A DNA stretch of 56,092 nucleotides from Candidatus Geocrenenecus sp. JGI 0000106-J15 (GCA_000405685.1 ASPF01000006.1:1-56092); one strand, 5' to 3'. Shown: positions 1 through 56,092, counted from the first letter of the stretch. Notes: generated from the letters alone by a model not told the origin. Numbers and translations are program-made.

Positions 1-95
1 TTGGTTAGCCTGAGTTACTTTAGAATTAGATGCTGTTCGAGAAGGATACAGAACATTTCCTGAGTCTTACAGTTTATTTTTAGAATTTATAGCCT
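1..95. repeat. Left-terminal 95-nt segment, exact reverse complement of 652..746
   Basis: Read directly: revcomp(1..95) equals 652..746 with no mismatch. Identity breaks at 96 versus 651. The arm touches the window edge, so its outward extent is unknown. Confidence 0.95.
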
Positions 96-574
96 ATCCT
101 ACGTAGAAACTTTCTTCTCTCTTCTATGTCTTTCTCATTTTCTATTCCCTTAGACTTGTATCCATCTATTACAGCCATTACCCCTCTACCTTGCTCTGTC
201 TCAACCACTATGACTTGCACTGGATTCGCTGTAGCTGTAAGTATAGTGCAGACTTCTGGAACAAGTTTAATCTTCTCCATTACATTGATCGGGTATATAT
301 TCTTCATGATGATTAAGAATGTGTGTCCACAGCCAATTTTTAAAAGCGTTTCAGCAGCAATTCTTCTTAGTTCTTCATCTGTACCTTCATGCCTTATGAG
401 GCATGGCCCACTCGCTTCTGCAAATGCTAGCCCAAATTTCGCTCCTGGCACAGAATTTACAATAGCTTCATAAACATCTTCAACAGTCTTTATAAAATGA
501 GTAATTCCGAAGATTATATTGCATCCCTCAGGTACTCTTATATCTACTATATCAATCTTCAACCCTTCGATCAT
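80..574 (-). CDS. Adenosine-specific kinase family protein (PF04008-like, PAE2307-type)
   Basis: 164 aa. 'GITHFIKTVEDVYEAIV', 'GHTFLIIMKNIYPINV' and 'ATANPVQVIVVE' match my memory of this small archaeal family. The last codons and the stop (80..95) lie inside the 95-nt terminal repeat, so the C-terminus is uncertain. Confidence 0.65.
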   Translation of the reverse strand: MIEGLKIDIVDIRVPEGCNIIFGITHFIKTVEDVYEAIVNSVPGAKFGLAFAEASGPCLIRHEGTDEELRRIAAETLLKIGCGHTFLIIMKNIYPINVMEKIKLVPEVCTILTATANPVQVIVVETEQGRGVMAVIDGYKSKGIENEKDIEERRKFLRRIGYKF

Positions 575-651
575 GTATCATAGAAAGAATAAGGGATGGA
601 TAAATTTTTCATCTTTGAAATCGACTCTAAAGTCAATAGTACGGTAAAGAG

Positions 652-746
652 AGGCTATAAATTCTAAAAATAAACTGTAAGACTCAGGAAATGTTCTGTA
701 TCCTTCTCGAACAGCATCTAATTCTAAAGTAACTCAGGCTAACCAA
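652..746. repeat. Internal partner of the left-terminal 95-nt inverted repeat
   Basis: Exact reverse complement of 1..95. Lies in the divergent intergenic region between the kinase-family gene and gltX. Confidence 0.95.
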
Positions 747-811
747 AGACCCAAATATTGTAGAGAAGGTTCATCAAGTAGTTTAAGCAATACGTTTACG
801 AAGTCTAGAAG

Positions 812-2533
812 ATGAAGATAGAAGAACTGATCTTAAAATGGGCATTAAAGAATGCATTAGATCATGAAGGGCGAGCATACCAGAACGCTGTATTATCTAA
901 GATTATAAGAGAAGACCCATCTTTAAAAACGAGGATAAAAGAGTTACTACCTACCGTCGAAGAGATCGTAAACCAGGTAAACTCAATGAGTATCGATAAA
1001 CAGAAAAATTTACTTGAAGAATTAGCCCCTGAGCTCTTGGTATATGAAAAGAAGATTGAAGAAAAGAAGCTTCCACCCCTGCCAGATGCTGTTAGAGGTA
1101 GAGTAGTTACACGTCTTCCACCTGAGCCAAGCGGGTATATGCATATAGGTCATGCTATGAGTGGGTTGCTGAACTATGCCTATGCTAGGATGTATGATGG
1201 TAAAGTATGGTTAAGGTTTGAAGATACAGACCCTAGAAAGGTTAAGCTTGAGTATTATGAGAGTTTCAGGAAAGGATATAAATGGCTTAAGATAGAATGG
1301 GATTACGAGAAAAATAATAGTGAAGATATAGAGTTATTCTATGATTATGCTGAGAAGATAATAGAACTGGGGAGAGCATATGTCTGCTTCTGTCCACATG
1401 AAAAAATAAAATCTCTAAGGAGAAAAGGTTTAGAATGTGAACATAGAAGTCAAGATATAGATGAGAACCTAAAGTATTGGAAGATGATGCATGACGGAAG
1501 ATTCAGAGAAGGCGAGGCAATAGTTAGACTCATCGGAGATATGAAGAGCCAGAATACTACTATGAGAGATCCTGCAATTTTTAGAATAGTTGAACATAGC
1601 CATCCCATAGTAGGAGCAAGATACCATGTATGGCCTCTATATGATTTCGCAGCATCCATCGAAGACGGTGTCTGCAATATTACACATATTTTAAGAACAA
1701 GCGAATTTGCATTAAGAGATGAACTACAAAATTATATTAGAGATCTCGTAGGAATGAGTAACCCAACATACATAGAATATTCTAGATTTGAGTTTAAGGG
1801 AACGCCTGTCTCTAAAAGGAAGCTTAGAGCAATAATTGAAGCTGGTCTAGCAGAGAGATGGGATGATCCAAGATTCCCAACCATTGAGGGATTGAGGAGA
1901 AGAGGGATACTGCCAGAAGCAGTAAAAGAATTCACATTAACACAGACGGGCTTCTCATATGCTAAAAGAGAATATGATTGGAGTTTACTATACTCTCTGA
2001 ATAGAAAGATTCTAGATCCAATAGCTCGTAGATTCTTCTTCACACCTAGTCCTGTGAAACTTAAGGTAGAAGAACTAGAACCAGGAGAAATTACTATACC
2101 CTATCATCCAACTAATAGCTCTCTGGGGATGAGAAAGATATGTTACACCGATGAATTCTACATCTCGAGTCTTGATGTAGAAAATATGAAGGATAGAGAT
2201 ATCATAAGATTGAAATATTTAGCCAACGTAAAGATAGTTAATGCATCTAAATATGAAGTTATAGGCGTACGGTCAGGTGGAGGACCAGCTCAAAATATTC
2301 CGATAATACAGTGGGTTCCTTTACATCGAAGTCTTAAAGTAAAAGTACTGGTTCCAGATATCTTATACCTAGATGGAGAGAAAGTTAATCCAGAAAGCTT
2401 AAGGATTATTGAAGGATATGCTGAAGAAAATATAGTAGAGGTGAAAGTTGATGAGATCGTTCAATTCGAAAGGTTTGGATTCTGTAGATGTGACTCAACC
2501 ATTGATAGAATATTCATTAAAACACATGACTAG
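812..2533 (+). CDS. gltX: Glutamyl-tRNA synthetase (archaeal type)
   Basis: 573 aa. Class I HIGH motif 'YMHIGHAM', KMSKS-like 'PVSKRKL', and archaeal GluRS length and architecture. Confidence 0.9.
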   Translation: MKIEELILKWALKNALDHEGRAYQNAVLSKIIREDPSLKTRIKELLPTVEEIVNQVNSMSIDKQKNLLEELAPELLVYEKKIEEKKLPPLPDAVRGRVVTRLPPEPSGYMHIGHAMSGLLNYAYARMYDGKVWLRFEDTDPRKVKLEYYESFRKGYKWLKIEWDYEKNNSEDIELFYDYAEKIIELGRAYVCFCPHEKIKSLRRKGLECEHRSQDIDENLKYWKMMHDGRFREGEAIVRLIGDMKSQNTTMRDPAIFRIVEHSHPIVGARYHVWPLYDFAASIEDGVCNITHILRTSEFALRDELQNYIRDLVGMSNPTYIEYSRFEFKGTPVSKRKLRAIIEAGLAERWDDPRFPTIEGLRRRGILPEAVKEFTLTQTGFSYAKREYDWSLLYSLNRKILDPIARRFFFTPSPVKLKVEELEPGEITIPYHPTNSSLGMRKICYTDEFYISSLDVENMKDRDIIRLKYLANVKIVNASKYEVIGVRSGGGPAQNIPIIQWVPLHRSLKVKVLVPDILYLDGEKVNPESLRIIEGYAEENIVEVKVDEIVQFERFGFCRCDSTIDRIFIKTHD

Positions 2534-2552
2534 AATACTGAAACTCAATATA

Positions 2553-2744
2553 TTATGAACGTTTCTGTTTTCCATAATATTCTGTCCACTTAAGCTTTCT
2601 TGGATCCCTCTTAAATTCCATCATACTTACTCTACACTTTCTTGAGCAGAACCATAAAAGAGAGCCGTCTCTCCTAACGTATAGCATACCCTTACCATGG
2701 AGGAATTCTCTTCCACAGAATGAGCATCGATGTTTAGTAGGCAT
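2553..2744 (-). CDS. rpl24e: 50S ribosomal protein L24e
   Basis: '[31 protein letters not shown]' zinc-ribbon signature. The ORF-track start at 2759 is a TTG. The ATG at 2744 ('[11 protein letters not shown]') is preceded by GAGGTG, so I prefer it. Confidence 0.85.
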
Positions 2745-2760
2745 AAAGATACACCTCAAA

Positions 2761-2997
2761 CTACTTTATCTTTTCTGCTTCTCTCTCAGTATCGAGTAGT
2801 AAGAGTATATCTCCAAGACGGACTGGTCCTTTAACATTTCGTGTAATGACTCTTCCTACATCTCTACCCTCTAGTATTCTTACCCTCACCTGAGTAATCT
2901 CACCTGTAGCGCCTGTTCTACCAACTATCTGTTCAACGACAGCAGGCACAGGCTCTTCCATCCTTTCAGTCTTTTCAGTCTTAGCAGGCTTACTCAT
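2761..2997 (-). CDS. rps28e: 30S ribosomal protein S28e
   Basis: '[43 protein letters not shown]' is the typical S28e core. It sits directly upstream of L24e, as in other archaea. Confidence 0.9.
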
Positions 2998-3567
2998 TTC
3001 CCTGACCTTTTCTTAATCAATACCTTATTCTTAAAGATTGCATTTAAACCTTAAAGAACCCTATACTCTTCCAGTCAAACTCAAATAGTTCTTACGCTTT
3101 TCCGCTACAGACTTCTCTGTCAACTGCAGTGGTAACATTATACTCTTATATCCGGGGCTGAGATTAGACTTAGTGGAAAATATCTAATACATCATATTTA
3201 TGGCCACTGAGGAGACTCTTAATGGAACATATTTTACTTAATGAAAACGTCATCGTCCCTCTAGATCCTACAGGTTGACAAGCCTTTTAATTAGGAGTGA
3301 AGTCTTTTTATTTAGAATAGATAAATATGAAGGCGACTATAGATGAAAGCTGGCGTTTATAGTTAGCCTTTAAGGATAGAGTTGAGATAGCATCAGCCTC
3401 GGTGTAGATCTCTTAATGAAGACGCTGGAGAATATGTAGAAGTATACTACAGGAGAGACGGTCAAGATGATTCAAAGGCTTATTGGGACAACTAAAAATC
3501 TAGGAAGAGTAAAGACAGTATCAATGGATTAGTAGGTTTAGCTAGAGAACTTGCATATTTTTTGACT

Positions 3568-4419
3568 CTATGGATGTTCTATCTTTAGAGAAGCATAACC
3601 TACAACCGATGATTTATCTCCTGTTACGTCTCCACTTGTAGCATACTTCAATAATTCTGCTTTACCTGCTTTAAGCCTCTTAGCTGCTTCTAAAACAGCT
3701 GAGACCGGTCCATAACCACACATCGAAATATCTATCTCTCTCAATACTCTATAAAATGCTTCAACATCTAGTCTGCTAATTTTATCAAGAGCTATCGAGT
3801 CTTTCTTTACAGCTACTTCATGGGGCTCATAATGGGTGAAATCTGTTGAAGCTATAAGCATAACGTCTGCTCTCTCTCTTAATAATTCTGCGAGAGCTCT
3901 CCCAACTTCTAGAGAAACCTCTATACTTTGGTCAAGCATAGATATGGGTAGAAGACTGAACTCTCCTAGGACATATTGTAGGAATGGTAATTGGACCTCG
4001 ATTGAATGCTCACGAATATGAGATAATTCATCTAGGGAGAAGATATTAGATAGTTTTGCAAGTTCTCTCCCAAGCTTTGAATCAATCTTAACTTCACCTA
4101 ATGGCGTAACCCATGATCCATCTGGATATATCGAGACATCTGTTCCAATACCATAATGATTCGGGCCTATCACTATCACCGTCCTAGGTTTTAGTCGACC
4201 GTCTAGCTCTAAGTAGCCGTGAGCTGCTACTGGACCTGAATAAACATATCCAGCATGGGGGGATATCAATGCGAGAGGGTGGCCCTTCTTGTCTATAGTT
4301 CTCGATGGAAGCTTGCCAGGCCCAATATCATGAAGGAAGCAATCTTCGATCTGCTTCTTTAGTAAAGTTGCGGATGAAGAATAAAATATCCCTGCTACTG
4401 AAGGATTCCTCCTCGGCAT
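3568..4419 (-). CDS. MEMO1 / AmmeMemoRadiSam system protein B family
   Basis: 'VAGIFYSS' and 'ISPHAGYVYSGPVAA'. Likely start is the ATG at 4419 (MPRRNPSVAG); the ORF track extends to 4455. Confidence 0.8.
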   Translation of the reverse strand: MPRRNPSVAGIFYSSSATLLKKQIEDCFLHDIGPGKLPSRTIDKKGHPLALISPHAGYVYSGPVAAHGYLELDGRLKPRTVIVIGPNHYGIGTDVSIYPDGSWVTPLGEVKIDSKLGRELAKLSNIFSLDELSHIREHSIEVQLPFLQYVLGEFSLLPISMLDQSIEVSLEVGRALAELLRERADVMLIASTDFTHYEPHEVAVKKDSIALDKISRLDVEAFYRVLREIDISMCGYGPVSAVLEAAKRLKAGKAELLKYATSGDVTGDKSSVVGYASLKIEHP

Positions 4420-4483
4420 ACTAAGATATAATAGGGGATCGCAAGTATTTATCATTGTTCTTCATAACATATTCATGATTTAA

Positions 4484-5557
4484 ATGGTAGAGGGGCTATC
4501 AACTAGAAAGCGAGACCATATAAGAATATGCATTGAAAGAGATGTAGAGTTCAAAAAGAAGACCACATGGTTTGAATATGTTGAATTAATCCATAACCCC
4601 TTGCCTGAAGTAGATTTTGATGAGGTAAAGCTTGAAACAAGATTTCTCGGTAGAACCTTTAACTATCCACTAGTAATCGAAGGCATGACGGGCGGTGTTC
4701 TTGAAGCATACAGGATCAACAAGAACTTAGCGGAGGTAGCTCTACAACTTAATATACCGATAGGTGTAGGAAGCCAGAGAGCAGGTATAAAAAATGAGTC
4801 CTTCAAACAAACCTATCGAGTTGTAAGAGATACTTCACAGGATATTTTCATTATAGGGAACATTGGTGCAGTCCAGCTAGTGAGAGAAGGCGTTGAGCTT
4901 GCAGAAAAGGCGGTAGAGATGATTGAAGCAAATGCTCTAGCAATACATCTTAATAGTTTACAAGAATTAATTCAGCCTGGTGGAGCTTCAACATTCAGAG
5001 GAGCTATTAAATCTATAGAGCAGACTGTAAACAGATTGAATGTACCAGTAATAGTTAAGGAAGTTGGATGCGGTATATCGAAAGAGACGGCGAAAATCTT
5101 GGAATCAATAGGTGTCAAAGGTATAGATGTAGCTGGAGCAGGAGGAACCAATTGGACGCTTATTGAGAAGATTAGAGCTGAAGAAATAGGAGACTTGGAG
5201 AAAACGATGCTTGGGGAAGTTTTTACAGAGTGGGGTATACCTACAGCTGCATCAATTATAGAAGTTTCATCAACAGTTAAAATAGAAGTTGTAGGCTCAG
5301 GAGGCATACGGACAGGTTTAGATATAGCTAAAGCTCTAGCCCTTGGAGCAGACATGGCTGGAATCGCTAAGCCTCTCTTAAAGCCTGCATTAGAAAGTGT
5401 GGATTCAACTTTAAGCTATCTCAAGAAGATAATATTAGAGTTAAGAACAGCGATGTATTTAACGGGATGTAGAAATACTGATGAATTAAAGAAGATCAGT
5501 AAAGTAATAACAGGCCCGCTAATCGAATGGTGTAGGCAGCGACACCTACCGCTTTAA
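4484..5557 (+). CDS. fni: Isopentenyl-diphosphate delta-isomerase, type 2 (FMN-dependent)
   Basis: 'RKRDHI', 'IEGMTGG', 'GVGSQR', 'VIVKEVGCG', 'AGAGGTNW' and 'GSGGIRTGLDIAKALALGA' are IDI-2 hallmarks. Confidence 0.9.
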   Translation: MVEGLSTRKRDHIRICIERDVEFKKKTTWFEYVELIHNPLPEVDFDEVKLETRFLGRTFNYPLVIEGMTGGVLEAYRINKNLAEVALQLNIPIGVGSQRAGIKNESFKQTYRVVRDTSQDIFIIGNIGAVQLVREGVELAEKAVEMIEANALAIHLNSLQELIQPGGASTFRGAIKSIEQTVNRLNVPVIVKEVGCGISKETAKILESIGVKGIDVAGAGGTNWTLIEKIRAEEIGDLEKTMLGEVFTEWGIPTAASIIEVSSTVKIEVVGSGGIRTGLDIAKALALGADMAGIAKPLLKPALESVDSTLSYLKKIILELRTAMYLTGCRNTDELKKISKVITGPLIEWCRQRHLPL

Positions 5558-5590
5558 CCCTATATTTCAGTTTTTCAAAGAATATAACAT

Positions 5591-6019
5591 ATGATTGAAG
5601 TTGAGAGAACTTTCATAATGTTAAAACCCAGCTGTATAGATAGAGGACTGGTCGGAGAAATCCTAGCAAGGCTTGAGAAGAAAGGTTTGAAGATTATACA
5701 GATGAAGTTCTTAAAAATGAATAGAGAAATAGCAGAAGAACTTTACAGCATACATAAAGGTAGAGACTTCTATGAGAATCTCGTAAAGACATTAGAAAAT
5801 AGAAGAGTTGTAGCAATAGTTGTTGAAGGTAGGAAGGCAATCGAAGTAGTAAGAAAGATGATTGGTGCAACTGACCCTGCTCACGCCGAACCTGGAACAA
5901 TTAGAGGAGACTTAGCTGTGGAACTTACAGATAATCTTATACATGCATCAGACAGCATAGAATCATATATAAGAGAATACAAGATATTCTTTAAGGATGA
6001 CGAGCTACAAACACTATAG
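5591..6019 (+). CDS. ndk: Nucleoside diphosphate kinase
   Basis: 'ERTFIMLKP', 'GATDPAHAEPGTIRGD' and active-site 'NLIHASDS'. Confidence 0.9.
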   Translation: MIEVERTFIMLKPSCIDRGLVGEILARLEKKGLKIIQMKFLKMNREIAEELYSIHKGRDFYENLVKTLENRRVVAIVVEGRKAIEVVRKMIGATDPAHAEPGTIRGDLAVELTDNLIHASDSIESYIREYKIFFKDDELQTL

Positions 6020-6094
6020 CATATTTTCCGAATTCTAAAACTAAATTATTATCGATTCAAGCTATATTAAGAACAGTAGTAAGCTTTACTATAG

Positions 6095-7336
6095 ATGAGT
6101 GGGAAGATCCTACCGAAGCAGCCTGAAGCTAATATTGGTACTCTAGGTCATGTTGATAATGGTAAGAGTACAATCGTTCAGGCAATCACTGGAATCTGGC
6201 CATCAAGACATTCTGAAGAGCTTAGGAGGGGTATCACTATAAGGATTGGCTATGCAGATGCAGCAATATATAGATGCCCAAGCTGTGAAGAACCATTCAA
6301 CTATACAACTCAGGATAAATGTCCAATATGTAGGTCTGAGACTGTTTTTGAGAGAGCTATCTCATTTATTGATTGCCCTGGTCATCATTCATTAATGGTT
6401 ACCATGCTTTCTGGAGCAGCATTATTTGATGGTGCAGTATTCGTAGTAGATGCTAGACATACGTTCCCTCAACCGCAAGATAGTGAGCATCTTCAAGCAG
6501 TCTCGATCATGGATATAAGTAGAGTAATAGTCGCACAGAATAAGATAGACGTAGTATCTAGGGAGAGAGCTCTCCAAAACTATGACGAGATAAGACAATA
6601 CCTTAAGATGAGTAGATTACAAGATTATCCTATAATACCAATCTCTGCTCAGCATAAAGTAGGTATAGACCTACTCCTCTGGGCTATACAGAAATTCATC
6701 AATACACCATTTAGAGATCTATCAAAACCGTTTAGAATGCCTATACTACGTTCTTTCGATGTTAACCCACCTGGAACACCTGGAAACATCATTAGAGGTG
6801 GAGTTATAGGCGGCTCGATAATTCAAGGAAAGATAAGAATAGGTGAAGAAATAGAGATTGCTCCTGGTACACCTGTAGAGGATAAGCCTGCAGCAAAATA
6901 TGAATCGATCTATACAGAAGTAGTGAATATTAAAGCTGGCGGTCGAGATGTTGAAGAAGCTATGAGCGGCGGTCTCACAGGCATAGAGACGAAGCTTGAC
7001 CCAGCGTTAACAAAAGCCGATGGAATGACTGGAAACATGACTGGCAAGCCTGGAACATTGCCACCTACACTCTATGACTTAAGCTTAGAATATACATTGT
7101 TCAAGTATGTTGTAGGTGTTAAAGATAAAATGGAGGTTACGCCGATAGCGGATAAAGAACCATTAGTATTAAACGTCTACTCAGCTGTAACAACGGGAGT
7201 CGTAACACATCGAACTAAAGATAGAATTGAAATAAATCTAATGAGACCAATAGTAGCACAGCAGGGAGACAAAGTCTCAATATCTAGAAAGATCGGAGCA
7301 GGATGGAGACTCATAGGATACGGTAAAATAACCTAG
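6095..7336 (+). CDS. eif2g: Translation initiation factor aIF2 gamma subunit
   Basis: GTPase motifs 'GHVDNGKST', 'DCPGH' and 'NKID', plus the zinc knuckle 'CPSC...CPIC' typical of a/eIF2-gamma. Confidence 0.9.
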   Translation: MSGKILPKQPEANIGTLGHVDNGKSTIVQAITGIWPSRHSEELRRGITIRIGYADAAIYRCPSCEEPFNYTTQDKCPICRSETVFERAISFIDCPGHHSLMVTMLSGAALFDGAVFVVDARHTFPQPQDSEHLQAVSIMDISRVIVAQNKIDVVSRERALQNYDEIRQYLKMSRLQDYPIIPISAQHKVGIDLLLWAIQKFINTPFRDLSKPFRMPILRSFDVNPPGTPGNIIRGGVIGGSIIQGKIRIGEEIEIAPGTPVEDKPAAKYESIYTEVVNIKAGGRDVEEAMSGGLTGIETKLDPALTKADGMTGNMTGKPGTLPPTLYDLSLEYTLFKYVVGVKDKMEVTPIADKEPLVLNVYSAVTTGVVTHRTKDRIEINLMRPIVAQQGDKVSISRKIGAGWRLIGYGKIT

Positions 7337-7365
7337 ATAAGTAAGAGGCATGGATGAAATATTAA

Positions 7366-7752
7366 ATGAAAGTGTTAATTGATACAAGTCTCTTGATGCT
7401 GACCGTAGAGCAGGGAAGAGATCTAATAAGAGCTGCAGAAAATATGCTTGGTGAAGTAATCGAACCTTACATACTTGAAGACATAGTAGATGAGTTAGAA
7501 AAAATCGCTAAAAGAAGAGGAAAGAAAGCCAATCTAGCTACCGTAGCTTTAAAGCTAACTGAAAAAATGAGCAAAATAAAATATATAAAGAAATTACCAG
7601 TAGACCTTAAATTGATTGAAGCTGCAAAAGACCATAAGATGGTTTTAGCTGCTGTAGATCAAAAAATAATTAAAGAAGCAAGAAAAAAGAAGATCCCCCT
7701 AATAATATTTCATAAAGATTTAAGAGTAACATTTGAAGGTTGGACTCCATAA
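7366..7752 (+). CDS. PIN-domain protein (Fcf1/COG1412-like)
   Basis: 128 aa. N-terminal 'VLIDTS' acidic PIN motif and later 'AAVDQKI'. A PIN gene immediately after aIF2-gamma is a conserved archaeal neighbourhood as I recall it. Confidence 0.55.
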   Translation: MKVLIDTSLLMLTVEQGRDLIRAAENMLGEVIEPYILEDIVDELEKIAKRRGKKANLATVALKLTEKMSKIKYIKKLPVDLKLIEAAKDHKMVLAAVDQKIIKEARKKKIPLIIFHKDLRVTFEGWTP

Positions 7753-7809
7753 ATATTTCATCATTAAGATTTTTAGATAGCGATACTAAGTAATTTTGAG
7801 TAAAGATAG

Positions 7810-10116
7810 ATGAATATTAGGCGGAGTCTTCTCCTGATCACCCTCATATCAATTGCAATGTTAGCATCCTCTCTAATCGGAGTGACGCATTCCCAAGAAG
7901 ACACTGTCCAAATAATTTTCTATATAGATACAGGTTTAGGCGGACCTATAATCATTAATGGGTGTAGTGGCTTCACTAGAATAGGAGAAAACGTAAGCTG
8001 TATTGTTGAATCTGAGATCACATACTATAATGATACAAAAATAGTTTTCAAAGGCTGGTATCAGAATCTCATAGATGGAAGCTTAGAACTAGTTACTGAA
8101 GAAAGAACTATAACGGTCACAGTCGGAGGAGAGCATCCCGAACAAAAATATACTGCATTGTATCAAGTCTATTATCTAATAGATCTTGATCTCGGTTATC
8201 AAAGAATTATTAGATGGAGACCAAGACATAGCTCATACACAATAACGGCGCAGGAGATCTGGATACCAGATAAAGGCGTAAAAAAGGTTTTTCTAGGTTG
8301 GGCTGGTGACATAACAGGTAGTAACCCAGAAATCTACATAGATAAGATTACTAGACCATTGATAGCTAAAGCGATATGGCAAACACAATACTATGTAGAT
8401 ATAATCTCGGAGTATCCCGTATCCGTGGAGAGCGGATGGTATAATGAAACCCAGAAGATCTATGTTAATCCTGTGGAACCTGTTATATATGAAAATAGCG
8501 GAGATACAAAGATCTTGCTTGAGAAATATCTTATAGATTATTGGCCTGGAGATAAAAATGACTTAGAAGTTAGTAAAGACTCTTTCGAGCTGGTGGTAGA
8601 TTCACCTTTAACGATAAAGGCGTTTTGGAAGAAACTTCACCACGTAGTTCTAGAATCAGATTACGTAAAACTAGTACTCCTTGATGAATGGATAAGAGAA
8701 AACGATAAGTTAATCTTTAATCAATTAGAACAAGAAATTATCTGGGTTAACGGTACTAGAATAGTCTTCGATAAATGGGTAAATGACATATCTTCACTCA
8801 ATAAAGACATAGAAGTCACGGTAACCAGTCCAATAAGAGCTCGGGCTATCTGGAGAGTCTACTATCTTGTCTCAGTAGAATCTTCTGAACCTGATATTAC
8901 TATAAAAGCTAATAAGCTAGGCTGGACTGAGAAGGGAAGTAACGTTGTTATTGATGCAACCCCCATAGAGAGAGAACTGGGGAAAGGAGTCAAGGCATTA
9001 TTTAGAGAATGGAGCGGAAACATTATAAGCGCAGACCCAGTATTAAAAATCTCAAACTTAAACTATCCAATAATAATTAAAGCATTATGGAATAAGAAGT
9101 ATCTTGTCACTATTGATGCACCTGAGAAGGCTGGCATGAAGAAAGAAACATGGATATTAGAGGATGAGAAGTACGTTATCGTAGCTCCAATACAAGTCTC
9201 TATAAATAATTCAACAAGAATGGTTTTCAATGATTGGAATGGATGCAGTATCGTCAAAGACAATGTATGTACTCTAAGCAATGTTAAACAGCCTCTAACA
9301 ATTAAAGCAAACTACTTCATAGAGAAGAGAGTAAGAATAGAAGCAATATCATTAAATAATGAGGTCATAGAAGACGTATATTTCATCATTAAACATGAAT
9401 CAGGTGAGATAAAGCAGCTGTCCTCAAGAAATATTGTATGGATAAAGATAGGAAGCTGGACAATTCAGAATGCTACTTGGAGAGAATACGATGTTACTTC
9501 AACAAGAGAATTTAAGATAACTGAAGACTCAAATGAATTCCTTAGAGTATCAGTAAGAATATTTAGATTATCATTTAAGATTAACGATTATCTAGGTTTC
9601 CCAGCTAAAGATGCAGCGATAATCATTAAAACAATTGATGGGAAAACAATATATGAAGGTAGAACAGATGAAAACGGGTTGTTAGAGAACGTCGGTCCCT
9701 TACCTCCATTAGACATGATTGCATACATCAATTACATGGACTATCAAATAATGAAAGATGTAAATATTAGGACTTCAAGCCCAATCTACATAACTGTACC
9801 TTTGTCTCAGACATTATTACAACTAATCATTGTTACACTTATAGCTGCCGGCTCACTAACTACTTTTACCATTATTAGGAGGATTCGAAAAGCAAGGAAG
9901 ATAATACCCACTGAAATACCTATACCGCCAGAGCTACCTCCTCCTACAATAAGCTTGGATGAAACTATTAAAGAAATTGAAGTTAGAAAAGCTACTTCGG
10001 TGACTCTTGAAGACGTACTAGAAAAACTAAAAGAAAGCGGTGAAAAACCTGAAGATATCTTAGGAGAACTAGTTGAAAAAGTTGAAGAGAAGAAAAAGGT
10101 GAGGAAAAGAAGATAA
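7810..10116 (+). CDS. Large secreted, membrane-anchored repeat protein (InlB B-repeat-like modules plus CarboxypepD_reg-like domain)
   Basis: Signal-like N-terminus 'LLLITLISIAMLASSLIG'. Six modules share [VIL]F.(G/D/E/N)W...A(I/L/F)W: KIVFKGW, KKVFLGWAGDI, YLIDYWPGD, RIVFDKWVNDI, KALFREWSGNI, RMVFNDWNGC. C-terminal TM segment 'LIIVTLIAAGSLTTFTII' is followed by a Pro-rich and E/K-rich tail. Confidence 0.6.
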   Translation: MNIRRSLLLITLISIAMLASSLIGVTHSQEDTVQIIFYIDTGLGGPIIINGCSGFTRIGENVSCIVESEITYYNDTKIVFKGWYQNLIDGSLELVTEERTITVTVGGEHPEQKYTALYQVYYLIDLDLGYQRIIRWRPRHSSYTITAQEIWIPDKGVKKVFLGWAGDITGSNPEIYIDKITRPLIAKAIWQTQYYVDIISEYPVSVESGWYNETQKIYVNPVEPVIYENSGDTKILLEKYLIDYWPGDKNDLEVSKDSFELVVDSPLTIKAFWKKLHHVVLESDYVKLVLLDEWIRENDKLIFNQLEQEIIWVNGTRIVFDKWVNDISSLNKDIEVTVTSPIRARAIWRVYYLVSVESSEPDITIKANKLGWTEKGSNVVIDATPIERELGKGVKALFREWSGNIISADPVLKISNLNYPIIIKALWNKKYLVTIDAPEKAGMKKETWILEDEKYVIVAPIQVSINNSTRMVFNDWNGCSIVKDNVCTLSNVKQPLTIKANYFIEKRVRIEAISLNNEVIEDVYFIIKHESGEIKQLSSRNIVWIKIGSWTIQNATWREYDVTSTREFKITEDSNEFLRVSVRIFRLSFKINDYLGFPAKDAAIIIKTIDGKTIYEGRTDENGLLENVGPLPPLDMIAYINYMDYQIMKDVNIRTSSPIYITVPLSQTLLQLIIVTLIAAGSLTTFTIIRRIRKARKIIPTEIPIPPELPPPTISLDETIKEIEVRKATSVTLEDVLEKLKESGEKPEDILGELVEKVEEKKKVRKRR

Positions 10117-10127
10117 AGTATAAAATA

Positions 10128-10997
10128 TTAGCTTCGGTAAGAGTATTTTAAGACTAGATCGTTAATCTTGACATTCAATCTCTCTGCTATCGGACTACAT
10201 TTAGCAATTAGTGGAAAGAATATATTTTTTCTATCTTCTAAAACCTCATAATTAGCCATGCCCTTTGAGATAATAAATTCATGCTGCTTGATTAAATGAT
10301 TTAATTCTTCAGAGTAAGGATGAATACCTGTATCTTCTTCACCATTTGAGGAAAGAACTATCGAAACGTTAGGCAAACTATCTAAACCTGCTGACACTAG
10401 ATCATCTATAGTAGCATCGTTTACAATCGCTCCACCTTTTACTACAATAGTTATACGGTTAAATTCTCTACCTCTAAGATCAAGTAATGTTTCTAAAAGC
10501 AGTCTATCAGTATAAATCTCTCCAGTATTATCTAAGAAATAAAGTAGATTATTAGAAGAATCTGCTGTCACTCTAAACCTATAATAGTCATTTATTGCTA
10601 AGCCTTTTCTGAATGCAGTTGTTAACATCTTCTCAAAATCAGATAAATCAACAGTAACTATATCTATTGTATTGCCTACGATAGACAGCTTAACAGCTGT
10701 TTCTAGCTTATCTTGACTAATATCAACTAGTTTCTTCATCATCGGGTAAAGATTTGATACAACCTGGTTACTGATCTTCTTTATCTCCTTAAAGGGATCA
10801 TTTACACCAGTGACTCTTCTAATCATCTTGAATAGTTCAAAAGAGATCTCAATAGGAGTCTTATCCCAGTTAGAGACAATTATCGAGAAAGCATTTAGTA
10901 GTATTTCTTTTCTAGATTGCTCATCTTTCCCAGCTAGTTTAGATGCGAGGTTCACAGTTCTAAGCATGCATGGAACACAATCGGTGGTCAGCTTCAT
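10128..10997 (-). CDS. DUF89 / ARMT1-like damage-control phosphatase family
   Basis: 289 aa. N-terminal 'DCVPCMLR', 'NDPFKEIK', 'LDNTGEI' and 'ISKGMANYE' fit DUF89. Confidence 0.7.
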   Translation of the reverse strand: MKLTTDCVPCMLRTVNLASKLAGKDEQSRKEILLNAFSIIVSNWDKTPIEISFELFKMIRRVTGVNDPFKEIKKISNQVVSNLYPMMKKLVDISQDKLETAVKLSIVGNTIDIVTVDLSDFEKMLTTAFRKGLAINDYYRFRVTADSSNNLLYFLDNTGEIYTDRLLLETLLDLRGREFNRITIVVKGGAIVNDATIDDLVSAGLDSLPNVSIVLSSNGEEDTGIHPYSEELNHLIKQHEFIISKGMANYEVLEDRKNIFFPLIAKCSPIAERLNVKINDLVLKYSYRS

Positions 10998-11026
10998 GAT
11001 TAGCCCACTACCTGAAAACGTCTAGG

Positions 11027-11293
11027 CTACTTGATATCGCCTGTCTCAGACATTTTCTTATCTTCGTATGGTGCAACATGCCTCCTATAGAATTCTTGAA
11101 TTACACAAGAAAGTACGCCAATTGCTCTATTGTAATTAAAGTATCTAGGAGGATATAAATGGAGAAGAAGTCTAAAGATGACATAGTTAATTTGTCCATC
11201 AAGATCTTCAACTGGAGTTTTTCTAAGCTCATCTATCAAGGCATCAATCTTAGGGTCCAGCCTCTCTCTATAATCTTTTTTAATATAAGGCAT
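11027..11293 (-). CDS. Small conserved hypothetical protein
   Basis: 88 aa. The 'INYVIFRLL...NRAIGVLSCVIQEFYRRHVAPYEDKK' pattern resembles a small family I remember from bacteria and phages. No function known to me. Confidence 0.45.
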   Translation of the reverse strand: MPYIKKDYRERLDPKIDALIDELRKTPVEDLDGQINYVIFRLLLHLYPPRYFNYNRAIGVLSCVIQEFYRRHVAPYEDKKMSETGDIK

Positions 11294-11345
11294 ACTTGGT
11301 AGTTTATTCTACTACTATATTTGTTTTATCTGAAGAGGGATCAGT

Positions 11346-12632
11346 CTACTCATTATTCTTTGAAAATAGCTGGAGTAGCTCTGACCAAGACAATAGATAG
11401 ACATCTAATCTACTTCCCTTCTCGATCTTCTCTATTTTCTTAGGAATCTTTATGAAGCCATTAGAAGTTATTAATGGTCTAATCATAGATGAATCTCCAA
11501 GAATAGGTCTAGCAATAAATTTATCCCCATTCTTGACCAGCTTTACAAAACGTATTCTCGTAAATGAAATGTACTCTCTGACATGTAGGTCTTCACCCAT
11601 TTCTGCAGATATTCTTGGAAATGATTCCTTAATCGGTAAACCCTGCATATAGGACAATAATGGAATCAATATGTTTATCACTCCACTGATAGTGGATTGA
11701 ACATGTCCTGGAAGCAGTATAACAGGTTTTCCATCAATTAGTACTATGCTGGTTGCCCGACCTGGCTGGACTTCTAATCCTCTAGCTATTGGTATACTAC
11801 TTGGTAGCTTAGATAAAGTTATCCAACATAGATCTCTAGGTCCAAGTGAGACTCCTCCAATAGTTACACAGACATCGTTTTCTCTAAGAGAACTCTTAAC
11901 AACTTCAACTATCTGATCAGGAGAATCGGGAACTGTGTTAAATCTTGTAGGAATTCCACCGTATTCCTCAACATAATAAGAGACCATAATTGAAGATGTT
12001 TCAAGTTTTTTTCCATTGGTCTCCTTGATGTTTGATGTTAATTCGTCTCCAACACCTATTAATGCAACCCTAGGCTTAGCATAAACTTTCACTCTATATC
12101 TTCCAATATCTAGTAGATATTTTATAGTTTGTGGTCGGATGATATCTCCTCTCTTCTGAACGACTTCTCCACTCTGTATATCTGCTCCTTCGAATGTCAC
12201 ATACTCTCCCTTCTTGATAGATTCTAGAATCTCTATGTATTCTCCATGCAGTCTAGTTCTCTCAACAGGTATTACTGCATCAGCATTCTTCGGTATTCTA
12301 GATCCTGTTACAACATAGACGGCTTCTCCCTCCTTAATCTCTAGGTTATGTTCTCTGATGGAATCTATTCTTCCTGCAATTTTTAATCTTACTGGATTAA
12401 TTGTAGACGCTCCTGAAGTATCAGAGCTTCTAACAGCATATCCATCAAAATGAGCAATACTCTCTCTCGGCAGAGAGATGGTAGAAATTATATCTTCAGC
12501 TAAAACATAACCTAACGATTCTTGAACATCTCTATCTATAATCCTAGGAGACAGCCTAGAAATATTCAGGATTCTTTCCAGCGCCTTATCTGGTGAAACA
12601 TACTTAAAATATTTCTCAATTTGTTCATCCAT
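11346..12632 (-). CDS. moeA: Molybdopterin molybdenumtransferase MoeA
   Basis: 428 aa with four-domain MoeA length. 'FDGYAVRS' and 'TIGGVSLGPRD' motifs. Confidence 0.85.
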   Translation of the reverse strand: MDEQIEKYFKYVSPDKALERILNISRLSPRIIDRDVQESLGYVLAEDIISTISLPRESIAHFDGYAVRSSDTSGASTINPVRLKIAGRIDSIREHNLEIKEGEAVYVVTGSRIPKNADAVIPVERTRLHGEYIEILESIKKGEYVTFEGADIQSGEVVQKRGDIIRPQTIKYLLDIGRYRVKVYAKPRVALIGVGDELTSNIKETNGKKLETSSIMVSYYVEEYGGIPTRFNTVPDSPDQIVEVVKSSLRENDVCVTIGGVSLGPRDLCWITLSKLPSSIPIARGLEVQPGRATSIVLIDGKPVILLPGHVQSTISGVINILIPLLSYMQGLPIKESFPRISAEMGEDLHVREYISFTRIRFVKLVKNGDKFIARPILGDSSMIRPLITSNGFIKIPKKIEKIEKGSRLDVYLLSWSELLQLFSKNNE

Positions 12633-12826
12633 ACTGCAAACAAGCCTCCAGCTTACTAATATTTAATGATTCTATAATTTTGCAGATATGTTTACAAACA
12701 TAGTGTAAGAACAAAAAGTCAACTGAGAATCTTTTTATAGATAGAACATAAGTATAGAATAGAAAGAATAACATTGAAGATATGAGGGGAGGTTAATAAG
12801 GAAGCGCCAATGCTATTCTATCTAGT

Positions 12827-13312
12827 ATGGGAGACCCGAAGAGGCCTAGAAAACAATATGAGACGCCTGGTCATCCATGGAAGTCGGATAGGTTATCTAA
12901 TGAGCTTCAGCTTCTTGGAGAGTATGGTTTAAGAAATAAGAGGGAGCTCTGGAGAGCAGAAACTATTCTTAGAAAGATTAGAGCACAAGCTAGATCTTTA
13001 TTCGTCCTCACAGGTGAGAAGAGAATTCAAGAAGAGAATAGGCTCATACAGAGACTATATAAGATGGGGCTTGTAGATCAGAATGCGACTGCAGACGATA
13101 TATTAAAACTAAATGTTAGAGATATCCTAGAAAGAAGACTTCAAACAGTTGTGTTCAAGCTTGGATATGCTAAGAGTATCCATCAGGCAAGGCAGCTAAT
13201 AGCTCATGGTCATGTCTACATCAAAGAGAACAAAGTTAAATCTCCAAGTTACCATTTAATGAGAGGAGAAGAAATATATATAAGAGTTACAGTACCTTTA
13301 GAAGCAAAATAG
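12827..13312 (+). CDS. rps4: 30S ribosomal protein S4 (uS4)
   Basis: 'MGDPKRPRKQYETPGHPW' and 'EYGLRNKRELWRAE', with an S4 RNA-binding domain at the C-terminus. Confidence 0.9.
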   Translation: MGDPKRPRKQYETPGHPWKSDRLSNELQLLGEYGLRNKRELWRAETILRKIRAQARSLFVLTGEKRIQEENRLIQRLYKMGLVDQNATADDILKLNVRDILERRLQTVVFKLGYAKSIHQARQLIAHGHVYIKENKVKSPSYHLMRGEEIYIRVTVPLEAK

Positions 13313-13383
13313 CAATCTACCGATTTAATCTTCCTAGTTGACCGATAAGTTGTTTTTCAAATTCTTCTGCCATTAGCTATTTA

Positions 13384-13917
13384 TCACGACTTGGCTAGAT
13401 AGACGAAATGTGGAAATTCATTGAGAAATATCTTGAATGCGAGTTCCACCCCCCTGGGAGAGCCTGGAAGACATACTACAACTTTTCCTGAATAAACACC
13501 TGCTGTAGCTCTCGTTAAAACTGCTGCTGCACCTATTTGTTTATAACTCTCAAGTCTGAATATCTCTCCGAAACCTTCAGCTTCCTTATCAAGTAGCGGT
13601 TTAACAGCTTCGATAGTGACGTCTCTACTGGTTAGACCAGTCCCTCCCATGAAGACTACTACATCTACATCTCTCTTAATGGCGTTTGTAAGAGTCTTTC
13701 TAATCATATTGATGTCATCATCTAAGACATCGGTTTCAATTATCTCATGATTTCTTTCATTAATGAGTTTAATAGCTATATCCATTGTCTCATCTTCATA
13801 CGGTTTCTTCTCAATCTTTAATCTATATCTTGAAGAACTAACAGTATAGAGCATGAATCTTAGCTTCTGAGGACTTTTATGTCTATGTTCTTCATAAGGT
13901 TTAGCCGACTGCATCAT
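13384..13917 (-). CDS. moaB: Molybdenum cofactor biosynthesis protein B (MoaB/MogA family)
   Basis: 'VVFMGGTGLTSRDVT' and 'VVCLPGSP'. Overlaps the moaC 3' end by 17 nt. Confidence 0.85.
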   Translation of the reverse strand: MMQSAKPYEEHRHKSPQKLRFMLYTVSSSRYRLKIEKKPYEDETMDIAIKLINERNHEIIETDVLDDDINMIRKTLTNAIKRDVDVVVFMGGTGLTSRDVTIEAVKPLLDKEAEGFGEIFRLESYKQIGAAAVLTRATAGVYSGKVVVCLPGSPRGVELAFKIFLNEFPHFVYLAKS

Positions 13918-14362
13918 TCTTCACTTTTCTAACCACTCTTATATCAGTGATCACAGTATCAGGATACTGTCCATCAGCTGTCTTCTCATACATTTTCACT
14001 GCATCCCATATATTAAGTAGAGCTATACTTACTGCAGTTAATGCCTCCATCTCAACCCCTGTCCTCTCTGTAGCTTCAACTAAGACCTCAACCTCTATGC
14101 CTTGACCATTAATCTTTGAATTTACTTCTACATAGTCAAGTCTTAATGGATGGCATAGAGGAAGAAGTATAGATGTAAATTTAGCAGAATTTATTCCTGT
14201 TATTCTAGCAAGCTGTAATGGATCCCCCTTCTCGATGTTTCCAGACTTTATTCTCTCTATAGTTTCTCGGCGGAGTTTTATGAATCCTCTAGCAACAGCA
14301 GTTCTCTTAACTAAAGGTTTACCAGAAATATCTACCTGCTTTATTTCAGAAGGCATAAACAT
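13901..14362 (-). CDS. moaC: Cyclic pyranopterin monophosphate synthase MoaC
   Basis: 'LLPLCHPL' and 'TGVEMEALTAVSIALLNIWD'. Confidence 0.9.
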   Translation of the reverse strand: MFMPSEIKQVDISGKPLVKRTAVARGFIKLRRETIERIKSGNIEKGDPLQLARITGINSAKFTSILLPLCHPLRLDYVEVNSKINGQGIEVEVLVEATERTGVEMEALTAVSIALLNIWDAVKMYEKTADGQYPDTVITDIRVVRKVKNDAVG

Positions 14363-14454
14363 ACTATCTAAAGAGCATTCTTAAAGATATTCTTGGCTGA
14401 GCTTAAGCCTTGGAGAAAAAGATTTAACTAACTTATGAAGAAGTTATAAGGGTT

Positions 14455-14946
14455 ATGAAGATTCTGTGGGCACCGTGGAGGATGAAATATATTAGAAGAT
14501 TCGAGGATAAAGAAGATAATGGATGTATCTTCTGTAGAGGGATCCAGCAAAACAATGATAGAGAGAATCTTATCTTATACAGAGGTAAACACTGCTTTGT
14601 CATCTTGAATAAGTATCCATACAACTCTGGGCATTTGATGATCGCACCGCTTAGGCATATAGGAGAATTAGAGAAGCTAAGTGAAGAAGAATTAAATGAG
14701 TTGATGAGATTAACTGTTTTATGTGTTAAGATACTTAAGAAAGAGTATAGACCGAGCGGATTAAATGTTGGTGTAAATATAGGTAGAGCAGCAGGCGCTG
14801 GCATAGAAGACCACATACATCTTCATATAGTTCCTAGATGGGTTGGAGATACAAACTTCATGCCTATAATATCTGAGACAAAAATAATGCCTGAGCTACC
14901 TCTAGAAACATATGATAGACTGAAGAAGTATTTTAGAGAGAAATAG
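14455..14946 (+). CDS. HIT-family nucleotide hydrolase/transferase
   Basis: 'LWAPWRMKYI' N-terminus and histidine triad 'HIHLHIVPRW'. Confidence 0.8.
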   Translation: MKILWAPWRMKYIRRFEDKEDNGCIFCRGIQQNNDRENLILYRGKHCFVILNKYPYNSGHLMIAPLRHIGELEKLSEEELNELMRLTVLCVKILKKEYRPSGLNVGVNIGRAAGAGIEDHIHLHIVPRWVGDTNFMPIISETKIMPELPLETYDRLKKYFREK

Positions 14947-15931
14947 ATTGAGTTCCTCTAGCTATTCTATCAGAATCTAATGAAAAGTATACTGAGGATT
15001 CGTCAGCTAATAATGATACACGGCTGGGCATATCATTGGAAACAACTTTATAATTTATTAATATAGATAGTTTTCTAGAGAAATCTAATATATCTTCCAT
15101 AGTTGGCATAGCTTCTCTAGGAAGCCTCTTCTGGCTCTCTCCTACATGCATATACGCTTTACATTCTACATAGTCTGGTCTCGCAATCTTTATAAGTGAA
15201 GCATACTTCTCAACATCCTTCATATTGTATCCTTTGATAAGCGTCAACCTTATAACTTTCCTAGACCTATTAAAGCTTGGCATCAGCCTTATACTCTCGT
15301 TAAGTCTAGTCCAGCTATCATGTATAAGAGGTCTACATATTCTAATATGTGTTTCAAGGTCTGGACCATAAAGGCTAATGTAGAGATTTGTTGGTTGCGC
15401 ATCTTTATTGATTAGGTTTTCTAATCTTGACGTTAATGACGCATTAGTTACAAGGAATGTTGTCATTCCACGAGTATGTGCAAGCTTGATCAAATCAGCT
15501 AAGTATGGATAAAGTGTTGGCTCACCATCTAAGGAGATAGCAATATTATTTGGTTCTAAAGCCTCTTTGAATAGCTTTTTATCAACATCTGGATTTCCTT
15601 TAAATCCTGAAAGAAGCTGCCTCTGTTCTAAGATAAGCTTATCCAATATTTCTTCTGGATAATCCCATTCACCTTCGTATACAGCAATTCTGTTGATAGT
15701 ATGGAATCTCCAGCAAAATATACACATCATGTTACAATATTGAAGACTTGGAGTCATCTGGAGACATCTATGACTCTCTACTCCATACCAGCTCTTGTAG
15801 CAGTGTTTGCCACCTCTAAGAACATTCTTAGTCCAATGGCAGATCTTAACAGCAGAGTGGCGTCCAATTATCCTATATCCACTCTTCTTCAACCTATCTA
15901 CATCATCAATATATGTCCTCGCTGTAATCAT
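14933..15931 (-). CDS. taw1: tRNA 4-demethylwyosine synthase (Taw1/TYW1, radical SAM)
   Basis: Radical-SAM cluster 'CNMMCIFCWR', an upstream Cys-rich region ('KICHWTK...HCYK...HRC'), and TYW1-like length. Confidence 0.8.
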   Translation of the reverse strand: MITARTYIDDVDRLKKSGYRIIGRHSAVKICHWTKNVLRGGKHCYKSWYGVESHRCLQMTPSLQYCNMMCIFCWRFHTINRIAVYEGEWDYPEEILDKLILEQRQLLSGFKGNPDVDKKLFKEALEPNNIAISLDGEPTLYPYLADLIKLAHTRGMTTFLVTNASLTSRLENLINKDAQPTNLYISLYGPDLETHIRICRPLIHDSWTRLNESIRLMPSFNRSRKVIRLTLIKGYNMKDVEKYASLIKIARPDYVECKAYMHVGESQKRLPREAMPTMEDILDFSRKLSILINYKVVSNDMPSRVSLLADESSVYFSLDSDRIARGTQSISL

Positions 15932-15974
15932 TCATCCACCCTTAGACTATTAATATCATACAATGTAATTAAGG

Positions 15975-16790
15975 TTAAGGATCTTCTTTAAGATTTAGTA
16001 TTTCAATAGCTAATTCATCATTAGGTGCTGCTATAACTCCAAAGTTCTTACCAGCTGAAAGATCTACCTCCTCAGTTACTCCTTCTACGGTAAGTATTCT
16101 GTATGTTCCTCCCGCTAGCTTCAACAAGAATACAGGGGCCAGAAAGTCGAATGGTCTTAGATATGGTCCTAGACAGACATATCCATCTACTCGGCCAGCT
16201 ATAACGTAGCATATCTCTAAAGCTGTCGAGGCTAGGAAAGATGAGAAACCAGAATTAGATATAATTTTTTCAGTCCACTTCCTGTATCTTTCATCTCTGA
16301 TAGAACCCATACATACAATTAAGTAGGAATCTTTGAGCGAACGTACATTCGTGAGTTTCGGCTCGCCGCCAGACGCTATCACTGTGCCGTCTTTTTCGCC
16401 TATATATAATTCTCCGCTTACATGATCTATTACTCCTCCCACGATTATATCTCTAGAATTCATGGTTTTAGAAATAACTAATGTGGTTGAGTAGATCGGT
16501 ATACCTCTAGAAGCATTTCTACTTCCATCAACTGGGTCTATTAAGACATAGTAGTCAGGGTTGCCTGAGCCTGTTACTCCTAGTTCTTCTGAGATTATTG
16601 CTACATTTTTTAGTTTTTCAGTTATTATGTCTATTATTGTTCTCTCTGCTACCAAGTCAAAAGTATATGACCTATCTCCATATGCTCCAATGCTCCTAGG
16701 CTTAAGCCCCCAGCCAGACTTTATTGACTCTAGAACTATATCTCTCACTACCTCTAGGGCTTCTTCTGTCAACTTCAGCAGGTCTACCAT
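15975..16790 (-). CDS. suhB: Inositol monophosphatase / fructose-1,6-bisphosphatase family protein
   Basis: 'ISEE' and 'LIDPVDGSRN' metal-binding motifs. 271 aa. Confidence 0.8.
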   Translation of the reverse strand: MVDLLKLTEEALEVVRDIVLESIKSGWGLKPRSIGAYGDRSYTFDLVAERTIIDIITEKLKNVAIISEELGVTGSGNPDYYVLIDPVDGSRNASRGIPIYSTTLVISKTMNSRDIIVGGVIDHVSGELYIGEKDGTVIASGGEPKLTNVRSLKDSYLIVCMGSIRDERYRKWTEKIISNSGFSSFLASTALEICYVIAGRVDGYVCLGPYLRPFDFLAPVFLLKLAGGTYRILTVEGVTEEVDLSAGKNFGVIAAPNDELAIEILNLKEDP

Positions 16791-16791
16791 C

Positions 16792-17811
16792 TTATATCAT
16801 CTTAACAGAGTGTAGTGCTCTTATTTTAACTACATCTCGATTATAAAGATTGTCTGGTTCTTCGCCTCTCAGAATCTTGATTATTCCTTCAGCAGCATAC
16901 TGAGCCATTCTATTTCTAGTATCATATGATGCGCTGCCTATATGTGGTGTAAGAACAACATTCGGTAAGTTTACTAATGGACTATCAGGGGGAAGAGGCT
17001 CATACTCGAAGACATCTAATCCTGCTCCTGCAATCCATCCTTCTTTTAATGCTTTCACTAAAGCTTTTTCATCAACTACAGGGCCACGTGAAGTATTGAT
17101 TAAGATAGCTGTAGACTTCATCATTCTGAGTTCTTTTTCACTAATTAAGTGTCTAGTCTCAGATGTTAGAGGAACGTGGATTGAGATGAAATCTGACTCT
17201 TTTAAGAGTTGAGATAGCTCCATGTATTCTATTCCAAGCTCATTCTCTAGTTCTCGTCTACGTGTAACGTCGTAATAGTAGACCTTCATATTGAAGCCTT
17301 TAGCTCTCTTAGCTACGGCTACCCCTATTCTTCCTAAACCTATTATCCCCAGCTTCTTGCCATGTACGTCATATCCAAGCATCATCGTTGGAGCCCAAGC
17401 CAGCTTCCATTTACCTTCTCTAATCATTCTATCACATTCAACAATTCTCCTAGCAGACGCTAACATTAAAGCAAAAGCTAGATCGGCTGTTGTCTCTGTG
17501 AGAACTCCAGGTGTATGTACAATATAAATGCCTCGGCTTGTTGCATATTCTACATCTATATGGTCTACACCTACACTCATAGTTCCAATGACTTTTAATC
17601 TAGGTGATGCATCCATAACTTCTTTATCAATTTTCTCGTTAAGTGTACAATAGATCGCATCAACATTTACTACATTTTTCAGTATATCTTCTTTTTTTGG
17701 AGGTGGCACCTCATCCCGATAAACTACTTCACAATACTGCTTAAGTAATACTAAAGCTACTTCAGGAATAGTCCTAGTAACATAGACTATAGGTTTCATC
17801 TTACTTCTCAC
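16792..17811 (-). CDS. gyaR: Glyoxylate reductase / D-2-hydroxyacid dehydrogenase
   Basis: 'GIIGLGRIGVAVAKRA' NAD fold, 'INTSRGPVVDEKAL', 'AGLDVFEYEP' and 'TPHIGSAS'. Collinear with archaeal GyaR as I remember it. Confidence 0.85.
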   Translation of the reverse strand: MRSKMKPIVYVTRTIPEVALVLLKQYCEVVYRDEVPPPKKEDILKNVVNVDAIYCTLNEKIDKEVMDASPRLKVIGTMSVGVDHIDVEYATSRGIYIVHTPGVLTETTADLAFALMLASARRIVECDRMIREGKWKLAWAPTMMLGYDVHGKKLGIIGLGRIGVAVAKRAKGFNMKVYYYDVTRRRELENELGIEYMELSQLLKESDFISIHVPLTSETRHLISEKELRMMKSTAILINTSRGPVVDEKALVKALKEGWIAGAGLDVFEYEPLPPDSPLVNLPNVVLTPHIGSASYDTRNRMAQYAAEGIIKILRGEEPDNLYNRDVVKIRALHSVKMI

Positions 17812-18145
17812 CTCTCTTTACTCCTAGAGACCTCCTAGCTCTAACATACAACTGTGGCCATTTAGATGCAATCTCTTTCTCAACAACCTTAGCGAGTAGA
17901 TCACTAATACTAAACCTCGGAATAATATTCTTCCAATAATTTAAAACAGCGCTTGCAATAGGAGAATAAAAAGCTAGCCTTGGCTGCTTCCTTGCACTTT
18001 CAATAGCAAGCCTCCAAAACTTCTCGTCAACCTTGCTTGAAGGCGCCGAGCTCTTCTTTACCAATTTTTTCCTTCCCAGCCGACCTCCACTTCTACTATC
18101 TCTTGTCTTCTTATTCCCATTAGTCATAGGTATAAGGTAAACCAT
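17801..18145 (-). CDS. Hypothetical basic protein
   Basis: 114 aa. K/R/S-rich N-terminus followed by a helical-looking C-terminal part. Overlaps the gyaR start by 11 nt. No family recognised, and the start could be the internal Met. Confidence 0.4.
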   Translation of the reverse strand: MVYLIPMTNGNKKTRDSRSGGRLGRKKLVKKSSAPSSKVDEKFWRLAIESARKQPRLAFYSPIASAVLNYWKNIIPRFSISDLLAKVVEKEIASKWPQLYVRARRSLGVKRGEK

Positions 18146-18184
18146 CCAAGATTAAACTTTTACCATGCTAATCCATCAAAATGA

Positions 18185-18243
18185 GTAATCCCTTATAGAA
18201 TGGATTACGTCTAGACCAACTAATCCATTAAAAATGGGATTAG
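18185..18243. promoter_or_regulatory. Two copies of the dyad TAATCC-N10-GGATTA (candidate operator pair)
   Basis: gtaatcc(18185..18191)-N10-ggattac(18202..18208) and ctaatcc(18220..18226)-N10-ggattag(18237..18243). An extra half-site ctaatccat lies at 18168..18176. Located in a 395-bp divergent intergenic region. Confidence 0.4.
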
Positions 18244-18540
18244 CGAACAATAAAGCATGCCTAACCGAATCCTAATATATAAAATATACTGAGATGACAA
18301 TGAGAAAACAAGGATTCGGATATCTACTCGAGACAAATCGGTGGGTGTATCGTATGGTTGGAATATTAGTACGTTACGAATTGATTTACTATTGGATCTG
18401 TCTCGATGAGTATGGGGCTAAGGTTGGCTAGGGGTATACGGTATAATGTATAAGGTAAACATTTTAACATCTTTTAAACACTCTTTTGTTACTTAGTAAT
18501 CTATTTATTGAAGTATAATGTTTTGTTTTTTTGATGTGCT

Positions 18541-19626
18541 GTGGTTTCCGAGAAGGATGTTTTAGAAGCATTGAAAAAGGTTATGGATCCTGAGCTTGGA
18601 AAAGATATAGTTAGCTTGAATATGGTTAGAGACCTGAGGGTTGAAGAAGATGGAGTTGTATCTTTTGTTTTAGAACTTACAACTCCTGCATGTCCTCTTA
18701 GAAGTGTCTTAGAGAAGAGTGCTAGAGAAGCTGTAGAGAAATTGAGTGGTGTTAAAGAAGTTAAGATAAAGGTCTCTTCTAGAGTACTTCCTTATCCAAG
18801 CCAGAAGAGTATATCGGGTGTGAAGAATATAATTGCAATTGCTAGTGGGAAGGGTGGTGTAGGGAAATCTACTGTAGCTGTGAATTTAGCTTTAGCATTA
18901 GCATCGAGAAAGGCTAGAGTAGGATTGCTTGATGCAGATATCTATGGACCAACTATACCTAAGATGCTTGATATTATCCGTCCACCCTTCTATGCAGGTG
19001 GAGATAGAGTTGAGCCTGCATTATCATATATGGGTGTTAAAGTTATGTCTATAGGGCTTCTCGCACCAGATGATACACCAATAATATGGAGAGGTCCTCT
19101 TGTAGGAAAAGCAATAGAAGAAATGTTAAATCAAGTAGATTGGGCTGATATAGACTATTTAATCGTTGATCTCCCACCAGGTACTGGGGATGCCTCGCTT
19201 AGCCTTGCTCAAGCAATTCCTCTTACAGGAGTAGTTATCGTTACTACTCCTCAGGATGCAGCTTTAAGAATTGCATTGAAAGCTTTAAGAATGTTCGAGA
19301 AGCTTAACGTTGAAGTAGTAGGAATAGTAGAGAATATGAGCTACTTTATCTGCCCAAACTGTGGTTCTAGATTAGAGATCTTCGGGTCTGGGAATGTGTA
19401 CAAGACATGCCAGGAACTGGAGATTCCTTATCTTGGTGAAATACCCTTATCTCCAGAAGTTAGAGAGAGCGGAGACCTAGGTAGACCAGTAATTATTAGG
19501 GACCCAGATTCTCCAGCAAGTAAAGCATTCATAGAGATCGCTGAGAAAATTGCAGGGAGAATAAGCATCCTAATTAGAAACAAGATCGAAGACTCTGATA
19601 TATCCAAGAAAGAAGACTCTATATAG
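18541..19626 (+). CDS. Mrp/NBP35/ApbC-type Fe-S cluster carrier ATPase with N-terminal DUF59/MIP18 domain
   Basis: 'MDPELGKDIVSLNMV' (DUF59), deviant Walker A 'SGKGGVGKSTVAVNLA' and 'CPNCG'. A GTG start is needed to keep the DUF59 N-terminus. Confidence 0.85.
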   Translation: MVSEKDVLEALKKVMDPELGKDIVSLNMVRDLRVEEDGVVSFVLELTTPACPLRSVLEKSAREAVEKLSGVKEVKIKVSSRVLPYPSQKSISGVKNIIAIASGKGGVGKSTVAVNLALALASRKARVGLLDADIYGPTIPKMLDIIRPPFYAGGDRVEPALSYMGVKVMSIGLLAPDDTPIIWRGPLVGKAIEEMLNQVDWADIDYLIVDLPPGTGDASLSLAQAIPLTGVVIVTTPQDAALRIALKALRMFEKLNVEVVGIVENMSYFICPNCGSRLEIFGSGNVYKTCQELEIPYLGEIPLSPEVRESGDLGRPVIIRDPDSPASKAFIEIAEKIAGRISILIRNKIEDSDISKKEDSI

Positions 19627-19629
19627 AAT

Positions 19630-20292
19630 CTATATAACGGGCTCCAACCCTGGAATCTTTATTTTATTATATAGCATATCTAATGCTTTCAACATTGAGT
19701 ATATCCAGATAAAGTATACTATGGTTATGAAGGCATATGTTTCAAGAGGTCTAAAGGTCTGAGCAGTAATAGATATACCAGTATTCAGGAACTCTCTAAC
19801 ACCTATAACTATTAAAGCTGTGGTACTTTTACCCATCGATGCAAGCTCATTCGACCATGCAGGTATAACAATCCTTAATGCTTGTGGAACAACAACGTAT
19901 AGAAAGATCTTCCATGTAGGTAGACCGAGTGATAAGGCGGCCATCAGCTGGTCTTTGAAAACTGCTTCCATAGCGCCTTTCAAGTATCCTTTCTGGTAGG
20001 CTCCACTATTCAATGCTAAAGTCAATATAGCTGTCAGCATAACATCCATCCTAATACCAGTTATCATTGGGATGGTAAAGTAGAATATGAAGAGTTGAAC
20101 AATCAATGGTGAACCTCTAAAGAATTCAACATAAACATTTACGATTATCTTAATGATTCTACCTCCGAAAATGTCTCCTAATGCTGCTAAGATACCTAGT
20201 ATTAATCCTAGACCTACTCCTATGAGAGTTACCTCCACTGTTATTATAAAACCATTTATCAGAAAAGTAGAATAATCAAGCAAGAACAACAT
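19630..20292 (-). CDS. Polar amino-acid ABC transporter permease
   Basis: 220 aa, multi-TM, with an EAA-like loop region ('AALSLGLPTWKIFLYVVVPQALR'). Confidence 0.8.
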   Translation of the reverse strand: MLFLLDYSTFLINGFIITVEVTLIGVGLGLILGILAALGDIFGGRIIKIIVNVYVEFFRGSPLIVQLFIFYFTIPMITGIRMDVMLTAILTLALNSGAYQKGYLKGAMEAVFKDQLMAALSLGLPTWKIFLYVVVPQALRIVIPAWSNELASMGKSTTALIVIGVREFLNTGISITAQTFRPLETYAFITIVYFIWIYSMLKALDMLYNKIKIPGLEPVI

Positions 20293-20303
20293 CTATGAAT
20301 TTC

Positions 20304-21038
20304 TCACCCTAAGATCTTAGCCATAAACTTTCTAGCTCTCTCAGTATTCGGAGACGTAAAGAAGTGGTCTGGGGAGCCGACTTCTAATACTTGACCTTGA
20401 TCCATGAATATCATTTCATCTGCAACTTCTTTTGCAAAGCGGAGTTCATGGGTTGCTACAAGCATTGTTGTACCTCTATCTGCAAGATCTTTCATCACAG
20501 ATATAACCTCCCATTTCAATTCTACGTCTAGCGCTGCTGTAGGCTCATCAAAAAGTACTACTTCTGGATCCATAGAGATTGCTCTAGCGATACCAACTCT
20601 TTGTTGTTGACCTCCAGAAAGCTGGGCTGGATAATAGTTAACCCAATCCTCCATTCTCACAAGCTTCAATGCTTCATAGGCTTTTCTTCTTGCTTCGGCA
20701 TCCGATAAACCTGATACATGTTTTAAGCCTAGCATTATATTTCCTAAAGCAGTTAAATGCCTGAAGAGTGAAGGCTCTTGGAAAACGAAACCTATTCTAG
20801 CTCTAAGCTTATTCAAGTCCTGTTTAGAAACATAGACATCTACTCCATTAAAGTATACTGAGCCTTTCGTAGGTTTTTCAAGTAAACCTAGGCATCTTAA
20901 TAATGTTGATTTTCCAGAACCGCTTGGACCAAAAATTACTTTTGTCTCCCCCCTACCTATTCCTAGGGAAACATTGTTTACTGCTATGACTTTTCCGTAT
21001 GCTTTCATTAATTCTCGGCATTCAAGTATGCTTGTCAT
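20304..21038 (-). CDS. Polar amino-acid ABC transporter ATP-binding protein
   Basis: Walker A 'GPSGSGKST', signature 'LSGGQQQR' and Walker B 'VLFDEPT'. Confidence 0.9.
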   Translation of the reverse strand: MTSILECRELMKAYGKVIAVNNVSLGIGRGETKVIFGPSGSGKSTLLRCLGLLEKPTKGSVYFNGVDVYVSKQDLNKLRARIGFVFQEPSLFRHLTALGNIMLGLKHVSGLSDAEARRKAYEALKLVRMEDWVNYYPAQLSGGQQQRVGIARAISMDPEVVLFDEPTAALDVELKWEVISVMKDLADRGTTMLVATHELRFAKEVADEMIFMDQGQVLEVGSPDHFFTSPNTERARKFMAKILG

Positions 21039-21685
21039 AATCCCAGCTCTCTCTTCTTACGGCTGCCCCATTTATCTAAATAATTTGCGACAGGAAAAGT
21101 CATGACTACGTATATTATCGCAGAAGAAATATAAGGAAGGATTAACGATCTTTGTGATGCTCTAAGGATATCTGTATGCTTCATTAATTCTATTACCCCG
21201 ATGATGAATGAATATGCTGAATCTTTTATTAGTAGTGCAATCTCACTACCTAGGCCTGGAACAGCTAAAAACAATGCTTGTGGGAAAATAACATATCTCA
21301 ATGCTTTTAATTGTGTTAAACCAATTGATATAGCTGCAAGCATCTGTGTCCTCCCTACACTACTAATAGCGCTTCTAAAGATCTGGGATTGATTTGCTCC
21401 ACTAACTATTCCTAACGAGATTACAGAAGTGAAGAATGGATCTTTAAAGATTGGGAGGAGCGGTCCAAGACCAAAATATAATAGCAGCATTACTGCTAGT
21501 ACTGGGACAGATCTGAAAAACTTTTCATAACTATCTGAAAAATATCTTAGAGGGGCTATACCATATATTCTCATAAATGCGAGAGATACTCCTAGGCCTA
21601 GACCAAGTAAAAAAGATAAGAAGGATATTGCTAAGGTTACTGGGACCGCTTTTAGCAGGAATACTATCTGTTCAACTGGTGTCAT
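21035..21685 (-). CDS. Polar amino-acid ABC transporter permease
   Basis: 216 aa, multi-TM, 'AAISIGLTQLKALRYVIFPQAL' EAA-like loop. 4-nt overlap with the ATPase gene. Confidence 0.8.
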   Translation of the reverse strand: MTPVEQIVFLLKAVPVTLAISFLSFLLGLGLGVSLAFMRIYGIAPLRYFSDSYEKFFRSVPVLAVMLLLYFGLGPLLPIFKDPFFTSVISLGIVSGANQSQIFRSAISSVGRTQMLAAISIGLTQLKALRYVIFPQALFLAVPGLGSEIALLIKDSAYSFIIGVIELMKHTDILRASQRSLILPYISSAIIYVVMTFPVANYLDKWGSRKKRELGL

Positions 21686-21703
21686 TTTGGATTATCAGGT
21701 TAT

Positions 21704-22669
21704 CTAACTTGGAGGTGAAGTCCACTTCTTATATAGTTCAGCAACTTTTCCTTCAACTATTAATTCCGAGAGTGCTCCGTTTATTTTAGAGACAAGTTCA
21801 TCAGAATCTTTGTGAGCTATAAACGCTACTGGCCAGTAAGGTTCACTGAAGATAACAACTAATGGTGTTTCTTCAGTCATTATCCACCATGTAGTTATTG
21901 GTGTCTCTGCATAGAGTGCATCAATCCTACCAAGCTTCAAGTCTTCTAAAGCTACTCCGAAATCATCGTAAGACCTAGCAGCATCTGAAGAAATCACCCC
22001 TCTCTTAACTAAATCCATTAACTCTGCTTCTTGAGTTGTTCCAGACCCTGTACCTACAATTAGCTTGTAGTCTGCAACTTGCTCAAGTTTCTCAAGTTGA
22101 GTTATTCCTAGCTTCTCAGCTTTATCTTTTAGCATTATTAGCTGTGATTCAGTTATAGTATGATATAGAGTGTATTGGACTACTTCTAGTCTTTCAGGAG
22201 TTACTGAGAAACCGCTTACTCCTAAGTCTATATCTTTGTGCTCAACTGCTACTATAATCGTAGCAAAATCCATCGTTCTCCAATCTACTTTTAATCCAAG
22301 TCTCTCAGCAATTAGTTCCATCAATTCTACTTCAAAACCTATTAGTTTTCCCGTTTTGGGGTCTAGAAACTCGAATGGAGGCCAATCTGGAGATGTCCCG
22401 ACAATTATTGTCCCTCTCTTTTGAATATTCTCCCAAACTACATCTTTAACAACTCCTGGAACTGTCTTCTCAACTGTTATGGTCTGAGTTATAGTTTGAG
22501 CTGCTCCTACGGTTGTAGTAAATGTTCTAGTAACTGTTACTTCTCTAGCAGGTATTAAAAATGGCTCGACAGCCGCTATGGCAGCAAGCACTACGATTAT
22601 CACAACAAGTATTGCGACTGTTTTGGATATTCCCCCAGTCTTTTCCTGAAGTTCTACTCTCTTACGCAT
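21704..22669 (-). CDS. Amino-acid ABC transporter substrate-binding protein (family 3), membrane-anchored
   Basis: N-terminal TM segment 'VAILVVIIVVLAAIAAV', a Thr-rich linker, then an SBP_bac_3-like body ('PPFEF', 'GFEVELM', 'DLGVSGFSVTPER'). Confidence 0.75.
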   Translation of the reverse strand: MRKRVELQEKTGGISKTVAILVVIIVVLAAIAAVEPFLIPAREVTVTRTFTTTVGAAQTITQTITVEKTVPGVVKDVVWENIQKRGTIIVGTSPDWPPFEFLDPKTGKLIGFEVELMELIAERLGLKVDWRTMDFATIIVAVEHKDIDLGVSGFSVTPERLEVVQYTLYHTITESQLIMLKDKAEKLGITQLEKLEQVADYKLIVGTGSGTTQEAELMDLVKRGVISSDAARSYDDFGVALEDLKLGRIDALYAETPITTWWIMTEETPLVVIFSEPYWPVAFIAHKDSDELVSKINGALSELIVEGKVAELYKKWTSPPS

Positions 22670-22724
22670 ATTATAGTGTTCGTTTTGATAGTTATTAAAA
22701 GTTTCTTAGAATACTATTTTTAAT

Positions 22725-24914
22725 TTATTCTTCTTCAACGAAATCCGATATCTTCGGTATACTCAATGGTAGTCCTTTTCTCTTTCTTATCTCTTCTATT
22801 ACTTTGTCTCTGATTGACGATGGCACGGGCTTCCATGCATAGAATTCTGTGGCCCAGAACGCTTTACCCATGGTTGCTCCACGCATAACCTCGCTTAAGT
22901 CGAATGTTTCAGCTGCAGGGATCTCTCCTGAAACTACTGTTATGTATTCTTGTTGAGCAACCTCTAAGACTCTTCCTCTCTTAGATGTTATAACACTTGT
23001 TACAGCACCCATCAAGTCTGGGGGAACCTTGGCCTCAATCTTATAAACTGGTTCGAGTAGTATTGGGTTAGCACTTAATATGCTAGCATACATGCTTCTC
23101 CAGGTTGCTGGAGCTATCTGTGCATATCCTCGATGGACTGGATCTTCATGTAGCTCAACATTAACTAGTATTGCTTTTATACCACGCATATTCTCGCCAG
23201 CTAATGGACCTTCCTGTACGACTCTCTGAAACCCTCCAATAATCATCATCTTACTTTCTTGAAGGTATTGTGCTCCCTTAGTCATATCTACGAGAATGTT
23301 TCCCCTAGGGTCGATTGTCCAGATACCTCTAGCCATGTCTGCATCCCATCCATGATCTCTAAGTATTTTAGCTATCTGCTTTCTATCCATTTCATCAAAC
23401 AACTCTCCCCTTCTAATAAGCTCGACAATCTCTTCTTCAAGTGGTTCGACTTGAATATAGATCCTATTATGTCTATTAGGAGATTTTCCTTCAAAAACTC
23501 TACCTTTCTGGATTATGGTTTCTCTATAAAGAATTATTGGCTTACTAGCTACTACTTCAAGCCCAGCTTTAGCTATCCATGTTAAAGCTATTTCTAGATG
23601 AAGTGTACCCATACCGCTTATTAGATATTCACCTGTCTCAGGTCTTACGGTAGTTACAAGGGTAGGATCTTCAATACTAAGCTTATTCAAGAAGTCTACG
23701 AGCTTCGGAAGGTCTCTACTATGCTTAGGCTCTACAGATATTGTGACAACTGGTTCAGATACATACTTTAAAGATTCAAAAGGTATAGTTTCAACGGTGG
23801 CTAAGGTATCTCCTGCTCTAGCTTCTTCTATTCCAAGAAGTGCAGGAATATTTCCTGCAGGTAGGGTTCCAACAATCTCTCTATTTGGACCCATATAGAC
23901 TGTAACTTGCTGAATCCTCTTCTTGATGTTTCTTCCAACTATTAATATGTAGTCTCCTTCATTTACAGTTCCGCTAAACAATCTCCCCGTAGCGACCACT
24001 CCAGCTTGTGGATCAACTTTTACATCTGTAACCGCCAATACTACTGGTCCTTTCTCATCACAACTCCTCATTGCCTCTCCAACCTCATCTTCTATGCTCC
24101 CTCTCCATATCTTAGGTATCCTATACATTTGGGCAACATGTGGTGGAGGATGATGTGTTATAACCATCTCAAGTATAGCTTCATGAAGAGGCGTGTTCTC
24201 CCTAAGCCATTCTATGTCATTATTTGTAAAGGCTTTAAGGACATCTGAGAATTTTATCCCCTTCTTTTGAGCTTGATGAAGTGTGAATCCCCATCTATCT
24301 TTTGCACTACCGATAGCTACGTTGCCTGCTTGAAAACTTACTTTCCACTTCTCTCTATACTCGGGCTCAGCATACATTTCTATTAACTTATTAACTTCTA
24401 GAACTATTCTCCCCAAGGTTTCCTGTATCTTTTCAGGGGTGAGTCTAAGTTCTTTGATTAATCTATCAATTTTGTTAATATATAGAACTGGCTTTACCCT
24501 CTCTTGGACAGCTTGCCTAATAACGGTCTCAGTCTGCGTCATTACTCCTTCAACAGCATCTACCACGACTACAGCTCCATCTATAGCTCTTAATGCTCTA
24601 GTTACTCTACCACTGAAATCTACGTGACCAGGAGTATCTATCATATTTATTACATAGGGTTTACTATCCATCTCATAGTAGAGGGATATATTAGCAGCCT
24701 TGATAGTCATCTGCCTTTGTTGTTCCTCTTCAAGGTAGTCTAATGCTAATGCTTTTCCAGCTAATGTCGGAGAAAGTAAACCTGCAGCTGCGAGTAGGCT
24801 ATCCGTAGTAGTGGTCTTGCCATGGTCAACATGAGCAATAATACCTATGTTGCGGATCTGATCCTTCTGATGGAGTATATCTAAGATTTCTGAGATCTTC
24901 TTTACTCTAGGCAT
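22725..24914 (-). CDS. fusA: Elongation factor 2 (aEF-2)
   Basis: 'AHVDHGKTT', 'DTPGHVDF', 'NKIDR' and the diphthamide-site motif 'HEDPVHRG'. Confidence 0.95.
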   Translation of the reverse strand: MPRVKKISEILDILHQKDQIRNIGIIAHVDHGKTTTTDSLLAAAGLLSPTLAGKALALDYLEEEQQRQMTIKAANISLYYEMDSKPYVINMIDTPGHVDFSGRVTRALRAIDGAVVVVDAVEGVMTQTETVIRQAVQERVKPVLYINKIDRLIKELRLTPEKIQETLGRIVLEVNKLIEMYAEPEYREKWKVSFQAGNVAIGSAKDRWGFTLHQAQKKGIKFSDVLKAFTNNDIEWLRENTPLHEAILEMVITHHPPPHVAQMYRIPKIWRGSIEDEVGEAMRSCDEKGPVVLAVTDVKVDPQAGVVATGRLFSGTVNEGDYILIVGRNIKKRIQQVTVYMGPNREIVGTLPAGNIPALLGIEEARAGDTLATVETIPFESLKYVSEPVVTISVEPKHSRDLPKLVDFLNKLSIEDPTLVTTVRPETGEYLISGMGTLHLEIALTWIAKAGLEVVASKPIILYRETIIQKGRVFEGKSPNRHNRIYIQVEPLEEEIVELIRRGELFDEMDRKQIAKILRDHGWDADMARGIWTIDPRGNILVDMTKGAQYLQESKMMIIGGFQRVVQEGPLAGENMRGIKAILVNVELHEDPVHRGYAQIAPATWRSMYASILSANPILLEPVYKIEAKVPPDLMGAVTSVITSKRGRVLEVAQQEYITVVSGEIPAAETFDLSEVMRGATMGKAFWATEFYAWKPVPSSIRDKVIEEIRKRKGLPLSIPKISDFVEEE

Positions 24915-25348
24915 CTCCTCTCTTCTCCTTTATTACCAGCTTCTCCCATCTATTTAACGCTACTGATCTAAAGTAGTCAGAGAACTCTAAAAGCGCTAGG
25001 CATACACTATAATAGATATAGAGGCTAATATAGGCTATATACTTCATGTAGGGCGACAATGGTCTACCAACGCTCTATTAAATTAAGCTGGAGCCTCATC
25101 GTACATGACAAGATAAATTGTCAATTTCACGAATAAAGTATAGATTAAAATTCTTAGAGTTCACTTATACTTTAACTTATCAATCTTACTCGGAAATCAT
25201 TCAAAAAGTATGTCTCATTATGACCTTGATCTTAGAGTGGAGAGATATCCTACTTAGCTGTAACAATATTTTAGCAGGATCCAGAATATGCAATTAACAT
25301 AATCCTATGTTGAATATTGGAGGTCAATTCTTTATCCTTAGATATAAA

Positions 25349-25699
25349 TTAGACTTCAATATCCGGTTTTCGCGTCAGAGTCATGTAGTCTGTCCGAGGC
25401 GGCACGAATACATCTATTACTAATACTTCCTCGATTGCATGGAATGCATGTTCTTCATTGGCTGGGATGAAGTATGAGTCGCCTTCTGAAACTTCTATCT
25501 TATTGTTTCTTGTTGCAAAGAATCCTCTTCCCGAGATAACCAATCCATACTGAGATTGAGGATGACTATGTATGGGTACTTCACCACCTGCCTTAATTTT
25601 AAACAACATTAAGAGGCAATTACCATCATAGCTTAAAGGAATTGCAGAAATCTTCTCCCTAATATTTAACCAAGAAGTTTTTCTCCATACTTTAACCAT
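25349..25699 (-). CDS. Cupin-domain protein
   Basis: 116 aa. Cupin motifs 'GGEVPIHSHPQSQYGLVISG' and 'GDSYFIPANEEHAFHA'. Confidence 0.7.
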   Translation of the reverse strand: MVKVWRKTSWLNIREKISAIPLSYDGNCLLMLFKIKAGGEVPIHSHPQSQYGLVISGRGFFATRNNKIEVSEGDSYFIPANEEHAFHAIEEVLVIDVFVPPRTDYMTLTRKPDIEV

Positions 25700-25748
25700 G
25701 AGATAAATACGAAGGTCTTCAATTAATTAGTCTTTCTCCATTTTCAGC

Positions 25749-26312
25749 ATGGTCTCCAAGAAATATATCTTAGTAAATACTCTAAATTTATTGAGCAATT
25801 TGGACAAGCTTGACGTTAATATAAAAATTGCATGTAGATTTTATCAAGAACCAGCAGGATGGGAGAGAATATTCTCAAATTTATCTTCGAAGGGATGGAT
25901 AAGAATGGAGAGAAGAGCAGTAAAAGATGAATATGAGATTGAATTTACTGGAGAGAGCATCGATGGATTAGAGATCCTACTATCATTGAAAAGTAAGAAT
26001 GGTTTTCCAGATCTAAAGATGTTCAAGAAACTTATTGAAAACTTACTGACTGATTGCTGGTATATCGATATTTATTATTGTTTTAGAGATATCAACATAG
26101 AGAGAGTAGCTAGAGAGCTAGGTTTACATTCTAATTCTAATGAAGTAAAGAGATTAAAGTTTGAAGGCTCTGAAATTCTAGTTGAGACATACCCATCTGT
26201 AAGTAAGGTTATAATAAGCCACAGGGTTGATTTAAAAGGAGTTTACTATATTGAGAAAATCTATTCAAAACTTCTCAAGAAGATCTTAACTAGAGAGGTG
26301 AGTCAACATTGA
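25749..26312 (+). CDS. Hypothetical protein in the arcadin-1 position, first gene of the crenactin operon
   Basis: 187 aa with no recognised family. Its TGA stop overlaps the crenactin TTG start (26309..26312). The N-terminal part has a possible winged-helix-like pattern ('KGWIRMERRAVKDEYEIEFTGESIDGLEIL'); that reading is weak. Confidence 0.55.
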   Translation: MVSKKYILVNTLNLLSNLDKLDVNIKIACRFYQEPAGWERIFSNLSSKGWIRMERRAVKDEYEIEFTGESIDGLEILLSLKSKNGFPDLKMFKKLIENLLTDCWYIDIYYCFRDINIERVARELGLHSNSNEVKRLKFEGSEILVETYPSVSKVIISHRVDLKGVYYIEKIYSKLLKKILTREVSQH

Positions 26313-27577
26313 GCGAAGATTACAAGCGTTCACATGTATTTGGAATAGATTATGGTACAAGCGATTTTAAGTATGGTCCTATAACAATTGGTGAAGTACC
26401 AGAAGTAGTAGAGAATAGAGGCTATTTTATTGAGAAGACCTCTATTATGTCTAGAGTAATGGGTGTAAACAGAGATATCGTAGTCGGCAGGGACCTCCCA
26501 TTATTCTTAGAATCAAGAGAAGATGTTGCTGAAAGGCTAGTATATCCTATGAGAAATGGTATAGTAGAAAAGAATGATCTAAAAGCTTGGCAAGTAATAA
26601 AAGAACTAACTAAGTATGCACTTGAAAACTATACTCCAAGTGACCCAGATTTTAGAGGATTCTATGTTGTTGCAAGTTTAGCAGTCGTAGCCCCTAGATA
26701 TATGTATGAACAATTATTCGATATATTCGGAGAACTAAATAGTGATAGGATCCTAGTTAGGGGGGCAACGATAATTCCTCAACCTCTAGCTGTAGCTATT
26801 GCTCATAAGATCCCAACATGTGTAGTAGTAGAAAGTGGTCATGGTAACACCCAAGTATGCCCAATCTCAATGTATCCAATAAGAAACGCAGTTGTAGCTC
26901 TTAATAGAGGTGGAAGCGCCGCCAGCGTCTTAACTTCAGAGATCCTTAAAGACTTAGGATATGGAGACTTGGCTAAAGAAGAGAAACTAGTTAGAAGAGT
27001 TAAGGAGCGGATAGGTCTCTTACCTCGACGGCTTGAAGAAGCTGTAGATTTTGCTCGGAAGAATCCAGATAAAGTAAAGAGAGAGATAAAGATAGAAGGT
27101 ACGAGAATCAAGATAGACTTAGGAGATGAAAGTTGGACAAGATTCTTGATCGGTGAATATACCTTCAACCCTGGGCATGAGATCTTTCAAAGCTATTTTA
27201 AGAGAGGTATGCCTAGACCAAGTGACGTAAAGATTGGAGATACTTATTTCTATGGAATGACAGATATGGCTGAAGCTGTAATTCAAGCAGTTGAAAAATG
27301 CTCGATTGAGCTTCAACCCCATCTATACTCTAAGATTATTTTATCAGGTGGAAATTTTAACTGGGATAGCCCTAAAGGATTAGAAGAAATCGCAGTAACA
27401 TCAGATACGAAGATAAAAATTATGTTAAAAGAGAAAGGAATAGAGAATGTTCAAGCAATAGTGGCTAGAGAGCCAACATATTCTGTATGGAGAGGATGCA
27501 TAGTCTATGGATATGCTGTTCCCTATGATTTTAAGTGGAGATGGGAAAGAATGGAGGGATGGTTAAATTATGCCTAG
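26309..27577 (+). CDS. cren-1: Crenactin (archaeal actin homologue)
   Basis: Near-collinear with Pyrobaculum crenactin as I remember it. Shared motifs: 'FGIDYGTSDFKYGPIT', 'PQPLAVAIA', 'VVESGHGNTQV', 'LNRGG', 'WTRFLIGE', 'ILSGGNFNW', 'PTYSVWRGCIVYGYA'. TTG start is preceded by GAGGTGA, and the first in-frame ATG falls after the phosphate-1 motif. Confidence 0.9.
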   Translation: MSEDYKRSHVFGIDYGTSDFKYGPITIGEVPEVVENRGYFIEKTSIMSRVMGVNRDIVVGRDLPLFLESREDVAERLVYPMRNGIVEKNDLKAWQVIKELTKYALENYTPSDPDFRGFYVVASLAVVAPRYMYEQLFDIFGELNSDRILVRGATIIPQPLAVAIAHKIPTCVVVESGHGNTQVCPISMYPIRNAVVALNRGGSAASVLTSEILKDLGYGDLAKEEKLVRRVKERIGLLPRRLEEAVDFARKNPDKVKREIKIEGTRIKIDLGDESWTRFLIGEYTFNPGHEIFQSYFKRGMPRPSDVKIGDTYFYGMTDMAEAVIQAVEKCSIELQPHLYSKIILSGGNFNWDSPKGLEEIAVTSDTKIKIMLKEKGIENVQAIVAREPTYSVWRGCIVYGYAVPYDFKWRWERMEGWLNYA

Positions 27578-28250
27578 AAGACCAACAATCGAAGACATAG
27601 TATCTAGTCTACTAATAGATGAAGGATTCTATGAAATATCGAGAAATAATGAGATAATAGGAGCAGATAGTCAAATAATTTTATCCGATGGTAGAATAGA
27701 GATTGCGGTAAATATTCTAAGTGAAGATTCATGTAGTTCAAGATCTATAATTCATGAAACTCTGATCGAGACCTTGAAACTTAGAAGCAGATATGATAGT
27801 GTAATACTTGCAGTGCCGAGAAAATATTTGAAGATTGTTGATCAAGATGTTTTAGCTAAGTATGGGGTGGGATTAATAATCTATGATGTAATGGGTGCAG
27901 AAGAAGTTTTACCTCCAAGACTAAGTAATAATAGAAAAGAAAAAATACAAAATATCCAAGACAATCTTAGAGACGTTCATATTAATGAGATCACTCTTCT
28001 CCAGTCTGAGATCTCTAGGATAACGAAGATACTTGAAGAAATTGAAGCTAGATTGGATAGATTAGAGAGAGAACAGAGAATACTAACTGATAGAATTAGT
28101 GAGTTAGAAAGAAGAAAGTCTCCTACAATTGGTGCAGAAAGGTTAGCCCAGCCTATAAGTAGTAAAGTTGAAGAACGTGAGAATAAGGACAGCCTCCCTT
28201 CATATCTTAGAGATAATCCATGGATAGATATACTGTCTAAGAGAGCGTGA
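27570..28250 (+). CDS. rkd-2: Arcadin-2-like protein
   Basis: Immediately downstream of crenactin with an 8-nt overlap. About 226 aa. Globular N-terminal domain, heptad-like coiled coil 'ITLLQSEISRITKILEEIEARLDRLEREQRILTDRISELERRK', then a short C-terminal tail 'LPSYLRDNPWIDILSKRA'. Position and architecture fit arcadin-2. I cannot verify sequence identity. Confidence 0.6.
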   Translation: MPRRPTIEDIVSSLLIDEGFYEISRNNEIIGADSQIILSDGRIEIAVNILSEDSCSSRSIIHETLIETLKLRSRYDSVILAVPRKYLKIVDQDVLAKYGVGLIIYDVMGAEEVLPPRLSNNRKEKIQNIQDNLRDVHINEITLLQSEISRITKILEEIEARLDRLEREQRILTDRISELERRKSPTIGAERLAQPISSKVEERENKDSLPSYLRDNPWIDILSKRA

Positions 28251-29038
28251 ATATTCTGAAGATAATAGTTCTAGGATCAGGTTCAATAATTCCAACAAAA
28301 TATAGGTTCTCAACATCATTTCTAATAGAATATTCCATGGGAAGGATACTCTTAGATATTGGTCCAGGAACTATAGAGAAATTGAGGAGAATGAATGTTC
28401 ATCCCAACTCTATTGATAGATTATTCATAACCCATTTCCACCTAGACCATACATTAGATCTCCCAGCATTGATAAAAATTAGGATGTTTAATGAACTTGG
28501 AGGAGCTAACAAAAACCCTCGAATTCTAGACGTCTATGGTCCAACTGGTTTAATGAGCTTTATAGATAAATTATCTTCTATCAATGGTGTATATGGATAT
28601 CTCTCAGAGATGATGCGTAATCTAGATTTTCTTAGAATCCATGAGATAGGGGGAGGACTAGTAGAAGATTTAAAGAATCTTAAAGTTTATGCAGCATCTG
28701 TAGAGCATTATAATGGTTTAGCATATAGACTTGAAGTAGATAGTGTAACCATAGCGTACTCTGGAGACTCCACCTACGATGAGAGGATGATAAAGCTTGC
28801 AGAAAGCGTAGACATCCTCATACATGAATGTTCATTCCCGAAAGAATTACTTCTAGGAAAACATACTTCAGATGAAGAATTAGTAGAGATTGGGAGAAGA
28901 ACGAAGCCTAAGCTACTCGTTGTAAATCATCTATATCCAGCTTGGGAAGGGAGAGAAGAAGAACTTGAAGATAAACTTAGGAAAGATACTGGATGTAGAG
29001 TCTACGTAGTAAAAGATATGGATGTTATATACGTATAA
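28247..29038 (+). CDS. MBL-fold metallo-hydrolase (RNase Z/ElaC-like)
   Basis: 'ITHFHLDHTLD' and 'GDS...HEC'. The GTG start overlaps the arcadin-2-like stop (GTGA at 28247..28250). Confidence 0.75.
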   Translation: MNILKIIVLGSGSIIPTKYRFSTSFLIEYSMGRILLDIGPGTIEKLRRMNVHPNSIDRLFITHFHLDHTLDLPALIKIRMFNELGGANKNPRILDVYGPTGLMSFIDKLSSINGVYGYLSEMMRNLDFLRIHEIGGGLVEDLKNLKVYAASVEHYNGLAYRLEVDSVTIAYSGDSTYDERMIKLAESVDILIHECSFPKELLLGKHTSDEELVEIGRRTKPKLLVVNHLYPAWEGREEELEDKLRKDTGCRVYVVKDMDVIYV

Positions 29039-29122
29039 CCAAGATACTCTGCCCAGTTAATCGATTATCCGTGATAAACTATAATTTTAAAGAGAAGCTA
29101 ATCTACATAAAGGCGGTGAAAC

Positions 29123-29644
29123 TTGATCTTAAGTGATTTCGACCTTTGGGCATACATTAAGGGTGGACGTCTGATTATAGAGCCATTTGATGAATCTATA
29201 GTTAGAGAGAATGGTGTAGACCTTAGAATAGGTAGGATGGTCGCTAGAATGAAGAAAACCGATAACCCCTTGGACACTAGGAATACAGAGAAGATCGAGG
29301 AATTCTATACTCTTGAAGAAAGAGAAGACTTCATCATATGGCCTCATGAACATGTCCTTCTCCATACTCTTGAGTACATCAAGCTTCCAGTAGACTTGAT
29401 GGGTTTCGTAAACCTGAGGAGTAGCTATGCAAGAGTCGGATTAACTATCCCACCTACGATTATTGATGCAAACTTTGAAGGAGAATTAACTATAGAGCTT
29501 GTAGGCGGAGACTTCCCAGTAAAGCTTTACTCTGGGGATAGGTTCCTTCATGTTGTCTTTGCTAAGCTATCCTCTGCTGTAGAGAAGCCATATCAAGGAA
29601 GATATCAGGGTCAAAGAGGTGTAAGGCTGCCTTCATTTAAGTAG
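29123..29644 (+). CDS. dcd: dCTP deaminase / dUTPase-family protein
   Basis: 'MILSDFDLWAYIKGGRLIIEPF', 'NGVDLRIG' and 'RSSYARVGL'. The TTG start is preceded by GGCGGTGA, and the conserved N-terminus requires this start. Confidence 0.8.
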   Translation: MILSDFDLWAYIKGGRLIIEPFDESIVRENGVDLRIGRMVARMKKTDNPLDTRNTEKIEEFYTLEEREDFIIWPHEHVLLHTLEYIKLPVDLMGFVNLRSSYARVGLTIPPTIIDANFEGELTIELVGGDFPVKLYSGDRFLHVVFAKLSSAVEKPYQGRYQGQRGVRLPSFK

Positions 29645-30026
29645 CTTCTTCAATATACATTAATGGATAGCCTAACTCATCAATCCATCTCAGCCTCGCT
29701 TTAACTCTTACATCACCATACTCTACAATGACTATAACATCTAGAGATTCTGGAGTAACTACACCGTAATCATATGGTTCCAGTAGCCCTTTCCTTATTT
29801 TTTCAACATTAATCTTTATCTCTGTTCTTACTCTAAAAGGCTGAGATGAGAATGCGTTACTTAAAGCCTTTTCAAGTTCTTCTATTTTTTCTAAGTTTAC
29901 AGGCATACCTACAAGTTGATGAAAAATTGCTCCAAGAGATATTCCAGCCTCAAATATTGCATGTTCTGTATCAGTCAGTTTTAAGAAATATTTAAGAGCA
30001 GATGGATCATGTCTTCTAGAAACCAT
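29637..30026 (-). CDS. mptD: Dihydroneopterin aldolase MptD-like (PF04038-like)
   Basis: 129 aa. 'TEHAIFEAGISLGAIFHQLVG' resembles the archaeal MptD motif as I recall it. Confidence 0.5.
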   Translation of the reverse strand: MVSRRHDPSALKYFLKLTDTEHAIFEAGISLGAIFHQLVGMPVNLEKIEELEKALSNAFSSQPFRVRTEIKINVEKIRKGLLEPYDYGVVTPESLDVIVIVEYGDVRVKARLRWIDELGYPLMYIEEAT

Positions 30027-30150
30027 ACATGCTCACTTAGTCAACTAATAGAAAAATATTATTAGAAAGACTATAGATGAAACTCTAAGCGTAATAAAGA
30101 AATATTTAACAACCTCCTTTGAAGAAGGTATATTTGGGGACTACTAGAAG

Positions 30151-31302
30151 TTGAGTATAGCATTGTATAGACCAGATGCGGTGCTTGTCTGGCGTAATGA
30201 TGAAGTTGTAAAAAGACTAAAATGGTATAGGTCAGTTATGTTGAACAAGACTCCAGCAAAGTTCATGATATTGAAGTCTATTCCCGTAGATGTAGAGCTT
30301 GATGAAGCTTCAGATGAAGAATTATGGAAGCATAATGATGAATTACATAGAGAAGCCTTAGAACTATCCAATGAATACTTTGATAAAGGAGCTAGTGTAG
30401 ATAAATTAAAGATTGTAGAACCTTCATTCCTAGACTTGAAGATCAACCTTGCATACCGTATATTGAAGAAATGCCATTTCTGTGAATGGAGATGCAGCAT
30501 CAATAGATTAGGTGGACAGGTAGGAGTATGTAAACTTAACCATAGAGGATATGTTTCAAGCTTCTTCCATCATTATGGTGAAGAAGCTCCTCTCATAGGT
30601 GTAGAGGGTAAGGGAGGTTCGGGGACGATATTCTTCGCATCATGTACTTTCCACTGCGTATTCTGCCAAAACTGGGATATCTCGCAGCCTATCAGAAGTA
30701 TTGCCGATGAAGGTGTAGAGTCTGATGCCAGGAGACTTGCAGCTATAGCTAGGAGGCTTAGAATGGATGGGGCTGCAAACATAAACTATGTTGGAGGCGA
30801 GCCTACACCTAATCTCCATATAATTCTAGAATCTCTCAAATATCTAGATGTAAATGTTCCAATTCTATGGAATAGTAATATGTATATGAGTGAGGAGGCG
30901 ATGAGGCTGCTAATAGATGTTGTTGACATATGGTTGCCAGACTTCAAGTATTGGAGTAATGAGTGTGCTAAGAGACTTTCAAAAGTTGGCTCAAAGAAGA
31001 GTTACAGAGAAGTAGTAACAAGAAATCATCTAATTGCATCAGAGAATGGTGATATGATTATTAGACATCTTGTACTTCCAAACCATCTTGAATGCGACAC
31101 AAAACCTATACTTAGATGGATAGCGGAAAATATTGGAAATAAAGTTCTAGTAAATATTATGGAGCAGTATAGACCTGAACATAAAGTATTCTTGAAGCCT
31201 GAACTCTATAAAGACATTGCTAGAAGACCATACAGGGAAGAAATACTTGAAGCATACAATTATGCAAAACAACTAGGAATAATCTATGAACCAGTTTCCT
31301 AA
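30151..31302 (+). CDS. Radical SAM protein, PflX-like (COG1313)
   Basis: 'CTFHCVFCQNWDIS' CX3CX2C motif and an upstream Cys cluster 'CHFCEWRC...GVCKL'. The TTG start from the track is uncertain; an ATG lies about 30 codons in. Confidence 0.7.
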   Translation: MSIALYRPDAVLVWRNDEVVKRLKWYRSVMLNKTPAKFMILKSIPVDVELDEASDEELWKHNDELHREALELSNEYFDKGASVDKLKIVEPSFLDLKINLAYRILKKCHFCEWRCSINRLGGQVGVCKLNHRGYVSSFFHHYGEEAPLIGVEGKGGSGTIFFASCTFHCVFCQNWDISQPIRSIADEGVESDARRLAAIARRLRMDGAANINYVGGEPTPNLHIILESLKYLDVNVPILWNSNMYMSEEAMRLLIDVVDIWLPDFKYWSNECAKRLSKVGSKKSYREVVTRNHLIASENGDMIIRHLVLPNHLECDTKPILRWIAENIGNKVLVNIMEQYRPEHKVFLKPELYKDIARRPYREEILEAYNYAKQLGIIYEPVS

Positions 31303-31369
31303 TCTAAGCTCCCCTCTTAGATCCTTCTAGAGAGAATGATTTATTATGAAGTAGTGAATTGAATTATCT

Positions 31370-32554
31370 ATGGATTTTGAAAAATTAAGATCAGATTTTC
31401 CACTTCTTTCTCGATATACATATCTTGATACTGCCTCTAGTGGAGCAATGTCGAGACAAGTTCATAGAGCTATAGTTGAATTCATTGATAAATGGTTGTA
31501 TGAAGGTGAAGATTGGGATAGGGTCATAAAAGACGTAATTGAAGCTCGTAGATTATTTTCCTCAATGGTTAGAGTTAAAGATGATGAGTTAGCGCTTCTT
31601 CCAAATACTTCTACAGGATTAATTGCTGCTGCAAGCTCAATAGAGTGGAGAAAAGAATCAAATATAGTAATCGCTGAACACAATTTCCCAACAAATTTTA
31701 ACGTATTCTCATCTCTGATAAGAAATAGGGTAGTTAGAGAAATTAAAGTTGCAAGATATATTGATGGAAGAATCCCTATAGAAGAATATGAAAAACTGAT
31801 CGATGAAGATACTTTGCTAGTATCAGTAGACTTGGTAGGATGGCTTACAGGTTATGTAGAAGACTTGAGAACAGTTTCTAAGATAGCTCATGAAAAAGGA
31901 GCTCTAGTCTTAAGCGATATCTTTCATGCTGCTGGAGTATTCCCAGTCGATTTAAGAGACCTAGACATCGATATAGCTGTATGCGGATCATACAAGTGGC
32001 TTCTAGCACCTAGTGGGGCGGCATTCCTATACATTAAAAAAGAATTACTAGATACCGCCATAACAAATTGCTGGACAGGTTGGTTGGGTGTAAAAGACTC
32101 TGTAGTTGAAAGAATGATTGGAGGAGAGTGCAGGTTGTTCGAGAGACCGCTACCTTTACTAGACTCTCAGCCAGCTAGTAGAACCTCAAGATACGAATGG
32201 GGTAGCTGGGCTGGACCTACCGTAGTCGGGTTAACAGAATCTCTCAGATTCTTCCAGCAAATCAACATAGAATCAAGCTGGAGAAGAATACAAAAACTTA
32301 CATCAACTCTAGTTAACGCATTAGCTGATAGAGGTTTCCAAATCTTTTCCCCTCTTGAGAGAGATAGGATGAGCGGGATAGTCAGCCTCTCGACAAGAAA
32401 ATCATATGAAATTGCTGAAAAACTATCAAGAGATAAAATTATAGTCTCAGCTAGACCAGGAATTCTCAGGATATCCATAGATTTCTACAACAATGAAGAA
32501 GATGTGGAAAAGATTACGTATAAGCTTATAGAGATGAGGCAGAATTTACTCTAA
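31370..32554 (+). CDS. Class V aminotransferase / cysteine desulfurase-like PLP enzyme
   Basis: 394 aa. 'YLDTASSG', 'LLVSVDLV' and a likely PLP-lysine context 'CGSYKWLLAPSG'. Confidence 0.7.
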   Translation: MDFEKLRSDFPLLSRYTYLDTASSGAMSRQVHRAIVEFIDKWLYEGEDWDRVIKDVIEARRLFSSMVRVKDDELALLPNTSTGLIAAASSIEWRKESNIVIAEHNFPTNFNVFSSLIRNRVVREIKVARYIDGRIPIEEYEKLIDEDTLLVSVDLVGWLTGYVEDLRTVSKIAHEKGALVLSDIFHAAGVFPVDLRDLDIDIAVCGSYKWLLAPSGAAFLYIKKELLDTAITNCWTGWLGVKDSVVERMIGGECRLFERPLPLLDSQPASRTSRYEWGSWAGPTVVGLTESLRFFQQINIESSWRRIQKLTSTLVNALADRGFQIFSPLERDRMSGIVSLSTRKSYEIAEKLSRDKIIVSARPGILRISIDFYNNEEDVEKITYKLIEMRQNLL

Positions 32555-32976
32555 TCGGACTTAATAATCTTTATCGGGTCTTTCGAGATATCGATCACTG
32601 CTGGAGAGATATCTTCTAACAGGAAACTATAGTGGCCCTCTAGACCTTCTACTTCTTTACTTAGGACCTTGTATTGATCATCAACATATAATTCTTTTTC
32701 ACTATTTCTACATTTATGCATGATCTTGTCACCAGATTTTACATAGTATGCTTCAACATTCTTAGTTTGATTGCATATAAGAATTATCCATCTTCCATCA
32801 TCTGTATGTTCTGGTAAAAGACCATGGGTTGGGGATGTAGTACCTGGAGACCTATATCCAGCTCTTACTCTACCACATCTTCTACACTTCCAATATTCAT
32901 AAACTCTAAGTAATGTCTTTCCATCAAAAACGTTTACTATCCCCCCGTAAAGGTATTCATGACTACATTCACTCAT
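32551..32976 (-). CDS. Hypothetical protein with possible zinc ribbon
   Basis: 141 aa. 'CSHE...CRRCG' Cys/His pairs. No family recognised. Confidence 0.45.
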   Translation of the reverse strand: MSECSHEYLYGGIVNVFDGKTLLRVYEYWKCRRCGRVRAGYRSPGTTSPTHGLLPEHTDDGRWIILICNQTKNVEAYYVKSGDKIMHKCRNSEKELYVDDQYKVLSKEVEGLEGHYSFLLEDISPAVIDISKDPIKIIKSD

Positions 32977-32980
32977 ATTC

Positions 32981-33637
32981 TCACTCTTTCTCGAGAACTA
33001 CTACTTCTACTTTTGCTTTCTTCTTGAATTCTTCAACGTCTTTACTGCCTCCAACTATTGCACCATAATGCATAGGTATCGCAATCTTCGGCTTAAATTC
33101 ATTTACTGCTTCTGCCGCCTCCTCTGCAGTCATTACAAATGTTCCACTAACAGGTATTAATGCAATATCAACTTTTAAATCTTTCATTTCAGGTATGGAG
33201 TCTGTATCTCCAGCATGGTATAGTCTAACTCCACCTACTTCAACTATGTATCCAACCCCTCCAGCCATCTTAGGATGATATACAACGCCAGGCTCTCTAA
33301 ACTTATTAACATTATATGCAGGAATAACTTTAACGCCTACTCCTGAAATCTCTAGTTCATCCCCAGGCTTCACAAACTTTAACAAGCCTATTTTCAGAGA
33401 GCTAATCTGTTTCCTACATGGTTCTGCAGCTATAATCTCTGTATCTATAGTAGCTATTTTTCTTATGTCATCTAGGCTAAGATGATCAAAATGCTCATGT
33501 GAGATAAATATGTGTGTTGCTTTCTCTTTCGGCTTTATCTTATAAGGGTCAAAGTATATCTTCTTATCAGAATGTTTGACATAAAAAGAATCATGCCCGA
33601 GCCAGCTAATTTCAACCCCTTGATACACATATGGCAT
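32981..33637 (-). CDS. MBL-fold metal-dependent hydrolase (UPF0173-like)
   Basis: 'ISWLGHDSF', 'ISHEHFDHLS' and 'HAGDT'. Confidence 0.8.
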   Translation of the reverse strand: MPYVYQGVEISWLGHDSFYVKHSDKKIYFDPYKIKPKEKATHIFISHEHFDHLSLDDIRKIATIDTEIIAAEPCRKQISSLKIGLLKFVKPGDELEISGVGVKVIPAYNVNKFREPGVVYHPKMAGGVGYIVEVGGVRLYHAGDTDSIPEMKDLKVDIALIPVSGTFVMTAEEAAEAVNEFKPKIAIPMHYGAIVGGSKDVEEFKKKAKVEVVVLEKE

Positions 33638-33708
33638 ATACTAATATTCAACTTAGTTTCTTAAAAAACTTCCTAATCTACTAGTACAAAATGCAGACTC
33701 TGTACTAA

Positions 33709-33722
33709 ATTAATCGATTAAT
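33709..33722. promoter_or_regulatory. Perfect 14-bp palindrome ATTAATCGATTAAT in a divergent promoter region
   Basis: Read directly. The related TAATCGATTA occurs at 29058..29067 upstream of dcd, and attaatcgata at 41089..41099. Confidence 0.3.
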
Positions 33723-33789
33723 CAATTGAGAAGGGGAAATGGAGATACTTAAATATATGAGATGGCTAAACCAGTTATAATGTATAGAA

Positions 33790-34536
33790 ATGATGATTGA
33801 CGTTCATTGCCATCTCACAGATAATATCTTCCAAGATAGGCTTAACCAAATACTAGATGAAGCAAAGAATATAGGAGTACATGCATTTATCAGTTCAAGT
33901 CTTGGAGTTAAAGATTCAATAAAGCTTCTCGAGTTAAGTGATTATAAAACTATCTATCCCTCGATCGGTCTTATGCCATATAAACTGGAAGATTATGGAG
34001 AAGTAATAAAATTGATCGAAAAGAACTCAAATAAGATAATTGCAGTTGGTGAAGTAGGATTGGACTACCATCCTTCCACGAATGTTGATAAGACTTTACA
34101 GGAGAAAGTCTTCGTAGAGTTCATTGAGCTTGCTAAAAGACTCAACCTACCATTGATAATCCATTCTAGATCCGCTGGAAAATACGCTCTTCAAATACTG
34201 TTTAAGTATAATGCTGAGAGAATAATTATGCATGCTTTTGATGGTTCAGCATCTCAGGCTGAAGAAGGAGTAAAGAAAGGATACTACTTTAGCATCCCAC
34301 CATCAATCGCTAGAAGTCAACAAAAGCAAAAAATGGTGAAAAGATTACCGATCGAGAACCTCCTTCTAGAATCTGATGCACCCGCTCTATCGCCGATACC
34401 AGGAGAAATCAATAAACCATCAAACATAAAGATTTCGGCAGAATGGATAAGTAGGTTAAAATCTATCCCTATCGATAAAGTTGAAGAAGAAACGACGGAA
34501 AACGCACAATCTATATTTAGGATAAGAATACTCTAG
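33790..34536 (+). CDS. tatD: TatD-family metal-dependent hydrolase/DNase
   Basis: 'MIDVHCHL', 'GEVGLDY', 'IIHSR', 'HAFDGS' and 'LLLESDAP'. Confidence 0.85.
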   Translation: MMIDVHCHLTDNIFQDRLNQILDEAKNIGVHAFISSSLGVKDSIKLLELSDYKTIYPSIGLMPYKLEDYGEVIKLIEKNSNKIIAVGEVGLDYHPSTNVDKTLQEKVFVEFIELAKRLNLPLIIHSRSAGKYALQILFKYNAERIIMHAFDGSASQAEEGVKKGYYFSIPPSIARSQQKQKMVKRLPIENLLLESDAPALSPIPGEINKPSNIKISAEWISRLKSIPIDKVEEETTENAQSIFRIRIL

Positions 34537-34625
34537 CATGTTTTATGAACGCTGGACTTGGTCACAACGTTTTAACACCATCATCAAGAATAGATATGAT
34601 GGAGATCCTCTTCTAGAGACGGATA

Positions 34626-34740
34626 CTCAAATCCAAACGATTTGAGATAAAGGGTTCTTCACTCTTTAAATTAAGTTGATGATCTAAGAAATAGAATAAC
34701 ATATTCATATCGAAATCTCTCTTCCTCAAATAGATTTCGA
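34626..34740. promoter_or_regulatory. Two dyad/hairpin elements upstream of the RFC operon
   Basis: ctcaaatc-N5-gatttgag (34626..34646) and tcgaaatct-N13-agatttcga (34710..34740). Both share an AAATC/GATTT core inside a 338-bp ORF-poor gap. Confidence 0.3.
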
Positions 34741-34874
34741 GACATATGCGTAACTCTACTATCTAATCATAAATTCTTAATGACATTATCTAAATCATCG
34801 CATTGTAATTACTTCTTGAAATAGAAAGGAAAGACTAATAGGTTGGAATAAGATTAAAGTCTCAGGTGAACTAA

Positions 34875-35873
34875 ATGAGTCTGACAACAGTTGCGACACT
34901 TCCATGGGTTGAGAAATATAGACCTAAAACATTAAATGATGTAGTCAACCAAGAAGAAGTAATTACAAGTTTAAAGAATATCTTAAAAACAAAGGCTGTT
35001 CCACATATGCTTTTCGCAGGCCCGCCAGGAGTAGGCAAAACAGCAACAGCACATGCTTTCGCAAGAGACTTGTACGGACCAAACTACATAGAGGATGGAT
35101 GGTTTGTAGAGATTAATGCAAGCGATGAAAGAGGGATTCAAACTATTAGAGATAAGGTTAAGATGTTTGCTCGTCAGATCCCAATGGGGGGAGAGATTAG
35201 TTTTAAGATACTATTGCTTGATGAAAGTGATCAGCTGACAGACGATGCTCAACATGCTTTTAGAAGGGTTATGGAACAATATTCTAGTACCTGTAGATTT
35301 ATCTTGGCCGCTAACTATAGTAATAAGATTATTGAACCTATACAGAGTAGATGTGCAGTTTTCAGGTTTAGGCCATTGCTTAAGAAAGATGTTATTGGAA
35401 GAATAAAATGGATAGCTGAAAAGGAGAAGCTTGAAGTAGACGATGCAGCTCTAGAAACCATATACGAATTCAGTGAAGGAGATATGAGAAGAGCGATAAA
35501 CATTCTCCAGGCATCCGCTTCTATTACTAGTAAAATAGATGAGAAGACGGTCTACTATATCTTAGGATACGTAAGTAGAGGAGAGATTAGAAAGATACTG
35601 GAATTAGCGATGAGTGGAAACTTTACACAAGCAAGAGATGAATTAAGAAAACTAATCTACGTTCAGGGACTGGCAGGTTCAGATATAGTTTCAGCGATAT
35701 ACCGTGAACTATTCTATCTAGATCTAGCTGAAGAAGATAAACTTGAACTAATCGACTTACTTGGAGAAGTAGATTACAGGATAGCTGAAGGAGGAACGGA
35801 AGAAGTCCAGCTCATGGCCTTCTTAGCAAGACTTGCAGCTAAGTCAAGAAAGAAGATGAATATAGGGAGATAG
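34875..35873 (+). CDS. rfcS: Replication factor C small subunit
   Basis: 'PWVEKYRP', 'GPPGVGKT', 'LLDESDQL' and 'IQSRCAVFRF'. 332 aa, so no intein. Confidence 0.95.
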   Translation: MSLTTVATLPWVEKYRPKTLNDVVNQEEVITSLKNILKTKAVPHMLFAGPPGVGKTATAHAFARDLYGPNYIEDGWFVEINASDERGIQTIRDKVKMFARQIPMGGEISFKILLLDESDQLTDDAQHAFRRVMEQYSSTCRFILAANYSNKIIEPIQSRCAVFRFRPLLKKDVIGRIKWIAEKEKLEVDDAALETIYEFSEGDMRRAINILQASASITSKIDEKTVYYILGYVSRGEIRKILELAMSGNFTQARDELRKLIYVQGLAGSDIVSAIYRELFYLDLAEEDKLELIDLLGEVDYRIAEGGTEEVQLMAFLARLAAKSRKKMNIGR

Positions 35874-35875
35874 GG

Positions 35876-37183
35876 ATGCCCCAGCTCTGGACGGAAAAAT
35901 ATAGACCAAAAAAGGTAGCTGAGGTAGTCGGTAACCAAGACTCAGTGAAAACCTTCATTGAATGGATGAAGAGCTGGGAGATGGGAAAACCTTCTAAGAA
36001 GGCTGCACTACTTTATGGACCTGCAGGGGTAGGTAAGACAAGCTTAGTATTAGCTTATGGGAGAGAATATGGATATGATGTAATTGAAGTTAACGCTAGC
36101 GATTGGAGAAATGAAGAGAAGATGAAATCGATAGTCGGAGAATCATCTCAATATGCTTCATTGGATGGATACTCGAGAAAGATAATACTAGTAGATGAAG
36201 TAGATGGGATAGCAGGTAGAGAAGATGCTGGAGGAATATTAGCTTTAAGAAAGATAATTAGTGAAACAAGAGTACCCATAGTGATGGTTGCAAATAATCC
36301 ATGGGATCAGAAACTAGCATCTATTAGAGAGCAATCATTAATAATAGAATTCAAGAGACTAAGTAAGACTGCACTTATTAAGAGGTTAAGAGAAATCTGT
36401 GAAAAAGAAGGGATAAATGTTTCAGACGAACTATTGAGCAAGCTTGCGGAGAGGTCAGAAGGAGACTTGAGGTCAGCTGTAATGGATTTACAGGCAGTTG
36501 CAGCTGGAAAAAATACTCTTACTGAAAAAGACTTAGAAGTGTTAGGAGAGAGAAATAGGGTTAGAGAAATATTTGAAGCTTTAAGATACATCTTCTATGC
36601 GAAATCTATTAGAGGTGCTAGAGCTGCTATAGAAGGCTTAGAGCTTGAGCCTAAGACAATCTATACTTGGGTACTTGATAATGCTCCTACACAAATAACC
36701 GATCTAGATGAGCTAGCTGAAGCTTTTGATTTACTTGCAAGAGCTGACATATATTTTGCGAGGATAGAGAAGCTTCAAATGTGGAGATTGATGAAATATG
36801 CTATTCCATTAATGACTGGAGGGGTTGCAGTAGCGAGAAGAACACCACCTAAGGGTTTTCAGAAATTTACTTTCCCCCATAAGATTAGACTCCTCCAACA
36901 ATATAAGAATGAAAGAGAGATTAGACAGAGTATAGCAATGAAGATTGCATCTAAGCTTCATCTTTCAAAATATAAAGCAAGCAAGGATGTGCTCCCCTAC
37001 ATCGGCTTCCTAATATCCCGTACATATGGATCAAAACCTAGAATAACTGAATACTTTGAATTTACAATAGAAGAGGTTGAATACTTAAATAAAATATATG
37101 GTAGAGTAGAAGAAGAGAAAACTGAGATTAAAGATGTAAAAGTGGAGAAACCTGTAAAGCATTCTAGAAGAAAGTCTCGATAA
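35876..37183 (+). CDS. rfcL: Replication factor C large subunit
   Basis: 'WTEKYRP', 'GPAGVGKTS', 'LVDEVDG' and a basic C-terminal tail. Confidence 0.9.
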   Translation: MPQLWTEKYRPKKVAEVVGNQDSVKTFIEWMKSWEMGKPSKKAALLYGPAGVGKTSLVLAYGREYGYDVIEVNASDWRNEEKMKSIVGESSQYASLDGYSRKIILVDEVDGIAGREDAGGILALRKIISETRVPIVMVANNPWDQKLASIREQSLIIEFKRLSKTALIKRLREICEKEGINVSDELLSKLAERSEGDLRSAVMDLQAVAAGKNTLTEKDLEVLGERNRVREIFEALRYIFYAKSIRGARAAIEGLELEPKTIYTWVLDNAPTQITDLDELAEAFDLLARADIYFARIEKLQMWRLMKYAIPLMTGGVAVARRTPPKGFQKFTFPHKIRLLQQYKNEREIRQSIAMKIASKLHLSKYKASKDVLPYIGFLISRTYGSKPRITEYFEFTIEEVEYLNKIYGRVEEEKTEIKDVKVEKPVKHSRRKSR

Positions 37184-37226
37184 AATAGAAAATGCTTGAA
37201 AATTATTGTTTAGTTTTTCACCTTTC

Positions 37227-38399
37227 TTAGTATTTTGTTTGTTTACTTGGTAGAAGAGGTTTTAGCTCCTTCTTTAATATGGATGTAGGTATGCCTGGTA
37301 GAGAAATGTAGGATTTCCTACCTTTAGAACCTTCACTTATAACTCTTATCTTGATTATCCCAAGGTCATCAAGGACTTGTAGTGCCTCCCAGAAACTTGT
37401 ATATGATTTAGGTTCAACGCCGTATTCTTCACAAACCATTTTATAATAATCATTTAGCATACTTGAAGTAACATATGCAGACTTTTCAACTTCTAAAGCC
37501 TGAGCTAAAGCTAATAGTATAAGCTTAGAATGTTGTTCAAGAAACTCTAAGTGTTCTCTCCTTATGGTGGGGTAAACGCTTGCAGCAGCTTTCCTTACGT
37601 GTTCAGGAGCGACTTGAGAAGCATTCTCAGCCTCAGCATATTTTCCAGCCCTCCATAATATGTCTAAAGCATATCTAGCATCTCCTCTCTCACCTGCAAT
37701 ATCTGCAATCAAGTGTACTGCATCTTCCATTACTACATCTGGTCTAAAAGCTAGAGCTGCTCTATATTTTATAATATCATATAGTTGGGTATAATCATAT
37801 TCTCTTAGATGGATGATGTTTCCTAGAAGACTGCTCCTTGTACTTGCATCAAGTGTATCAAGTATCTCAAGATTTCTGAATATGAATATAGTAGATATTC
37901 TCGGAATCTTTGATCTTTCTTCTCCTACTCTAGAGAATAGGTAAAATGGTTCAGAACCTTCTTCTCTTAAAAGCATCTCAACCTCGTCTAGGACTAAGAT
38001 AGCATAAGATCCTTTATAATCGAGGTAATCTAGAAATTTATGGAAGAGCTCTTCATTTGACAGCCCCCTCTCAGGTAGTCTAGCCTTTAATTGCTCTATC
38101 AGCTTCCTCAACACCGAGAAGGCAGTTCTACTTATCCTACAATTTACATATAGAAACTTTAAGTCGACTCCTTTCTTTAAAGCTTCTGAAATAGCTTTCT
38201 GCCCAAATAATTTCACCAGTGCACTCTTACCTGTGCCGACAGATCCCGAAACAATAACTCTAGTAGATATCGATGGTGATCCATCAATAATACTACTGAA
38301 AAATATCTTTAACATGTTCAGCTCATTTTCACGATGTGGAAGATTGGGGGGAACATACTCTGGTGAAAGCTTTTCTTCATCTTTGAATATCTTCATCAC
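37227..38399 (-). CDS. cdc6: Orc1/Cdc6 replication initiator
   Basis: 'PPNLPHRENE', Walker A 'GSVGTGKSA', Walker B 'VLDEVE', and a C-terminal winged-helix-like region. Confidence 0.9.
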   Translation of the reverse strand: MMKIFKDEEKLSPEYVPPNLPHRENELNMLKIFFSSIIDGSPSISTRVIVSGSVGTGKSALVKLFGQKAISEALKKGVDLKFLYVNCRISRTAFSVLRKLIEQLKARLPERGLSNEELFHKFLDYLDYKGSYAILVLDEVEMLLREEGSEPFYLFSRVGEERSKIPRISTIFIFRNLEILDTLDASTRSSLLGNIIHLREYDYTQLYDIIKYRAALAFRPDVVMEDAVHLIADIAGERGDARYALDILWRAGKYAEAENASQVAPEHVRKAAASVYPTIRREHLEFLEQHSKLILLALAQALEVEKSAYVTSSMLNDYYKMVCEEYGVEPKSYTSFWEALQVLDDLGIIKIRVISEGSKGRKSYISLPGIPTSILKKELKPLLPSKQTKY

Positions 38400-38465
38400 T
38401 ATAATGTAGTTGAAAACGGATACATATAAGTTAAGCTGATGTCAACAGCACCTTAGTGAGGTCTT

Positions 38466-39431
38466 CTACTTGGTTAGATATTTCCACGATAAGATTATGC
38501 CTACTGTTGTTAGAAGTATAGCGAAGACTGTTAGATATGTGAAATCTATTAGTAGAGTTGCGTAGTTCGTTTGATAGATCGTGAGTTGGCGGAGAGCATC
38601 TGTGATATAGCTTACAGGATTTATGGATGCGATACCTTGAAGCCATTCAGGCATCATCCTAGTTGGAAAGAATGCATTGCTAGTAAACATTAATGGTAGA
38701 TTGAATAGGTTTACTACCGCCATCTGTGTCTCATGTCTTGTAGATCTTAGAGCAAAAGCTAGGAAGAGCGATGATATACCCATTGAGAAGAGGAAGATCG
38801 CTAGATAGATTGCTAGTATATTTAGTAAACTAAACGTTGAACTAAATCTTATCCCTAAGATTGCCGCTAAACCAAGAATTATAGTAGATTGGAAGATTGA
38901 ACGTAAAGCTGCATTAAAGACTTTAGACAACACTATTGCCGACCTCGGAACAGGTGTACTTAACACCTTATATAGAAATCCAAGTCTTCTATCCCATACG
39001 ATAGACATACTAGAGAAGGTTGAGGTAAATATTGTTAGCATAGAGATCATTCCTACAGCTAGATAACTAAAGTAGTCGGAGACACCGAAGGTCGACTCCA
39101 TTGCTTTCAGACTAATTGTTGGGAAGATACTTCTAAGATTTTCGGAGAGTACAAAACTTGGTATGGTTACTACTCCATCGATCTGTGGGTTCAATAGGTT
39201 GCCAGGTATTCTTATATCTGGGATATTTATCTCGTTCAATGTACTAGTAGATAAGATTGCTCCAATATTCATTGATTTCCCGAATAGGGTCATCCATATA
39301 ATTGGTTGTATTATGGCCATGAATAGTATCAGTGGTTCCTTCATCCATTTTTTAAGCTCTCTACTTGTTAAACCCCAGAATCCCTGAAGCATTGCCTTAA
39401 ACTTAACTCCATCATTTGACTCTAACATCAT
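38466..39431 (-). CDS. ABC-2 type transporter permease
   Basis: 321 aa with six or more hydrophobic segments. 4-nt overlap with the upstream ATPase gene. Confidence 0.75.
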   Translation of the reverse strand: MMLESNDGVKFKAMLQGFWGLTSRELKKWMKEPLILFMAIIQPIIWMTLFGKSMNIGAILSTSTLNEINIPDIRIPGNLLNPQIDGVVTIPSFVLSENLRSIFPTISLKAMESTFGVSDYFSYLAVGMISMLTIFTSTFSSMSIVWDRRLGFLYKVLSTPVPRSAIVLSKVFNAALRSIFQSTIILGLAAILGIRFSSTFSLLNILAIYLAIFLFSMGISSLFLAFALRSTRHETQMAVVNLFNLPLMFTSNAFFPTRMMPEWLQGIASINPVSYITDALRQLTIYQTNYATLLIDFTYLTVFAILLTTVGIILSWKYLTK

Positions 39432-40432
39432 CTTCTCGCCCTCCTTAATGTAATTCTTTGTGACATTATTGTTTCTCGAGCCTCTTCTGAATCTCTCATA
39501 GCCCTACCAGTATATGTTAAGAAGACCTCATCTAATGTTGGCTTACTTATCGACAACTTTACAACATGATATCCTTTCTTGCTAAGATTATCGATAATTA
39601 AAGGGGCTACTATCTCTCCATTCTCTAGTCTCACTATGTATGACCTATCACTTCTCTTTTTAACTTCTTTTACATATTCTATTCTATTGATTAAGTTCGT
39701 AACATCATCTTCCTCCAAGATTATGATCTCCATAATATCGCTACCTATTGAGTTCTTTAACTCTTGAGGCGTACCCGTAATCACGATCTTTCCATGATCA
39801 ATTATAGCTATTTTATCACATAAATTATCTGCTTCCTCCATGTAATGGGTAGTCATAAGTATAGTCATATCATATTCTTCTTTCAATTTCTTAATATAGT
39901 TCCATATAGCCGATCTAGTTTGAACATCTAAACCTAGAGTAGGCTCATCTAAGAATAATACTTTAGGCCTGTTGATGAGACCGCATGCAAGCTCTAGTCT
40001 CCTCCTCATCCCTCCAGAATATGTCTCAACCTTCTTATCCTTGAACCTCGTTAACTCCATAAGCTCTAGAAGCTCCATAGCCCGCTTCTTTGACGTATCT
40101 CTAGGTATTCCATATAAGTCTCCACATAGAATTATGTTCTCGTATCCTGTAAGGTCTTCATCGGCTGTGTATTCTTGTGGAACAACACCGATCGATCTTC
40201 TCACAATACTTGCATGTTTAACCACATCGTATCCCATTATGAATGCTCTGCCTTCCGTAGGTTTTAAGACAGTAGTCAACATATTGATAGTGGTTGTTTT
40301 ACCTGCACCATTAGGACCGAGTAAGCCGAAGATCTCGCCTCTCTTAACATTGAAGGAAACATGATCTACAGCTACCAAGCTTCCATTAAAAATCTTGGTT
40401 AAGTTTTCAACTACTATAACATCCTGATTCAT
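39428..40432 (-). CDS. ABC transporter ATP-binding protein (DrrA/ABC-2 type)
   Basis: 'GPNGAGKTT', 'YSGGMRRR' and 'LFLDEPT'. Confidence 0.9.
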   Translation of the reverse strand: MNQDVIVVENLTKIFNGSLVAVDHVSFNVKRGEIFGLLGPNGAGKTTTINMLTTVLKPTEGRAFIMGYDVVKHASIVRRSIGVVPQEYTADEDLTGYENIILCGDLYGIPRDTSKKRAMELLELMELTRFKDKKVETYSGGMRRRLELACGLINRPKVLFLDEPTLGLDVQTRSAIWNYIKKLKEEYDMTILMTTHYMEEADNLCDKIAIIDHGKIVITGTPQELKNSIGSDIMEIIILEEDDVTNLINRIEYVKEVKKRSDRSYIVRLENGEIVAPLIIDNLSKKGYHVVKLSISKPTLDEVFLTYTGRAMRDSEEARETIMSQRITLRRARR

Positions 40433-40994
40433 CTTTTTCCCCCTCCATTTCCTTCTCTAATTCTTCAAGTCTGGAAGTTGCATCTTTCAAGATCGTGATA
40501 GCTGATTCGACATATTCTTTATTATCTTTTTCACGTATCTTAGCTTCAAGTTTAAAGAATGCTTGCATGAAGTTTTTTAATGCATTAATTAGCTCCTGTC
40601 TATCATCTCTGGATGTCTTATAGAAAGCTAAGTCTAGAAAGTAAGGTGCAAATAGTTTACAAGATCTAGCCATGAATGCTTTAACCTTTCTTTGTTCTTC
40701 AAGGAGTTTCATACCTTTTTCTGTTAGAGTATATTTCTTTGTACTTGTTTCATCGCTTTGAGTTTCTTTTATGTAACCTCTACTCTTTAACCACTCAAGC
40801 AGTGGATAAATCGAGCCAGGGCTAGGTCTCCATAAACCGCCACTATGTTCTTCCACCAAATCCATTATTTCAGAACCAGATCTAGGTTCTTCAGATAATA
40901 ATTCTAATACGTAGTATCTGAGTAATCCCTTAGGAGCGACAGCCATATGCTTCATCCAGTGTTTACGTCTAGCATGGTTTAGTAGAGGCCACAT
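40407..40994 (-). CDS. PadR-family transcriptional regulator
   Basis: 'LRYYVLELLSEEPRSGSEIMDLVEE...GSIYPLLEWLKSRGYI'. The start may be an internal Met (MKHM / MAVAPKG). Confidence 0.8.
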   Translation of the reverse strand: MWPLLNHARRKHWMKHMAVAPKGLLRYYVLELLSEEPRSGSEIMDLVEEHSGGLWRPSPGSIYPLLEWLKSRGYIKETQSDETSTKKYTLTEKGMKLLEEQRKVKAFMARSCKLFAPYFLDLAFYKTSRDDRQELINALKNFMQAFFKLEAKIREKDNKEYVESAITILKDATSRLEELEKEMEGEKDESGCYSS

Positions 40995-41089
40995 TTCTTT
41001 ATCGATTTCGATATCTTCATCAATATATTTAAGCCTATTTCTTCTTCAAGATTTTAGGTTTTAGGGAAATCTAAAATTTAGAAAACAGA

Positions 41090-41497
41090 TTAATCGATAG
41101 AAGTAGGAGTCTCAATTCTAACCCCGGTTAGTGGAATACATTCTACAACATCTTTAAAATCGTTATGCTGGACAATGTAGACACCGTATTCATTAACGAT
41201 ACATAATTCTTCTGAGCCACCTCTTATTTTATCGAATAAGCATATTGTATTTGATCTATTATCTAAGATCTTTACTTTTTCAAGATCTTTTAAAGCACTT
41301 ACTATGACTACTTTATTCACTGTACAGTAAGCATTGAAAGTCTTCTCTATAGAATAGAATGGAATGGTTCTACTTAGATAAGTAATATAGAAGTGAAGTA
41401 CAATCGAGGCAATGATGATCAATGCTATACCTATCAAGAATAAACCTATTTTAGCGAAATCTCTTAGAGAAGAATCTGCAAACACCTTACCCATCAA
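41090..41497 (-). CDS. Hypothetical membrane-anchored protein
   Basis: 135 aa. A single N-terminal TM segment 'IGLFLIGIALIIIASIVLHFYI'. No family recognised. Confidence 0.45.
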   Translation of the reverse strand: MMGKVFADSSLRDFAKIGLFLIGIALIIIASIVLHFYITYLSRTIPFYSIEKTFNAYCTVNKVVIVSALKDLEKVKILDNRSNTICLFDKIRGGSEELCIVNEYGVYIVQHNDFKDVVECIPLTGVRIETPTSID

Positions 41498-41690
41498 CTT
41501 GAAATCCAGCTTTGGCCTTACTTAAATCTTATTAAGAGTGATGAACTGTGTAGTCTTGAGAAGAGAGGCGGCAATAGACATACTCTAGCTTAGATTTCTT
41601 CTCAAATCTTAAGTGAATCAGATGATCCTCAATGAAAAATTACTTAAACAAGTATGAAGATTTGTTTAATCTAAAAACAAATAAAGATGT

Positions 41691-42791
41691 TTGTCATGTC
41701 TTAATGTTGTCATGAGAGTTGTTGGGATCGACCCTGGAACTAAGAGTTTTGATATATTTGGGCTAGAAGACGAAAAGATCTTCTTAGACGAATCTATACC
41801 GACTGAAGAGATAGATAGAGATCCTGATAGATTGGTGAAGCTACTTCTAGATGTAGTACCTATAGATGTCGTAGTCGGTCCATCTGGATATGGTATCTCG
41901 TTAAAACATATCTCTCAAATAACGAATGAAGACCTCTTCCAGATCGTTCTCGTTAAGGATGATGATGTAGGATTAGCTGTCCTTACTGGACTAGTAAAAC
42001 TAATAAAAAAGATGAAAGACACTAAGTTAAACATTTATCTAATACCTGGTGTTATACATCTTCCAACAATTCCAGATTATAGAAAGTTAAACGCAATTGA
42101 TATGGGCACAGCTGATAAACTATGTTGTGCAGTTCTAGCAGTCTATGATTATTCAAGAAGACATGGAATCACATATGATGAGGTTTCATTAATCTTAGTA
42201 GAGGTTGGTTTTGGATTTAATGCGGGGATAGCGATAGAGAAGGGTAGAATAGTTGATGGAATAGGTGGAAGTAAGGCAGGCTTAGGTTTCTTAACATGTG
42301 GAGGTCTAGATATGGAGGTAGCATATCTCTTAGGCTCATTCAGTAAGAACATCTTATTTACTGGAGGAGTGAAGACGATAATCGGTGATGATAAACTTAC
42401 ACCTGAAGATTTCCCAAAGGTAGCCATGATAAACGAGAGGGCTAATCTAGCCTGGGAAGCATTCATGGAAGGCATAGAGAAAATGGTTAGAGCGTTAAAG
42501 ACTTCAGTTAAGAACCCTAAAGCAGTAATTCTCTCAGGAAGATTAAGTAATATTCCTGAAATCTATAAAGAATTAGAGAATAGACTTTCAGAAATAGCTA
42601 AAGTTGAAAAGCTTGAAGGCTTCCATGCAAGAGCTAAAGCCGCTGCACAAGGAGCAGCCTTAATTGCAGATGGATTAGCTGGGGGGAGAACAAGTAAACT
42701 AATAGAACATATGAAGATAACCGAAGCAAGTGGAACAGTCTTAGACCATGTATACATTGGAGACATAAGAAGTAAATATCTTCGGAAGTAG
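41691..42791 (+). CDS. ASKHA (actin/Hsp70/sugar-kinase) fold protein, DUF1464-like
   Basis: 'VVGIDPGTKSFDIFG' phosphate-1-like motif, 'LVEVGFGFNAGIAIEKGRIVDGIGG', 'ILSGRLS'. About 360 aa, as I recall for the archaeal DUF1464 family. Confidence 0.6.
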   Translation: MSCLNVVMRVVGIDPGTKSFDIFGLEDEKIFLDESIPTEEIDRDPDRLVKLLLDVVPIDVVVGPSGYGISLKHISQITNEDLFQIVLVKDDDVGLAVLTGLVKLIKKMKDTKLNIYLIPGVIHLPTIPDYRKLNAIDMGTADKLCCAVLAVYDYSRRHGITYDEVSLILVEVGFGFNAGIAIEKGRIVDGIGGSKAGLGFLTCGGLDMEVAYLLGSFSKNILFTGGVKTIIGDDKLTPEDFPKVAMINERANLAWEAFMEGIEKMVRALKTSVKNPKAVILSGRLSNIPEIYKELENRLSEIAKVEKLEGFHARAKAAAQGAALIADGLAGGRTSKLIEHMKITEASGTVLDHVYIGDIRSKYLRK

Positions 42792-42842
42792 AAAATTAGT
42801 AAACCTAGACGTAATTAAAGTTTCAACTATTGTTAGATAAAG

Positions 42843-42943
<101 letters not shown>

Positions 42944-43106
42944 TATATATCATTAGTATCTAGGTCGTATTTTTGCTTAACTTTAAGTTTTTCCCCAGTT
43001 TTAAGTCATTTCAAAGTACTTCATAGCAGATTATCCTTGTCTACTCCATTTTCAGCCAAGTCTCTCTTAAATAAATTCAACCAGTTACAGCTATGTTATA
43101 GAGAAG

Positions 43107-43643
43107 ATGGGGGTCGAAGCCATAGTAGAATCGTTTAGGAAGCAGCTTGAGCTTGTTAAGTTAGAGTATGATAACGCTGAGAAGAAGGTTGTCTTATTGA
43201 AGGATGTTCAGAGGCTTGCTCTTCCAGGTCAAGTATTTGAAAATTTAAGGAGAGGGACTACGCTAATGATTAGTAAGTGGGCGGCAGCTAGACTCCATGA
43301 GGCAGGTATAGTTGAGTATGGAGATAAGGTTATAGATTTGAAGAGTTTAATACAACTAGAATGGAAGGAAAAGAATAATCCTGGGGAACTACAAGAGTTA
43401 CCAAGATTTTTCTATTTAATGATAAAAGAAGAAGGGGATAAACTTGACCAGAATATAAAGAACATCATAGTAGATATAATCTCATTGAGGCTGAACAAGA
43501 TACTTGGACTTGCTTCTAAAAGAATTGATACAAGCTTAGTTGAGAATCTTACAAGAGAAGAAGGGCTCTTCTATGACGTAATTAGAAGCATAATTGATGA
43601 ATGGTTGAGATCTATCTCGCCAGTAGGGATGAGGGAAAAATGA
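43107..43643 (+). CDS. GINS subunit (Gins23-like by synteny with MCM)
   Basis: 178 aa and helical. The stop overlaps the likely MCM start (ATGA at 43640..43643). A gins23-mcm operon is known from Sulfolobus. The sequence-level call is weak. Confidence 0.55.
   Translation: MGVEAIVESFRKQLELVKLEYDNAEKKVVLLKDVQRLALPGQVFENLRRGTTLMISKWAAARLHEAGIVEYGDKVIDLKSLIQLEWKEKNNPGELQELPRFFYLMIKEEGDKLDQNIKNIIVDIISLRLNKILGLASKRIDTSLVENLTREEGLFYDVIRSIIDEWLRSISPVGMREK
43327..43421. repeat. Internal source/partner of the right-terminal 95-nt inverted copy
   Basis: The reverse complement of 43327..43421 is identical to 55998..56092. This copy lies inside the intact GINS reading frame. Confidence 0.95.
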
Positions 43644-45661
43644 GTAGTATAACAAATATGGAAGATAAGATCGTGGAATTCTTTAAACAAGAAAAATACC
43701 GTTCTATAATAGCGAGATCTGCAGCTCAAAGATTAACAAGCATAGCTTTAGATTTTAATGACTTAATCATCTTTGATGAAGAACTAAGCCACCTAATTGT
43801 AAATGAACCTTTAAAGTATCTACCTTTACTTGAGAAAGCAGCATGGAATCAACTAAGAATAGAAGACCAAGAGTATGCAGGTCAAGTTAAAGAATTCAGA
43901 GTAAGAATCTACAACCTTCCTGAAGTAATCTTAATCAGAGATATTAGAGCATCTAATCTTAGAAAGCTTATCGCTATAGATGGACTAGTTGTGAGAGCTA
44001 GCTCTGTTAAACCAATAATAAAGACTGCTATCTTTAGATGTAGAGCATGCGGCGTAGAGCAGTCTATCCCGCAAGATGGGCAAAGACTAATACTGCCTGA
44101 ATCATGTAACAGCATTAAATGTAGGGGAAGAAGACAGAGATTCGACTTAATAGAAGAGAAGAGTGAATACTATGACTACCAAGTAGTTGGAGTTCAAGAG
44201 AAGCCTGAAGACCTACCACCTGGACAGCTACCAAGAAGCATAGACGTAGGGCTGAAAGGAGACTTAGTAGACAAAGCTAGACCAGGTGATAGAGTAATCA
44301 TAACAGGAATACTATATGCAGTTCAAGAGAGGACAGTTGAAGCACCATTAAAGACTTCTAAAATGTATTTAGAGGCTACAAGCATAGAAACAGCAAGCAA
44401 GGAGCCTGAAGCCCTCCAAATAACCCCTGAAGAAGAGAAAATGTTTAAAGAAATGGCCCGTGCTCCAGATATACATCAGAAACTAATAGAGAGCATTGCT
44501 CCATCCATCTACGGTCTTGAACATATCAAGAAAGCAATAATGCTACTACTCTTCGGAGGAAGAACAAAACAATTTCCAGATGGTGTAAAAGTAAGAGGAG
44601 ATATACATGTCTTACTGGTCGGAGATCCAGGAACAGGAAAGAGCCAACTACTAAGATATGCTGCACAGATTGCACCTCGAGGTCTCTACACTTCTGGAAG
44701 AGGCTCTACCGCTGCAGGTCTCACCGCCGCAGTAATACGGGATAAAGGAGGAAACATGATACTGGAGGCTGGTGCACTAGTTCTTGCAGATATGGGTGTC
44801 TGCTGTATTGATGAAATAGAAAAAATGAGACCTGAAGATAGAGTTGCTATACATGAATCGATGGCGCAGCAGACTGTTAGTATAGCTAAGGGTGGGATCG
44901 TCGCTACTCTTAATGCTAGAACGTCTATACTTGCTGCAGCAAACCCTGAGCTTGGAAGATATAATCCATATGAATCATTTACTGTTAATGTTAACCTTCC
45001 TATCACGATCTTGTCTAGATTCGACTTGATATTTGTTCTTAGAGATGAACCTATCCCAGAGCATGACCAGAAAATCGCTACACATATTCTCAGCTTACAA
45101 AGCAAGTCTACGCCACCTTCTGAGCCTCTGATAAAACCTGAGATACTGAGGAAATATATTGCATATGCTAAGAGAATTCAGCCTGAATTAACTCCCCGTG
45201 CAGCAAAACTCTTAGAGAATTTTTACCTCCAAATGAGAAGCATATATCAGCAAACCTCAACTATAGCTATTACAGCCCGCCAATTAGAATCCTTAATCCG
45301 GCTGGCTGAAGCTAGAGCTAGAGTAGCCTTAAGAGATTATGTTACAGAAGAAGATGCAATGGATGTTATTGATTTAATGAAGAAGAGTTTATCAGAAGTA
45401 GGTATAGATGTCGAGACAGGGAAACCAGACATAGATGTCATAATGACTGGAAAACCTAAAAGCATTAGAGATAAGTTTAGCATTGTTTTAAAGATCGTTG
45501 GAGAGATCCAAGATAAGAAAGGATATGTTGAAGATGCTGAACTTAGAGAAGCCTTAAGAGAATATGGAATAGACGATCAAGAGATCAGGATGATTCTAAA
45601 TAGACTACTAAGTGATGGAAAATTATTCACTCCTAAACCAGGAATATATAGGCTGACATAG
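43640..45661 (+). CDS. mcm: MCM replicative helicase
   Basis: Zinc motif 'CRACG...CNSIKC', Walker A 'GDPGTGKSQ', Walker B 'CCIDEIEKM', arginine finger 'SRFDL'. About 670 aa, so no intein. The ORF track starts at 43601; I prefer the ATG at 43640. Confidence 0.95.
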   Translation: MSSITNMEDKIVEFFKQEKYRSIIARSAAQRLTSIALDFNDLIIFDEELSHLIVNEPLKYLPLLEKAAWNQLRIEDQEYAGQVKEFRVRIYNLPEVILIRDIRASNLRKLIAIDGLVVRASSVKPIIKTAIFRCRACGVEQSIPQDGQRLILPESCNSIKCRGRRQRFDLIEEKSEYYDYQVVGVQEKPEDLPPGQLPRSIDVGLKGDLVDKARPGDRVIITGILYAVQERTVEAPLKTSKMYLEATSIETASKEPEALQITPEEEKMFKEMARAPDIHQKLIESIAPSIYGLEHIKKAIMLLLFGGRTKQFPDGVKVRGDIHVLLVGDPGTGKSQLLRYAAQIAPRGLYTSGRGSTAAGLTAAVIRDKGGNMILEAGALVLADMGVCCIDEIEKMRPEDRVAIHESMAQQTVSIAKGGIVATLNARTSILAAANPELGRYNPYESFTVNVNLPITILSRFDLIFVLRDEPIPEHDQKIATHILSLQSKSTPPSEPLIKPEILRKYIAYAKRIQPELTPRAAKLLENFYLQMRSIYQQTSTIAITARQLESLIRLAEARARVALRDYVTEEDAMDVIDLMKKSLSEVGIDVETGKPDIDVIMTGKPKSIRDKFSIVLKIVGEIQDKKGYVEDAELREALREYGIDDQEIRMILNRLLSDGKLFTPKPGIYRLT

Positions 45662-45788
45662 TTTATGCAGGCAAGTGATTGAATATTTTTCTAAATCTGC
45701 ATAATCATCTCTAATATGATCTTATCCACCATGAAGGTATTAATATGGTTTTATAGAAGTGGAAGAATGAGAAATAATTTATCTGCTA

Positions 45789-47954
45789 ATGCCTGCTTTT
45801 ATAGTTAGGAGGATGGCGTTGAACATAAGAGATTTACCTATCCCCCAATACGTTGTAGAGAATCTGGTCAAGAAGAATATTAGCCAGCTATACCCTCCTC
45901 AGATTGAAGCTATTAAAGCAGGTATACTTAAGGGAGAGAATATCATCCTTTCTACTCCAACTGCATCAGGTAAGACCTTAGCAGCCTTATTAACAGCTTC
46001 TCTTCATCTCACTCGAGGAGGTAAAGTCCTCTATCTCGTACCTTTGAGAGCTCTAGCCTCAGAGAAGATAGCAGAGATTAATGAGATCTTATGTAGTGGC
46101 TCAAACTTTAAAGCAGCTATATCTACTGGCGATTATGACTCCTCGGATCCATGGCTGCAAGCATACGATGTCATCGTATCAACAAATGAGAAAGCTGATA
46201 GTCTTTTAAGACATGGTGCTCAATGGATTAGAGATATATCGTTGGTAATCCTTGATGAACTCCATCTAATAAGAGATAGTGAACGTGGCCCAACACTTGA
46301 GATGGTGATTACCAGACTTAAAAGAACGTTACCAAAAGCCCAATACATAGGATTGAGTGCAACTATAAGCAATGCTGGAGATCTCGGTAAATGGTTGAAC
46401 GCAAAGGTAATCCAGCTAGATTGGAGACCAGTCCCATTGAAAGAAGGTATACTATCGGACTCTAAAATAGAATTCAAAGATGGAGAAGTCAGAGAATTAA
46501 AAATCCTCCATAAAAATATCGTAGTAAATGCTGTGTTAAATATAGTTGAAGAAGGTGGTCAAGCTTTAGTCTTTGCTTCTACAAGAAAGAAGGCAGAAGA
46601 TTATGCATTAAAGATAGCTCAAGCATTCATTGAGAGGCTTGATACAATATCATGGGAAGAAAGAGATAGACTAAGAGAGTATGCGACAGAATTACTAGTA
46701 GAAGAAAGAAGTAGCTTTATAGAGAACCTGGCTAGACTTGTAGAAGCAGGAGCAGCATTTCATCATGCTGGATTATCTTCTCATCATAGAAGGATAATTG
46801 AGGAAGCTTTCAGAAATAGATTCTTGAAGGCTGTGGTTGCTACTCCCACCTTGGCAGCAGGAGTAAATCTACCTGCGAGAATGGTCCTGATAACTGAGGT
46901 GAAAAGATATATTTCAGGATACGGATACCAGAAGATTCCAGTAATAGAGTATAAGCAATTCTGTGGTAGAGCTGGTAGACCTTTATACGATGAAATCGGA
47001 TATGCTTTAACGGTTTCTCGGACAAATGAAGAAAAAGAATACATTATTCAGGAATATATTAATGGAGAATTAGAAAAGATCGTCTCTAGACTATCTTCAG
47101 AAAAACATCTGAGAACTCATGTCTTATCAATAATATCTTCAGCTGAAGTTGATAGTATTCCTAGTTTATTAGATTTTTTTGAAGAAACGTATCTTGGTCA
47201 ACTCTATGGATCAAAGAGTGTAAGAAGCAAGATAGAGTCAACTATAGAATTCTTAAAGTTATACGGGTTCATTGAGGTTAATGGTCGGTCTCTGAAGGCT
47301 ACAAAGCTTGGAGTAAGAGTTTCTCAGTTATATATTGATCCTCTAACAGCTAAGATACTGTTAGAAAACTTTAGAGAAGCACCTCCTACCTCCAATACAT
47401 TTGGCATGTTACACTTGATTGCTTTAACCCCTGAGATACCTAGAATACCTATGAAGAGATTAAGTATTTCACTACTTGAAGAATATCTTGAAAAGAATAA
47501 AGACTGGATGATTGTACCACCGTCGGACCCTGATGATGCATGTTACGATGAATACTTAGATGCAGTTAGATTGGCCATGGTACTGGAAGGATGGATTGAG
47601 GAATTACCTGAAGCTGAACTCTATGAAAGATTTGGTGTACAACCTGGAGACATGGCCGCTTTAAGAGAAACCGCTGAGTGGATTGCTTACTCCGCATCAC
47701 AGATAGCTAAGGTTTCTGGAATCACGAGGTTCATCATACCCTTCGAGAAGCTTACTGAAAGGATAAAGTATGGTGTTAAAGAGGAACTTATACCTCTCAC
47801 TAGACTGAAGGGTATAGGGAGGGTGAGGGCAAGAGCTCTCTACAGAGCTGGATATACATCTATCGAGAAGCTGAGATCTGCTACAATTGAAGATTTGACA
47901 AGAATATTGGGGATAGGTAGAAAGACGGCGGAGAAGATCTTAGAACAAGTTTAA
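45789..47954 (+). CDS. hel308: Hel308/Hjm Ski2-like DNA helicase
   Basis: 'TPTASGKT', 'DELH', 'SAT', 'HHAGL', and a C-terminal HhH-like 'LTRILGIGRKTAEKI'. The start may be Met9 (45813). Confidence 0.9.
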   Translation: MPAFIVRRMALNIRDLPIPQYVVENLVKKNISQLYPPQIEAIKAGILKGENIILSTPTASGKTLAALLTASLHLTRGGKVLYLVPLRALASEKIAEINEILCSGSNFKAAISTGDYDSSDPWLQAYDVIVSTNEKADSLLRHGAQWIRDISLVILDELHLIRDSERGPTLEMVITRLKRTLPKAQYIGLSATISNAGDLGKWLNAKVIQLDWRPVPLKEGILSDSKIEFKDGEVRELKILHKNIVVNAVLNIVEEGGQALVFASTRKKAEDYALKIAQAFIERLDTISWEERDRLREYATELLVEERSSFIENLARLVEAGAAFHHAGLSSHHRRIIEEAFRNRFLKAVVATPTLAAGVNLPARMVLITEVKRYISGYGYQKIPVIEYKQFCGRAGRPLYDEIGYALTVSRTNEEKEYIIQEYINGELEKIVSRLSSEKHLRTHVLSIISSAEVDSIPSLLDFFEETYLGQLYGSKSVRSKIESTIEFLKLYGFIEVNGRSLKATKLGVRVSQLYIDPLTAKILLENFREAPPTSNTFGMLHLIALTPEIPRIPMKRLSISLLEEYLEKNKDWMIVPPSDPDDACYDEYLDAVRLAMVLEGWIEELPEAELYERFGVQPGDMAALRETAEWIAYSASQIAKVSGITRFIIPFEKLTERIKYGVKEELIPLTRLKGIGRVRARALYRAGYTSIEKLRSATIEDLTRILGIGRKTAEKILEQV

Positions 47955-47971
47955 GCATAAAAGATAGATAC

Positions 47972-48469
47972 CTACGTCTGATTTAATCTTCTATAGAATT
48001 CATATACTGATTTCTCTTGGTTCTGCTCTATTGATCCTGGTCTAATCTTTCTAACAAAACTTATTGCATCTTCAGGTGTAATGCTCTTCTTAGCTATAAT
48101 ATAAGAAGCCAGTATGACTCCTGTTCTACCCAGACCAGCAGCACAATGTACGAGTACCCTGCCTCCAGCCTTAACTTCTTTCATTATCTCCTTAATGATC
48201 TTCTCTATTGTTTCTACGCTTGGTGCTGAATGATCTTTGATTGGAACATGGATATACTTAAAATTGAGAACCTCTATCCATTCATCGGGCAAGGGTGATT
48301 CGGTTAACGATATAATCATTGAGATACCTTTTTCCTTCACCCATTTAACCTGCTCGAAGCTAGTAGGTCTACCAGAGCCTGAAACATATTCATCTATCCA
48401 ACCAAAGCGATGCGGCATATCTTGAAAGATCCCTCGAATCCTCCTAAATATCTCTCCGCCCAAACTCAT
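47972..48469 (-). CDS. Dual-specificity / tyrosine protein phosphatase
   Basis: CX5R active site 'HCAAGLGRTG'. Confidence 0.85.
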   Translation of the reverse strand: MSLGGEIFRRIRGIFQDMPHRFGWIDEYVSGSGRPTSFEQVKWVKEKGISMIISLTESPLPDEWIEVLNFKYIHVPIKDHSAPSVETIEKIIKEIMKEVKAGGRVLVHCAAGLGRTGVILASYIIAKKSITPEDAISFVRKIRPGSIEQNQEKSVYEFYRRLNQT

Positions 48470-48570
48470 AGAAAATATTCAGAAGCTCGTATTAATATAC
48501 AATATTATTTTTTATACATGAATATATGCAGGAAATACTTTTCATTTAGCTTTAATATCTATTATTCAGA

Positions 48571-49275
48571 ATGACAGAGCTTCTTTACCTAGGAGATTGT
48601 TATATTAGTAGATTCGAAGCAGTAGTAAGAGATGTAACAAGCGAGGGTGTAATACTTGATAGAACCGCCTTCTACCCTGTAGGCGGTGGTCAGCCAAGCG
48701 ATACAGGCTGGATAGAATGGGGCCAGCATCGATCACAAGTAACACATGTCATAAAGAAGGATGAAGATGTATATCATGTACTAAGTGGAGAGTTGCCTAG
48801 TAGAGGAATGGTAGTAAGGGGAATCATAGACTGGGAAAAGAGGTATAAGTATATGCGATATCATACTGCAATACATATCCTTGCAGGAGTCGTATATTAT
48901 CTATACAATTCAACTATTACGGGAAGCCAGATCAGTGAAGATAAGGCTAGGATAGATTTTACCTTAGAAGATCTGAGTAAAGATAAAGTCGATAGAATAG
49001 AGTATGAAGCTAATAAAATTGTTGATGAAGCTAGAAATGTTAAGATAAAATTTATATCTAGAGAAGAGTTAATAAGCAATCCTCAGTTAATCCGTATAAA
49101 ACCTGAACTCATACCGAATCTTCCCTCTTTGAGAATAATTGAGATAGAAGGTTTCGATGCTCAACTAGATGGTGGAACACATGTATCGAATACTAAAGAG
49201 GTTGGGAAGATAAAGATATTGAAGACCATCAATAAGGGAAGGTTCAATAAGAGATTGGAAATAGTCTTAATGTAA
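48571..49275 (+). CDS. alaX: Alanyl-tRNA editing protein AlaX
   Basis: 'TAFYPVGGGQPSD', 'HTAIHIL' and 'LDGGTHV' zinc and editing motifs. Confidence 0.85.
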   Translation: MTELLYLGDCYISRFEAVVRDVTSEGVILDRTAFYPVGGGQPSDTGWIEWGQHRSQVTHVIKKDEDVYHVLSGELPSRGMVVRGIIDWEKRYKYMRYHTAIHILAGVVYYLYNSTITGSQISEDKARIDFTLEDLSKDKVDRIEYEANKIVDEARNVKIKFISREELISNPQLIRIKPELIPNLPSLRIIEIEGFDAQLDGGTHVSNTKEVGKIKILKTINKGRFNKRLEIVLM

Positions 49276-49294
49276 ATCTGTGGAGAGATAATAT

Positions 49295-50170
49295 ATGAAG
49301 CTACTTGCAGGTCCAGCATCTATCGAGATTGCTTACAAGATATCAAGTATGATGAAAGCTGATCTAATCGAAGTTGAACATAAATTCTTCCCCGACCATG
49401 AAAACTATATTAGAGTAAAAAAAGCTGTAAGAGGAGAAGATATAGTCGTTGTACAGGGTATGCATCCACCTCAAGACACACATATAATACAGACATTTTT
49501 CCTAATTGATGCATTAATAGATCTAGGTGCAAACTCAGTTGAACTAGTCTCACCTTATCTTGCTTATACTAGACAAGATAAGAGGTTTCTAGATGGTGAA
49601 GCCATAAGCTTCATGACATTATTAAAGATACTCAAGAATCTCGGATTAAGAAAAACATATACAGTAAATATACATTGTCCATGGCTTATTCCAGAATCTC
49701 CTATTCCTATTATAGATTTACGGGGAGAAAAACCCTTAGCTGTCTATATCCATGAACATAACTTCAGCAACCCAATCGTAGTCTCTGTTGGGAAGAAGGG
49801 GCTTGATATGGCCAAAATGGTTGCAGAATACCTAGGAGTAGAGTATACGGCAGCTCAATCGGACAGAGATAAGATTACAGGAAAGGTAAGAGTAGAGCTT
49901 GACGGTATCCCAGGGATGGAGGCGATAATAGTTGATGATATAATAAGTACTGGTGGCACAATGGTTGAATTAATTAAGCTCTTAAAGAAACGTGGGTTCC
50001 AGAAGATTTATGTAACATGTATTCATGCTCTACTAGTCGGAGACGCTGTCGATAAGATCTTTAACGCAGGTGCAGATAAGATAATAGCATCAGATACTAT
50101 CCCGAACAAGTTTGCTGAATATAGTGTCGCTGGAATAATCTCAGAAGAATTAAAGAAAAGCTATGGATGA
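49295..50170 (+). CDS. prs: Ribose-phosphate pyrophosphokinase
   Basis: 'YLAYTRQDKRF' and PRPP-binding loop 'IVDDIISTGGT'. Confidence 0.9.
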   Translation: MKLLAGPASIEIAYKISSMMKADLIEVEHKFFPDHENYIRVKKAVRGEDIVVVQGMHPPQDTHIIQTFFLIDALIDLGANSVELVSPYLAYTRQDKRFLDGEAISFMTLLKILKNLGLRKTYTVNIHCPWLIPESPIPIIDLRGEKPLAVYIHEHNFSNPIVVSVGKKGLDMAKMVAEYLGVEYTAAQSDRDKITGKVRVELDGIPGMEAIIVDDIISTGGTMVELIKLLKKRGFQKIYVTCIHALLVGDAVDKIFNAGADKIIASDTIPNKFAEYSVAGIISEELKKSYG

Positions 50171-51194
50171 AACATATCTCTTCTTATTATCAGGATTAGA
50201 TGTAGACTTACCTCTCGGTGAGATAAAAGCAGCCCTCTCCCTTCTTCATCCTGAGCATAAAATAATCAAAAGAGAAGGCAGAGTATTAATTGTAAGAACG
50301 TCAGGTAGAGTTGCAGAAGAAGTTGTGGAGAGAGCTGCATACACTAAGTTGTCAGCTCTATTATTGTTTGAAACAACGACAGATGAGAAGTACATACTAT
50401 CCTCAATCGATACCTCGGTTATCAGGGATATAGTTCCACCTAATTCAACAATACTAGTGAGAGGAATAACTATTAATGGAGCAAACATTAGAAAAACAGA
50501 TCTTGAAAAAAAGATTGGTAGCTTAATCATTGATGGCCTACTTAGTTTAAAAGTAGATTTGAGAAGACCAGACTATACAATAATCTTCATCGCTTCTCCA
50601 GAAAAAACATATATCGGAGTCCTCAAGAAGATTAAACCTAAGAGATTCTTCTACTATAGAGTAGCTGGACGGAGACTCTTCACTCTACCTTCTGCTATGC
50701 AGCCTGACCTATCTAGATGCCTCGTTAACTTAAGTAGAACCAGGATTGGTGGAAGAATATTAGATCCTTTTGCAGGAACAGGAGGTATAATGATTGAAGC
50801 AGCACTCTTAGGATACGAGGTCTACGGTATAGAGTTGAAGAAATGGATAGCTTTAGGAGCTCTAAAGAATCTAAAATATTATACCTCAAGCTCCGAGAAC
50901 ATAATCATAGGAGATGCAAGAAAACTAATGTTTAGAAGATGCTTCAATAGTATCGTAACAGATCCTCCATATGGTAGGTCAACTACGATCCCAGATTATT
51001 CTCTAATCAATCTATTAGAAACATTCTTCTACGAATCGCTGGAATGCCTAGAAGATAATGCATCAGTAACCTTAGTTACACCTGAAGAGATAAATATCGA
51101 AGATATCGCATTACATGCAGGTTATACTGTAGAGGAATCATATAAGGTAAGAATACATAGAAGTCTTGTAAGAAAGATAATGGTGTTTAGATGA
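50163..51194 (+). CDS. trm11: tRNA (guanine(10)-N2)-methyltransferase, Trm11/TrmG10 type (THUMP plus MTase)
   Basis: SAM motif 'LDPFAGTGG' and catalytic 'TDPPYG'. N-terminal THUMP-sized domain. Confidence 0.8.
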   Translation: MDETYLFLLSGLDVDLPLGEIKAALSLLHPEHKIIKREGRVLIVRTSGRVAEEVVERAAYTKLSALLLFETTTDEKYILSSIDTSVIRDIVPPNSTILVRGITINGANIRKTDLEKKIGSLIIDGLLSLKVDLRRPDYTIIFIASPEKTYIGVLKKIKPKRFFYYRVAGRRLFTLPSAMQPDLSRCLVNLSRTRIGGRILDPFAGTGGIMIEAALLGYEVYGIELKKWIALGALKNLKYYTSSSENIIIGDARKLMFRRCFNSIVTDPPYGRSTTIPDYSLINLLETFFYESLECLEDNASVTLVTPEEINIEDIALHAGYTVEESYKVRIHRSLVRKIMVFR

Positions 51195-52111
51195 GTACTC
51201 TAAGACTAACCTTCCTCGGTACAGGTGGAGGTACTCCAAGCATTCGTAGAGGACTCCCTTCTATCGCAGTAAATTATAGTGGAGAGCTGATCTTATTTGA
51301 TTGTGGAGAATCAACTCAGAGACAGATGATGAAAGCTGGAGTAGGATTCAAGACAAAGTTTACTATATTTCTCACACATCTTCATGGAGACCACGTTCTA
51401 GGACTACCTGGGCTACTCTACACGCTCTCAATGCTAGATAGAAAAGAGCCTATAACAATCTATGGACCTAGAGGAGTAGAAGATTTCATAGAAATGATTC
51501 AGAAGACAAGATATGGAAAGATCCAGTTTGAGATAGAAGTTATAAGAACTAGAGAAGGATCAATCTATCAATCTAGAGAATATGAAGTAGTAGCTACTAG
51601 GTCTAGCCATACTATCGAGTCTTTCTGCTATATGTTTAGAGAGAAGAATAGAGCTGGAAAAATGAATATAGAGTTTCTTGAACAAATAGGCTTGCCTCGA
51701 GGTCCTCTATGGGGAAGACTTCAAAGAGGAGAAGCAGTAGAATGGGGCGGTAGAATAATAAGACCTAAGGAAGCTGTTGGACCGCCACGTCCTGGTAGAA
51801 AGATTATCTATACAGGGGATACTATGCCTGATGATAGAATTGCCGAGTTTGCAAGAGATGGAGATGTATTAATTCATGACTCGACATTCGATTCAAGCTA
51901 TGAGATGGAGGCTGCAAAACAGGGACACTCAACTTCGAGGCAAGCAGCTGAGATCGCTAAAAAAGCTAGAGTAAAAAGGCTGTATTTATTTCATATAAGC
52001 CCTAGATATGAGAATAATTCAGATAAACTACTTCTTGAAGCAGTAAAGATATTTCCTGAAACATATCTTGCAGAAGACTTTCATACATATGAAGTCCCAT
52101 ACAGTGATTGA
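51191..52111 (+). CDS. rnz: Ribonuclease Z
   Basis: 'FLGTGGGTPS', 'LFDCGE' and 'LTHLHGDH'. 4-nt overlap with the upstream gene. Confidence 0.9.
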   Translation: MSTLRLTFLGTGGGTPSIRRGLPSIAVNYSGELILFDCGESTQRQMMKAGVGFKTKFTIFLTHLHGDHVLGLPGLLYTLSMLDRKEPITIYGPRGVEDFIEMIQKTRYGKIQFEIEVIRTREGSIYQSREYEVVATRSSHTIESFCYMFREKNRAGKMNIEFLEQIGLPRGPLWGRLQRGEAVEWGGRIIRPKEAVGPPRPGRKIIYTGDTMPDDRIAEFARDGDVLIHDSTFDSSYEMEAAKQGHSTSRQAAEIAKKARVKRLYLFHISPRYENNSDKLLLEAVKIFPETYLAEDFHTYEVPYSD

Positions 52112-52134
52112 TCTACTAATTTAAGCTAGTCATC

Positions 52135-52518
52135 CTACTCAGTTAGCCATTCAATTACTTTATCTACATCATTACTTTCTATCTCTATTCTTATAGGTGG
52201 TAGAGGTGACTCAGTAAAAGGCTCAGTAAAAGATGCTTGCCTTACATATGCAGCCTGCTTATTCATATAGAATACCAACTTACTATTAAGCTTAGACTGT
52301 CTTAGAATACTTCTCGCTGCAGCTCTAATCTTCCTACTTCTCAGCATATTCTTCAAGTTTTCTAGAGACTCTAACTTAGAGCCTTCCCCGACTACAACCT
52401 CTATATTCCCCTGAACTTGAACATGGAGATCAATATCTGGAAACAGGTTCTTGACAGCTTGAATAGTTTTCTCTCTACTCTCAGTTGGATATACCTCGGC
52501 TTCAATCTTAATCTTCAT
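52135..52518 (-). CDS. UPF0201 / COG1931 predicted RNA-binding protein
   Basis: 127 aa. 'KIEAEVYPTESREKTIQAVKNLFP' is the typical N-terminus of this archaeal family as I recall it. Confidence 0.6.
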   Translation of the reverse strand: MKIKIEAEVYPTESREKTIQAVKNLFPDIDLHVQVQGNIEVVVGEGSKLESLENLKNMLRSRKIRAAARSILRQSKLNSKLVFYMNKQAAYVRQASFTEPFTESPLPPIRIEIESNDVDKVIEWLTE

Positions 52519-52649
52519 ATACTATTCACAAATATGTAAGAAAAAGATGATAAAAATGTTTAACATTGAATAAGGATGCATCCTTTCATACTTTATCTAA
52601 ACTAATCTTAGAGAAAATCTTAATAACCGAGAAGAGAAGAAAAATATAG

Positions 52650-52705
52650 ATGATGTATCTGACCAGGCTGACCCAAACGGGGATGATCGAGATCTTGAGC
52701 GCTGA
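52650..52705 (+). ncRNA. Candidate C/D-box sRNA
   Basis: AUGAUGU (C, 52650..52656), 11 nt, CUGA (D', 52668..52671), 11 nt, AUGAUCG (degenerate C', 52683..52689), 12 nt, CUGA (D, 52702..52705). No terminal stem is visible and no target could be checked. Confidence 0.35.
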
Positions 52706-52910
52706 ACCAAACTAATGATTATGATAAGTTTCCTTAAGTAACCTTAGGACATCCAATGCTCTGAGAAGCTGAGAGAAGAGGTTATCGCTCTCATAATACA
52801 GGACCCCCTCTATTAGTCGAAGGCTTAGCAAACTTAAACTATAAAGAAAAGAGAGATAGTTTCATCTTTAAGATTCTTATAACAAGTCTATCCACCGTAA
52901 TGTATAAAGT

Positions 52911-52986
52911 TAGCGGGGGCTGGATTTGAACCAGCGTTCTCCGGGTTATGAGCCCGGCGGGTTAGCCCTGGCTACCCTACCCCGCT
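52911..52986 (-). tRNA. Initiator tRNA-Met(CAU)
   Basis: Manual fold. 5' AGCGGGG pairs with CCCCGCU, giving an A1:U72 pair and discriminator A. Anticodon arm is CCGGG-CUCAUAA-CCCGG, with three G:C pairs next to the loop. T arm is GCTGG-TTCAAAT-CCAGC. Confidence 0.85.
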
Positions 52987-53029
52987 TTTATCCCTAAATA
53001 CAATATTATGTGGAGGGTCTTAATATAGG

Positions 53030-53938
53030 TTACATTTTTCTTACAGCCTTAAATTTTCTCTCTAAATTTTTGAGGAATTCTATTTTACACTCTTCATAAT
53101 TCATGCTCTTTACTTTTCTTGCTAGGTTTATCTCTTCTAATAGATGGGGGAAAAGATTTCCAGTTGTCGGTAGTTTCTCATCTTTACTTAGTAAGGAGAC
53201 ATAAACCAAGGATTGGGCGGCCATCAGTTTCTCGTATCCATCTAACTGCTGGTTTAACATATATGCTTTAGTTAGAGTATCGCCAGGATTCTCATCTAGC
53301 TCTAGGTTTAATAGTTTACATGCTTTCTCTAGTAAGTTAACGGTTTCTACTCTTACATTGTGTCTCTGTAAGAACAATGGTAGAAGTATGTGGAGGTATC
53401 CAGCTTCCACTATTATCTTTTCATCTTCTCGGAGTTCTGCAATCGCAGCCGCCCTCATATAATCTCTTAGCTTAAATCTTTCAGAATCCTTTCTAGCAAA
53501 TTCTATAACCTTGTCTACTATCCTATCAAACTCTCCCTTCATTAATTCTTCTTGATACTCGATAAGTTTCCCAACAGCATCTCTCTCAACTTCAAGAACA
53601 TTCTTGACTTCTGGATTACTGATATATTCTTTGAATTTTCCCACCTTTATAGATATATGTATTCTCTCTATTATATCAAGATAAGGCTCAATCTGAAGCA
53701 CCTTCAGACCTTGATTATGTAGATTCTTTAAGAGGCAGGCTTGATGAAGAGTATACTGTGGAAAACTAGTATCAGAACTATTAACATATTCTTCTAGGCT
53801 GATAGATCCTTTTAAATATCTCTCCAATAGAAGATCGCTCGGTTCTTCTAAAACTAGAACGCTATATCTATCAGCTTCTTCTCTGAGAAGCTCTAAAAAC
53901 TCCACTCTATGGGCTAGGAAGACAACCTTGACCTCCAT
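53030..53938 (-). CDS. Hypothetical protein
   Basis: 302 aa, helical and acidic. No family recognised. Confidence 0.5.
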   Translation of the reverse strand: MEVKVVFLAHRVEFLELLREEADRYSVLVLEEPSDLLLERYLKGSISLEEYVNSSDTSFPQYTLHQACLLKNLHNQGLKVLQIEPYLDIIERIHISIKVGKFKEYISNPEVKNVLEVERDAVGKLIEYQEELMKGEFDRIVDKVIEFARKDSERFKLRDYMRAAAIAELREDEKIIVEAGYLHILLPLFLQRHNVRVETVNLLEKACKLLNLELDENPGDTLTKAYMLNQQLDGYEKLMAAQSLVYVSLLSKDEKLPTTGNLFPHLLEEINLARKVKSMNYEECKIEFLKNLERKFKAVRKM

Positions 53939-54092
53939 AAACCCTCATCTATCTTACATACACCGTTAGCAAGCTCTCTCTACAATGATATTAATATTTC
54001 TAAAGATAAATTCTTTAAGTTAGAAGAATCTGAAGGTTATATCCTCTATCTTAATTAATCTCCCTGTAGAAGAAGATAATGAAAAAGCCAAG

Positions 54093-55364
54093 ATGGATAA
54101 GAAGTTATGGATAGGTCTAGATGATACAGATTCAAGAAAAGGTGGATGTACAACCTATATCGGAGCAATACTTCTTAGAAGAATAAGAGATGAAGGCTAC
54201 AACATAATAGGTTATCCCAGGCTGGTTAGGCTTAATCCAAATTGTCCATACAAAACTAGGGGAAATGCAGCCATAGCATTAGCTGTTGAAGCAGACAGTC
54301 CTGAGCCATTTGAAGATATTGTATCAAGCATAATTGAAGAATATGCTGAGCTTCAAGCTGTAGGAACAGATCCTGGAGCTGTATTACTACTTGGAGAACC
54401 TAGCTATGAATTGAAAGAATATTATTGGCATGTTGTTAGAGACCTATCTACAAAAGAGGAAGCTGAGAAAATTGCTAGACAGAATAAAGTTAGACTACTT
54501 GAATGGAATATGGGTCGAGGCATTATTGGGGCTCTCGCTGCCATAGGTGCTGATTTAACTAGAGATAAGACGTATGAATTGATCGCTCATAGGAAGAAGG
54601 AATACTGGGGAACCGTAAGGTCGTTTGACCCAAGAAGTGTATGGGAGATGGATAGAAGAACATATCCATTAACTTTCGATAATGTTGATAGAGAAACAGG
54701 AGAGATCAGAATTACACCTCATACTCCATGCCCAGTCCTTCTCGGTATTAGAGGGGTTACACCAAACATCCTAGAAGAAGCTTATAAGATGCTGACAATA
54801 AACGAGCCAGTGGAGTTTTACACCATCTTTGAAACTAATCAAGGAACGGATGCTCATCTACAATTAATGAGGATAAAAGATGTCAAGAACAATGTCTCAG
54901 CTATAATAGATGGAGTTGTAAAATCTAAGCCAAGATTTACCGTCGGCGGTCATGTATTCTTTACTTTAGGAGATGACACAGGAGAGATAACCTGTGCTGC
55001 CTACGAGCCAACAAAGAAGTTTAGACACATAATCATAGAACTGGAGCCTGGAGATAAAGTCACAGTATATGGCGCAGTAAAGAAGAAACCTCAAGGATTT
55101 ACACTGAACCTAGAGAAGATACATATCAAGTCTCTAGTAGATTTAAAGATAGTTAAACCTCCTACATGCCCCATATGTAGTAAAAAGATGGAAAAAATTG
55201 ATAAAACAAGATACTTCTGCAGAGACTGTAATGCTTTCTCTCGCAGCCCCGAGGTTATTAACATTGGGAGGAAGATTCTATGCGGTATTTATGAAGTGCC
55301 TCCTTCAGCTAGGAGACATCTATCTAAGCCTTTAGCTCTCACCAGTGACTACCAACATGGTTAA
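54093..55364 (+). CDS. tiaS: tRNA(Ile2) 2-agmatinylcytidine synthetase TiaS
   Basis: 'GLDDTDSRKGGCTTY' N-terminal kinase-like motif, an OB-fold-sized middle region, and a C-terminal zinc ribbon 'CPICSKKM...CRDC'. Confidence 0.85.
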   Translation: MDKKLWIGLDDTDSRKGGCTTYIGAILLRRIRDEGYNIIGYPRLVRLNPNCPYKTRGNAAIALAVEADSPEPFEDIVSSIIEEYAELQAVGTDPGAVLLLGEPSYELKEYYWHVVRDLSTKEEAEKIARQNKVRLLEWNMGRGIIGALAAIGADLTRDKTYELIAHRKKEYWGTVRSFDPRSVWEMDRRTYPLTFDNVDRETGEIRITPHTPCPVLLGIRGVTPNILEEAYKMLTINEPVEFYTIFETNQGTDAHLQLMRIKDVKNNVSAIIDGVVKSKPRFTVGGHVFFTLGDDTGEITCAAYEPTKKFRHIIIELEPGDKVTVYGAVKKKPQGFTLNLEKIHIKSLVDLKIVKPPTCPICSKKMEKIDKTRYFCRDCNAFSRSPEVINIGRKILCGIYEVPPSARRHLSKPLALTSDYQHG

Positions 55365-55571
55365 AGTACTTCGTACTTTATCCAACCTTCTTATCTTCCA
55401 TGATATTATCTCTTTAAGTTTATCCATGTTCTCTGCTTCAACTTTCGCTATAATATCGTACACTCCGTAAACAACATAGGCTTCTTTCACATTAGCGATT
55501 TTTTTCAATTCTTGAAGTATCTCTTCTTCTGCTCCAATCTCCGTATTTATTAATACGAACGCTGAAGGCAT
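55332..55571 (-). CDS. Stand-alone Lrp/AsnC ligand-binding (RAM) domain protein
   Basis: 79 aa. 'AFVLINTEIGAEEEILQELKKIANVKEAYVVYGVYDIIAKVE' is a typical RAM-domain pattern. Its 3' end overlaps tiaS by 33 nt (convergent). Confidence 0.7.
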   Translation of the reverse strand: MPSAFVLINTEIGAEEEILQELKKIANVKEAYVVYGVYDIIAKVEAENMDKLKEIISWKIRRLDKVRSTLTMLVVTGES

Positions 55572-55690
55572 ACATTTTATTTCTTCAAAGGGATAAATAA
55601 ACGCTTCTATTAATTATGTTACTCCTAAATCGGGCTTCTAGACTAATCTAGGAAGGTATTTAACATGATTCTATACTTCCATATTAAGGA

Positions 55691-55997
55691 ATGGGAGAAA
55701 ACACTAGGATAATCTTCGAGGAGTTATGCCCTAACTGTGGTGGTAGCATTGATGATATTAAGCTAAAGACGATAGGAGTATGTGGAGAGTGTCTACCAAC
55801 TCCAGCATATAATCTTTCATCCTCAAACATAGCAGAAGCTCTTAGAAGAACTAAGAAACTAAGAGGGTATAGAATTATAGCTGAGGTCGAAGAATTCATG
55901 GAAAAATTTAGAGAGATATTTACAAAATCTACAGGTTTTAAACCATGGGCTCTACAAGAAGTCTGGGCTAGAAGAGTATTCCTTAAAGAGAATTTTA
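55691..55997 (+). CDS. rgy: Reverse gyrase, N-terminal fragment only
   Basis: Zinc finger 'CPNCGG...CGEC' and 'KPWALQEVWARRVFLKENF'. The expected Walker A (APTGxGKT) never appears, because from 55998 the sequence is the reverse complement of part of the GINS gene. The track's end at 56089 is an artefactual tail. Confidence 0.8.
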
Positions 55998-56092
55998 CAT
56001 TAAATAGAAAAATCTTGGTAACTCTTGTAGTTCCCCAGGATTATTCTTTTCCTTCCATTCTAGTTGTATTAAACTCTTCAAATCTATAACCT
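55998..56092. repeat. Right-terminal 95-nt segment, exact reverse complement of 43327..43421
   Basis: Read directly. Identity is perfect over 95 nt and breaks at 55997. The arm touches the window edge. Confidence 0.95.

Follow-up and report, generated by a model that had tools for sequence, protein, structure and literature searches.

The arcade cluster of Pyrobaculum calidifontis reportedly consists of arcadin-1, crenactin, arcadin-2, arcadin-3, and arcadin-4 (Ettema et al., 2011; Izore et al., 2016). Aigarchaeota, to which the organism described here belongs, are described in the literature as also possessing FtsZ and CdvBC. The final 17 residues of P. calidifontis arcadin-2 occupy the hydrophobic groove of crenactin via a Trp residue and depolymerize its filaments (Izore et al., 2016; PMC5173319).

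The window, i.e., the whole stretch of 56,092 nucleotides analyzed here, comes from Candidatus Geocrenenecus, a hot-spring Aigarchaeon (Wolframiiraptoraceae, Caldarchaeales/Aigarchaeota) that belongs to neither the Thermoproteota nor the Korarchaeota. The best-matching loci are those of Ca. Geocrenenecus arthurdayi, huangii, and dongiae, whose crenactins show 79–91% identity to that of the window. Four ORFs on the plus strand at 25749..29038 very probably form a chromosomal operon encoding the version of the crenactin cytoskeleton used by this lineage, with arcadin-2 and a distinct upstream gene family; the gene identities, homology, motif conservation, and gene linkage are directly supported. 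The locus resembles the arcade of Thermoproteales in its orthologous crenactin (~45% identity), in an arcadin-2 gene that is located directly downstream and built alike, down to the invariant Trp motif of the C-terminal helix, in a small gene directly upstream of crenactin, and in its operon-like organization. It differs in lacking arcadin-1 (PF18653), arcadin-3 (NF053562), and the SMC/Rad50-like arcadin-4 (NF053563), in an upstream gene from a family with no detectable relationship to arcadin-1, in a metallo-β-lactamase (MBL) hydrolase gene that follows arcadin-2, and in its Aigarchaeal host.

Organization of the four-gene cluster

ORF1 (25749..26312; 187 aa) starts with ATG, ORF2 or crenactin (26309..27577; 422 aa) with TTG, ORF3 or arcadin-2 (27570..28250; 226 aa) with ATG, and ORF4, the MBL hydrolase (28247..29038; 263 aa), with GTG. 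A sequence-only reading had joined these ORFs by start/stop overlaps, and both the coordinates and the junctions were found exactly as it described: TTGA between ORF1 and crenactin (26309–26312), the 8-nt ATGCCTAG between crenactin and arcadin-2 (27570–27577), and GTGA between arcadin-2 and ORF4 (28247–28250). Shine-Dalgarno-like boxes precede crenactin and arcadin-2, while promoter-like AT-rich boxes lie only outside the four genes. Upstream, ORF1 is separated from a divergently oriented cupin gene (25349..25699, minus strand) by an intergenic region (25700..25748), the presumed promoter of the operon, in which an AT-rich TATA-like stretch, TTCAATTAATTAG, is located ~20–30 nt 5′ of the ORF1 ATG. 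Downstream, ORF4 is followed by an 85-nt spacer (29039..29122) that probably marks the 3′ end of the operon; this spacer carries a TATA-like TTTTAAA ~30 nt before the start of the dCTP deaminase gene, as well as a GGTGA box. Judging from the overlaps and the flanking promoter-like sequences, the four ORFs would be transcribed as a single transcript.

The same gene order was found in ~22 distinct loci of Wolframiiraptoraceae, including that of the cultured Wolframiiraptor gerlachensis (locus L027); because of this conservation, the arrangement of the ORFs is not attributable to chance. Plasmid partition loci typically pair actin-like proteins with small adaptor genes, and the cluster could on this ground be read as part of a mobile element or as a chromosomally integrated actin partition cassette of the plasmid type. 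However, the GC content is uniform (36–39%), no integrase, PHROG, or PADLOC signals were found, ORF2 is an ortholog of a chromosomal crenactin, and the flanks consist of housekeeping genes (EF-2, dCTP deaminase, and the RFC/Cdc6/MCM replication genes) in a synteny conserved across the whole family. This conserved chromosomal synteny effectively refutes the mobile-cassette reading, which has practically no likelihood.

Crenactin and arcadin-2

ORF2 is readily assigned as crenactin, for which NF053560 and the PDB entries 4CJ7, 5LY3, and 5LY4 served as references. It was aligned with the NCBIfam crenactin model NF053560 from end to end (model positions 1–421 of 422; 566 bits, E 4e-170), and matched the P. 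calidifontis crenactin of solved structure (PDB 4cj7/5ly3) over its full length (E 9e-116), far more strongly than eukaryotic actins (~1e-8). Its score is below the curated equivalog cutoff of NF053560 (630 bits), a shortfall that we attribute to divergence (45% identity) and not to a different architecture. NF053560 and the arcadin-2 model NF053561 appear to rest on Thermoproteales sequences, to which NF053560 appears to be tuned. The residues of phosphate 1 (D14/G16/T17/S18), the catalytic Gln (Q158), and the residues of phosphate 2 (E175/G177/H178/G179/N180) and of the adenosine motif (S346/G347/G348) are all invariant between ORF2 and P. calidifontis crenactin, so that its earlier description as an unmistakable crenactin with every nucleotide-binding motif of the actin fold is borne out. 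Crenactin would presumably build ATP-dependent actin-like filaments.

The TTG start, which had been claimed to be obligatory, also stood up to comparison. The first in-frame Met of ORF2 is residue 47, C-terminal to the phosphate-1 motif FGIDYGTS (residues 11–18). In all 17 of the related loci in which the N-terminal motif could be located, the codon directly before the conserved SE(E/D)YK is TTG, ATG, or GTG. A conserved Shine-Dalgarno-like box, GAGGTG/GGGGTG, lies 6–9 nt 5′ of the crenactin start in the related loci, and AGGTGA lies 7 nt 5′ of the TTG in the window. The relatives therefore confirm TTG as the start.

The third gene, previously called arcadin-2-like, can be regarded as a true arcadin-2 ortholog on the basis of reciprocal iterative profile links to Rkd2 of Pyrobaculum and the same position beside crenactin. 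While the direct match of ORF3 to NF053561 (arcadin-2, Rkd2) was weak (25 bits, E 1.3e-5, against a curated cutoff of 290 and 306 bits for the Pyrobaculum ortholog), jackhmmer searches with ORF3 reached the Pyrobaculum and Thermoproteus genes (E 1e-35 to 1e-44), and those with P. oguniense arcadin-2 returned to ORF3 (E 1e-45). Arcadin-2 adjoins crenactin in ~70 distinct loci (80/88 fetched loci, duplicates included). The AF2 model of ORF3 (pLDDT 78.5) comprises an N-terminal α/β domain (aa 1–115), a long coiled-coil helix (aa 138–183), a disordered linker (aa 188–205), and a C-terminal helix (217–224 in the model). The C-terminal motif LPSYLRDNPWIDILSKRA (28194..28247, plus strand; aa 209–226) is predicted to be the helix that binds the hydrophobic groove of crenactin. 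N216 and W218 never vary in alignments of 17 and 33 sequences ranging from Pyrobaculum to Bathyarchaeia, and I221 and L222 hardly do, giving the form DN(P/E)W..IL. Because arcadin-2 of the window keeps this Trp-containing helix of the Pyrobaculum type, it is expected to control filament assembly likewise: the helix would plug the hydrophobic groove, sequester crenactin monomers, and depolymerize the filaments, by analogy with the Pyrobaculum protein.

The other arcadins show a different distribution. Neither arcadin-1 nor arcadin-3 nor arcadin-4 was found by tblastn and HMM searches anywhere in the 56 kb window, where searches for arcadin-3 and -4 returned only chance matches or ABC-transporter ATPases, and the largest ORFs encode MCM, a helicase, EF-2, GluRS, and a surface protein. 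The claim that no SMC-like arcadin-4 lies nearby thus extends to the whole 56 kb. Among 80 crenactin loci surveyed, arcadin-1, -3, and -4 were restricted to Thermoproteales, while the pair of crenactin and arcadin-2 was present nearly everywhere. The five-gene arcade can accordingly be taken, among the surveyed loci, as a form specific to Thermoproteales, and crenactin with arcadin-2 as the general, widespread core. The sequence-only reading had called the composition of the present cluster non-canonical, which is true in comparison with the five-gene arcade but not with the general form. Its suggestion of a reduced or re-wired module, with partners other than those in Pyrobaculum, is supported by the absence of arcadin-1, -3, and -4, the retention of arcadin-2, and an upstream gene other than arcadin-1. 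Nor do an ordinary arcadin-1 and a hydrolase accompany crenactin everywhere, as ORF1 is not arcadin-1 and, in the surveyed loci, the MBL gene neighbors the crenactin module only in Wolframiiraptoraceae. Loci of Bathyarchaeia, Culexarchaeia, and Methanomethylicota (e.g., L032, L038, L054, L058, L089, and L094) share with the window an ORF1-family gene, crenactin, and arcadin-2 with overlapping starts and stops, but have a conserved Cys-rich protein of ~90 aa after arcadin-2, in the slot occupied by the MBL gene in the window.

The metallo-β-lactamase-fold hydrolase

The identification of the last gene as an MBL-fold hydrolase is upheld by matches of ORF4 to PF12706 (47.9 bits) and PF00753 (43.6 bits), both above the gathering scores, and by the metal motif HxHxDH, present as HFHLDH in the translation. 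With RNase Z/ELAC1-type phosphodiesterases, ORF4 shares the MBL fold and the HxHxDH motif, and it aligns collinearly with the two halves of RNase Z. However, its score with the RNase Z model TIGR02651 (124 bits) is far under the cutoff (293), and its alignment to 1y44 skips RNase Z residues 150 to 205, indicating that ORF4 lacks the flexible arm (exosite) required for binding tRNA. RNase Z proper was rejected on these two grounds. The full-length similarity is better to short MBLs of the cyclic-nucleotide-phosphodiesterase type (NF041851; 90 bits, cutoff 400). We therefore classify ORF4, by sequence, as a putative RNase Z/ELAC-type MBL-fold phosphodiesterase devoid of the tRNA-binding arm.

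ORF4 is predicted to be translationally coupled to arcadin-2 and would be co-transcribed with the module. It is rather doubtful that it has a genuine function within the actin module of Wolframiiraptoraceae, for example as a phosphodiesterase whose substrate is a nucleotide signal or nucleic acid at the filaments. The GTGA overlap, the promoter-like box belonging to the next gene, dcd, and the adjacency of ORF4 and arcadin-2 in all Wolframiiraptoraceae loci that are sufficiently covered favor such a role, and this adjacency survives rearrangements between genera in the region before ORF1 (orientation of EF-2, presence of the cupin gene). On the other hand, the spacing between ORF4 and arcadin-2 differs between genera, arm-less RNase Z-like MBLs are common as stand-alone housekeeping enzymes, and no ORF4 orthologs were found near crenactin in the surveyed loci of other lineages. 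As the linkage is confined to one family, a functional link to crenactin is at most putative; the synteny of this family embraces dcd and a radical SAM gene to the same extent, which makes the adjacency of ORF4 inseparable from synteny at the family level.

The gene upstream of crenactin and the question of DNA binding

ORF1 had been described as unrecognizable, and indeed no match was found in Pfam, NCBIfam, or the sequences of the PDB. It can nevertheless be placed in an unnamed, conserved family adjacent to crenactin. The family aligned with the gene upstream of crenactin in loci of the Bathyarchaeia/Culexarchaeia type (hhalign probability 93%, E 3e-7, 140 columns). It is small, with 31 representatives among 1.84 billion proteins. 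All 32 family matches within ~1.3 Mb of loci lie directly upstream of crenactin, and a reverse look-up from family members found crenactin directly downstream in 8 of 9 informative contigs; in the exception, P0026, whose 5.9 kb MAG contig includes Ns, an MFS transporter gene follows instead. Members occur beside crenactin in loci of Wolframiiraptoraceae, Bathyarchaeia, and the Culexarchaeia type, but are absent from this position in many loci of Bathyarchaeia and in all those of the Caldarchaeum type, indicating that the family is not obligatory for crenactin function. Because the family travels with crenactin across lineages, its gene neighborhood suggests that ORF1 is most likely a lineage-specific accessory factor of crenactin or arcadin-2, which would stand in place of arcadin-1 and may contact crenactin physically. 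The locus brings to light an uncharacterized gene family, conserved beside crenactin, in a lineage of which a member has been cultured.

ORF1 occupies the slot of arcadin-1, being the gene directly before crenactin, with the same orientation and with coupled translation, and arcadin-1 binds crenactin weakly (Kd 15 μM; PMC5173319) and may for this reason evolve fast. Even so, it is very improbable that ORF1 is an extremely diverged arcadin-1 ortholog with the same role. PF18653 (Arcadin_1) detected nothing in ORF1 at E ≤ 0.1, while a control, Pyrobaculum arcadin-1, scored 150 bits; hhalign gave ORF1 a probability of 0.1%, and 0.1–0.2% for the two ORF1-family subgroups. In addition, the arcadin-1 profile had no match in the six-frame translation of the 56 kb window, the lengths differ (165–242 aa in the ORF1 family against 111–119 aa in arcadin-1), and a Foldseek search with the ORF1 model, which is of moderate confidence (pLDDT 71.5), did not place the arcadin-1 structure 5LY5 within its 50 best matches. 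On the sequence profiles, ORF1 was accordingly not assigned to arcadin-1.

The AF2 model of ORF1 (pTM 0.70; residues 1–19 of low confidence, relatives beginning near residue 17) shows two tandem units, 2 × (β-α-β-β-β-α), with a TBP-like topology, and no internal repeat was found in its sequence. The top four Foldseek matches of this moderate-confidence model were TBP chains (E 1e-4 to 1e-3, probability 0.8–0.98), but with TM of only 0.22–0.26 and rmsd of ~11 Å. Some family members carry an additional C-terminal ribbon-helix-helix (RHH) domain (27.5 bits on RHH_1 in P0040, gathering score 20.5), which was not found in ORF1 of the window. The N-terminal domain of the arcadin-2 model matches the PD-(D/E)xK restriction-endonuclease-like fold (PaqCI, XisH, BamHI, FokI, and Bax1, probability 1.00), but the canonical PD-(D/E)xK residues are not conserved in the arcadin-2 alignments of 17 and 33 sequences.

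These DNA-binding-type folds raise the question of whether the module is a chromosomal DNA-segregation machine similar to ParMRC, in which arcadin-2, the ORF1-family protein, or both tether DNA to crenactin filaments. As in ParMRC, a type II plasmid partition system, an actin-like filament protein is combined with an adaptor whose C-terminal peptide is inserted into a groove, and the C-terminal helix of arcadin-2 uses the same groove as ParR does on ParM (PMC5173319). Arcadin-2 of P. calidifontis was reported between segregated nucleoids, as cited in 10.1101/2022.04.06.487207, which is in line with such a role. We nevertheless consider it unlikely: ORF1 of the window has no RHH domain, the TM of its TBP match is low, the PD-(D/E)xK residues are not conserved in arcadin-2, and no iterated centromere-like repeats were found near the operon. 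The crenactin locus also differs from ParMRC in being conserved on the chromosome and inherited vertically, and it has no sequence homology to ParR. In vitro, arcadin-2 sequesters monomers and depolymerizes filaments instead of stabilizing them (PMC5173319). The more general proposal that, outside Thermoproteales, the ORF1 family (maybe TBP-like, and fused to RHH in some members) and arcadin-2, with a degenerate restriction-endonuclease-like core, form a different, previously undescribed adaptor set that couples chromosomal DNA to actin filaments is similarly improbable; if true, the crenactin module would be the archaeal equivalent, encoded on the chromosome, of actin-driven DNA segregation of the ParMRC type, instead of or besides a cell-shape cytoskeleton. 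For the crenactin cytoskeleton, which we prefer, the coiled coil and the nuclease-like N-terminal domain of arcadin-2 would probably serve to dimerize the protein and to anchor it to another partner, possibly DNA.

Organization of the putative crenactin operon

Four plus-strand genes are fused between positions 25749 and 29038: ORF1 (25749..26312, 187 aa, ATG start), the crenactin gene ORF2 (26309..27577, 422 aa, TTG start), the arcadin-2 gene ORF3 (27570..28250, 226 aa, ATG start), and the metallo-beta-lactamase (MBL) hydrolase gene ORF4 (28247..29038, 263 aa, GTG start). The four ORFs are as the sequence-only reading had described them, and the three junctions (TTGA between ORF1 and ORF2, the 8-nt overlap ATGCCTAG between ORF2 and ORF3, and GTGA between ORF3 and ORF4) were read in the DNA. 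The TTG of ORF2 is preceded by AGGTGA at 7 nt and the ATG of ORF3 by GGAGG. AT-rich TATA-like boxes were found only in the 49-nt divergent spacer before ORF1 and in the 85-nt spacer after ORF4, where the box lies ~30 nt ahead of the dCTP deaminase start. Because the genes overlap and these boxes are limited to both outer spacers, the sequence is consistent with a single four-gene transcription unit. The flanks (EF-2 and cupin upstream; dCTP deaminase, dihydroneopterin aldolase, and a radical SAM enzyme downstream) are housekeeping genes with conserved synteny, and the GC content of the window is uniform (36-39%). A defence-system or phage origin received no support from PADLOC and PHROGs, which returned only coiled-coil noise.

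Judging from its sequence, ORF2 is crenactin with the actin-fold motifs ascribed to it earlier: it aligned end to end with the NCBIfam crenactin model (E 4e-170), scoring 566 bits, just under the Thermoproteales-tuned cutoff of 630, and it matched the P. calidifontis crenactin structures (E 9e-116). Its nucleotide-binding residues and catalytic Gln are invariant. In a locus search with crenactin, the window fell within Ca. Geocrenenecus (Wolframiiraptoraceae, Caldarchaeales, syn. Aigarchaeota), its crenactin being 91% identical to that of Ca. G. arthurdayi. The proposed TTG start also stood, since the codon before the conserved SE(E/D)YK is TTG, ATG, or GTG in the 17 related loci in which this N-terminal motif was located, each with a GAGGTG/GGGGTG box upstream of the start, and the first internal Met of ORF2 is residue 47, past the phosphate-1 motif.

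ORF4 has the MBL fold and the motif HFHLDH, in agreement with its earlier description as an MBL-fold hydrolase; it is collinear with both RNase Z halves, without the flexible arm, and scores far under the RNase Z cutoff. Its orthologues lie 3' of arcadin-2 only in Wolframiiraptoraceae, where the dCTP deaminase gene (dcd) and the radical SAM gene are equally syntenic. The MBL genes beside Culexarchaeia-type crenactin were rejected as orthologues (~23% identity). A second, unrelated MBL-fold hydrolase gene (PF13483, PRK00685 type) is located at 32981..33637 on the minus strand, and a gene of this type is kept 4.5-6.8 kb 3' of crenactin throughout Wolframiiraptoraceae.

Crenactin neighbourhoods in other archaea

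To our knowledge, the cellular role of crenactin has been unresolved since 2011, and arcadins 1, 3, and 4 have no known function. The functions of the arcadins are still termed unclear (PMC10936438). Our survey covered 80 fetched crenactin loci from Wolframiiraptoraceae, Caldarchaeum-type and Calditenuaceae-labelled Caldarchaeales, Culexarchaeia, Methanomethylicota, Bathyarchaeia, Thermofilum, Thermoproteus, and Pyrobaculum, and four layouts were recognized. Layout T is arcadin-1 (Arcadin_1, PF18653), crenactin, arcadin-2, arcadin-3, and arcadin-4 in Thermoproteaceae (Pyrobaculum and Thermoproteus), and the same order minus arcadin-1 in Thermofilum; arcadin-1 was confined to Thermoproteaceae among the surveyed loci. 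Layout B, the Bathyarchaeia/Culexarchaeia type, is an ORF of 180-242 aa, crenactin, arcadin-2, and a Cys-rich protein of ~90 aa. Layout W, that of Wolframiiraptoraceae including the window, is ORF1, crenactin, arcadin-2, MBL, and dcd. Layout C, the Caldarchaeum type, is arcadin-2 followed by crenactin.

The canonical five-gene cluster is thus a lineage-specific form among these loci. The sequence-only reading had called the module non-canonical, reduced or re-wired, with partners that might be unlike the described set. That inference is supported: arcadin-1, -3, and -4 are all absent from the window, and profile comparison did not relate the upstream gene to arcadin-1. The composition is normal for its family, layout W being common to Wolframiiraptoraceae. 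The absence of a long SMC-like arcadin-4 nearby was likewise borne out, none of the large ORFs in the window being SMC-like. A 768 aa ORF at 7810..10116 (+), which matches no Pfam/NCBIfam family, was rejected as a hidden arcadin-4; with its signal peptide, beta-rich repetitive segments, transmembrane helix at the C-terminal end, and charged tail, it probably belongs to the surface or S-layer-type proteins. The gene order of the window recurs in the locus of Wolframiiraptor gerlachensis (L027), an organism in culture (PMC9246946), so that the predicted interactions and transcript structure are directly testable.

In Bathyarchaeia, Culexarchaeia, and Methanomethylicota loci, the gene directly 3' of arcadin-2 encodes a conserved protein of ~90-100 aa with a C-terminal ..EC..CPRF(I/V)(K/R)R.. 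motif (L038:9855-10166, L043:10010-10285, L032:9879-10151, L089:6463-6738, and L094:5456-5734). This Cys-rich protein was unmatched in Pfam/NCBIfam and is distinct from arcadin-3; the window does not encode it. The inverted order, with arcadin-2 immediately 5' of crenactin, was found in six Caldarchaeum-type loci (L033, L039, L041, L042, L051, and L056), none of which has an ORF1-family gene nearby. Three further loci (L049, L052, and L064), whose labels are Caldarchaeales, Thermoproteota, and uncultured archaeon, encode directly 5' of crenactin (about -935..-80 relative to it) a protein of ~285 aa that has a zinc ribbon (CPHC..C.NC) at its N-terminus and gave weak coiled-coil matches, CdvA-like and GvpG-like; arcadin-2 was undetected near crenactin in these three. 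Arcadin-1 and -2 have been recorded alongside crenactin in Caldarchaeales, on arCOG evidence (10.1101/2022.04.06.487207). The 'arcadin-1' arCOG05582 was reported for Caldarchaeales and Culexarchaeia, and the table of the reporting paper has arCOG05582 also in crenactin-lacking genomes.

The ORF1 family

ORF1, which had been termed unrecognizable, is indeed unmatched in the curated libraries (Pfam, NCBIfam, PDB by phmmer at E 10, PADLOC, and PHROGs), but it belongs to a conserved family: hhalign established homology between the upstream genes of Wolframiiraptoraceae and those of type B (93% probability, E 3e-7, 140 columns). The profile evidence rejects ORF1 as arcadin-1 (0.1% probability by hhalign). 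An HMM from the joint alignment detected 32 family members in the fetched loci, and all 32 end within ~26 nt of a same-strand crenactin start. In the reverse look-up, in which ten members were located by exact sequence, crenactin lay immediately 3' of the family gene in 8/9 informative contigs. The exception, P0026 (L097:3001-3558), is followed by an opposite-strand MFS transporter gene on a 5.9 kb MAG contig that holds a run of Ns, so that either a misassembly or a true exception may apply.

The family is tiny. A word-indexed search with ORF1 found 5 close relatives only, a 26-sequence alignment search 16 proteins, and an exhaustive HMM search 31 representatives (E < 1e-3) among 1.84 billion proteins; every member found is annotated as 'hypothetical'. 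The database protein P0022 (221 aa), in which the N-terminus is of the ORF1 family and the C-terminus that of a 2-hydroxyglutaryl-CoA dehydratase D-component, is probably an assembly chimera. The AF2 model of ORF1 (pLDDT 71.5, pTM 0.70) consists of two tandem beta-alpha-beta3-alpha units, and TBP chains rank first among its PDB matches (E 1e-4); because the TM is only ~0.25, the predicted TBP-like fold is tentative. No internal sequence repeat was detectable in ORF1 (0.6% probability between its two halves by hhalign). Several type-B members carry an extra C-terminal ribbon-helix-helix (RHH) domain (CopG/aCcr1-like), which is absent from the window ORF1; the family members that bear it include P0040 (L091:719-1333; 27.5 bits on RHH_1, gathering score 20.5), P0034 (L098:58-753), P0031, P0023, L032:7310-8008, and L038:7276-8004. 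This domain implies DNA binding by its bearers in those lineages.

The locus is a new form of a known system, with an uncharacterized conserved family of putative partners. In no fewer than three archaeal groups, the genes of this small, unnamed family are almost always located directly 5' of crenactin. Gene linkage strongly suggests that ORF1 would act as a lineage-specific accessory, which we consider likely.

Arcadin-2 and a possible link to DNA

The direct match of ORF3 to the arcadin-2 model is weak (25 bits). Its identification as arcadin-2 is better backed by iterative profile searches across all ORFs of 88 fetched loci, which reciprocally linked ORF3 to the gene just 3' of Pyrobaculum crenactin; that gene scores 306 bits on the model. 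The architecture of core domain, linker, and C-terminal helix described by Izore et al. (2016) is also seen in the ORF3 alignments, where the linker is variable and the C-terminal helix conserved, with N216 and W218 invariant and I221/L222 almost invariant. The P. calidifontis helix fills the hydrophobic groove of crenactin via a Trp and depolymerises filaments (PMC5173319). Crenactin together with arcadin-2 and its groove-binding Trp helix is the widespread part among the sampled crenactin-bearing lineages, to which lineage-specific add-ons are joined. Regulation of crenactin filaments by arcadin-2 through groove binding would be the most likely mechanism, conserved and well founded by homology.

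In the AF2 model of ORF3 (pLDDT 78.5), an alpha/beta domain predicted with confidence at the N-terminus (residues 1-115; 27570..27914, +) is followed by a 45-residue helix, a disordered linker, and the C-terminal helix. For the N-domain, the matches are PD-(D/E)xK restriction-endonuclease-like folds at a probability of 1.00, including PaqCI, XisH, BamHI, FokI, Bax1, and XPF (TM up to 0.53 on the target). All family members share D91, G101, and D106, and the active-site residues are degenerate; because the alignments show no conservation of the canonical catalytic residues, this predicted domain probably serves for binding and not as a nuclease. The predicted nuclease-like core provides a concrete hypothesis for a role of arcadin-2 beyond monomer sequestration. 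Our literature search found no description of this core fold or of the ORF1 family, which does not prove that none exists.

A more speculative explanation is that the module tethers DNA in a ParMRC-like manner, to which the RHH fusions in the ORF1 family, the predicted nuclease-like core, and the resemblance of arcadin-2 groove binding to ParR would lend weight; against it, arcadin-2 depolymerises filaments in vitro, and centromere-like repeats are absent near the operon, where the search for such repeats or tandem arrays gave only short two-copy chance matches. Filament regulation by arcadin-2 is the reading we prefer.

A dense replication neighbourhood (34875..47954) lies ~6-9 kb 3' of the operon. 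Its genes encode both RFC subunits (small and large), Orc1/Cdc6 (37227..38399, minus strand), GINS, MCM, and a Hel308-type helicase, so that an origin of replication may be close. Beside these genes, a 366 aa protein is encoded at 41691..42791 (+) that matches DUF1464 (PF07318, E 3e-105), which we take to be a member of the actin-like ATPase clan. If that clan assignment holds, the window would contain another gene of the actin superfamily, at a distance of 14 kb from crenactin.
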